A stretch of 58,090 bases of DNA, filler included, from Jimgerdemannia flammicorona (taxonomy: Eukaryota), in NCBI GenBank assembly GCA_003990765.1. It is 3 parts of 3 records of this genome, joined end to end, with 100 filler letters (N's around TTAATTAATTAA, not from the genome) between each part and the next. Parts side by side here need not be neighbours in the genome. Positions count along the whole stretch, not along the records: positions 19,399 to 38,696 come from RBNJ01001976.1; 2 more parts are not named here. One strand, 5' to 3'. Every line of letters begins with the position of its first letter. Position 1 is the stretch's first letter. Below the pieces are notes generated by a model, which saw nothing but the letters and a program-made list of their open reading frames with translations, had not been told where the DNA came from and ran no database searches. Positions 1 to 58,090 of the stretch are shown one piece after another. A program made the position numbers and the translations under genes.

Positions 1-184
1 AAAAAAAAAAAAGAGGTTATGGGATCAGCAAATTTTTCAGGACTGGACCAATGAATAAGAACACTCAAGAAGATCCTTATTCAGGAGGAAGATGTAATGG
101 TGACCCCAGAATGATGACATCCATACAGGAGACAGCCTTTCCTTGTAAGCCACCAGATCAAAGCACAAGAAGATTATACAGCAT

Positions 185-1123
185 ATGAGATAAGCAATGA
201 TGACCAACTATAAGTCATTGTGACCACAGCATAAGCATCTTGAGGAATATAAAAGAAGGATCAAGAAACTACAGTAACAGCAACCAATAAGATCCATCAA
301 TCCCAAAATAGTCCAAAGACTTACCACAAATGAAATACCTGCTGCCCGCCAAACCTCAAGGTCAAGAAACCACCAAGATATCTCAGTCAAGGAAAGGATG
401 TTCTAAGACATCAGAAGAGCTATGAGGACTCACTCAAGAAGGACTCTTAGTGTCAACCTGGATATTGCAGATCCCTATCACTTTATCCTCTACCATCATG
501 AAATAGAAATAAGGATTACTATTGCTACCGAATGCCTCCAAATGTGGTAGGAGTATGAAATAGGAAACCTCCTCTGCTGGAAGTTCCCACAGGCTAGCCC
601 TCAAGAGCTACAAGATGCCACTCCCATGGATATATACAAGGCAAGAATGGCTAAGAAGATCCATCAGATCTTCAGGCATATACTATGGTTGATCCCCAAC
701 TTGGAGTATATTAGAGTCTCAGATTCCAGAGACCTATCATTCCACCATATCAATGCACTAGAAGCCAGGGTGGCTATAGAAGCCCAGTCCACTATCACCC
801 TCAATAGTGATGAAGTAGAAGACTTCTGGCATCCCATCCTTCAGGACAACCCAGACTAATTCCTGCAAGAATTGATCTCAGTATTCCAAGGCCCAAGCAT
901 CCAGGTTAGACCTCTCCAAGACCCCACATTTGTTCTTTATTTTGTGGAAGAGAACCTCATAGATTGGAGAGCCCCTGATTTCCCCACCGAATGTGATGAC
1001 ATCATCAGCAATGATGTCATCCCATGCAACATCAAAGTATGTGAAAACAACAAATTTATAGATCTCATCTTCTTCAGTGATGATGAGGATGAAGCCCCCA
1101 TAGTCCTGAACTTTCTGCTCTAA
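185..1123 (+). pseudogene. ORF embedded in the U3 region of family A LTR, unknown ~310 aa protein
   Basis: One frame (includes ORF-track 626..859 and 872..1123) broken only by stops that are single C>T changes from Gln/Arg codons. The same reading is seen in the two contig-3 copies. Confidence 0.75.
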
Positions 1124-1140
1124 GTTCTTTATTATACTGA

Positions 1141-1260
1141 ATAATGCCAGCACCAGTATTTTGATATAACACTAGATAATGCCAGTACTGGCATTCTGAG
1201 GTGATGTGAAATTGTTCCAGTACTAGTATTTTGATGTGACACTGAATTATACCAGCATCC
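1141..1260 (+). repeat. 35-bp imperfect tandem repeat x~3.5 in family A LTR
   Basis: Units start at 1141, 1176, 1211 and 1246 (ATAATGCCAGCACCAGTATT...). Also present in both contig-3 LTRs. Confidence 0.75.
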
Positions 1261-2649
1261 TGAACCTGTACAACCATCAGTACCGACTCTGGAACTTAGT
1301 AGTTTTAGTTATTGAAATTTATATTTAGCTTTATATCTTAGCAACTATTGAATTATATTTTGTATAAATACCCCTCTTATTTCCTCTGAAATAAAGTTAG
1401 TCTTCTCAGTGTAATACATATACTTCCTTACAAGCAATCTAAGAGATAACAAGACAGTTAAAGATAAGAAGTTTGAGGACTATAAGACCTTGGGAAGGCA
1501 CTCCAATAAGAACTTGCTTATAACAAACTTGAGTTAGTCTAAGAGATACACCTTGAAGAGAATCTGGCATATTTGAAGGACTCAGTGACCACTATATGAC
1601 AATATATTAAAATAGTATATTATTATAGCTACTTAGTACTAACAGAGCTCATAACTTTTATTATAAAGAGGGAATATTTTTTTAAAGTTACATAGATTAT
1701 ATATTTTATATATTACTGATAAATGATATAAAATTAATAAAATAGTATAAGATTATATACTGATATATCAAGTTACTATCTTAACATTCTTTATTCTTGA
1801 GAGGAGAAAGTAGAGCTAAGATTATAATATACTCAGTATAGAGAATATTTATACAGATTTGAGACTATGGCTAAATATAGAATACTAGATATATCTATAT
1901 ATAGTTATACTATATATAATATCTATAATTACTCTATTGTAAATTCTATTATAATTTCTAGTAGCTTGTTGTTATATATATAATGAACTGTTATATCCTT
2001 TCTTTCTTTGTCAGAACCTACTTATTAAATTTAGCACTAAACTCTAGATATATATTGAACTGAAGGACTGTGTACTAGACTACTTAAAAAGTGATATCAC
2101 TCTAGTATTTATTAGTTAAATTAGAAATGTTTTCAGGAGATATTCCTTAGAGATAGTCAAAGACTTAGAGCTAGATATAGAAAAGAATATACAGTCTTTT
2201 TGTAATAATATAGATATAGTTGTTTATAAAAAAGTAAGATAATTACTTAACCTTACTAAGTATAGTCTATTGGTAGATAATCTATTCTATCTTATAGTAT
2301 TTCTTTATTTCTTATTAGTAATGGAAAGCTTGGAAGTACTGAATTCTTTTAAGGTATTATTGGGCTTCATTCAGATCAGAGTCTCTAGAAATTTATATAT
2401 TAATAGAGAGTGGCTTAGTAGAGATCTATTGATATTTAATAGTTATAAGAATGACTATAGAAATTTTGTTCTTAATTTATTCTCAGTATTATTGCTAATT
2501 ATTATAATATAGTAGGTTATCTTATAAAATATTTAGGATATTTATTAAAAGTATGAAAATTCTATTGAAAATTCTATTATATTATATATTTATATTAGAT
2601 TACTACTTTCTTTATATTTGATAGGATATTATTTTCTTTTTCTTAGATA

Positions 2650-4990
2650 GTATTATATTTAGAATAACCTTTCCATTTTACAAAATAGTATTAGATAAGC
2701 TTAGCTAGCTTGTTAAAATTATCAGTCCTTATAATCTAAGATATAATTAACTTTATATTCTAATTTCTGGTTAATAATAATCAGATCTGAGAGTAGTATA
2801 GTTCTTTTTTTAAAGGTGTTTGAGATATATATATAGCTGAAGTTAAAATATATAAAATACTAGGTGAATTCTTTCTGAGATTATCAGAAGGTCCAACTTA
2901 TTATAATAGGATCATACTTCTCTAAGATCTCAAATAGTTCAATATAGTAAAGTCTAGATTTCTTCTTTGGATCAGTATTGTCTAGAATCAGATATCAGAT
3001 GCTAAGTAATATATATTTACCTTTTTCATAAGTGACTTCTCTTCTATTTTTATCAGTATATATCATATATATTCTTTATACTTCTATAAGAGTATTATAT
3101 ATATACTTACTGAATATTACATACTTTATAATATTAGTAATTCCTTATATAGCTAGTACTATAGCTCATATACATAGTAGTTATAGAGGTTTAAGAATAT
3201 TATCTATAGTTTAGATAGAATAGTATCATCTTGGTGCTTGTACTCATACTATTATTGTATATGAATTTAGCTAAGATTAGCTTTTTATCTCAATTATTCT
3301 GTTTATAGCTATAGTATATACTAAGTATTTACTTTAGAGTTTAGTTAGTTCATTCTGTTTAGCCATCTGTCTATGAGTGATAGATAGTAGATATTTTGAG
3401 TTATACTCCTAGGTCTTTGAAGAGTACTTACTAGAAATTATTTATAAATTTCACATCTCTATTAGAGATATATAATTACTAATAGTAATCTATGAAGATG
3501 GAATATATTATCAATAAATAATTATACTATTTCTGAAGCTATTACAGTAGTAGTTGATATAACAAAATAAGTCTGCTTACTGAGATGATTGATGAAGACA
3601 ATGATTACATTTCTTCTCTTCTTAGTTTTTGGTAGTTGAACAATAAAGTCTATTCTAATATAGTCTCAGTTTTAGATAGAAATTAGTAGTGGCTAATATT
3701 TCAGCTAGTACATATTTGCTAGACTTATATCTTTAGCAGATATTATAGAATATAATATAATTCTTAATATTAGCTATTATTTTGAATTAGTAGAAATCTC
3801 AGATAATATATTAATATATTTTATCAAATCTCATATAACTGGTTATAGATATATTATATAGTTTTTATAAAATTTACAAATAGATAAGAGTGTCAGAAAT
3901 TCAAATTCTTATATTATTAAGATATATATATCTATTTTAATATTTATCAATTTCTTATATATTATTATTCTTAGTATACTCCTTTTTGACTTTCTCAAAT
4001 AGACTAATAATAATATTGCTAATTACTATAAGATTATCTTTCTGAGTACTTCAGGAGAGTATATCAGCTACTTTATTCTTAGTATTAGTAATGTGCTTAA
4101 TTTTAATATTAAAGAGTATAAGGATCTATATCTATTATATCTGCCTTTCTATAAGAATTAGTTGTATCTAAATATATCAAAGAGTCTGATGGTCTGTATA
4201 TAGAGTAAATTTCTTATTGAGGAGAAAGTATCTTTATATTTATAGAAATCAGATAATAGTAAGAAGTTCTTTATCTTATATAGTATAGTTCTTTTCATAC
4301 TTATTTAGCTTCTAGAATAGATATACATAATAGAGTATTCATACTAAGTTAATATAGCTCTAATAGTAATATTTGAAGTATTTATAGTAATAATAAAGAG
4401 TTCTAAAAAGTCAGGACTGATCAGAGTTAGTATATCAGACAGTATTCTCTTGAGAGTATTCATAGCTATAGGATATTCTTCTGTTTATTTTTATTTTTAT
4501 TTTTTTTTTAATATTGACTTCTTTCTTATAGAAACTTATAAGTAAAGAGACAATTACTAAGAATTTTTAAATAAATCTTCTACAGTATTTAGCTAATCTA
4601 TTAAATTCTCATAGAGACTTAAGAGTCTTTGAGATAGGTCAATTATAGATTGCTTCAGTCTTTTTCAGATCAATAGCAATACTATTTACTGAAATAATAT
4701 ATTTTAAATATTTAATTTTTTTTTTAAAGAAATAGTATTTCTTTTTTTTACTAAGAGCTTATATTTATAAAGTATGTCAAAACTATTTTTAAATTTATCA
4801 GTAGATAGTATTACTTATACTATATACTAAGATGTTATCTAGATATACTAAAATGAATACTTTAAGATATTTCTGAAATATATCATTTATTAGTATCTAA
4901 ATCTTATTCAAAATGCTGTCTTTGAAATATTTTCTTTCTTAATATAAATTTGATAATATCTAAATATAAGATTAATAAGTAAATAGATCT
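2650..4990 (-). pseudogene. Heavily degraded Ty3/gypsy pol (RT to integrase)
   Basis: Minus-strand relics KTAF..RF and FILVYLDNILVYS (RT, ~4820-4950), IISNRDVKF...YHS*TDG*TE (integrase core, ~3330-3500) and DKNRREVTYEKG..IHLVF (integrase C-terminus, ~2850-3060). Confidence 0.75.
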
Positions 4991-5013
4991 TGACTTTATA
5001 TACTAGTCAATTA

Positions 5014-5117
5014 TACCTCTTTCTCTACTACCTTACCAGTTATAAGGTTCGATAGATAATCTTCTGAGTCCTCTTTCTCTTATTACATATTATCTCCTCT
5101 ATCTCAGATTAGTTTGC

Positions 5118-5121
<4 letters not shown>
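5014..5121 (+). mobile_element. 5' part of 1.17-kb retroposon C (continues at 18667-19100)
   Basis: Matches the 5' end of the copies at 20959-22125(-) and 53966-55144(+). Split by a LINE insertion with TSD AGTTTGCTGTA (5111-5121 / 18667-18677). Confidence 0.8.
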
Positions 5122-5154
<33 letters not shown>

Positions 5155-8100
5155 GTCACTTGGACTCCATCTTTATTACCAGTCTATGAATAAGTATACA
5201 ATATCACCACCCACTATTTGATCCTCATAGAGGGGCCCCTCCCTACCTCTTCACATATAAAGACCACCCTCTCACCAATGACTCCAACTCTCCCACCACT
5301 CTGACCATAGATTTTCACCACCAAGTAGCACCTCCAACTCCCCTGCAGCCCCCAACCAAGCCACCAGCCTGTTAAGGTGTCTTCCATAAGGCACTGCCAC
5401 TGTGATAACCAGCTTCCCAAGCTCTGTCACCTCTCCTCCTCAAATACAAATAGCCAGTGACTGGCCAGCCCAACCCAAATAGCCAACACCCAGCCTAAGG
5501 TAATCCACTCCACCTCTATCCCTCCTATCAATTGATCCCTCAGGTCCTCCCACCTCCCCTGTATATCATCTCCCCTACGCTTCACCCCCAAGCAGTCCCC
5601 AATGGCCCGCCAAAAGTCTCCCAATATCTCACACTCTCCTAGCTAATGTTCTGGCATCTATACAAATCCCCCTTCCTGCCCTACATTATGGCACTCCTTG
5701 CAATCGAAGCAGCCCCCTATGACAAGGTATCCTGAGCGGAAGTTAAGCATCATATTCCTCCTTAGCACACACTACCAGACCACCCAGTACTTCAGTGGCA
5801 GCCATTTTTTCACTGTGGTACTCCAGTTCCAAACCCCATACCAGTTCCACTTCTCTCCAATTCCAACTCCTTGCCATCCACTAGGCCACAAATCCTGGCC
5901 CAGTCCCCTTTGACATTCTACTCCATCACCAATGTTGAACTCAGGTAAAGATACACCACCCAGTAGAATGCCATCCCATCTCCACATTACTGGGTCCCAA
6001 GCCCTCTCCCCCTCATTCCCTTGCCAGTGAATACCAATGCGGTGTGCCCCCTCTGCTATCCCCCATCAGAAGCCTTTATATCGCAATTGTGCAGTGTTCT
6101 GAAGCCCAACTAATGAAAGAAGATCACCAGTCGAGCCTCTTGGTGATGACTGCCTCTCCCAGACCTTCTGCAGCAGGGGAACCCAACCTCCTCCATGCAA
6201 CTCCACTGCTCTCTTAAGCCACCATGCCCTTAAGCAGTGTAGTCATTTGGGGAAGTCCACTAGCCCAAGACCACCTCTCACCACCAGTAGGAACAAGGTC
6301 TCCCAACCAATCTGACTCCATCTGCCAGCCCAAATCCATCCCTTGGCCACCTTCACCAATCTCTTCACCACCCAGGCTGGGAAGTCCAGATGATAAGTCA
6401 AATACCACAGCTTCAGTAGCCAGTATACATTCAAAATTGAGATCCTTCCTGCCAGAGAGAAGTGTCTACCCCCCCAACCCTGCAGGTCCTCCTCCCAAAT
6501 TCCAACCCTCTGCTCCCACCACAGCCTGGGCAGAACAGATCCATAGACTGACAAATAGATGCCCAAGTACCGCACTGCCTCTCTGGTGGGGACAATTGTT
6601 CCAATAATCTCTCCTCCCACCAGGCCATTGTCCAGCACCATTGTTTCATACTTGTGCCAATTCAGCTTTACCCCAGAGTACTCCTCATATCACTCCACAG
6701 TCTTCTTGAGCTCCTCGACATCAGCAATCACTCCCAAACCAACCACCATATCATCTGCAAAAGCTCCAACTTTCCAGCCAACTCCATAGATAGAGAGCCC
6801 CACTATTCTCTGCCAAATTCTGTCCATTAGAGGTTCCAAGGAAAGAGCATACAAAATGGGGGACAGTCCCCCCTACCCAGAGGGAATGCTACCCCTCTAT
6901 GCCCATTACACATGATCACAGCCCTACTCTCTTTCAGTAGGCTGACCATTGCCAACTGAAATGGGACTGGAACCCCAATTCAATCTAATACTTTTGTCAG
7001 CCAGACTCACCTCACCTGGTCATAAGCCTTCTCCTGGTCCAAGAAAACAAGATACCCATCCAGTCCACAGGCTCTAGTATTTTCAATAACTCCATATACC
7101 CAGGCTGTGCCATCTCTAATAAGTCGACCCCCTATGAAGCCCCTCTGCTCAACACCCACAATTTGCTGGGCTACCTTTTGTAGCCTTGCAACCACTACCT
7201 TAGTCACCAACTTTCTGTCCATATCTAGCAATATTATCAGCTGCCAGTTCTTCCAATCCTCTAACCTTCCTTTGTTCTTATAAAGCAGCATCACCAGCCC
7301 AAGTTCCTGCTCCCCCACCCATCTCCCCAACTGCAATATAAAGTCACACAGTGCCATCAACTCCTCCAACATACCTGGGACTCCAACCATTCGCTTCCAG
7401 AAGTCCCAGGGTAGGCCATCCTCCCCAGGCACCGTACCTGAGGCTGTTGCAGCAAGAACCTGGCAGATCTCATCCTCCTTTACAGGTATCACCAGATCAC
7501 CTAGTCCCTCAGCTTATGGTGGGTGCCAATCCTCTAATGTTCAGTCAATGGCTGTAGCATCTGCCCCACCCTCCTCCTCACTCCACAATCCACTCCATCA
7601 CTCCTTCAGTATTCCAAGGATATCCTGTACACCATGCACTAGTATACCATCTGAGTCAAGTACCCCTTTTCACTGCTGCTGTACCCTTCTCACTTAAAGT
7701 GTCCTCATGAGAAACTTGGAAGGTCTCTCCCCTTCCTCCAGCTCCTGCCAATGAAGCCATGCTGCCAGGCCTTGCATCCTTGACTCTTCCTCTTCCCACA
7801 GCACCTGTTGTAGTTCCCCAACCTCCATCTTCACTCTCATTATTCTCCAATCCTCTTCTCTCTCCACTATTGCCAGTCTTGCCCACTCCTCCAGGAGCCT
7901 AGCCAATCTAGTAGAAGCCCAATGTACTCTCCACCTTTACTGCTTCTCAGCCTCTCCGCCAGCCTTGCTCCAGTATATTCTGGCCAACTCTTTCATTCTC
8001 ACCCATTGAACCCCAATTGAGGCCCCTTCCTGCCACCAGTTCGCCACCTTCAGCTGAATGTCTTTCACCCACTCCTCTTACTGAGACTCATCATCCAACA

Positions 8101-10026
8101 AGGAGGAATTTAGGTGCCAATGTCTAGGCCCATCACCACTTCCCCCAAAACACCCCTGTCTCAAAAGGCCCCAGTGATCTGATCACAGACACCATTCCAC
8201 CTCTAGCACCTTCCAAACATCACAGCCCCAATAGTTGGCCATCAGAATCCAGTCAATCCTTGTCCCTAGGCCTCCAGCCCAATGTGTATATACCCTCCTG
8301 TCCTCCCAGTACTCCCTACCTGCATCAATCAGTGCTCCTAGCCTTTCAACTTCCTCCTATATCGCCAGCCCCCCACTCCTGCTCTCAGCACCCCTTTCTC
8401 CATCAGTTCTATCCAACTATATATCCTGAACCATATTGAAATCCCCTCCAAGCATATCCACCCCAGCCTCAGCAAGGACCCCACTCTCCTGGAGCCCTTT
8501 CACCCAATCCACATGCTCCCCCCGCACAGCAGGGCAGTAACAGGAGCCAACTGTAATTGGCTCCCAACCTGTACGAATCCACTCACCCCAGACCAATCTC
8601 TCCCCCCAGCTCCTCACATCCCTTATCTCCCCTCTGTCTTTCTGAACCAGAATCCTAATCTTGCTATTCCAAATCACCATGCCACCCCATTCCTTTGTCC
8701 ATTCCATCCTATCAGAATCATCCTCACACCTGACATCCTGCAAGAGGAAGAGATCAGCCTCCAATCTCTTCAGCCAAATAAAAATGTTCCTACATCAAAC
8801 TGCACCCCTTAGCCCATTCATGTTCAAAGAAAAAATATTGGTTGTACTGTTCATAATGAAATATGGTTTGTTCTCAGTCGATCTCTACTGCTCTATGCTT
8901 ATCTTCTCCTGTGCTATGTCTAGATTATATTCTGCCATCACCTCCTCCTCTTCAGCCCTCTGAGCCTCCAATCCAGCCAACAGCTCATTCATCTCCTCAT
9001 CGGCCTTCTCCTCAAACTCCTCTCTGTACTTGATACAAGCCTCCTGCCAAAGCTGTAATCCATGATGCTTGTTCCAACAGTACTCAGCCCTCTCCCCAGC
9101 AATAACCACCATCTCTGCCTCCCACTCCTTGTCCACCTCATACCCTTCCTCCTCCAGATATACTGTGAGAATTTCTGCCTTCAGTGCCATCACCACTCCT
9201 TTCCCTTGCAAAATTCTCACCCAGTGCTCATCACCCATCGCACACAAGTCCACCTCCCCCAACTCTTCTGCCACCAGGTTATTTATCATCCAGCACATCC
9301 AAAGTAGGTTCCCCACCTCCTTCCCACCAGGGGTTGCCAGCCTCCCTCTGTCCAGCATCGTGGTGTCAGCCCTGGCACTCACATTCTCATCCCATACCTC
9401 CAGGACATCCACCAGTTCCTCCTCTCCAGCTGCCACTACTTGATCCCTATTCATTACCTCCGGAATACTGAATTTTACCTGCTGGGTCCCCAGCATCATC
9501 ACATCCTCCCCAGTCTTGTTTCTGGAAGCCAGGCCACACCTGATAAGAGGAGAGGGAGTGGGGGAGTTCTCCCAGACCTCCTCCCAAACCTCTAAGGTTC
9601 TATCAGTATATGGGTCACTAATCTTCACCTCTTTTGCCTTCCCTGTCTCCACCCTATCATTCCCACTCCTCTCGCTAGCCCAGACACTCACTTCGGCCCC
9701 TTCCGCACTCGACTTCTTGCTCGCATCCTTCTGTGGTCCACCCCCCAGTTTAGCCAGCAGATCCTTCTGTCTCTTCTGCCCCTGAGTCCTTTCCCACTGC
9801 ACCTTGTCCACTCGAATCCTCTTTCCATCCACCACCTCCAGGTGCGTCAACTCCTCAAAAGTCTTCCAGGCCTTTGCTCACCACTCCACAGCCCCATCCA
9901 GTTCTTCCAGCACTTCTAATAAATCTTCTTCCTCTTCTTCACTTTCTTTCACCCTTGTCACCTTGCACATGATCGCTCCCCAAACCATCACTGAAGGCCA
10001 GTCCCTCACCTTCCCAGTAGCCTCTT
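5122..10026 (-). mobile_element. L1/Tx1-like LINE, 5'-truncated in ORF1, with poly(A) tail
   Basis: Poly-T at 5122-5151. ORF2 ~5214-8854 has APE endonuclease motifs (FSLNMNG, LLQD, GGDFN, RIDW, SDH) and RT motifs (PGEDGLP, QRGF, FLDQEKAYD, FADD, YLG). ORF1 remnant at 8885-10020. Scattered stops. Confidence 0.9.
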
Positions 10027-11858
10027 TTTACCAAACTGTCTATAATATACTACTAATACAAATATACTCCTCACCCAATCCTACTTGAAAAGTCCCTCTC
10101 TCTCTCACCATTACTCTGAAATACTGCCCACCTCTCTACCACTCCAATCCTTCTCCCACTCTTCATACAGATTGTCTCTACTAGCTACTACTGATATCCT
10201 CTATCTGTACCCTCACCCCTCTACTACCCACTCAATATATCTAACATCAGTCACTCCCATCTAGCCACTATTTCTCCTAATAGCAGTCATAAACCCTCCT
10301 CAAATACTAAATCCAAATCACTAGCACCCATCCTAATATCAGCCACTCATCTTCCACCCTCCCCACCAGCCTCCTCCAGAGGTCTCTCCTATCACTGGTC
10401 CTGGTAAGTACACCTCCAACTACACCTCAATCTTCCTCCAAAAGTCCCCCATCACCTAACACTTCTCCAGCCAATGTTCAGAAGTCTATATCACTCCTCT
10501 CTCCTACTCAATATTCAGAAACTCCTCACACTCCTGAGTACCCTCCTCTACCAAATAGTCTGTCTGATAGTTTAATATAATATTGCACTGTAAAACTCTC
10601 CACTATACTACTCAGAACTTGGGGGGGATCTATTTTACTACCTGCCCACCCTACTACCAAATACTATTCTAGTCTCATCCTCACCAATCCCCACTCCTTA
10701 CCATATCTCTGGCCATAAGTCTCTTCCATATTCCTAAAGGCACTCTATGCTATCTTTTAAGCAGAAATCCTCTACCAGCACTCTGCCCAATAGAAGACAG
10801 TCTCACCTCTATATCTGGGATCTCTATTTCTCCCCCCCCCCCTTATTTCCCCTCTATTGGAGACCAATATAATGTGCCCCATCAACCACTCCTCACTAAA
10901 TCCCCTATACTACATCCTCTGACTACCCTCCAAAGCCACCAGAGACAGAAGATCCCCAGTTATACCATAGGGGGAGAATCAGGCTTCTCATACTCCTTAT
11001 ATAAGAGAAATCCACTCTCTACCCCTCAACTCACTCACATACTTCAGACACCATGCTCTCAAGTAGTGAAGACACTTGAGATAATCCACTAGCCTTAGGC
11101 CTCCTCTGACCACTAGCTAAGTCAATATCTCTCAACTAATCTGACTCTATTACCCCACCCATATTCAGGTCTTGGCTATCTTCAGAAGTTACTTGATCAC
11201 CTATGCTGGAAATTTCAAGTAGTACTCTAGATATCATAGTTTAGGCAGTCAGTATATATTCATCACTATTACCCTTCTTGTCAAAGAAATATATCAACTA
11301 TCCCACCCCAAGAGGGTGCTTTTCTACTTCATCAACTACTGCTCCTACCACTCATATGGCAATAAAGAACCATATACTAAAAAGTAGATTCCCAGATAGC
11401 AAACAGCCTCTTCCACTGGAACAATTATTCCAATTACATTCCTTCCTACTATTCCTCTACTCAGTACCAAGGTCTTACACTTATATCAGTTGAGCTTAGC
11501 ACTAAAGCATCTCTTATACTACTCTACTGCATTCTTTAGCACTACAACATCTACAACTAATCTAAGCCCAACCACTATATTGTCAGTGAAGGCCCCCACC
11601 TTTCAGTTAACCCTTAGTATATCTAACTCTCTCACCTTATACCATATCCTATCTAGAAGTAGCTCCAGAGACAGCACATACAGTATTGGTGACAGTGGAT
11701 CCCCCTGTAGCACTCTTCTGCCTAGAGGAAAAGAATACCCCCCATATCTAATTACTATAATTGCTGCCTGACTTCTCTCCAACAGACTGACTAGAGCCTG
11801 CTGGACTCCATAAGAGACTCCAATGTACATCAGTACTCTTTCCAACTATACTTACTAG
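10027..11858 (-). mobile_element. Older L1/Tx1-like LINE, 3' portion (continues 18324-18666)
   Basis: QGDPLSPILY RT motif (ORF 11603..11845). The 3' region matches the LINE end at ~57390-57450. Interrupted by a hAT insertion. Confidence 0.85.
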
Positions 11859-11879
11859 TAGTGCTCTAAATGAATGGAG

Positions 11880-12065
11880 TTGATCCAGATGAGATTTGAT
11901 TCAGGTTCATCATGTGATAGATTCAAATCAACTCAGATTGGTCTTATGATCTGATCTGGATTGATCTGGATTGATCTGGATTGATCCATCCAGATTGATC
12001 CATCTAGATGATCCATCCGGATTGATCCATCCAGATGATTCATCTGGATGATCCATCTGGATTGA
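11880..12065. repeat. hAT left subterminal repeat array (GATCCATCC/CTGGATTGAT)
   Basis: Dense short GATC-containing direct and inverted repeats next to the TIR. Confidence 0.8.
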
Positions 12066-14593
12066 AATCTTTGGTAACATCACCCTTTCCTTTATTCCCT
12101 CTCTTTTCTTTGTTCTTTTTCTTTGTTCTTTTTCTTTGTTCTTTCCTGCCACATCATGAGCAAACAAAACAGCAGCCCTTAATTCGTACATTAGTCCAGT
12201 CTACTCATTTTTCACCCTGCAATGATCATCAAAAGAGGGAGTATTCGAGGTAGAAACACACTCTCTGCTGACAATGTTAGATTCTTTCTCATATAGACAG
12301 CACACAAGCTGCTCATTGAGAGCCAAAGGGGCAATGGCAGTGGTGATGGCAATGGCAATGGCAATGGCAGAGATGAGGGTGAATTCTGGCAACAACTTAT
12401 GGCAGTTCTTCAGACCTTAGAATTCACAGACCTCACAGCTATGTATGTGGCAGCCTTTTTGGAGTAACTGGTAGTAGATATAGGTTGCTCTTTTCTGCTA
12501 CTACTTTTTACTTGTTTAAATTCCCCCAGTATAACTCGATTCACCTCATGCTCTTCTTAGGGTCTACAGCTCTATGGCAAGATCTGCCGACTTTATTCAC
12601 AACATCTGGTCAAGATGAAGAAAGGTTGGAGGATGTTGCAGGGCATGCCTTTGGTGGCTGAGCTATTGAGTCAATGCATTGTGTGGTGGAGGTCTCAAAA
12701 GGAACAGAAGCAAGCCTTCATGAGCAATCTTGTGCAACTTATGCAACTCATTGGCATGCAACTCATCAGCATGCAGCTCACTTACTCACTCACTCACTCA
12801 TGCTCTTTTTCTGAAATACTCATTTCCATGTTTTATTTAATTTCATTTTTTATGTGATCTCTCTCTAAAAAACACCCACACTTGTATGCAACCCGCCTGT
12901 ATGCAACCTGTCCATATGCAACCCATCCACATGTAACCTGTCCACATGCAATCCATCTGCACACTTATCTTGGCCCCTCAGATCAGGGCTCAGTTCCATT
13001 GGAAAGGAGAGTTCAAAGTTATCCAAGTTCAACCACATCCAGTGTCTGATTAAATAGAGAAGTTCAAGGGCAAGATGTTCAGTATGAGCAGTACCAGCAT
13101 CATCATCAAGGCTTGGGGGTCTACATTCGAATCAGAGCCAATTGTTCTTGACCAAGGGGTCTATTGGCCAGCAGGAGTAATTAATGATGAAGAGAACCAT
13201 ATCTTTATTAATGAATACAGAGAGGTGGTTGTGATGGTGGTAAGGTACCTCTACAGTGATGAGCTTCGCTGCCACATCAACAAGATTTGTGAGAATTGCA
13301 TCAAATACCAGGTGGCAGAAAAGAGGGGGCAAAAAAGTAAGGAGGGGGGGGTTTGGATGGGAATTGGGTATACTGCAATACTGGTGAAGGGTGGGTTCTG
13401 GAGTTCTGAAATCCCCTGTACTCATCTCCCTTTTTTTTTACTCTTCCCCAGATTAATCACACTCTTCACTGATATACTCTTTACCAATATACTCTTTTTG
13501 ATATAAATCTAGAGATGCACAAGATTCTGTACCCCTACCAGAACTTTAGAAGTGCTGTTGAAGAGCAAACTGCATGTGAGCATGATACAGCCTGTGCAGC
13601 GATGGCAGCTATGATCTGGGGTTCTTTGAGCAGATTGGTAGAGCATATGGCAGACCAGCTTGGTGGTGATCTCAGCATGGCTGTATATACATTCTTGGTG
13701 TAATTTAGCATGCCATATGAGGTGAAGAGCTCTGCTTTTTTGGGGTGCTATAGCCTGGGGGGTTTCTGTAGCCCAGGGGGTTTCTGTAGCCCAGGGGGTT
13801 TCTGCCCCCCTACATGTAAAAAGGACTGACTGGTTGCTATCCATTTTGGCAGATTTCCAAGCCAGGGCTCCTGGGGCTGGACCAAGGGCAGGCATACACC
13901 AGCACAGCCTAGTAGTATAAGGTCCTGGGCCAAGGGTTCACCCAACCATACACTCACATCACATCAAGATATGTTGGGCACAACCTTTCTCTGCCCACAC
14001 ACACAGATAACAATGTTACCCCAGTAATGTTTTACATCCTGGAAAGGAAGGGCCCAACCTGGAAGGATAGCAGTAGAGTCTAGTATGACCTCATCTATGG
14101 TTTCAGAGTCCCATTTGCAGCCAACATGGCCATCCTCTTCCAACCACATGACCACCACAGTACTGTCACCTTCGAGGAGAGCTCAGATACAACAGTCATC
14201 ACACTCACAATAGATGACAGGCTCATTAAGGCCTGGGACCAGTAGGTAGAGCAGTTTTTGTGAGGGTTAGGTAATCTTTTGCAAGGGATAGGCAGTCTTT
14301 CATGAGGGTTAGGTAGTTATTTTGTGTGGGTTGGGTAGTCTTATGTGGGGGGTTGGACTGGGTGCCTCTTCTGTAGTACTAGCTTAGCCATTATGCAGGG
14401 CCCTACCAGCCCCTTGGCTCTGCTCTGTAGTGCTGCTGGTGCAGTGCTGCAGCACAGGGCCAGGGCGCCCATGGGACCTGAACCAGTGATGGGGCCCGAA
14501 TCTGTGGTGGACTTCAACTGCCAGAAACGCCCTCTGACTACCAGAAGCACCCTCTGACCACCAGAAGCATCCTCTGCCCCAGACTCCTTGGCA

Positions 14594-15215
14594 GCTTGGG
14601 GCTGCCCCCTATACCGCTGGCAGAGGGCCACAAATTTTGCGTGCTCCCTCTGCCTGCCCTGTCCATCCCAGACACTTGTGGCTTGGGGCTTCCCTTTGCT
14701 GCTGGCAGAGGGCTGTAAATTTTGTGTACTCCCTTACCAACTCTGCACCCACCAACCCTGCTAACTGACCCCACCCACTGACCCAGGTGCTGACAGCTTG
14801 GGGCTGTCCCTCACTGCTGGCAGAGGGCCACAAATTTTGCGCACTCCCTCCACCTGCCCCACCTGTCCCATACACTTGTGGCTTAGGGCTGCCCCTTGCT
14901 GCTGGCGGAGGGCTGCAAATTTTGCATGCTCTCTCTGCCAACCCCATGCTCACCAATCCCGCTGACTGACTCTGCCCACTGACCCAGGCACTGACAGCTC
15001 GGGGCTGCCCCTCACTGCTGGTGGAGGGCTACAAGTTTTGCATGCTCCCTTTACCAACCCCTCTGACTAGAACACTTGTGGCTTGGGGCTGCTCCTTGCT
15101 GCTAGCAGAGGGCTGCAAATTTTGTATACTCCCTCTGCCCACCTGCCCACTGACCTGGGCACTGACAGCTTGGAGCTACCCCTTGCTGCTGGTAGAGGGC
15201 TGCAAACACTGCGCA
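14594..15215. repeat. GC-rich array, ~7 copies of a ~45-bp core with ~85 and ~116-bp periods
   Basis: Core GCTTGGGGCTGCCCC..TGCTGGCAGAGGGC..CAAATTTTG near 14594, 14681, 14797, 14881, 14997, 15081 and 15167. Confidence 0.8.
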
Positions 15216-15399
15216 CTCCCTCCACCACTGCCACCAACCCTGCCAACTGCTGCCCACTTGGGCTATAAACTCCAGGCTAAGTTCTCAGGGTTTTTTATCT
15301 TTTTATTATTTTTGAAAGGTATTAAATATTCCACAAGGCCAACCAACTTATCTGTGAACCCCAGGACCTGCTGAATTTTAGCAGCTTGAGCCCCACTAA

Positions 15400-17960
15400 G
15401 ACATCAGATACATATATATCTGGATTGTCTCAGTATTCAGCACATACCTCTTTGGGGCAATGAGGTCCACTCTACCTGAGAACACCTGCTTGATGGGAGC
15501 ACTGGAGGCAGGAATCACTAGGTAGTCCTGAGCCATACCACATAGGCTGGGGAAGTCTGTTTGATGCAGCTGCATGCCCCGGTGGATAGAGTGGTGGTTA
15601 GATTGATGGGTTAAATTGGCCCAATACCCACCTGATAATACCCACCTAACAACCTACTACCTGACAACCCACCTTCCACTAGTTGAGTACCTCCATACTC
15701 TCCAGCAGGATCATACAGTCACTGGCAAGGTAAATGGTAAGTTTGTCTATTGATGGCAGCCCCTCCACTGATGGCTCCCTCTTCCTCTTTCTGCTGAAGT
15801 AAATGTGGGACAGGAGGAATCTCTCAGTATATTCATCCAGACTTCAGCCGGAAACTTGCAGCAGTACATAGTTTTTCTGGTACACTTCGATTACAGTCTG
15901 CTTGGTTCTCTCAATGAAGTGCTGCTCCTAGCCCTTATTGTAGCTTTAAGCATAGGTCCAGCACTGTTCAAAGAAGAGGAGAGAGTGAGCTTTTGCTGGG
16001 GTTTCTCTGTTTTGGAAGGGGCAATGGCCATACACTGACATTGACATACCTGTACTGATTGAGTATACAGCAGTATCTGTTTGGAAGTAGTACTTTCTGA
16101 GCTTACTAAGAGCAACCTCTATGGTGTCTCTCTGATCTGGGCTCAACCGTAAATCACTGCAACCCTCTAGCCTGTCCTCGAGCTTGTCCTCTAGCCAGTC
16201 AATCAGAAGGTTATATACTGGTATTGCTGAGCTTATTGTCAGGGTTATTTATTTGACTATATTTTTCATACAATTGTCGAAACACTGGCAGTTATATATG
16301 GTGAGGTGTTGTATTGTGCAGAGGTAGACAAAACAAGTATGGAGGCTGACAAAATGAGTGTGGAGTCAGAGCAATCACTACTTACTTCTAAAACTCTGAC
16401 AACATTCCTAAGTACATCTCACTCACTTTCATCTAGAGCCTCGGCCTGTATTTCCTTGTTGGCAGCCACTGTTGAATCAATTGGATTTTTTTTTTTTTTT
16501 TTTAAAATAAATCATCCAAAACAAGTTGCTTCAGCTGACTGAAGAAAAAAAGGATATATACTATAGCAAACTCCAGTGTGCACTGGATCATTGCAAATGT
16601 TGAGTTCCAATGCATACAGATGTCCAATATAAGCTCTTTTGGGGCTAAACTGATTACTCTACACTACATAGCGAATTTGTCTCATTATTGTGAGGATGAT
16701 CAGACTGATACAACCAGGTTGTGCAGCTTGGAAATTATACTCAGAGCCCCTCCTCTCTCAGATATTTTGTCTATGTGTGTAAGATAGTCCTGAATAGCAA
16801 GGTTCAGTATATGGGCCTGGCATTGCATATGGCAGCTTTCTGCACCAAAGGCCATGTTTTTCTATTTGAGGCTGGCCACTAAAACTTTGAAAAATGTTGA
16901 GTTGTTTGTGGCATTATCTATCATAATGGTCAAAATCTATACTTAAAATATTCAGTTGGCAAATTTATGTAAAAATAAATAATCAATAAAATCTAGTTTA
17001 TTTTAGGACCTCCCTCAAAACACCAACCTGACAGCAAGCCCCCCTTTTTTACCTTGGTTATGATCCCAAGCTCCTGGATACAACTAATAAAAGCATCTGT
17101 GATATTGTCTCCAGAATGAGGGCCAGCAAGTTTGACAAAGTCAAGGGTGAGAGATTTAAGCTATCAATTGAGGTCAATCCAATGACTAGTAATGCCCAGA
17201 AACGAAATTGCATTGGGGGATGTCCATGTGTCGATTATAAACGAAATTTTGCCTGCCGAATTCTGCTTATTGAATGTGAGGTTAAATTGGTGAGCTCTTT
17301 TATATAATTCAGCTTGCAAAGGTCATGGTGCTGTCCTTATTTTACCTGAAGTGTCTGGCAGAGATTGTCATGCTCCTTCCTATAGGCCTCCAGAACATCT
17401 TTATGAATAGTATCGGTATTTGGCAAATATAAATCATGCTTGAGGAGACCAAAGATGCTATGCAATTGATCACTCTTGATGGTTGTGAATGGTTGGTCTG
17501 TGCACACAATCCAGCGAATGAGCTGATTTCGAAATTCTGCCAAAGAGTATGACTAAATATTTTTGATTAAATGGTATTATTGGTATAGAAATGGTCAGAC
17601 AATCAGATAAACGTACTCACTATAGCTTAGATGTTGATTTTATTTGTCTTCATATTCTTTTTGATTTTGTCAGAGTACTTGTCTTTTATGTGTTGATTCA
17701 TATTCAAAGTCATACCCCTAAGCATTTTGAACTTCTGGCTGGTGTAGTTTATGGGGGTAGATGAAACAATATCATATATATGTCAAAACAAACAAAAAGT
17801 GTCAATAGGTGCATCTTAATTTTTTACCTACAATAATTACAAACAATATCATCTCCTATCTTAGCACAATGTTACCAGATTTTAGAGCAAGAATTGCATG
17901 GAAGGTATGGAACTATCAGGGATGTTTGACTTGAAGCATCATCAGTACTGTGAGCTGTTG
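15400..17960 (-). pseudogene. Intron-containing hAT transposase (BED finger, DDE core, dimerization domain), degraded
   Basis: Minus-strand motifs SKIW*H..VCNYC, WIVCTDQPF, DTWTSPN..FLGITSHW, IDNATNN, CQAHILNL, HWNSTF, KLRKYY and DFPSL..MAQDYLVIPASSAPIKQVFS. Confidence 0.88.
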
Positions 17961-18079
17961 AAGACTGATCTGTTGACATATGTGTTTGTATGTTTGTGTA
18001 TGTATGTGTATATATATATGTGTATTATATATGTGTATGTATATATTGTGTTGTAGATACATCCAGCATATGAGTCATG

Positions 18080-18300
18080 TGGAGGATTTGGATTAGAGGA
18101 TTTGGATTGGGTGATTCAGATTGAGTGATTTGGATTAAGTAATTCAAATTGAGTGATTCAGATTGGGGTGGTTCAGATGGGTGATTCAGATGGGGCAATT
18201 TGGATAGGGTGATTCAGATTAATCTGAGTTGATTCAGATGGCTTCAGATTTGAGATTCAGATCAAACTGTCATGTGATGAATTAAATCCGGATTTAATTT
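18080..18300. repeat. hAT right subterminal repeat array (GATTCAGATTGGGT-like)
   Basis: Tandem ~14-bp GATTCAGAT/GGATTGG units next to the TIR. Confidence 0.8.
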
Positions 18301-18323
18301 GAATTGACTTGTTCAAAGCACTA

Positions 18324-18666
18324 CTTACTAGACTCTGTCATAGGCCTTCTCCTGGTCTAAGAAAACCAGTCATCTATCTACCCCAGCAGTGTATGTACCC
18401 TCAATGATACTATATACCCAGACTATCTTATCTCTAATTAGATAACCTCCTACAAATCCTTTCTACTCAGTCTCCAGAACCTGTTGAGCCACTCTCTGCA
18501 GCCTAGCCACTAGTATCTTTATAACCAGTTTGTGATCCATATCTAGAAGTATGATCAGCCTTCAGTTTTTCTACTCCTCTCTCCTCTTCTTATTCTTAAA
18601 TAGCAGAGCTATAAGGCCTAAGCTTGGCCCTCTAATTTATGCTCTATAGCCTATCACTTCATCACA
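18324..18666 (-). mobile_element. 5'-truncated end of the older LINE (RT region)
   Basis: VFLDQEKAYDRV reads across the hAT insertion site. Ends at TSD AGTTTGCTGTA. Confidence 0.85.
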
Positions 18667-19100
18667 AGTTTGCTGTATCTATAAAGACATAGTAAGAGGG
18701 AGACAATAGTATTAAGTGGCCTCTTTTTTTAGTATCAGATCAGTGTCTTCTCTACTTTTTTATAGTTTCTGGTATCTTTGGCTATATCTGGAGTATATTT
18801 ATTTTGATACAGCACCTTCTTCCTTTTGCTATTATCAATGAGATATCATCTGATATATTATGGGCTATATATAGAGTTGGCTGACCTTGGGTATCAAGTA
18901 CTAGTATAGGTTATCTATAGATCTCTAGTATCTGTGGTAGGACCCTCTGAGCTTTGGTGAGCTTCTTAGCAAATATGGCTCTGACATAGGTGACTGCTTT
19001 TTGGGTAGAGTTAGGATGAGAAGAGAGATGGCTATTACAGATAAGAGGAAGAGCAATTATAGTAGACCAGTAGGGTGCTAGACTGGGGGTGGTCATTGGG
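18667..19100 (+). mobile_element. Retroposon C, middle part, interrupted by a young LINE
   Basis: Colinear with ~54060-54495 and with the reverse complement of ~21600-22030. Confidence 0.85.
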
Positions 19101-19298
19101 CATCTCTCTCCACTACAATTCACGTTACACACACTTTTCGACACACTTTCGAAGCTTTTATTGGAGAAAGATACTAAGGCAATGTCAACCAGCAAGCAAG
19201 CCGACACGCGTACTAGGTCGGGTGGACCTGGGGCCTTCGACTGGCAGACTGTCGGGAGAGGGTATGGATTGGGGATGGGGTCCTTCGGTGGCTCGAGT
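19101..19298 (+). mobile_element. 5' end of a young L1/Tx1-like LINE (ORF1 ATG at 19182)
   Basis: CpG-rich. MSTSKQADTRTRSGGPGAFDWQTVGR matches the ORF1 N-terminus at 40947 (GAFCWQQVGR). Cut by the contig end. Confidence 0.75.
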
Positions 19299-19398
19299 NN
19301 NNNNNNNNNNNNNNNNNNNNNNNNNNNNNNNNNNNNNNNNNNTTAATTAATTAANNNNNNNNNNNNNNNNNNNNNNNNNNNNNNNNNNNNNNNNNNNN
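19299..19398. other. Artificial contig spacer
   Basis: N44 + TTAATTAATTAA (stops in all six frames) + N44. Confidence 0.97.
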
Positions 19399-19594
19399 GG
19401 TAAGGTTCCATTTGTGTAGATCTTGTGTTCCGTGACTTCGTATTGACTCAGCTTTGTGCGCTGTGACTTCGGTTTGACTCAGCTTCGTGATTGAGCAGGT
19501 GATTTCCAGATTTGTTTGGAGGTCGCGCGTGATTTCAGTGGCTTGTTCGGAGGGTGATGTGTGATTTCGGTGGCTTGGAGGTTGTGCGCTTACA
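19399..19594 (-). mobile_element. Family B LTR terminus, young CpG-retaining copy
   Basis: Colinear with 24150-24346 and ends ...GCTTACA. Retains CpGs lost in the other copies. Confidence 0.85.
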
Positions 19595-22270
19595 CTTCTC
19601 TTCCTCTCCAGTTTGGTCTCTGTATACTTGGGTTTGCTTAGCATCAAAGTAAACAGAATTAGTTATATGTATATCTGATTTTGGATGGACTTAATTCAAA
19701 GTCAAGTTCTGGTTTGATATTAGTTTCTGGTTCAGGTAGGGCTGTAGCTGGACCTGCTTCTGGTTCAGGGTCAGATTGTTGATGAAGAGTTTCTCTTGCT
19801 TCTTCCTTAAGAATATGGTGGGCCTTACTGTTCTGGAATTGATAATATAATATAGTCTTGGTCCTAGTATAGTGAAAGTCAGTAGAGTTGAGCCACTTGG
19901 CTATAGAGACTTAGGCTTTGTGAGAAACTAAGGCTAGAAAGACTGCTGCTGGTTATCCTAGGTCACTCGGATTTATAGAGCTGATAAAACTCTTGTTGAG
20001 AAGAGTAAAGAAGGCTTCTATAAGACCTTCTTTATCTTAACTTACTGGGTGTAGAGCAAGGAGTTTGGTGAATAGAGTTTCACCTATTTGCTGATTTAAT
20101 TGGAGTACTTCTTTCTTTAAATGAAGTTTGTCTCACTTATTATAGGTATAGAGGTCAAATTGTCCTTGTACATTAGGTTCAATTCTCTCCAGATTGTCAG
20201 ATGATTCAGGATAAATTCTAGTTCAGAGGTTGGGCCCTATACCAACTTATAGGAATTCTCAGAAGGGTTTGTAGTGGGGTAAGGAAGCATCTTGAAGTAG
20301 AATTGGATTGTAAACCACTGCTACCAAGTTGTAAGAGGGTTGCTTTTTTAGAGTAACCATTATATAATTCTGGAAGGATTTTCTAGAAGTTCTAGATATT
20401 CTGGAAGACTGTTTTCTTAAGGTCAAGATCAATTTCATATAGAGTATATCCTCTATGCTTATTGATTTCAAGATTGAGTAGATGTCTGAACCAAAGTCCT
20501 TTTTCGGACTAGTTCTGGATGTTTAGGATTTTTCATATTTTAGGAAGTTTAAGAAACTAAGACTAGCTTAGTTGAATTGGCATATCACTATAGACAATAC
20601 TCAATTAGGAAATTTTGTAATGGGGTTAGAAGTGGGATCTAACAGGGAGCAGATTTACTTAAGAGTGGGTTATTAATATAGATTTATTTACTATTCATAA
20701 TATTGCTATACTAGGAGTAGTTGTGTGAAGAGATATTGTAGAGAAGTACTCAGGAGTTGTGTTTGGATTATTCAGGTCTTCAAGTCTGAGATTCTGAGGT
20801 CTGGGAGAGGGGGTATTTATACTAGTAAGGGGCTATCTAGACTATGCTAGATATAGATATAGCACTTAGTACCTTGCTGAGTCAGAATGTAGTCATATAG
20901 TACAAATGTAATCTGATATATCAAGAGATCATCTAACTGCTGAGTCAGTTCATAGTTATTTTTTATTTAATGGACTCTATGTCCTATGGATTTTTATTGG
21001 AAGGGAACCTAGACTATATAGGCCAAAACCCTCTCCCACCACCCATCAAGCACTGCCCCCCCATTAACCTAGGCTAGCTATTGTCCATGCCAGGTGCAGC
21101 AGGGCAAAGAAGCCTGCACCTCATTCTGTATACCATGCTCTCCCTACTACCAGGAAAAACCCAGCCATATACTAATGACCAAAAGCACATATCTGAGAAC
21201 CCAATATATATATAAGACCACACCCGAGTTAAATAGAATAGCCCCTGCCACCTCAAAGAGAATGACAGGCAAAGAAAAAACCCTCATCAAAGCACAACAT
21301 AGTGGGTAGGGCCTGGTTCTCCTAGTTGAGGTAAGTAGAGAACTTACATGTGAGGTAGGAGGAGACCTCCAATACCCCACTACTCAAGCCTGTGGGCCTC
21401 GATCACATTGCCATATCAGCTCTCAGTTCCAGTTGAGTGCAGCCAAGATGCCTGAAATGGGTAGCCTTGGGCCCTCTGACCCCCCCTGATGACTAGGGCC
21501 TAACCCATCAACCTGCCAAAAGAAGCTGAGAGTGATATCTACTATCTAACCATACTGCACCAATCAAAAGGCCCCACCAAAGCAGTACCTGCCCCAGCCC
21601 TGATGACTGCCCCCAGCCTGGCACCCTACTGGTTTACTGTTATCACCCTTCTTCCTATCTGTGACAGCCATCTCTCCTCCCATTCCAATAATACCCGAAA
21701 AGCAGTCACCTATATCAGAACCATGCTCATCAGAAAGCTCGCCAAAGCCAGAGGGCTCCACTACAGATACCAAGGACCTGCAGGTAACCTACACTGAGCA
21801 CTTGACACCCAAGGTTGGCTGACTCCCTATGTAGCCTGAGATACACCAAGACAGTATCTTATTGATGATGGCAAAAGGAAGAAGATACTGTACCAAAACA
21901 GATGTACTCCAGATGCAGCCAAAGGCACCAGAAACTATGAAAAAGTAGAGAAGACACCAATCCAACACTGATAAAGGGGCAACTTAACACCATTGCCCTC
22001 CTCCCACTATGCCCTTGTAGATATAGCAAACCAACCCAAGGTAGAGGGGATAATAATAGGGGAAAGGGGACTCAGAAGATTGCCTACCAAACCTTGTGAC
22101 CAGTAAGGTAGTGGAGAAAGAAGTGGTCAGTTCACAGTCATGTCGTATAAGGCTAATCTAACTATACTATGACTGCTAAGCTATTTATAGATTTAGATGC
22201 TGTCTGGGTAGTCTTTAATGACATCACTATCAATGACATTATCTCTGATAAAGTAGTCATCTAGAAAGAG
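19595..22270 (-). mobile_element. Family B element B1: partial 5' LTR (20330-22270, containing retroposon C), PBS and start of internal ORF
   Basis: On the minus strand the LTR end ...CTCTTACA is followed by ACTTGGTAGCAG (PBS-like). The LTR sequence resumes after C at 22126 and is cut again at 22271. Confidence 0.75.
20959..22125 (-). mobile_element. Retroposon C, full-length copy (1167 bp)
   Basis: 15-bp TSD GTCAGTTCA(T/C)AGT(T/C)A at 20944-20958 / 22126-22140, A-rich tail after AATAAA, no RT or EN motifs. Confidence 0.85.
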
Positions 22271-24346
22271 TGTAAGAGGGTTGCTTTTTAGGGTAACTAT
22301 TATGTAGTTCTGGAAGGGTTTTCTAGAAGTTCTGGATATTCTGGAAGATTATTTCTTATGGTCAAGATCAATTTCATAGGAGTACATCCTCTATGCTTAT
22401 TGATTTCAAGATCAGGTTGATGTCTCAACCAAAGTCCTTTCTTAGACTAGTTCTGGATGTTCAGGATTTTCCATATTTTAGGAAGTTCAAGAAACTAAGA
22501 CCAGCTTAGTTGAATTGGTATATTGCTGCAGATAATACCTAATTAGGAAATTTTGTGAGAGGGTTAGGAGTGGGACCTAATGGAGAGCAGATTTACTTAA
22601 GAGTGGTTTGTGGGTTATTAAATAGATTTATTCACTATTCATGATATTGCTATACTAAGAGTAGTTGTGTGAAGAGATATTATGGGGAAGTGCTCAGGAG
22701 TTGTGTTCAGATTGTTCAGGTCTATTCAAGTCTGAGATTCTGAGGTCTGGGAGAGAGGGTATTTATACTAGTGAGGGGCTATCTGGGCTATACTAGATAT
22801 GGATATAGCACTAAGTGCCTTGTTGAGTCGGAATACAGTCACATATGTAGTATAAGAGTGATCTGATATGTCAAGAGATCATCTGACTACTGAGTCAGTT
22901 CATAGTCATGTTATACAAGGCTAATCTAACTATACTATGACTGCTAAGCTATTTATAGGTTTAGACACTATCTGAGTAGTCTTCAATGATATCATCATCG
23001 ATGACATTATCTCTAATAAAGTAGTTATCTAGAAAAAGTGATTCATGGATTACTTCTCCTTATTTGCTGAGATAATAATACATTGGAACTTCATCACTAT
23101 CCCACAGGATAGCATCGTCTGTCTCATATGCTGGATAAGGTATTGGTGGGTAGAGGAGAGGTGCATTATCTTCGCTTTTATCAGATTCGCTATCTGCATA
23201 TCTTCTGTAGGTTACAGTACTATGAGTTGCAGGATTGTAGTAAGCTGGTGGCTGTGGTTCATATTGCTCATACTCAGGTGGTGGAGTGGTTGGTTCAATC
23301 TCAAGAGTTGTCTGGAGGTACAGGTTGTGTTCTCCAGTTTCTTCATTATAGTTGAAGTAATCGGGAGTGAACACAGGTTAGTATTCATGCCAGTGATCAT
23401 TGTCCCAATAAGTCTTGTATACTGTTATGAATTGTTGTAAGTTCATCAGTAAGATTGGCAGTGTGATCAGAGTTGGCAGGGATCCTTGGCTTGAGGTCAT
23501 GTCAGCATCAGAGGGATCATTGTCTTCTGCTTCATCTTCATCAAAGTGAATTATATTGTAGACATCCTTTATGGCATATCCAACTTAGGACATTTGCAGG
23601 ATATGATCATTAGGGTGTGAGAAGGTTCTGTCTGTGGTTTCGATATACTCGAGGTACTTATGGTTGAGTTCTTGTATCATATTGTTGATTTGGCCATAGG
23701 ACAGGGTAGCAACCATTTCAGCTGTAGTAACTCAGAGGCAGGAAATAACAGTGCTATACTCATAGAAGAGTTCTCAGTGTTTGCAGGCAATGAGTTTCTG
23801 GTGTTGAGACATCTGGGTAATGTCTGTATCATGGTGGTGTTTGACCATGTCTTCTAGGAGGCGGCTGATCTGGTAGTAGCTTGAGATTTGTCCAATTTGG
23901 TGGGCCTTGTTGAGCATGTTTAGGGCATTCTATCAGGCTTCCATGAAATAGAGGGGTACCAGGCTATGGATATTCATGAGGGGCAGAGGGGGAGTGGCTC
24001 AATTGACAATGGCATTTCAAATGTCAGTGCAGATACAGGTGTAGATCTTAGTGATTATATTTGTGTGTTTGGAAGTTGTAGTTGTTATTTGTTTTGGTTC
24101 TCTGGTTCAACATGTCTCAGTACTTGGTATATATGCATTTGGTTCTGATTGGTAAGATTCTGTTTGTGTGAATCTTGTGTTCTGTGACTTTGTGTTGACT
24201 CAGCTTTGTGTGCTGTGACTTTGGTTTGACTCAGCTTCATGATCAAGTAGGTGATTTCCAGATTTATTCATAGGTCGCATGTGATTTCAGTGGCTTATTC
24301 AGAGGGTGATGTGTGATTTTGGTGGCTTGGAGGTTGTGTACTTACA
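22271..24346 (-). mobile_element. 3' LTR of chromovirus B2 (2076 bp)
   Basis: TGTAAG...CTTACA terminal inverted repeats. PPT AAGAAGGGGAGAG abuts the right end on the minus strand. Homologous pieces at 19399, 20330, 31981, 32930 and 57517. Confidence 0.9.
23060..24138 (-). pseudogene. ORF embedded in family B LTR, unknown ~360 aa protein with an acidic Pro/Tyr-rich tail
   Basis: Frame from ATG 24138 (MHIYQVLRH...TDI*NAIVN...YYQISRLL...LSYGQINNM...FSHP) with deamination-type stops. Probable frameshift near 23480 into ORF 23060..23374. Confidence 0.7.
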
Positions 24347-24789
24347 ACTCTCCCCTTCTTAGTTTTTGACATCCTTGTCAGAGTCTTCTAATTTTGTTCT
24401 AGTGTTGTTACACCATTTGAGAGGTCAAAAGTCTGGTGAAGTCTATTTTTTTCAAAAAGTAGCATGCTTGTAGTACAGTTGCCTAATATGTTGGATTCAC
24501 ATATTAAAGGGTTATGTATTCAATACCATATGCCAGAAATGATTCTGACATTATTCACTGCTGGAGAATTTCCTCTAAGAAATCTTCTTAAATGTCTATG
24601 CCTCATTTCCCACTAGTGGTATGGGGAGAATAGGCTTGCTTTCAGTTTTGCTATTTTTCCAGAGGGTCAGTATTCTTATCTTGTTTTGCTGAGTTCTTGA
24701 TTTTTGATAATTATAGTATTCAGGAGAATAATATATAGTTTGTACAGATAGGTGTGGATATTTGGTTTTAGTTGTTCAAGGAATCATAT

Positions 24790-27700
24790 TCCTGAACTAA
24801 GTCAGTAGCATTCTGGAGGTTGGTCTTAGGTTCTCATATTATATTGTAGATTGGGTAATCTTTCTATTTGACAAGGTATTCTGAGTGGTTCTTGTGGCCA
24901 TATTTGTTGAGGATTTGTTTAACTTCATATTCTTCTTGGTCATTAATAATGATAGGTACAGGTGGTTTGGTAGTCCAGTTTGGAAATAGCTCATCATTGT
25001 TTTCATTATATTGCTTGAGATGTTGGATATTAAAGACTGGGTAAATCTTAATGGTGTCTGGTAACACCAGTTTATAGAAGATTGGAGAGACTTATGCAAT
25101 AACTTTGAATGGTCCAATGAACTTACTGTTTAGCTTCGTAGATAGTCTGTGCTTCAGGTTATCAACTTGGTATCCTCAGATATCCAGTAGAACTTTTTCT
25201 CCAATGTCAAAGGTTTCTTCTTAGTAGTGTTGGTTAACATACTGTAACTGTTGTTCTTGAGCTCGCAATAAATTTTCGATTGTAATCTGGCTTAGATTGT
25301 GCATTTAGAGTAGGAATTCTTCAACAGTTTCGACTGTAGAGGGTTCATCAGTAGTTCAGATAAGTGTCAGAGGAGTATTTGGGTTTTGTCCAGTATTGGC
25401 AAAGAATGGGGTCATTTCAAGAGAGACTTGCTTACTGTTGTTATAAGCAAACTCGACTGTAGTGAGGTGTTTATGCCAATCATCTTGTCTGTAGGAAATA
25501 TAGTTCCTTAGCATTTGTTCCAGAGTTCAGTTCATTCTTTCGGTTTGGCCATTAGTTTCAGAGTGAAAGGCTGTGGATAGTGCAAGTTTTGTTCCAAGGT
25601 GCACATGGAGGGCTTTCCAAAAATAGCTGGTGAATTTTGGGTCTTGGTCACTAACAATGATCTTAGGAAGACCATGATAGCAGAAGATGTTGTCAAACAA
25701 GAGTGTGGCTATGTCTGGTGCTGTTGCAGTGGTAGTGGTTGGTACAAAGTGGGCTTGTTTGCTGAGATAGTCTATAAAGACAACAATTGCATCTTTTCTG
25801 TTCTTGGTTCGAGGTAGTTGTATAATGAAGTCCATAGAGATTTTTTCCCAATTAGCAGATAGTACTGGAATAGGGTAGAGTAGGCCAGGTTTTGCTAGTG
25901 TTGAGGACTTATTCTGTTAGCAGGCATTGCAGGAAGTGATGTAGGTCTTGAGCTGGTCTGCCATGTGAGGCCAATAGAAGTTTTGGGAGATAACTTCATA
26001 ATATTTATCAAATCCTAAATGTCCAGCTGTAGGGGCATCATAACATTCAAATAGGATAGTCCTTCAGAGGTCTCAGTTGTTTGGGACATACAGTCTGTCT
26101 TTGTAGTAGATAGCATTATCTTTCAGTTGATATTGATGATACTGTGTATACTTGTCAGTATTATCACCATTCAGGATTTCTCAGAGTGCTTGAGCTTCCT
26201 TATCATTAGCACATGCTGCAATAATTTGCTTCATGATAGTGTTGGTAACCAAGGTGAGAGTTTGGATAACTTCTTCAATGGGTGGTCTAGAGATTGCATC
26301 GGCAACAATATTTTCCTTGCTAGGGTGATACTGGATTTCATAGTCAAAGTTGGTGAGGACTTTCATCCATCTGGCTTGCTTTTGAGAAAGAGTAGCCTGG
26401 GTCTTGATATTGACTAATGATTTGTGGTCAGTCAATATAGTGAAGTATGCTCCTTCTAGGTATGGTCACCATTTGATCAGAGTATCTACAATGGCTAGCA
26501 TTTCCTTTTCATGGGTTGCATAGTTAATTTTGGCATCATTGAACTTGTGGGAGTGATAGGCTACAGAGTGTCCTTCTTGCATGAGTACTGCTCTAAGAGC
26601 TAGGTCAGAGGTATCAGTAGTAACTTCATATAGTAGGGTAGGATTTGCTGCTTGAAGTACTGGAGTAGTTATCAGGGCATCTTTCAGTACTTGAAAGGCG
26701 GTATCTTGCTCAGATCCCCAATTTACAAGATTGTTAAAGTCTTTCTCTTGTTTCATGATCTAGGGTTGTTCTTGTTTCTTGCTGTGCTTGGTCATTTGGG
26801 TGAGGGTGGTAGTGATTTTAGCAAAGTTGGCAACAAATCGCCTGTAATAGTTTGCTAATCCCAGGAATGACTGGAGGTCTTTCAGCTTCTTGGGTCTGGG
26901 CCAATCTTTGATTGCAGAGATTTTGCTGGGGTCCACTTTAATTCCATTTGGCATGACAATGTGTCTAAGGAATTGGATTTCTTTCAGGAGAAATTTGCAC
27001 TTGCTGAGTTTTACAAAGAGTTGGTTTTCTCAGAGTTTCAGTAGTACTAGTTCAAGGTGTTCGAGATGTTCCTCCAGGGTTTTGCTGAAGACTAAGATGT
27101 CATCAATGTAGATAACAACAAATTTGTCCAGATATGGATGCAGAATGATATTCATCAGTGTCTGGAAGGTTGCTGGAGCATTAGTTAAGCCAAAGGACAT
27201 AACCAGGAACTCAAAGTGTCCATAGCAAGTTCGGAAGACTGTCTTGTAGATGTCTTCTTCTTTCATAGCAATTTGCCAGTAACCATTTTACAGGTCAAAG
27301 GAGCTCATGAATTGTGGGTTGGTAAGTCTATCAAATATTTCATTGATCCTTGGTAGTGGGTAATAGTTCTTGATGATCTGTTCATTAAGGTTATGGTAAT
27401 CAATGCAGATTTGCAGGTCTCCTCCTTTCTTGACAACAAAGAGGACTGGTGCACCATAGGGTGATATACTGGGTCTGATGAATCCTTGTTCTAGGAGTTT
27501 GTCAATTTCTTTCTTGAGTATATCGATTTCTCTCAGAGACATGTAGTAGATTGACTTAAAGACTGGTTTGGTATCTGGAATAGTCTTAATGACATGGTCT
27601 ACTACTCATTTAGAAGGTAGGCCTTTCGGGAGCTTCTTTGGGAATATGTCTCAGAATTTCTGGAGTAGTGGTCTGACATGGCTGTCAACTTTGAAAAAGT

Positions 27701-28005
27701 CTTCTTCAGAGTTCTCAGGTTCTTCTTTGGATGGGCAGATAGAGATTGCAAAAAGAGAGTATTTCTTGGCCAATTTCTTGAGTTGTAGCTTATTGATGTA
27801 AGTGATCTTTGGTCCAGGGTCACTAGAGTTGAGTGGGTCCTTTTTACCTTGCAGTTTGAAGTTATGGTGTCCTTTCTTGATGGTCAGAGAATGGTTTACC
27901 CAATCGATCATGGGGTTCTCTTGTTTCAACCATGGGGTTCCAAGGATGATTTCATTGTCAGGAAGTGGTACAATTTGGAGGGTAACATGTACTTGGTAGT
28001 CAATC
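24790..28005 (-). pseudogene. Chromovirus (Ty3/gypsy) pol B2: partial PR, RT, RNase H, integrase, chromodomain
   Basis: [79 protein letters not shown]. Confidence 0.93.
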
Positions 28006-31000
28006 AACAAGAACCTCATTGGCAAGCTCAAGATTCTCACCAAACCAGCTGGCAAGAATGATGGAGTTGTCACTGTAGATGGCACCACCTTACCAATTGA
28101 CTCAATTGCTGCTAAACTTCCCCTCAAGATCTAGAAGTACTGGGAACATTTAGATTTCAGGATAGCACCACTAGGAGATCATAACCTGATCCTAGGCAAA
28201 CCCTGGCTTACATGGCACAACCCTCAGATTGATTGGATCAAGAATGAAGTCACCTTGATTCAGGATGGAGCCAATATTACCATCAAGCCAGACAAGACTC
28301 AGACAAGAACCCCAATCACTACCCTTTCAGCAATTCAGTTCAAGAAGGCCCTCAAGAAAGCTACCTGTACCTTTGTGGCACTGATCCAATCAAAGAAAGA
28401 AGACAAGAAGCTATCAATTAGTAAAAGTGTCAAGTTACTGCTGAACAAGTACAAGGATGTCTTCTTGGACAAACTATCTGGTCTACCACCTTCAAGAGAC
28501 CATGACCATGAAATCAAGTTGGTACCTGATACAGCTATACCTAAGAAGAAAATGTACTGCATATCTCCACTCAAAATTGAAGTAGTTAAGAAGAAACTCA
28601 ATGAACTCATCGAGCAAGGAGCCATTCAGCCAAGCAAGTCACCCTTTGGCTCTCCAGTCCTATTTGTCAAGAAAAAGGATGATACTCTATAAATGTGCAT
28701 AGACTATCAAGTACTCAACAAGATCATAGTCAAGAACCACTATCCACTACCACTTATAGATTAAATCTTTGATGCTCTCAAGAATGCAAAGTACTTCACC
28801 AAGATTGATCTCATCTCTGGGTATAACCAAATTTGAATTAAGCCAGAAGACATACCCAAGACTACCTTCATGACACCCTTTAGACTCTACAAATTTCTAG
28901 TCATAGCCTTTGGTCTCACCAATGCACCAGTAATCTTTCAAGATCTCATGCAAACTGTCTTCAAGGATCAGCTATATATCTTTGTGCTTGTATATATTGA
29001 TGACATCCTGATTTTCAGTAGCACTGAAGAAGAATACCTCAAGCACATCAAACAAGTCCTCAAGATCCTCCATAAGAACAAGCTCTATGTAAAGCTCAAG
29101 AAATGTGAATTTTTCAAAGATCAAGTTGAATATCTTAGACACATTGTATCAGCCAAAAGAATTTAAGTAGACCTAAGGAAAATACAAGCCATTGAACAGT
29201 GGTCTGTACCAGCAAACCTCACTAAACTCAGGTCCTTCCTTGGTCTGGCTGGATACTACTGTCAATTTGTCAAGAACTTCTCTGGTATCGCAGAATCTTT
29301 AACAAATCTCCTGCGAAAGGAACCCAACTCTGACCTCTATGTCCCCTACATCTGGGATGCCTTCTGTCAATAAGCTTTTTAAGAACTCAAAAACTACCTG
29401 ACCCATGCACCTGTCCTTAGAAATATGGACCCAAACTTGAAGTTCATGGTCACTATAAATGCATCTAACTTTGCTATCAGTGCAGTCATTTCTCAAGATG
29501 ATGGTCAAGAACACTGACCTATTGCCTTTGAGTCAAGAAAATTGTCCCCAGCAGAACAAAAGCTGGCTACTTACAAAAAGGAACTCCTGGCAATCATGCA
29601 TACCCTTAAGATCTAGTAATACTATCTAGAAGGAGTTGAGTTCGACGCGATCACTGATCACAGGTCCCTTCAGTACATCAACACTCAACCAACCCTTTCT
29701 TGCCAACAAGCCAAGTGGAGTCAACTACTGCAGACCTTTATCCCAAACATTATCTATAAGCCTGGCAAAACTCTAGTTATACCAGATGTGCTGTCAAGAA
29801 GACCTGACCTTGCCGCAATTTTACAAGTCACCATGGTACCTGAATTCCTCAATCAGATCAAGAAGGCATATGAACAAGACTCTCTAGTTCTACAAAAGAA
29901 CACCAAGGAATTTAAGGAAAAGTACACTATCAAGGACAATCTCGTGTACTATTAAGACAAAGTATATATTCCTACCAACTCTGAACTATAGTACAAGATT
30001 CTTCATAAACATCATAACTCCCCACTAGCTGGCCACCTTGGAACTGAGAAGACCATCAAGAATATCCAATGAGACTACTACTGGCCAAACATGCTCAAGG
30101 AAATCAAGGAGTATGTCCAAAGCTGCGATCTTTGCCAAAGAAACAAGTCAAGCAACCAAGCACCTGCTGGTCTTCTACAACCCTTGTCAATTCTGACCAA
30201 GAAGTTCGAACAAGTTACAATGGACTTCATTGTGTAACTCCTATGAACCAAAACAGGCTATGATGCTATTGTTGTATTTGTAGACTATCTCACTAAGATT
30301 ACAATTGCCGAGCTAACCACAATCAATACCACTGTTCCAGAAATTGCAAGAATCTTCTTCAAGACTGTCTTCCACCATTATGGACTTCTCTGAGTAATTA
30401 TTAGTGACTGCAACCCCAAGTTTACAAGTTACTTCTGGCAAGTACTCTTCAAGACCCTTGGAACCCAAATTGCTATGTCCACTGCCTTCCATCCTCAAAC
30501 TGATGGACAGACAGAGCGAATGAACAGAATACTTGAACAAATGCTCAGAAACTATGTATCTTATGAGCAAGATGATTGAGACCACTATCTGATCTATGCC
30601 AAGTTTGCCTACAATAATGCCAACCAATCATCAACTGGTCTTTTCCCATTTCAGCTACTTTACAGTCAAAATTCTGAGACTTCTGTAAGTCTAGTCTAAT
30701 TCCAGCAATTCAGTTATACTCAAGTCTCCACAGCCCAGAACCTTATTGACAAAATGGATTCTCTTCTCAAGATCGCTACTACAAACTTGCAAAAGGCTCA
30801 GCAACATCAAGCTAAGTATACAGATAAGAAGTGGCGAGATATTATATACAACATTGGTGATATAGTTCTACTCAAAGCTGACAACATCAAGGCTCAATCT
30901 CAAGTCAACTGCCAGTCAGCCAAATTCCAGCCCAAGTACCTTGGACCCTTCGAGATTACTGAGCAAGTCTCTACCTGGTCTTACTGTCTCAATTTGCCAA

Positions 31001-31285
31001 CAACCATGTATATACACCCAGTATTCTATGTGTCACAACTCAAGGCCTAGAACCAGTCACCTCCATACCTGGCTGAATTCCGACACCATCAGTACCAGTC
31101 ATAGTTGAAGACCACATTGAGTATGAAGTCGAGAAAATCTTAGACAAATGAGTCCAATACTGTTGCATAGAATACCTAGTCAAGTGGATGGGTTACCCTG
31201 AATATGACACCACCTAGGAATCTGCTGCTAATCTCAAGAACTCTCAAGACCTCATCTAAGAGTTTAAGCAAAAAGAAACTCATTG
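28003..31285 (+). pseudogene. Chromovirus (Ty3/gypsy) pol D: partial PR, RT, RNase H, integrase, chromodomain
   Basis: [66 protein letters not shown]. Confidence 0.93.
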
Positions 31286-31578
31286 ACTGCCTATGAGATT
31301 CTCTCCTTGGATAGTAGATGACCTACAGTACTGATCAGGCACATTACACATCGGGGCTCTCTAAGAGATACAGGAGAACCTTATAAATCCTGCAACCAAT
31401 AAGGTTCGAACCAGTTCTTATCCAATCAAGATAATACTTTGGCCCTCACCTTATACAAAGATGGTCAATTCTTGCCAATAAGTTGGTATATTTAATTTGA
31501 AGTTTCTTTTAGTCTTATTGTTTATTGTATGTAACTTTGAGAATTCAATAAGGATATTGATTCTTAAGGAGGGGGAGA

Positions 31579-31980
31579 TGTAATATTTTAGTATAGTTTA
31601 TTCCTTTTCTTTGTCTTTCTTTAATATTCTATAACCTTCTGGTACTTTCTAAATGCTTAGAAATCCTTTCTTAGTGCCAAGTATTAACTAGTACTTATTT
31701 AGTTAGTCACTGAATATCCTGGAAACTTGTTGAACTTTATTTGTCATTATTTGTCATCTTTGCTGAGAACTTTTCTCTTGGCATTTTCCTTTGATTTTCA
31801 GATCCTTCTGGATTCTTCTTTCAGATCTTATATAAATATCCTCTTTGTTCTTATGAATAAAGTCTCAGAATATTTTCTCTCAGAAATTCTTTGAGAATAC
31901 TTAAATCCTTAGTATCTCTTTGAGCTACTTAGGACTATCAGAATTAGTCACTTTCTTATTTAGAAACTAAAACTGTTACA
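31579..31980 (+). mobile_element. 3' LTR of chromovirus D (402 bp)
   Basis: PPT AAGGAGGGGGAGA then TGTAA...TTACA, with internal TATATAAA and AATAAA. Confidence 0.85.
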
Positions 31981-32767
31981 ATATCCTTCATAGCATATCC
32001 AACTTGAAGTATTTGTAGAATATGGTCATTGGGGTGTAGGAAGGTTCTGTCTGTAGTCTGAATATACTTGAGGTACTTGTAGTTGAGTTCTTGTATCATA
32101 TCATTGATTTGACCATAAGATAGGGTAGTAACCATTTCAGTAGTAATAACTCGAAGATAGAGAATAATAGTACTATACTCATAAAAGAGTTCTTGGTGTT
32201 TGTAGGAAATGAGTTTCTGGTATTGAGATATCTGAGTAATATCTGTATCATAGTAGTGTTCAACAATGTCTTTTAGGAGATAACTAATCTGGTAATAGCT
32301 TGAGATTTGTCTGATTCAGTAGGCCTTGCTAAGCATGTTCAGGGCATTTTATCAGACTTCTATGAAGTAGAGAGATGCTAAGCTATATATATTCATAAGG
32401 GGTAGAGGAGGTGTAGCTTAGTTGATAATGATATTCCAAATGTTAGCACAGATACAGTTATAGATCTTAGTGGTCATATTTGTATATATTCAGAAGTTGT
32501 GGTTATTGTTTGTTTTGATTCTCTGTTTTGACATATCTTGGTACTCAGTATATATGCATTTGGTCCTGATTGGTAAGATCTCATTTGTATAAGTCTTATA
32601 TTTTGTGACTTCATATTAACTCAGTTTTGTACACTATAACTTTGGTTTAACTCAGCTTCATGATCTTGCAGGTGATTTCCAGATTTGTTTAGAGGTTACA
32701 TGTGATTTCAGTGACTTGTTCTGAGGGTTTCATGTAGTTTTGGTGGCTTGGAGGTTGTGTGCTTACA
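31981..32767 (-). mobile_element. Family B LTR fragment containing the 5' half of the LTR ORF
   Basis: Colinear with ~23560-24346 and ends GCTTACA. Confidence 0.88.
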
Positions 32768-32929
32768 CTAGTGTGACTACTATGATATTACTGGCCAAAA
32801 AGAACTGAAATTAGTACAAAATCATTATGATCTCACTAATATTCTTATATTTTCTAGTATATAATCTTATTGGTAATATAAATCTAATGATATCAGCTTG
32901 GTGATATTATCATTTATAATATTGTAATA

Positions 32930-33262
32930 TATTTTTATTATAACTCTTAAGTAAATCCACTTCTCATTAGATCTTACTCCTAACTATATTATAAAATTTT
33001 CTAATTACAGTGATATACTGATTTAAGCTGGCCTTAGTTTTTTAAACTTCCTGAAATACAGAAAATCCTAAATATCTAGAATAAGTCTGAAAAAGGACTT
33101 TGGTTGAGATATCAACTTGATCTTGAAATCAATAAGTGTAGAAGACATACTCTATATAAAATTGATCTTAACCTTAAGAAAATAGTCTTCCAGAATATTG
33201 AGAGCTTCTAGAAAACTCTTTCAGAACTATATAATAGTACTTTAATTAGTAACTCTCTTACA
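32930..33262 (+). mobile_element. Degraded family B LTR 3' end in the opposite orientation
   Basis: Reverse complement of ~22271-22620. Ends CTCTTACA at 33262. Confidence 0.8.
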
Positions 33263-33891
33263 AGATTAGATTAATTATAAATATAACATATAGTACTTAG
33301 ATATTAAGACAGCTACTTTCTCAACTAAAGATACTTGATATAAATACCTTTAAGTTATTGACACCAAGAATTATCAACTTGAAGAGTAGAATTACTATAA
33401 TAGTAAAAGTATACCATTATACTTAATATCAAATATATATATATATTCTAGTGAAGTCTTGATACTAAGTGAAGATTTTTAGATATTTAAAAAACATTGA
33501 AACATTGTGGAATAATTAAGAAAAACAGGAAAAGTTTAGAGAAAAGATACAAAAATAAATTATGACTAATGAAATTATTATATCAATTATTAATTAATAA
33601 TGACTTCCTGCTCTGGAAAATTTAACATCTCACTATTACTTACTGTTTCAATCTTATCATTATCAGTTATTTCACCTGTTAGTGTGATCTATGATGGGCG
33701 AACATTATTGGCGTGGAAATGCGAGATGCGAAAAACACTATACGCTGCCAGTATATATTGTCGCCAGCACCGTATTATCTACGAGGTTGTCGGGAACGTA
33801 ATCAAAAGCGTATGCAAGAAATGCGAAATGCTTTTTGTAACGATAGGTTGCCAATGAAATGCTTTTTGTACACGATAGGTTGCCAATGAAA

Positions 33892-35325
33892 TCATTTTTC
33901 TCGGATATTAAGTATTAGAGGCCTCTGTTTCTTAGTGTAGGACCAGCTTCTGACATCGTGTAGGACATGCTGCTTTTTCACTGTCTGTTGCGCCTCCGTT
34001 CCCTTTCCTGATGCCACTTCAGAACCGTCGTCCATCCATACGACCTGTACGGCTGGGTTCCGCTTCTTGAAAATCCCCATCCACTCCCAAAACTCCTTCC
34101 CTGTCATCGATCCCTTCTCCCCCTGCCGATTGGATCCGTGAATTTCGTCGTCATTTTTTAGCGCTCGGTACCTCGGCTCAACGACAAGTCGCTCGACGTC
34201 GCGCGAATACGAGAGTGGGCCATGGATGTGAACCTCTGTATAGTCGGGATAGTGGAAGAGCTTGTCTGTGGAGATGGAGGGTTTTTGGTCAGTGGCGACT
34301 TGGGCGACGGCTTTAAGCTCGGCGTCGGAGTAGGTCATGAGGATGTGATTGAAACGCTGAAGCGGATAGGAGGAAGAAGGGGTGAAAAGCCAAAGGATAC
34401 GAGGAGAGCTCATGTACTTGTGGAGTAAGCCATAATAAAAAACTTGCATGAGAGATGGTTACAGACTTACTTCAAACGTGGCCAACCGCCCGTCCAATGC
34501 CGAGTCTATGAATATCAATACCAGGAAATCGGACCCTTGATCAATACAAAGGGACAGAAAAATTCATGTGAGTGCATGTGAGTGAGACTGACCTGTGGCG
34601 GCGATGGTCGCTCGAGATCGAACTTCGTTTCGAAGGATCAGGTAGCTTCTTCCGTAGAACGAACACGAAAATACTCCGTTCGGATCAGCGGTGGGATTAA
34701 GGACACCGTATTTGACCCTGAGAAAAGATGAAACCAGTTGTAAGAAAGTGCCGATTTTTGTGTGTAAAATAAATATTGGGTTCTTGGATATGGATAATCG
34801 AGTTCGTCACACGTACTGTTCATACGCCTTCGCATTTTCATACGCATTGCCAAAACTTTCATTCTCCATTTGCTTTCTCCCAGTATGTTCATCTTTGAAC
34901 GTTGACCCCATCTTTTCATACACCTCATATGCATTGCGATACTCGGTATCCGTCGTCATATACTTCAGTAACGTGTCCAACTGCACATGCACAATAATCG
35001 GAGCCCGACTCCGGAACCAATTCGTACACCTGGCGACATCGCGGGCGCTCTTGAGTCCAAGCTTCCGTAACCGCTCGAGGAGCCGGGAGCTCTCATGCCT
35101 GGAGTTCGCGTCGGCCTTGTCGCGGACGTACTCAAGTGCCTTAGTCTGCGCGTCGGTCAGGTGTGGGCGAGGTACCGGTGACGGACAGCGTGAGCTCAGG
35201 GAGAGGGCTAGGCGGTCGTACACATTGTCCAGGGATTCGCGGCGTTTCGGGCGTTGGTGGTGAGCGGGAGGGTTGGCTGGCATTATTCGACTACTGGGGA
35301 CGTTGGAATGTTTCATAACTGACAT
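33892..35325 (-). CDS. DUF3626-like protein, 4 exons (35325-34817, 34717-34593, 34505-34471, 34356-33892)
   Basis: GT-AG introns join into one open frame. Motifs IIVHV..YRNAYE, E..FGNAY..VKYGVLN, YGRSYLIL..V..RAT...DS and YTEVHIHGPL...DVERLVVEPRY resemble DUF3626 as I recall it. CpG-rich and uneroded. Confidence 0.78.
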
Positions 35326-36057
35326 GTTTTCCTTCTGATGTCGACGGGGGGGGGGGGATGGAAGATGATATCAGGTGAAGTAGTGATGGAACTAATAATT
35401 AATATTGGATAATATATTATATACAAAATATTATAAATAATATGTTGTTATATTTATAATTAAAATATTGCAATATTTTCTTGTATGGAATGAACTATTG
35501 TAATTACATATATAGCAAAACTTTTTTGTACACATTAGAGCTGCAAAAGGCTGGTACAAATATGTTGCACAGTATAAGATAGATTATAGTTTACTATGAT
35601 ATTTAAATTAATAAAGAGTACTCATATGAAAATGTCATACGGAGAATGTGTGCTTAGCGCTCAGCTTAGGCGTAGACTTTTGATGGAGAGTGCATTTTAA
35701 TGGAGAATGGAGTAAGGTGCTTAGGTCGGAGGGTCCTTCCTTATGGTGACGTCACCAACCCCTATACTCCTCGAGTCACCAACCTGCGGGTCTCCCATCA
35801 GCCGAGTTGCAACGAAACGAATCCGCACTCGAGCAACCTCTCTCTGTGCTTGTTTATTCGGTAAACAGCTTTCCGTTTTCTTTCCTTGACGCGCGGTTCA
35901 CAGTCTCACGTTGATCTGCCGCGCCGACATGTAAGACACTAGCGCGGGCCCTGACATTTTAAACCTTTCCCTCGTCCATTCCGTAGCCAAATTCAACCCC
36001 TCCCCCTCCCCCTTCCCCCCCTCCCCCCTCCCCCCACAAAAAAAAACCTTTCTCCTG
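35326..36057. promoter_or_regulatory. Divergent intergenic region with palindrome GGTGACGTCACC (35745-35756, CRE-like core)
   Basis: Lies between two divergent ATGs. TGACGTCA is the established ATF/CREB bZIP site; function here is inferred. Confidence 0.45.
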
Positions 36058-38662
36058 ATGACCGACAAACCTCCGCCGCCACCGCAAACTATTTTCACCC
36101 CCACCATCCAGATTGAGTTTCCCAGTCTTCCCCAGCCCTCCGTCGCCATTTCCCCGACGCCCACCGCCACCGCTGCCGCTAACAACGACTATTTCAACCA
36201 TCAGCAGCATGCCATCCCGAGCTCCTCGACTATCACGCTCACGCAGTCGCGTCATTCGATCTCCGCCATCTCCACCATGACTCCCTTGAAGAGTGGGGGG
36301 CCTACGGAGTTCGACGGGCACAACGGCGACGGCAGCGCTAGGAAGAGGGACTCAGGCACTGTGTCTTCGTCAGAGTATGCGTTGCACGTACTTTTTGCAC
36401 AGTTCGCCAAGGTTGCAGATAATAAGATGGAGCTGATATTGACCTCGAGCATGGTGAGTTGATATCATTTGGGATGCAAGAACGAACAAATTTGTTCGAG
36501 GGTGATTTTGTACAAATATGGTGGCGCCATCGACGGCATATTTCGCTCACACCACATCGTTTCACACCACATCGTTTCACAATATAAATCGATTAACCCT
36601 CATGATGCATCTGCCAACCCACCGTCCCAGGATCGCGAACTCGACCTGTCCTACTGGATCGGCCCGGACTCGGACCCCTTCTTTGACAAGCTGCTTAAAT
36701 CCCTGGGTTCGATTGCGAGCCACCGCCCGAAACCCGTCATTGACCTCGTCATGGGTTGGCGCAAGGCAAAGAGCGAACCCATAGATCCGGTGTTGGTGCG
36801 TAAGATGACGTGAGTGTCGAGACCCCCGTCAGAGGTTTTCGTGGTGGGATGAGGATGAATGGGCGCGAAGGTCAGGGAGAACGATGGAGAGCGAATCTGG
36901 AAGTTTAGACCGAATGGTGGCCTCACAGAAGGCCGTTTTGAAGTTGCGTGCCATGGAAACGATTTGACAGTGGGTTCAGATGGTTGACATTGATGCTAAA
37001 TGTTGGCAGAACTACGAACATCCAATTATCCTAGCTTGAGGGATGTAATTATTCCCTCGATTGAGGGTCGGTCGACGTCATCGTGATGGTAGCAAAGACA
37101 TCACACATACATCGCTGGCTTGCTAATATATGTATATTCCGGGTGTTTTAGAGAGTCGGCCCCGGTGGCACGGTCGGGACAGGTGGCGGCGATCTTGAAA
37201 GAAAGGCAATCGGTAGGTTTTGCATGTTGCAAGATTCGGAGTTGAGACCAAATGTTTCGGCTGAACGAACTGTTGGTGCTGGCCTCTGTCGACGTCAGCA
37301 ACATTGTGCACGCAACTGACTGCAATGTTTGCTGTTTTTACATTGCCCAGCTCTCTTCCATCTTCATTTTATGTCGAGCTCTTATTGCCGTCGTCGACCA
37401 ACTACAATCCGGTTCGTTATCAGAAGATCTCGGCGAGCGGCTGGAAGAGATTGTGTTCAATCAGATGAGGGGAGCTGACCCGTAAGTGCTTGGATGGCTG
37501 GTGACGGAATCGGCATGCGGTGGGCCGCCGTTTCAAGGAAGGAATGGTTTTGATCGAGATGGCATCAGCGATCTGACTTTACCTTCTATAATTTCATAAA
37601 TGACTTGGGCACATTCGGCCAGGGAAACGATAGACCGCAGTAAAAATCGGATGGCGAATATGAATTTATTTGCGCAGCTGTTAGGGGCGCTTTCGGCTAT
37701 TCGGTGAGTCTATTCTAGTGGTTATAATGGTTTGATATTTTCGGTGCCCTATTCATTAATTGAAATAATCCTTTCAAGGAAAGAGGTAGAAAAAGGGGGG
37801 GATGGGGCTGAGGGAGTTATTCTTGCCGATGTGTTCATTCAATGATACCTTTGTTGTACATGACAGATTCGCATCCGTCAGCGACAAATTCATTGTGGAA
37901 CTCGAAAGATATAATCGTGACACAACGAAAGAAAAAGAGAATCAGAGCAAGATTGAGATGATTATCAGGGGGATGCGGTATTTGAAGCTAAAGGTATGTT
38001 GACATGGATAATGTGTTGCTAACGTCGTAGAGTTGTGATTGGAATTGCTATCAGGAACTTATGAATATTTGTGTAGTCATGTTGTGTTCTGTATATTTTT
38101 GGTCATCCTTCTCTTTTGTGATTGCCTCATTTCGCCGCACAACCGAACAGATTTACCCCGACTACGCGCTGGAAGCCACGACCGATTTTTTGCAAAGTTG
38201 CGCGAAATTTTTCAAGAACGCGCATGGCGTCAAGGTGAAACACGCTTACGCACACCTTTTTGTCCAATTGATGTTGCCCATCGCCGCGGTTAGTTTTTTT
38301 TTTTTTTTTTTTTTTGGTTTGTTTTTTGTTTACCTGCTAATGCTCTCTCTGCAGGTCGCAGTTGCCGAGGTGAATGTTCCAGCGTGGACCAAGACTGTGG
38401 ATTTGATATGGACGAGGGCGGCGAGGATGACCAATAAGCCGAGGCATATGAATGTAAGTGCGGATTTGCGAAAGTGTGACCATTAATGTTTGAGTTCAAT
38501 CTTTGATTTTACGGTTGCTCGATGCTGATATTGTGCTTTCTAATTTGATTGCACGTGCAGTATGGATTCCCACTGGCGACGACGTTATTATGCGTCAGCA
38601 AGAAGGAATTTTTCGCCAATAATTGGGGACCAGTCGTAGAAGCTTGCTATCAGAAATTCACT
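36058..38662 (+). CDS. TAO3: Cell morphogenesis scaffold TAO3/PAG1/Mor2/Furry homolog, 5' part. Exons 36058-36453, 36631-36809, 37152-37212, 37351-37481, 37623-37703, 37867-37993, 38151-38288, 38355-38453, 38561-~38662; truncated by the contig end
   Basis: Canonical splice sites give a continuous frame with SEYALHVLFAQF, DPFFDKLLKSLG.IA..PKPVID.VM.WRK, ER.SL.SIFILCRAL, LFAQLLGALS.IRF.SVSDKF, GMRYLKLKIYP and FPLATTLLCVS, typical of the MOR2-PAG1 N-terminal region. Confidence 0.88.
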
Positions 38663-38696
38663 GCACGGGTACCAATTTTTTTTTTTTTTTTTTGGG

Positions 38697-38796
38697 NNNN
38701 NNNNNNNNNNNNNNNNNNNNNNNNNNNNNNNNNNNNNNNNTTAATTAATTAANNNNNNNNNNNNNNNNNNNNNNNNNNNNNNNNNNNNNNNNNNNN
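38697..38796. other. Artificial contig spacer
   Basis: Identical N44-TTAATTAATTAA-N44 linker. Confidence 0.97.
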
Positions 38797-41010
38797 ATAC
38801 CCACTTTCCCCCTCCAAACTGCTGTACCCCCCCATTCCTTAGTCCAATCCTGTAAATCCACATCTGCCTCATACCAAACATCCTGTAACAAGAAGAGGTC
38901 CGCATCCAGATCCTGAAGCCAACCAAAAATGTACCTCCTCCTAGCCACCCCCTGTAACCCATTAACATTCAATGAGAATATCCTAGTTGTACTGTTCATA
39001 TTGAGTAGATATTGTAGAAGAGACCTCAACCTATAATTCCATACTCATCTCATCCCTCACCAAGTCCAAGAGCTGCTCAGCTTCCAATTCACCCTCCACA
39101 ATATCCCAAGCATCCAGTACCCCCAAGATTTCCTGACACTCCACCCTGTCCACCTCCTCCATATCCACCCTGTAATCCAAGCAGACTGCATGCCACTTCT
39201 CCAGTCCCTTCCTCGAGTTCCACAAGACAAGTGCCCTGTCGCTTGCAATCCTTCTAAGCTCCTCCTCTCGCTGATCATCAACCTGATACTCAACAGACTC
39301 CAGGAGGACAGCCAGGATCTCATTCCTCATCTTCCTCGGCACCTCCTCCCTACATAGAATCTCTTCCCAATACCTCTCCTCCATCATCCTGAAGTCCTCA
39401 CCCCCCAGCTCCTCAGCCGCTACCCCTTCCAGGGTCTTCCACATCCACTTCTCCTCATCTACCACCTCCGCCACCCCCTGAGCAATTTGTTCCCCATCCA
39501 CCTCAGGGTCCACCAGCATGCTCCTCCTCACTGACTCATCCCACTCTTCATCCGGCACATCCATCAGCTCCTCCTCGCCTCCTGCCCCATTCGGAACACT
39601 GTACTGAGAGTGCCCACCTTCGCCCATTTCAGCATCCACCTCCAAGTTATCCTCCCTCCCCTCCCCAACTCCAATCTGAGCCCTGCCCTGGGCCATCTCA
39701 CCCCTGTCAGCCCAGGCGCTCTCCTGCAACCCTGCGGCCCCCTCCCCGGAGCTTCCATCAGCCCTACCCCTACCCATCTTCACCAACAACTCCTTCTGGA
39801 TCCTCCTCCCCTGCATCTTCTCCCAGGCCCCCTTCTCTATCCGAATCCTCTTCCCATCCACCTCCCCCACCACCGTCCTGGCCTCAAACTCCTTCCAGGC
39901 TAATCTCCTCCTCGCAACTGCCCCTTCCAGGTCCTCTAGAGCCTCCAACAGGTCCTCCTCCTCCTCCTGAGTCCCCTTCACCCTAGTGACCTTACACTCT
40001 ACTGGTCCCCACCTCAGCACTGCTGGCCAGTCCCTTGACTTCCCCGTATTCTCCTTTCCAGCCAGTCTCACCCTGACATCAACGTCTCCAGTTCTAAGCT
40101 CTGTGCCCTCCCAGACCTTGAACCTAACATCCACAATCTTACCATACTCCTTGATCGCCTCAACAACCAACTCCCTGGTTCTTTCCTTCGACACTGTGGG
40201 AAGGTCCAACACCATCAACTGCACCACCTGGGGGTCCCAGCGCATACACCAGGCCATAGGGACCATAACCCTGCCAACTATCACCCTCTTCTCCATGGCT
40301 GCCAACAAGGTGTCTTCCTCCTCAAACCCCACCTCAACCCCTTCCTTTCCTCTCAAGAACTTCACCAATGCTGCTCCCTTTGCCTCCTGCACCACCAGCC
40401 CCAAAATCATCCTCACCATCACTGCCAAGCCCTGGAAGCACATCGTGACCACGAATTCAGACCTCAACTTCTTGAGTAACAGGGCCGACACCATGCCTGT
40501 CACCCCATCTGCCAGGTCCCCGGGCCTCATGCCTACTCCAAGTCCTGAATTGCCAACCGCTGTCACATCTGGATTTTTTGCCAGATCCCCAGTCACAGCC
40601 CCATCAATAGTCACATCTCTAGCCCCTACTCTGGCCCCTTCCCTATCATTAGAAGTACCCTGGGGTGCATCTCCCTAACTCCCAGCAGTAGCCATCGATA
40701 CCTTCCCCAGGCCCAGCCAACTATCCAGCCCAGAAGCCATCTTCCCCATCCTGACCTTGTCAGCAAAGGTCGTCCTCTCCCCTCCTCTCTGCCACAGACC
40801 TCCCCTTCCTCTGCCGCTGGGGCCACGGCTAGCCATTGAGGCCCCTGGCATCCCCAAACCATCTCCCCTCCTCCCCACCTGCTGCCAGCAAAAGGCGCCA
40901 TCACCCCCCTGGCCAGTATGCTCACCAGATTGATCATTGCCATCCATGTTGTTAGTCGTTGGACACTAAAAACGTTGTAAAAAGTGTTGTCTAAGTCTTG
41001 TGTCACCTGA
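38797..41010 (-). mobile_element. 5' half of a relatively young L1/Tx1-like LINE: ORF1 (40947-39031, one in-frame TAG at 40675-40677) and start of the ORF2 endonuclease
   Basis: ORFs 40675..40947 and 39031..40614 share a frame. ORF2 begins MNSTTRIFSLNVNGL...DLFLLQD. Homologous to ORF1s at 8885-10020 and 50650-52510. Confidence 0.9.
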
Positions 41011-41059
41011 ATGTTACTGGTGAAAGGTGATCATCCCCTAAACGATAAAATTATCACTT

Positions 41060-42230
41060 ATCTGAGACAGTAAAAGATGCTCTAACATCTGAAAGAATAG
41101 ATACAAATAATTATCAATAGAATGTAGAAATAATTCAAGACTGACAGAGAAATATTAAAGAAAGAAAAACTATTAGTTATATCTGAATACAAGAAGGAGC
41201 AAGCAATTAAATCAGTATATAAACTTGGTCATCTAGGAGGAATGAATATCTATAAAAAAGCAAGAAGAACAATGTAGTAGCCAGAAATAGAAGAAGATAT
41301 TAGATAATTTGTCAATATATGTAACAAATACTAGAAACAGAAATAAGACTAACAAAATCAGACCCCAGGATTAGTACATATAGAATCAATATTCTTCATA
41401 TATATTATAATAGATATAATTGGCTCTCTACTCTTGACTTTGACTAGCAATAAATACATCATCATTATTGTAGACCTTTTCACAAAATGGATAGAGATAG
41501 GACCTCTCAAAGAAGTCATTGTACAGTTAATTGCTGATTTCTTCTATAAAGAAATTATCTACTAATTTAAGACTCCAGCATAAGTAACTATAGATAGAAG
41601 AACAGAATTCATGAACCAGTTCTTTGAGATTCTCTATAAGAAGTATAAGATTCAGTATATTCAGACTACAGTCTATTACTCTTAGGGAAACAGATAAGCA
41701 GAAAGAATAAACAAACCTCTTAAGAATATTATTGCTAAGATCTGTAATAATTATGAAAACTGAGATTACTATTTGCCAATAGTATTATCTGCTCTTTGAG
41801 ATACATATCTAATCACAAAGTACCTATTTCACCCCTTAAGAGATATTGTTCAGAGAAGAAAGTTCTTAAGAAACATTATCATCCAATAGAGATACTGTAT
41901 GGAAACATGTAGATATAGAGATATAGAGACTATATCAAATCAGAAAGAAGGCTGAGAATTATATAACCAAAGTACAGACACTATAGCAGAATACATAATA
42001 TAGAAAAGACTCGCAAGCCTCTGAAGATTATCAAGATAGAAGACAAAGTTCTGATATATCAGAATATAGTAGAAGCTTCATGATTATAAAAATTAGAACC
42101 TAAGTGAGAAGGACTTTACTTTATGCAAGATATAAAAAGAACTATCTTTTAGCTACAAAAACTCTCAGATATAATCACCTCTACTACTATTCACTGAAAC
42201 CAACTCAAGAGGTACCATGGCTAGTCAATG
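41060..42230 (+). pseudogene. Degraded gypsy integrase related to family A
   Basis: GHLGG..IYKKARR, IDIIGSLLLT..NKYIIIIVDLFTKWIE, DRRTEF, KLEPK*EG. Colinear with ~45640-46760(-). Confidence 0.8.
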
Positions 42231-43173
42231 AAGTATGGTCATAGCTCTTAAGATCACTAGTGCTGTATAATAAGCCATAGAAAGGTAATAGTGTACTACC
42301 AAACTACCTACAATAGAGGAATCCTTCAATAGTATCCAAAGTATAGTACACATATATCTGTTATAAATTTCATACTTCAAGGTCTACCAGAATCAGACAG
42401 AGCTTCAAGAATACTTAAGTTAGAATAGCTACTAAATTTATAGTTAGAGATGAGAAAAAAAAATTAGATTAGAGAGTACCAGCTCTCCTACACTCAGATC
42501 ACTATTGCAAAATAAGTATATAAGTTATTTAAGAAGAATGAGCCAGCCCTAACTCACTTTCAAAAAGTGGTTCCAGGGGACTTTGTATAAGTTAGAAGAT
42601 ATTATTGAGAGAACATAATAGTATAGATTATACAGTATAAGAAGATACAGCTTGTAGAGACTTGAGAGTTTAAGTAAATAGGATATTTCAGAGATGAATT
42701 ATCTATTTAGAAGGAAGTTGTGATAGTTGATCTGAATTAGGAATATAAATCAGAAAAATAGATATTTGATTGCAATACCTGAATCCAATTCTCAAATATA
42801 GTATAACATTACAAATAGTAGTTATATTTTCACAAATGTAGAAACTTTATAAATATAGAGAATTTATATTTATAGAAAATAACTCATAGGAAATATAGTC
42901 ATAACTTAGCCACCTTATAGCTAGCAAACTTGTATAAATATCTCCAGTATCTAGAGTGAATAAAACCTCAGATTGAAATAGTTCAAAGTAAAGAGAAAGT
43001 AAGAGAACTAGTAAGTCTGCAGGCAGATACACTTCAAACTCACCTACCTCTATATCTCAAGAACTCTGTAGAATCAAAGAAGATCAAGTTTTCAAGATAT
43101 AGAAATCTGATATACTTACCCAGTTATATATCCACTATATTACATTATAAACCAATTAACTGAAATTGTCTCA

Positions 43174-43225
<52 letters not shown>

Positions 43226-43239
43226 CTTAAGTTCTTATA

Positions 43240-43739
43240 TAGGCTTGACAGAGTTGAGGTAGAGTTTGAGAAGGAGAGATCATTGGTAAAGGCCATGATA
43301 ACTGGACTATCAGTTAGTGAAGTAGTAGTACTGATGGCTAGATATCTGAGATGAGATCTGAGAATAGTATGTATAGCTTCTGGTAAAGAGAGTATCTATA
43401 ACTCTTGAGATGAGGAGAAAAGTTAAGGAGATAATAAAGGAGTATAGAGAGATAGTCAATATTAGATTTAGAGTATGAGAGAGTACTATATTCAGGATAA
43501 AAGATGTGGATATTAGGCTCTGACTTATTGGAAAGAAAGCTACTGGAAAGGCTCAGAACTAATCTAATACTGATGCAGAATATCTTTATTTATAAGATAA
43601 TGAGAGTAAAAGAGAGTAAGAAGGAGGAAGAGGATTTGCTAAAGGCCCTGGAGGATCTCAGTAGAGTAGTAGAGTATTATGCAATAGTATGACAGACTTA
43701 TTTGGTATTGATATATTTGAAAGTAGTAAATTTATATAG
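43240..43739 (+). mobile_element. Old LINE ORF1 fragment (continues 50444-50572)
   Basis: VEVEFEKE and KEEEDLLKALEDL match LINE ORF1. Resumes IDKVMWKKT after the LTR element. Confidence 0.7.
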
Positions 43740-46700
43740 TATTACATAGTGGTCGCTGAGTCCTTCAAATATGCCAGATTCTCTTCAAGGTATATCTCTT
43801 AGACTAACTCAAGTTTGTTATAAGCAAGTTCTTATTGGAGTGCCTTCTTAAGGTCTTATAGTCCTTAAACTTCTTATCTTTAACTATCTTGTTATCTCTT
43901 AGATTGCTTATAAGGAAGTATGTATAAGTGAACTTGACTGACTTTATTTCAGAGGAAATAAGAGGGGTATTTATACAAAATATAATTTAATGGTTGCTAA
44001 GATATAAAGCTAAATATAAATTCCAATAACTAAAACTACTGAGTTTCAGGGTTGGTACTGATGGTTGTACAGGTTCAGGATGCTGGTATAATTCAGTATT
44101 ACATCAGAATACTAGTGCTGGAATAATTTCACACCACCTCAGAATGCTGGTGCTGGCATTATCCAGTGTAACATGAGAATACCGGTGCTGGCATTATCCA
44201 GTGTAACAAAGAACTTAGAGCAGAAAGTTCAGAATCATAGGGGCTTCATCCTCATCATTATTGAAGGAGATGAGATCTGCAAACTTGTTGTGTAGGTCAC
44301 ACATTTTGTATATGTCATGCAAGATGACATCATTGCTGATGACATCATCATGTTTGGCAGGGAAATCGGGGACAAGATCTAGAGCTCTCTAGTCTATGAG
44401 ATTCTCTTCCACAAAGTAAGGAACAAATGTAGGGTCTTGGGGAGGTCTAACCTGGATACTTGGGCCTTGGAATACTGAGATCAATCCTTGCAAGAATTGG
44501 TCTGAGTTATCCTGAAGGATGAGATGCCAGAAGTCTTCTACTTTGTCACTGTTAAGGGTGATAGTGGACTGGGCTTCTGTAGCCACCCTAGCTTCTAGTG
44601 TATTGATATAGTAGGCTAACAGGTCTCTGAAGTCTGAGATTCTAACATACTCTAAGTTGGGGATTGAGCATAGTGTATACCTGAAGATCTGATAGATCTT
44701 CTTAGCTGTTCTCATTTCACATACATATATCCATAGAAGTGGTATCTTGTAGCTCTTGAGTGCTGGCCTGTGGGAACTCCTGGTAGAGGAGGTTTTCTAT
44801 TTTGTACTCTTGCCACATTTGGAGGCATTCAGTAGCAATGGTGATCCTTGTTTCTATTTCATAGCGGTAGAGGATAAAGTGATAGGGATCTGCAGTACTC
44901 AGGTTGACACTCAGAGTCCTTCTTAAGTGGGTCCTCATGGCTCTTCTGATGTCTTGGAACATTCTTTTCTCGACTGAGATACCTTGGTAATTCCTTGATC
45001 TTGAGGTTTGGTGGGCAGCAGGCATTTTATTTATAGTAAGTCTTTGAGCTATTTTGAGATTGGTGGTTCTTATTGGTTGCTGCTACTGTGGTTCCTTGAT
45101 CCTTCTTTTATATTCTTCAGGATACTTGTACTGTGGTCATGATGACTTACAGTTAGTCATCATTGCTCATCTCATATGCCATATGATCTTCTTGTGCTCT
45201 AATCTAGTAGCTTATAAGAAAAGGCTGTCTCCTGTGCTGATGTCATCATTCTGGGGTCACTGTTACATCTTTCTTCTGAATAAGGATCTCCTTGAGTGTC
45301 CTTATTCATTGGTCCAGTCCTGAAAAATTTGCTGATCCCATAACCTCTGGCAAGGGGTCAAAAAGTGGTATTTATGGGCTGGCGTCTTCCTTTTGTATTT
45401 TGGCATGATGGTGAAGAGTCACTCTCTTCATATAGAGCAAGGGCCTGATTCTGATCTTGACCAATCAGTTGATAGTTCAAACTCCTCTGACTTCGAAAGT
45501 CTTATGGATGAGTAGTTGCCAGTACCATATCCCTTAGAGAATGGTCCAGACAGATAGCCTGCTGGTCATGGGACGTGCTGTTATGATTTACAGACTAGAA
45601 CCTCGTGGGCAGTCATCATATTTTGCTTCTCTTGTATAGATTCATAGTACTTCTTGAGTCTGTTCCTATATACCATGGTAGGCAGTATGGTCTCTGAGAT
45701 TTTTCTAAGCCAGAAGGTAGTTCCTTTGATATTTTACACATTGAAGGGTCCTTCCTATTTGGGCTCCAGTTTTCACAACTATGAGGCTTCTATCATATTT
45801 TGATATAGTAGAACCTTTTCTCCAATTCGGATGGGTTCTAGGGCCTTGTAATTTCTTTCTACATTCTTCCTTGTCAGCGCTTGTGACTTAGTAATATAAT
45901 CTTCAGCCTTCTTTCTGATTTGGTGTAGTCTCTGGATTTCTGTATCAACCTGTCTCCAAGTTAGGTCTAGATTTGTGGCTGAGGTTCCATCAGAATCTTC
46001 TTCTCCAAAGAGCAGCTCTCTTGGGGTAAAGTATGTGCTTTGTGACCATATGTCTCATAGGACAGAGAGGGCAGTTGGAAGATAATTATCCCAATTCTCA
46101 TATGTCTCTGAGATCTTTGCTAAGATGTTCTTGAGGGTCTTATTGGTTCTCTCTGTCTGTTCATTTCCTTGAGAGTGGTATGCAGTGGTCTTGATGTGCT
46201 GGATCTTGTATTTCTGATACATTATCTCATAGAATCTATTGACAAATTCCGTTTCATGGTCTGTTGTGATTTGCTTTGGTGTCTTGTAGTGGCAGATAAT
46301 TTCTCAGTACAGGAAGTTGGCTATAGAGAGAGCATTGGCTTCTTGTAATACTCCTGCCTCTATCCATTTGGTGAAGAGATCTACAATAACTATAATATAG
46401 TGGTTTCCTGATAGTGTTACTGGTAGCAGTCCAATAATATCCATTGTGATGTGGTGAAGGGAATAGGCTCAATTCTTGATGACCTAGGTACCTGGTCTTG
46501 CTGATCTTGTTTCTGTTTTTGGCACTTATCATACTCTTTGACAAATTGGCACAGGTCTTCTTCTATCTTGGGCCACCATATGATTCTTCTTGCCTTGTCA
46601 TATATATTGGTTCCTCCTAAGTATCCTTGCTCATATACTTCCTTTATTACTTGATACTTCTTGTATTTGGGTATTACTAGCTTTTCTCCTTTTCTGAGTA

Positions 46701-49700
46701 TAGTGTTGTCTAATTCAAACTGTTTCCAAGTCTGATTGATGATGGTGATTGTCCAGGGTTTGAGGTGGTTGGGCATCTTCCTCAGCCTTTCTTTTTGCTT
46801 CAGCAGCTTCTTGCTCATGTTTCTGTTGGTGGATTTTCCTGACTTCACTGATACAGGACCAGCAGTCATTCAGGTGTTCAGAGCAGTACATTCTAGTACT
46901 ATGAGGGCATCTTCCTTGAGGGGCATAGCCATTGATGATCTTGTTATACCACTGCTCATCTGTGAGCTTGAGTGTCTTGTTCTTATTTACTGAGTGCATG
47001 AAGACCTCTGTATTCTCTTCATCTCCTTTCTCTATATCTGATAGAACTCCCTTGTAGACATTGATAGAGACTTGTACCTTTCTTCCTCTGTAGTTGATCT
47101 GTATCTTCTGGGCATTGAGGTCAATGATGGCCTTGGTCTTGTGAAGCCATTGGTTGCCAATGAGGATGTCATAGTTGGTGGCGCTTGTAACAATCACATC
47201 TACTGGGATGGTAGCTCCTCCTATCTTGATGGGGACTTCTTGGATTTTACCAAGGGGGGTAGCTTGTGTACTATCTGCTATGATATAGACCATCTTGGTG
47301 GACTCTTCAATATCCCAGCCCAGGTGGTCAATTGTCTTCTTGCTCATAAGGCATCCTCCAGTACCAGTATCAATGATGGCATCAAAGATATAGTCTTCGA
47401 TTTGATATGGGGTATAAGCTGATATCTTGCACTAGTCTTTGGATTCTTCATCTGAGTTCTTGGATTCTTCCTGTATATTATGAGCTTCTACAATCTTGTA
47501 CTCTTGATTCTTAGCAGTAGTTGCAAATCCTACTCTCAACTGTTGTCTGAAGGCAGAGACTTTGGCTAGTTGTCCAAAAGTAGCATTGACCTTTTGTTCC
47601 TTGAGGTCTTTATAGATGTCATACTGGTGGATATTAGTCTTGCGCAGCTTCTGTTCCTTCTTACTTTCACTTTCTCCTGAGACTGTAGTAGTGCCTTCAA
47701 TAATTTGGTAAGCAGCTTCATCTAACTCCATGTCTTGATCAATCTCCTCAGGTTGGGTCTTGCTTTAAATGGTGATAGCTGGGGTCTTCTTTGGTCTTCC
47801 AACTGGCTTGCTGTTGCTCTTCTTGTCATAGGGCTTAGACTGGGTTCTGGTACCTTCAATAGTAGGATAGAATTCAAGCTTCTCATAGTATTCTTCATCA
47901 TCAGTGTCACCAATCTCCTTGATGACTACTGCATTAGTTTGTTCTCTAGTTCTGCTAGCATTGCTTGGTTGAGCTTTGCATCTCATTTCAGTCATGCAAT
48001 TCTTTGCATAGTGGCCTTCTTCTCCACATCTGAAGCATATGATATTGTGTTCTTCTATAGCAGCTGCAAATCTCTGCACTGGTCTCCTGTTGGCACTTCA
48101 GACTTCTCTAACAATATCACCAAGGTGTGCAGTCATCTTAGCGAACTGCTTGGCAAGTTTCTCCACTAGGTCAGCTTTGGTTGCCTTGGGGGTAGGTGGG
48201 GTTGGTTGTCTGTTTACAACTATAGTGAGTATGATACTAGTTGGCTTTGATGGCTCCATCTTGATGCCAGTTATTTTCTCCATTGAGTGTTCAGCAGGGT
48301 GTCTGGCAGTCCAATATCTCTGTACAAAGACCACTTTCTGATCAAGGGTCAGTGCAGCTGAGGTAGACCAGATTGCTAGGGCAATTTCAGAGTGAATTCC
48401 TTTGAGGAAAGTTGAATCTGCTATTTGTTCCTTGAGGCAGTCATCATAGCCAGCCAAGATAATCTAGTGGTAGATTCAGGTATAGAATGAGTTGGAATCT
48501 TCACTAAGTCCCTGGCAGATAGTATTGAGTTGATCCTTGAGAGCTTGCTTGATCTCTTCAGTATAGTATATTGTTCTGAGGAAGACCTTCATATTGGTAA
48601 GTTTGGCTGTACTAGCATCAGCAATGGTGGCTGCATTGAACTTGTCTCTAGCAGGTCCTCTGAGGCTGACTGGTAGAAGAGCCAATTGAGCATCCACACC
48701 AAGGGCTTGTATGGCAGCAAATTGTTCAAAGTCTTCAATAAAGGTCAGAATTGACTCTTTAGTAGTATATCCATAGAATGTGGGGGAATGTATTTCTATC
48801 TTGTCTTGAATTCTTGCAGGGGTGACTCTTGTAGTCAGGGTAGTTGTTGTGGGAGTTATTCATTTTTCAGCTTGAAAGTGAGGGATTCATCTTGAATTAC
48901 CAGCCAATGGGCACTAAGTTGTCATATAGTAGTCGCTGAGTCCTTTAAATATGCCAGATTCTCTTCAAGGTGTATCTCTTAGACTAACTCAAGTTTGTTA
49001 TAAGCAAGTTCTTATTGGAGTGCCTTCCCAAGATCTTATAGTCCTCAAACTTCTTACCTTTAACTGTCTTGTTATCTCTTAGATTGCTTGCAAGGAAGTA
49101 TGTGTAAGTGAACTTGACTGACTTTATTTTAGAGGAAATAAGAGGGATATTTATACAAAATATAATTCAATGGTTGCTAAGATATAAAGCTAAATATAAA
49201 TTCTAATAACTAAAACTACTGAGTTCCAGGGTCAGCACTGATGGTTGTACAGGTTCAGGATGCTGGTATAATTCAGTGTTACATCAGAATACTGGTGCTG
49301 GAACAATTTTGCATCACCTCAGAATGCCAGTGCTGGTATTATCCAGTGAAACATGAGAATACTGGTGCTAGCATTATCCAGTGTAACAAAGAACTTAGAG
49401 CAGAAAGTTCAGGATCATGGGGGCTTCATCCTCATCAACACTGAAGGAGATGAGATCTACAAACTTGTCATATAGGTCATGTATTTCACATATGTTGCAC
49501 AAGATGACATCATCACCAATGATGTCATCACATTTGGCAGGGAAATCGGGAACAAGATCTGGAGCTCTCCAGTCTATGAGGTTCTCTTCCACAAAGTAAG
49601 GAATAAATGTGGGGTCTTGGGGAGGTCTAACCTGGATGCTTGGACCTTGGAATACTGAGATCAATTCTTGCAGGAATTGGTCTAGGTTGTCCTAAAGGAT

Positions 49701-50443
49701 AGGATGCCAGAAGTCTTCTACTTCTTCGCTGTTGAGGGTGATAGTGGACTGGGCTTCTGTAGCCACTCTGGCTTCTAGTGCATTGATACAGTAAGATGAC
49801 AGGTCTCTGAAGTCTGAGACTCTAACATACTCCAAGTTGGGGATCGACTATAGTGCATGCCTGAAGATCTGATAGATCTTCTTAGCTGTTCTTATTTCAC
49901 ATATATCCATAGAAATGGCATCTTGTAGCTCTTGAGTGCTGGCCTGTGGGAACTTTCAGCAGAGGAGGTTTCCTATTTTGTACTCCTGCCACATTTGGAG
50001 GCATTTGGTAGCAATGGTGATTCTTGTTTCCATTTCACAGTAGTAGAGAATAAAGTGATAGGGATCTGTAGTACCCAGGTTAATACTTGGAGTCCTTTTT
50101 GAGTGGGTCCTCATGGCTCTTCTGATGTCTTAGAACATCCTTTCCTCAACTGAGATATCTTGGTGATTCCTTGACCTTGAGGTTTGGTGGGCAGCAGGCA
50201 TTTTATTTGTGGTAAGTCTTTGAGCTATTTTGGGATTGGTGGTTCTTATTGGTTGCTGCTACTGCAATTCCTTAATCCTTCTTTTATATTCTTCAGGATG
50301 CTTATACTGTGGTCACAATGACTTACAGTTGGTCATCATTACTCATCTCATATGCCATATAATCTTCTTGTGCTCTGATCTAGTAGCTTGCAAGGAAAGG
50401 CTGTCTCCTGTACTGATGTCATCATTCTGGGGTCACTATTACA
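43740..50443 (-). mobile_element. Full-length family A Ty3/gypsy-like element (6.7 kb): LTRs 48920-50443 and 43740-45267; gag, protease and integrase; no RT or RNase H
   Basis: Paired LTRs, 4-bp TSD ATAG, PBS-like ACTTAGTGCCC, PPT, zinc knuckle CFRCGEEGHYAKNC, protease AIIDTG..YDILIGNQWL, and integrase MDIIGLLP..VDLFTKWIEA..YHSQGNEQTER. Confidence 0.9.
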
Positions 50444-50572
50444 ATAGATAAGGTAATGTGGAAGAAGACTTAAGAAAGAAAGAGATAGAGAGATCTGCTG
50501 ACTGGTTTGATAGAGAGAATAAAGAGTAGGATAAAGGAATGAATAGGTAAAGTAAAGGAGAGTAACTGAGCT

Positions 50573-53500
50573 CACCTTTCTCTAGTATCACTCAGATCAT
50601 ACAAACTTCTGACAACACTTTTGGTACAACTTTTAGAGAAAAGATAATAGTAATATAGAGACCAATGATTATTCTAAGATATATACTAGGCAGTATGGCC
50701 TAAGTATATTTGACTGGCAGTATATTGGGCAGAGTCATAGCTTAGGAGAGAGTCTGTTGGACTCTCTTTTAGATAGACATTGAGAGGGAAGCAGTAGTGC
50801 TGACAGATAAGAGATAGAGAAGGTGAGCTTTGCTGACAAGGTCAAGGTTGGGCATCTATTGACAAGTCTGAAGAGTTGGCTACAGATATACAAGAAGAAG
50901 GGGGCAGCTAGACTTGAGAGGATAGCCCCAAATAGTAGTAGTGGTAGAACTAAAGAAGTAGTAGCTAGGGGAGAGAGGAGGACTGCTAATAGAGAAGAAA
51001 CTGCTAATCTGAAGAAAAATCCAAATATGATAGCTGATGGTGGAACTGAGCAGGAGGGGAGTATAAGGCCCAGAGACCTGGCTGATAGTATAATGGATCT
51101 GGTGGCAATACTATTACTCAAGAAATCAGTATCTGAATTCACTATCATATTGTGCTTCTGGGGCTTAGCAGTTATGACAAACATAGTTCTGGAGCTTCTG
51201 GCCTAAGAGATGAAAGGAATAGCCTTGGTGAAGTTCTTAAAGAGACAGGAAGAGATAGAGGTGGGTTTTGAGGAGGAAGATTTGATACTAGGAGTATTAG
51301 AGAAAGGAGTAGTAGTAGAGAGAGTGATGATCTCTATAGCTTAGTACTTATACTGAAACCCTCAGATAGTGTAGCTGGTAGTAATAAATGTATCCATAGT
51401 GAAGAAGAAGGTAGTCAGAAGACTGATTGTTAACATTATCAAAGAGTATAAAGATATGATAGATATTGGATTCTAGGTCTAAGAGGGTATAGACAAGGAG
51501 AATATAGGAAAAGAAAGAGATTGACTGGTAGTTCTTAAGTGGGAATCAGTAGAGTATAAGGTCTCAAGAGTGAAAGAGATGCTAGAGGAGGAGGAGGACT
51601 TACTGGAGGCTTTAGAGAATCTGGCTAGAGTTGTTGAGAAGAGAAGATTAGTCTGAAAGGAGTTTGAGACTAAGACAATAGTAGAGATTGTAAATGATAA
51701 GAGAGTGTAACTGGATTGAACTATCTGAGAGTATAAGAAGGTAGTGTCAGAAAGATTTGTTGACAAATTTGAGAGAGAGGATAGAGGGGGGGAGTATAAC
51801 TGAAGGAGATAGATCACAGGCTAGTACCTAGACAAGAGAGAAGAGAGTGGTGTCAAAAGTAACTCTGGGGGAGAATGGAGACTCAGAGAAGAGCATGGTG
51901 GCTGAGGATGAGGTGATGGTAGAGGAGACCTAAGTTCAGTATAGAGTACCTATAGAGAAAGAGAGAACTAATGAGTTGCAGGATATACTAGAGAAGAATT
52001 GAAATAAGTCAGTAAGGACAAATACTGATAGCATCAGGAGGTTTAGAGGCAGAAGGTGGTCCAAGGAGTAGATAAGGCTATAGAAGATGAGAGATAGTTG
52101 TAAAAAGTACTGATGAATGTTGCAGCTGATGAGTTAGAAGAGGTGAATTTTTATATAATTAGTGAGAAATACTGGGGTGATATTCTGCAAGGAGAGGAGG
52201 TAGTACAGAAACTCCAGAATGAGTTAATAACAGCTCTACTAGAGACAGAGGAGTATGAGATGGATGACAATAAGGAGATAGTACTCCTGGTGATTATAAA
52301 TAACTATGTATCCTATCTGTAGAGCTCTAGAAAGGGGTTAGCAAAGTAGTAGATAGTATGTAAGAAATATTGGTCTCCTATAGAAGTATAGGATGTTGAG
52401 GACTATTAGGAGATTTTGGAAGTACTGAATACTCAGCAGGGGAAGGCAGATGAGTTTGAGGCAGAAAGGAACCTAGATATTGCTGATAATATAGTGAGCA
52501 TGAAATTGTAGAGTGGGTGATTATTCTCCAAAATCATTATTCAATATAAACAGTATAACTAGAATCTTCTCTTTGAATATCAATAGACTATAGGGCATAG
52601 TGAGGTGTTAAAATATTTTCTGCTAGTTGAAGAGACTGGATACTGATCTGTTCTTGCTGTAGAATATTAGATGTAATGAGAACTTAGATATACTAAACTA
52701 GATGAGGGAATGAGGAGGTATGGCTGTTTAGCAGAGTTGAGTGGATATTCTGATTCAGAAGAGCAAGAGAGATATTAGAGACATTAGACATTAGAAGGGC
52801 AGAGTGGTGTAGGGAGTATAGAGGAGACCAGACTATAGTCTCTTGACTATTGAGTTCTATTATTACTCAGCAGAAAGGGGGGAGTATGTGGAGTAGATAA
52901 GGGGACTATAAGATGTAAATACTATAGTAGAGATAGAGATTGACTATTTGAATAGAGACTTTAACATGATATATAATGGGCAGTTGGACAGGACTGATGG
53001 AGAGAGAGATGGCTAGTAGAGTGAAAAAATGAAAGACTAGGAAGAGATCAAAAGACTGAGCTCTCTAGTAGATACAGGATATCTTGGATAGAGAGATCAC
53101 AGGGTCTATACTTACTGGGTAATAGAGTTGGGCTTAAGGATCAACTGGATCTTGACTGCTGAGTGCTGAGGGGAGGATGTCTGAGTATCTTTGGAAATAG
53201 TTTGGTACCTATAATCAGATAATTGGAGTCTGCTGGGTTGTAAGAGGTTCAGGAAAAATAAAGAGAGGCCTAGATATTAATATCTGAATATCTCATTACT
53301 AGAAGAGCTCTCCTTATGAGATATATATATGAGTAGTAGATATTAGCTCCAGAATTCTTAGCTAGAGGGTGAAGGAGCTAGAGATTGGGAATTGATGGTA
53401 GTATTTGAAATCTAATACTCAATAGTTCTGAGGAAAGGCAGGGAGGAAGAGGGGTGCTCAGAGGAAGAATCATTTAAGGTAGACTTCTCAGAGGTTGGAA

Positions 53501-56500
53501 AAGTTATTGATGGTATAGATGGATTTGCTAAATAATAGAAAAGAGGGGGACTAGAGAGTTCAGTGGGTCTGGCTTAAGATAGAGAAGCTGAAGGGGATGC
53601 TGAGATAGGAGGAAGACTTACAGATAAAGAGTATAGTAGCTCAGCTACAGTAGTAGGATGTGGAAGAGAGAGAGAGACCTATAAAGTTCTTGTCAAGGCT
53701 TTTTTGAACAAGGAGGGTGAGGCAATAGTGAGAAAAGGTATTAGATAGAGCAGGGGAGATAGTGGTTAGAACTCTGAGGATCCTGGACCAGTTGAGTTCA
53801 TGGTGAGAGCAATTGTGGAGTAAGAAGAAAGGTGGGGAGGATGTAATAGATATTGAGTGATATCTGGAGAATTAGTACTCAGATCTAGCAGAGGGCTTAG
53901 GGGAACTTAGAGTATCTATCTAAGGAGAGGAGATCTGTAAAGTATTGATAATAATGAGTCTTAGACAGCTCCTTTCTCTATTATCTTACTGATCATAAGA
54001 TTTGGTAGGCAACCTTCCAAGTTTCCTTTTCTCTATTATTACTCCCTCTATCTTGGGTTGGTTTGCTATGCCTGTATGAACATGGCAGGAGGAGGGCAAT
54101 GGTGATGAGTTGCCTCTTTATTGGTGTCAGATTGGTGTCTTCTCTACTTTTTCACAGATTCTGATGCCTTTAGCTATATCTGGGATATATCTGTTTTGGT
54201 ATAGCACCTTCTTCCTTTTACTATTACCAACAAGGTATTGTCTTGGTGCATCACAGGTTATGTAGAGAGTTGACTGATCTTGGGTGTCAAGTGCTCAGTA
54301 TAGGTTACCTACAGGTCCTTGGTACCTATAGTGGGGCCCTCTGGCTTTGGCAAGCTTCCTGGTGAGCATGGTTCTAGCATAGGTGACTGTTTTTCAGATG
54401 TTGTTGGAATGGGAGGAGAGATAGCCATCACAGATAGGAGGAAGGGTGATTATAGTAAACTAGTAGGATACCAGGCTGGGAGCAGTCATTAGGGCTGGGG
54501 CAGGTACTACTTTGGTGGGGTCTTTTGATTGGTATGGAGTAATTAGGTAATAGGTATCACTCTTAGCTTCTTTTGGTAATTTAGTGGGTTGGGGCCCTGA
54601 TCATTAGGAGGGGTCAAGGAGCCTGAGGCTACCTATTTCAGATATCTTGGCTATACTTAACTGAAACCAGGAGCTGATATAGCAATGTGATTGAGGCCAA
54701 TAGGCTTGAGTAGTGGGATATTGAGGGTCTCCTCTTACCTTATATATAAATTCTCTACTCACCTCATCTGGGAGAACTAGGCCCTATCTACCATAATGTA
54801 CTTTGATGAGGGTTTTTTCTTTATCTATCATTCTCTTTGAGGTGACAGGGGCTATTCTATTTGGCTCAGATATGGCCTTGTATATATGTTGGGGTCTCGG
54901 GTATGTGCTTTTGGTTATTGGCATATAGTTGAGTTCCCTCTGATAGTAGAGAGAGTATGATGTGCAGAATGAGATACAGACCAACATAGGCCCTGTTGCA
55001 TCTGGCATAGTTGAGCTGCTGGACAATAGCTAGTCTAGGTTAATAGGGAGACAGTGCTTGATGGGTGGTGGGGGAGAGTTTTGGCCTATATAGTTTAGGT
55101 TTCCTTTCAATAAAAATCTGTGGGACTCTAAGTCTATTAAACTAAATAATGAGTCTTAGAATAGCTTCTAGAGATGATGATCTACCTTGGGATTTCTGAA
55201 AGAGGATAGCAGATATTGAGTTGGCTTTAGAGGAGATAATGTGGATATATGATGAAGTTATTAGCTCAGAAGCTTAGATTAGAGAGCAATGTCTGGATCT
55301 TATAGCTCTGTTGTATAAGAATAAGGAGAGAAGGAAGAAGTAGAAGAACTGAAGGCTGATCATGCTTCTGAATATAGATCACAAGCTAGTTATAAAGATA
55401 TTGATAGCTAGGTTATAAGGAATGGCTCAGCAGGTACTAGAAGCAGAGCAGAGAGGCTTCATTAGAGGTTATTTGATAAGAGGTAGGACAGTATAAATAT
55501 ATAGTATTATATATTAAAGAAGTGTATACTACAGAGGTAGATGGTCAGCTAGTATTTTTGGACTAAGAGAAGATATATAACAGAGTCTAATAAGTATGGC
55601 TAGAGGAGGTGCTGAAGTATATGAGAATTCTCTCAAGAGTTAGGCAATCTTTAATCAGTCTGTTAGAGGGGAGTTGGGTAGCTATTTTAGTAAATAGGTA
55701 TAAAGAGATTTTGTTCCCTCTAGGCAGAGAAGTGCTGTAGAGAGATCTGCTATTACCAATCCTTTATAACCTCTCTCTGGAGCCTCTGTTGGATAGAATT
55801 AGGCACAAGGTAGAGGAGTTGAACATTCTGAGAGTAAATTGAAAGATGGGAGCTTTTGCTGATAATATGATAATTAGACTAGGCTTTGTAAAAGATGTAG
55901 TAATACTGAGAAGAGTAGTAGAATAATATAAGGGGTACTTAAATGCTAAGCTTAACTGGTATAAGTATGAGACTCTGATATTAGATAGAAAGATAGTAGA
56001 TAAAGATGTAATTGGAACAGTTGTCCTAATAAGAGAGATAGTTTATTATCTAGAGATCTACTTTTCAGTATATAGCTCTTTGTTATTTTGAGAATAGTAG
56101 GAGTAATAGCTAGTTGAGTAAGAGAATACTCTTATGGAGTAGGACAGTTGATATATTTCTCTGGCTGGAAGAGTGATGATATTGAATGTATGTATATTGG
56201 CTATCTAAGTTATAGTATCTGAGGTATTACTTAGACTTTCTGATATAAGTAGTCAAGAGGTTATTGAAGATAGCTAGAACTTGGATATAGATAGAGCAGA
56301 AGAGTTAGATTGGCTAAGAGGTATTGATATTGCCAATAGACTGAGGGGGAATTAAGTCTGGTGGACTTTATCAAGTACCTATACTGCTTAAGAGTATGGT
56401 GGCTGAAGTGAGCTTGTAAGTTTAGGGGCTGAGAATAGATATCCCTTATATAGAGAGTGTGGGAGGTATAGTTCTCTCTCTATAGCATATCTGGTAACTT

Positions 56501-57500
56501 ACTTTCTCTAGTATTACTGAAGAAGAGCTAGAAGATATACTTTAAGAGATCCTAGTAGAGAGTGATTGATAGAGCTCAACAAATTGGCCTCAGATAGTAG
56601 AGTAATAAGAGGAAGATTGATTAGAGACCTCAGATATAGAGGTAGAACTATCTTCTATTGGGGGGTATACTAGTAAATGACTTCAGTTTAGAGAATGATA
56701 TGAAGTATCTTCAGGAGCACAGGAGATATTTGTGGTCAGAGACTTGATAAGAGGTAAGAATTAGTAAAGAGTAAGACTGAAATGACATTTAATCATAGAG
56801 TAAGCAGATAGTACAGTAGATCTCCCCTAAGTTTTAAATAATATAGTAGAGGCTTTTATAGTATAATGTAATATTGAACTATTAGTCAGAATATTTAATA
56901 AAAGGGTAGGTCTTAGAGTATGAGAAGTATATTAATGTCAGACAGAAAAGAGAAGGGTAGTATAGGCTCCTGAGTATTAGCTGGGAGAGTATAAGATAAT
57001 AGGTGACTTTTGGAGAGTAATTGAGGGTCAGATGGAAGTATACTTATCTGGGCTGATGGTAGAGGAGAGGTGGGGTGATCTCTGGAGGAGACTGGTGAGA
57101 GAGATTGGTAATAAGTAATTAACTATTGAGTGAGCTTTGGCTATTTGAGTTAGACTTACCAGATATTATCTATATATATTTGAGGATGATCAATAGTTAA
57201 TACTTGGATTATGAGTTACAAGATAGGAATAGTTGATGCAATAGTTGGTAGCAGGAGTGGGGACCTGGAAGAGGATAAGGAGGCTTGTAGAGAAGATTTG
57301 CAGATATGTAGAGTGAAGAGAGGATTGAGATAGTAGGAGAGATAGTGACTTTCTAGAGAGATGGAGAGGAGAGAGAGAGGGGAGACTCTTTGTAGGATTG
57401 GGTGAGGAGTATATTTATATTAGTATAATATAGACTGGTTAGTAATAAAGTAGAAGTCTAAGTGACTATAAAAAAAACAAAAAACAAAAAAAAAAAAAAA
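50573..57500 (+). mobile_element. Full-length degraded L1/Tx1-like LINE (ORF1 ~50650-52510, ORF2 ~52545-57250) carrying retroposon C
   Basis: 13-bp TSD GAGTAACTGAGCT (50560-50572 / 57501-57513), poly(A) tail 57470-57500, and relic SFADKVK, RIFSLNIN, FLD*EK and FADN motifs. Confidence 0.9.
53966..55144 (+). mobile_element. Retroposon C, full-length copy (1179 bp)
   Basis: 16-bp TSD AATAATGAGTCTTAGA (53950-53965 / 55145-55160). Colinear with 20959-22125. Confidence 0.87.
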
Positions 57501-57516
57501 GAGTAACTGAGCTATA

Positions 57517-58090
57517 TGTAAGAGGGTTACTTTTTAGGGTGACCGTTACGTAGTTCTAGAAGGGTTTTCTGGATGTTCTGGATATTCTGGAAGACCGTTT
57601 TCTTATGGTCAAGATCAATTTCGTATGGAGTACGTCCTCTACGCTTATTGATTTCAAGATTGGGTTGACGTCTCAACCAAAGTCCTTTTCCGGACTAGTT
57701 CTGGATGTTCAGGATTTTCCGTATTTCAGGAAGTTCAAGAAACTAAGACCAGCTTAGTTGAATTGGCGTATCGCTGCAGACAATACCCAATTAGGAAATT
57801 TCGTGACAGGGTTAGGAGTAGGACCTAACAGAGAGCGGATTTACTTAAGAGTGGTTTGTGGGTTATGAAATAGGTTTATTCGCTATTCATGATATTGCTA
57901 TACTAGGGGTATTTGTGTGAAGGGGTATTGTGGGGAAGTGCTCAGGAGTTGTGTTCGGATTGTTCAAGTCTGAGATTCTGAGGTCTGGGGGAGGGGGTAT
58001 TTATACTAGTGAGGGGCTATCTGGACTATGCTAAATATGGATGTAGCACTAAGTGCTTTGCTGAGTCGGAATGCAGTCACGTAGTACAAG
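57517..58090 (-). mobile_element. Family B LTR, young CpG-rich copy, cut by the window end
   Basis: Starts TGTAAGAGGGTT and is colinear with 22271-22850. Confidence 0.9.

Follow-up and report, generated by a model that had tools for sequence, protein, structure and literature searches.

Accessory genes are a hallmark of the 'complex' retroviruses. The sag gene of MMTV is a superantigen open reading frame (ORF) in the U3 region of a betaretroviral long terminal repeat (LTR), tas/bet of spumaviruses and nef of lentiviruses are 3′ accessory genes that run into U3, and the transactivator Tas contains an acidic activation region and uses an internal promoter. Fungal LTR retrotransposons are, to our knowledge, generally described as carrying gag and pol only. 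The additional ORFs (aORFs) of plant elements reportedly map to the internal part, either 5′ of gag or past pol and ahead of the 3′ LTR, and are often antisense. One study describes aORFs in the Retand lineage, among other plant Ty3/gypsy elements (PMC11963269), and another presents the CERV protein of C. elegans Cer1 as an LTR retrotransposon accessory protein acting on the element's own RNA (PMC10309623). The Crapaud LTR paper treats, in its accessible part, LTR subfamilies and not LTR ORFs (PMC10787394). In the full-text literature, a coverage outside of which most subscription journals fall, we found no description of such LTR ORFs in fungal elements.

Here we analyse a 58,090-nucleotide stretch (the window) of Jimgerdemannia flammicorona DNA (assembly GCA_003990765.1, three parts joined by filler), in which two LTR families, A and B, contain ORFs. 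As with MMTV sag, these are sense-strand ORFs of roughly 300 codons within the LTR and 5′ of promoter elements (the A and B positions being judged from TATA motifs), so that both LTRs and the 3′ terminus of the genomic RNA contain them. Unlike Sag, a type II membrane protein, the A and B proteins have no hydrophobic anchor (highest 19-residue Kyte-Doolittle mean 0.74 for A, 0.57 and 0.97 for B); they have no sequence match to it, and at E ≤ 10 Pfam contains no family that matches their intact relatives (P0003, P0004, P0005 and P0009). The host, too, differs in being fungus-like, and the carrier in being a Ty3/gypsy retrotransposon that lacks env. The accessory genes tas/bet of spumaviruses and nef of lentiviruses likewise sit at the 3′ end and run into the LTR, and Tas matches the layout that we propose for A and B; however, tas, bet and nef start in the internal region and merely overlap U3, whereas the A and B ORFs lie wholly in the LTR, and we found no sequence or fold relation of the A and B proteins to the products of these genes. 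The plant aORFs resemble them, as far as the accessible text of that study goes, in being lineage-specific extra ORFs of undefined function in Ty3/gypsy retrotransposons (PMC11963269). They differ in position, as the A and B ORFs are inside the repeated LTR unit and not between pol and the 3′ LTR. Compared by description, CERV has in common with them that it is an accessory protein of an LTR retrotransposon (PMC10309623, accessible part). The explanation that we find the most probable as a whole is that two distinct Ty3/gypsy families each carry a genuine, now decayed, accessory gene in U3, that the N-termini of the two products are probably distant homologues, and that these products may have a nuclear regulatory role.

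Two Ty3/gypsy families with ORFs inside their LTRs

The LTRs of families A and B are genuinely of the Ty3/gypsy type: their ends are TG..CA, and a polypurine tract adjoins the 3′ LTRs. The repeat coordinates, strands and ORF locations that a sequence-only reading of the window had given for both are borne out by repeat boundaries and termini. The elements are:

22271..24346, minus strand: 3′ LTR (family B) of the chromovirus-like element at 24347-28130, which is itself on the minus strand (repeat boundaries, termini, adjacent purine tract)
24347..24360, minus strand: polypurine tract AAGAAGGGGAGAGT, immediately 5′ of the B LTR (sequence)
24347..28130, minus strand: internal part of the B element, with PR, RT, RNase H, rve, SH3_Tf2-1 and a weak Chromo (domain search)
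31981..32767, minus strand: partial B LTR (B2), first ~785 nt (repeat comparison, 80% identical to 23564-24346)
93..1601, plus strand: family A LTR (copy A1), the 3′ LTR of a plus-strand copy (repeat comparison)
43740..45267, minus strand: A LTR, the 3′ LTR of element A (repeat comparison, termini)
45268..48919, minus strand: internal part of element A, with gag including zf-CCHC, aspartic protease, integrase H2C2 and rve (domain search)
48920..50443, minus strand: A LTR, the 5′ LTR of element A (repeat comparison)

On the minus strand the B LTR opens with TGTAAG at 24346 and closes with TTACA at 22271. Its element lacks gag and the 5′ leader, has a 5′ LTR copy truncated to 785 nt and a rearranged interior, and adjoins another chromovirus fragment (28135-31980, plus strand) in head-to-head orientation. 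The Chromo match of the B element (E 2.4e-4) adjoins SH3_Tf2-1 (3.5e-14); the earlier assignment of B to the chromoviruses agrees with its PR-RT-RH-IN and SH3_Tf2-1 content and tentatively with Chromo, which, at 21.4 bits, is under the Pfam cut-off of 25.1. The neighbouring fragment has a Chromo match at E 4.9e-11, and the ~400 nt of its LTR that are present in the window contain no ORF.

The two LTRs of element A are 90% identical and enclose gag, PR and IN, RT and RNase H being absent through an internal deletion, and CTAT on either outer flank constitutes a target-site duplication. The A LTR begins with TGTAA, finishes with GACA (ATA in one decayed copy) and is preceded by AGAAGAAAGA; the sequence upstream of A1 (12-92) corresponds to the end of the internal part of element A. 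The presence of zf-CCHC and the lack of any Chromo match at E ≤ 0.01 (three frames of 45268-46500) agree with the earlier description of A as having a zinc-knuckle gag and no chromodomain. No LTR ORF follows the A-related integrase at 41174-42169.

The ORFs, each wholly within the repeated LTR unit, start 243 nt (A) and 289 nt (B) past the first LTR base:

22964..24058, minus strand: B LTR ORF, ~365 codons (intact relatives P0009 and P0003; stop codon TAA at 22961-22963)
335..1120, plus strand: A LTR ORF, copy A1, 262 codons (intact relatives P0004-P0008 and P0011-P0013; stop codon TAA at 1121-1123)

The sense orientation and the position upstream of the TATA box are as the sequence-only reading had them, and its 300 or more codons apply to B; the A ORF is shorter, its window copy having 262 codons and P0005, the full-length intact relative from public protein collections, 271. 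In the B LTR the ORF has 9 in-frame stops and its ATG start has become ATA; the partial B LTR retains the ATG and the first ~165 codons (31981-32477), with 4 stops. The A1 ORF has 3 stops and the same ATG to ATA change, a frameshift divides the copy in 43740-45267 into two stretches, 44720-45025 and 44218-44718, and that in 48920-50443 (49398-50201) has 4 stops.

Decay of the window copies and intact relatives

The stops had been taken for deamination products, which our comparisons bear out, as C>T or G>A explains 19 of 20 stops aligned to intact relatives (3/3, 4/4, 6/6 and 4/4, and 2/3 for B1 against P0003). The same changes alone account for 39 of the 51 differences between A1 and P0004, 31/41 between A3 and P0004, 22/27 between B1 and P0009, and 31/37 between B2 and P0009; the reverse direction explains 6, 2, 1 and 1, respectively. 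The copies in the window are dead, as C>T/G>A hypermutation has removed start codons and added 3-9 stops per copy. Two motifs read from the decayed B copies have to be corrected: the intact copy has DIWNAI where 'DIRNAI' had been given, the TGA there being a former TGG, and 'ISCL' is IPRL when intact, a closer fit to the IPNL of A.

Uninterrupted relatives of A were obtained by word-indexed search (5), profile search (1 more) and cluster look-up (2 more); all are close relatives and sit on short contigs. For B, HMMER with the B profile, run exhaustively over 1.84 billion representatives, returned two uninterrupted fragments, the N-terminal P0009 (128 aa) and the C-terminal P0003 (247 aa), which tile the entire ORF, and one repetitive chance hit. 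A metagenome scan with the A alignment gave one locus (L001), which was rejected as a chance pattern match in 28%-GC, bacterial- or phage-like DNA.

Comparison of the A and B proteins

The two proteins had been aligned by eye and judged apparently homologous. Smith-Waterman, hhalign and HMMER all return one collinear register of ~115 residues, and this equals the one found by eye, although on the decayed copies of the window it does not score above chance. Nominal significance is attained solely with the intact B N-terminal fragment P0009, against which the profile of intact A scores 7.4-7.7 bits (single-comparison HMMER E 1.2e-4), aligning A 18-135 with B 5-120. This score is reached by 14 and 17 of 30000 full shuffles and by 2-3 of 2000 local-window shuffles, and, of 308 real six-frame ORFs, it is P0009 that gives the A profile its top non-self score (7.7 bits, the next at 4.7). 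With P0009 as phmmer query, only P0004 is matched strongly, and P0011, P0005 and P0006 weakly: the numbers of shuffles out of 3000 that reach the real score are 3 for P0004, 33 for P0011, 135 for P0005 and 152 for P0006. Against the decayed B1 and B2 the A profile score is matched by 377-501 of 2000 shuffles; a signal with the intact B N-terminus and not with decayed copies is what a true relationship under decay would give. About 30 non-independent homology tests were made, and all the good ones involve the one 128-aa fragment P0009.

A competing explanation, which we hold to be rather less probable than homology but a serious contender, is that both LTR ORFs are real and unrelated, a U3 gene having been gained separately in each lineage and the common layout (LTR position, acidic tail, TATA motif) being convergent within the limits set by host transcription machinery and LTR structure. 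In its favour, BLASTP of A against B is non-significant (E 0.9-12 for the window's decayed copies), and the HMM-HMM comparison proposed earlier recovers the same register in hhalign with E 0.12-0.13, P 0.046-0.13 and a probability of ≤1.1%, 10 of 400 column shuffles reaching the real score. The reverse tests of B profiles on A proteins are at chance (327-783 of 2000 shuffles match), as is the comparison of A with P0003, which covers the C-terminal two thirds of B (156-497 of 2000 shuffles; 88-368 of 1000 by Smith-Waterman). The exhaustive B-profile search contains no A protein at E ≤ 0.001, nothing in B significantly matches the best-conserved central block of A (residues 140-215), and tblastn of both proteins against the window gives no cross-family match at E ≤ 10. 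The LTRs had been called unrelated as DNA, and indeed a 17-nt TATA motif is all that they have in common (score reached by 12 of 300 shuffles). The pol genes are also distant, with only the integrase core alignable (36% identity over 73 aa). Against separate origins stand the score of the A profile on the intact B N-terminus, with the few shuffles in 30000 that attain it, the single register from all aligners, and the coincidence that it would take for two independent U3 genes to arise at matching LTR positions within a single genome. The evidence on homology is borderline, the N-terminal score speaking for it and BLASTP, hhalign, the reverse profiles and the C-terminal two thirds giving no such signal; for the N-terminal ~115 residues we hold common descent of the A and B proteins to be slightly more likely than not.

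An exchange of the gene between lineages, in the recent sense, is not supported because the ORFs (~20% identical) are far less alike than the integrase cores, and the LTR DNA shares the TATA motif only. The N-terminal similarity would instead reflect inheritance from an old common LTR architecture. If the families are homologous, the gene would be old and would have been maintained across lineages, which argues for function.

Layout and possible role of the proteins

The A protein has a basic, arginine-rich N-terminus (net +8 in 60 residues), a middle that is predicted to be helical, and an acidic, hydrophobic tail ending in DEDEAPxxLNFLL. The B protein (~365 aa) has a predicted helical N-terminus, with a net charge of +1 in the first 30 residues, and a long acidic tail that is probably disordered. 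The charge layout of both thus confirms that they have acidic tails, and leucine-rich hydrophobic patches are found in the tail. The sequence-only reading did not recognise the family, and neither do our searches: Pfam, PDB sequences and the ESM Atlas yielded no known family, fold or function. P0002 has no Pfam match, P0001 has one sub-threshold match (RAMP, 18.4 bits, cut-off 27), and the Atlas's own models have pLDDT values of 0.35 and 0.39. The AlphaFold2 models, which had been suggested for a comparison of A and B, agree in being all-helical, but their pLDDT (39.2 for A, 52.8 for the B N-terminus) is below what a fold search requires.

From the charge layout, the most likely role of these proteins would be that of a nuclear regulatory factor, serving the element through transactivation or RNA handling. 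A transactivator-type function is a tentative suggestion. Somewhat less probable still is that the genes are real and act not in transcriptional activation but in RNA export or packaging or in the suppression of host silencing, for which Rev-, Rem- and CERV-type factors provide the comparison. The arginine-rich A N-terminus resembles viral RNA-binding export factors, the leucine-rich patches would suit such a role, and in a genome with heavy repeat mutation a counter-defence would pay; yet no similarity to any such family was found, and the B N-terminus is not basic. As a further tentative reading, A and B might represent an undescribed family of U3 regulatory proteins common to two deeply diverged Ty3/gypsy lineages of a fungus-like host, in which every LTR, solo ones included, is a small self-contained gene that boosts transcription of its element or counters repeat silencing. 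Such a unit would comprise its own TATA-like box, the ORF and the LTR poly(A) signal, and its product would combine a helical N-terminal domain with an acidic activation-type tail.

Coding status of the open frames

Each LTR family very likely carries a genuine sense-strand accessory coding gene upstream of its TATA box. If the frames were instead untranslated by-products of LTR sequence, the LTRs would be long regulatory DNA and the 'intact' entries merely younger copies. Gene callers and databases list only open frames, which makes the finding of intact relatives in part a matter of ascertainment, the predicted structures are poor, and the differences between window copies fall evenly on the three codon positions (20/16/24), although these counts are uninformative because post-insertion decay dominates. 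However, 271 and ~365 codons are far beyond chance at a roughly estimated 3-5% stops per codon, A relatives at 63-80% identity to P0005 keep the frame open, and the same arrangement recurs in both families. The alignment of 8 A proteins has several in-frame length changes in the acidic region, after which the conserved C-terminal motif is regained in 7/8. Together this makes the by-product explanation improbable. That the ORFs are host gene fragments, captured by transduction and carried as passive cargo, is a very improbable alternative, since host sequence capture by LTR retrotransposons is known but the exhaustive B-profile scan found nothing besides two LTR-type fragments and the chance hit, the A searches found 6-8 close relatives on short contigs only (word-indexed, so that distant host paralogues of A could be missed), and there is no Pfam domain.

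Promoter motifs, expression and RNA

Taking the frames as genuine genes, their placement and possible expression involve the following motifs:

22752..22768, minus strand: GTATAAATACCCTCTCT, presumed core promoter of B (sequence; motif common with A at 16/17 aligned positions)
1362..1377, plus strand: GTATAAATACCCCTCT, presumed core promoter of A (sequence), with AATAAA at 1390-1395
24127..24136, minus strand: GCATATATAC, TATA-like, ~70 nt 5′ of the B ORF start (alignment columns 211-220, invariant in B1 and B2)
246..255, plus strand: AATATAAAAG, TATA-like motif of putative function (invariant in 3/3 A LTRs)

The ORFs of both families are upstream of the TATAAATA boxes, the GTATAAATACCC(C)TCT box lying 238 nt (A) and 195 nt (B) downstream of the stop codon. 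The B LTR has AATAAA at 22627-22632 and a second CTATAAATAG at 22949-22958, shortly past the ORF stop. As judged from the TATA motifs, a location of the ORFs in U3 is likely, the gene starting ~240-290 nt from the LTR 5′ end and stopping ~200-240 nt before the box. A gene in U3 is carried by the 3′ end of every full-length transcript and by every 5′, 3′ and solo LTR. Being wholly in the LTR, it has two copies per element, persists in solo LTRs and is expressible wherever an LTR lands, and could therefore influence both element spread and host gene regulation.

The protein might be expressed from a subgenomic or spliced RNA, or by means of the TATA-like box 5′ of the ATG with polyadenylation within the same LTR. 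GCATATATAC could be an LTR-internal promoter of B, and in A the first ATG past AATATAAAAG is that of the ORF (context AAAATGC).

RNA contigs, which cannot show transcript starts, strand or level, leave some bins uncovered (e.g. 25424-26531), and the metatranscriptome run X3 placed only 5 pieces; neither was used as evidence. The earlier suggestion to look for RNA over the LTR ORF is answered in part for family B: among the joints listed for runs X1 and X2 none is of splice type into the ORF, but contigs do lie on the LTR, parts of the ORF included. The same two runs gave spliced host-gene contigs with 7 GT..AG joints between 36452 and 38561, and, among the contigs on the B LTR, one of 422 nt that falls within the ORF at 23285-23586; variant rows occur at 22903-22976, 23450-23574, 23686 and 24144-24266.

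LTR families A and B each carry an open reading frame

Self-comparison of the window recovers the repeat coordinates proposed by the sequence-only reading, with family A at 93–1601 (A1, + strand), 43740–45267 (A2, –) and 48920–50443 (A3, –), 86–90% identical, and family B at 22271–24346 (B1, –), with a second, partial copy that is 80% identical at 31981–32767 (B2, –). These repeats are true LTRs, which on the sense strand start with TGTAA and end with ACA in both families; each 3′ LTR is directly preceded by a purine tract, and element A (43740–50443, –) is flanked by CTAT on both outer sides. Both families carry an ORF on the sense strand, entirely inside the repeated unit, beginning 243 nt (A) and 289 nt (B) into the LTR. 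The length of 300+ codons claimed for each ORF holds for B (∼365 codons) and is too high for A (262–271). The A copies contain 3, 4, and 1 in-frame stops, the last with a frameshift as well, and the B copies 9 and 4; the start codon is altered to ATA in A1 and B1.

ORFs and element B in the window
335–1120, + strand, A ORF in A1
49398–50201, A ORF in A3 (a frameshift splits the frame in A2)
24058 down to 22964, – strand, B ORF in B1
31981–32477, first half of the B ORF in B2
24347–28130, – strand, element B internal part (PR, RT, RNase H, rve, SH3_Tf2-1, weak Chromo)

Domain searches agree with the earlier description of A as having a zinc-knuckle gag and no chromodomain: element A encodes a zinc-knuckle gag, an aspartic protease and, from integrase, the zinc domain and the core; RT and RNase H are absent, and a chromodomain was looked for and not found. 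B1 is the 3′ LTR of the minus-strand element at 24347–28130, earlier described as a chromovirus, which has the pol domains, SH3_Tf2-1 and a weak Chromo match (21.4 bits, under the cut-off of 25.1). A third element fragment, with a clear chromodomain and a pol ∼50% identical to that of element B, joins it head to head at 28130/28135. This junction lies in the protease regions of two chromovirus-type elements, and gag and leaders are missing, which makes it a rearrangement or nested deletion and not a simple insertion. Element B is itself nested in an older B-family LTR (20330–22272), of which 20330–20965 matches 22271–22915 and 22126–22272 matches 22894–23040; a further insertion, recurring inverted at 53969–55150, splits this copy at 20958–22123.

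Uninterrupted relatives and decay by deamination

Five uninterrupted A relatives, among them the full-length P0005 (271 residues, M to LNFLL), came from 5.8 billion proteins in a word-indexed search, and a profile search and cluster look-up yielded one and two more, respectively. For B, one uninterrupted C-terminal fragment of 247 residues (P0003) was found, and scanning 1.84 billion representatives exhaustively with HMMER brought up an N-terminal fragment of 128 residues (P0009), whose first methionine falls on the codon that reads ATA in B1 and ATG in B2; the two fragments overlap and together tile the entire frame. All relatives lie on short ENA or JGI/IMG contigs (720–2375 nt), and their intactness is subject to the databases listing open frames only. 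When eight A proteins are aligned, several in-frame length changes appear in the acidic region, and 7/8 sequences then regain the shared terminal motif.

Nearly all differences between the window copies and the intact relatives run the way deamination does. By themselves, C>T or G>A changes account for 39/51 (A1) and 31/41 (A3) amino-acid differences from the A relative P0004, and 22/27 (B1) and 31/37 (B2) from P0009, with reverse-direction changes explaining 6, 2, 1 and 1, respectively. The corresponding counts for stops are 3/3, 4/4, 6/6 and 4/4, with 2/3 for B1 against P0003. Of the differences from relatives further removed, a smaller part is accounted for (42/80, 36/76 and 33/95). Differences among the three A copies fall on codon positions 20/16/24 without bias, as expected of decay after insertion.

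At window positions 24296–24346 another B-LTR copy, on an RNA-run contig, carries TGTAAGCGCAC in place of the window's TGTAAGTACAC. One such site suggests that CpG on both strands may be the target of hypermutation here, in contrast to the CpA-directed RIP of ascomycetes.

Are the A and B proteins related?

Smith-Waterman, hhalign and HMMER all arrive at the register that the sequence-only reading had set by eye; how significant it is varies with the test. BLASTP between A and B gives E of at least 0.9; 327–783/2000 shuffles match the score of B profiles against A proteins, decayed B window copies score at chance level against A profiles (377–501/2000), as does the C-terminal part of B against A, and the exhaustive B-profile search of 1.84 billion representatives returned no A protein at E ≤ 0.001. 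The profile alignment against shuffled controls is likewise unfavourable, with hhalign giving E of 0.12–0.13 and P of 0.046, and 10/400 column shuffles reaching at least the real score.

The favourable results come from the intact B N-terminus. Intact-A profiles score P0009 at 7.4–7.7 bits (single-comparison E 1.2e-4) over A 18–135 and B 5–120, which 14 and 17 of 30000 shuffles reach, and 2–3/2000 local-window shuffles. Of 308 real six-frame ORFs scored, P0009 is the top non-self match at 7.7 bits, the next scoring 4.7. With Smith-Waterman, 3/1000 shuffles reach the score of P0009 against P0004 and 39/1000 against P0005; with phmmer, 3 (P0004), 33 (P0011), 135 (P0005) and 152 (P0006) of 3000 do so, all four being A relatives. 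Several of the proposed motif pairs improve in intact copies (IPRL against IPNL, YYQIGRLL against EYEIGNLL), while the DIR restored in B is actually DIW. Given the many tests, and as the favourable ones share one short fragment, homology of the N-terminal regions appears slightly more likely than not.

The two pol genes share the integrase core alone (36% identical over 73 residues), and the ORFs are far less alike still, which excludes the recent form of the exchange between lineages that had been suggested. The original observation is largely right. Taken one family at a time, the evidence supports a conserved accessory protein encoded in the LTR; common ancestry of the A and B proteins is possible but unproven.

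Promoter-like signals and RNA

As previously noted, the A and B LTRs look unrelated as DNA; the sole common stretch is a TATA-type box, GTATAAATACCC(C)TCT, whose score 12/300 shuffles reach. It lies downstream of the ORFs, as had also been described, 238 nt past the stop codon in A (1362–1377) and 195 nt past it in B (22768–22752), and AATAAA then follows. If this box is the promoter, both ORFs would lie in U3. Each family also has a conserved TATA-like box 70–85 nt upstream of the ORF start, and in A the ATG of the ORF is the first one past it.

The sequencing runs X1 and X2 are recorded merely as possibly RNA, but their contigs skip seven GT..AG introns of a host gene, so the runs hold RNA. 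On the B LTR, contigs, which indicate presence alone and not strand, start or level, cover the region downstream of the TATA box and parts of the ORF (for example, a 422-nt contig over 23285–23586). One contig runs from the first bases of the B LTR into a different, non-purine flank, and thus stems from external read-through of a different 5′ or solo LTR. None of the joints listed is a splice-type joint into the B ORF. The LTR start of the third element (after AAGGAGGGGGAGA and TGTAATATT at ∼31580), of which just ∼400 nt lie inside the window, is matched at 31579–31891 by a 981-nt X1 contig of high word depth, so this family is also present in RNA.

Protein properties and known systems

Both proteins are acidic (pI 4.5 and 4.1) and predicted with low confidence to be helical, and neither has a membrane segment. 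The first 60 residues of A are basic (net +8), and composition analysis bears out the acidic tails noted on both proteins, the C-termini being strongly acidic stretches dotted with bulky hydrophobic residues. This charge layout is reminiscent of that of viral transactivators or RNA-export factors. Searches of Pfam, PDB sequences and the ESM Atlas gave no match to either protein. MMTV sag lies in the same gene position, and nef and the spumavirus bel genes partly so; membership of the Sag family was rejected, as the A and B proteins have neither a sequence match nor a membrane anchor. The extra ORFs of plant Ty3/gypsy elements are known from the internal region, whereas those of A and B are inside the LTR. 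In the full-text literature searched, with incomplete coverage, LTR-internal ORFs were not described for any fungal retrotransposon.

Setting of the elements

The window is a patchwork of decayed transposons around two spliced, expressed host genes, in a eukaryote of fungal appearance.

Neighbouring genes and repeats
∼36049–38561, + strand, MOR2/PAG1-type morphogenesis gene, spliced and expressed (contigs of two RNA runs)
33850–35345, – strand, second host gene, spliced and expressed, three short introns (contigs)
38748–40674, non-LTR element remnant (endonuclease)
15399–15653, hAT dimerisation-domain remnant

The seven GT..AG introns of the MOR2/PAG1-type gene, seen in contigs of both runs, measure 107–342 nt, and the non-LTR remnant appears to interrupt or follow this gene. 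Beside the hAT remnant lie internal direct repeats of ∼200–450 nt (14571–15258, 67–76% identical). Both 19299–19398 and 38697–38796 hold a pair of 44-base N runs around 12 real bases (19343–19354 and 38741–38752), and resemble masking more than gaps in the assembly. Finally, strand asymmetry is strong in long blocks at 6001–12000 (GC skew to –0.49) and 50001–58000 (to +0.47); these belong to inverted copies of another repeat (10025–11858 against 57448–55587, 67% identical), within which lies an RT remnant (7010–7513).
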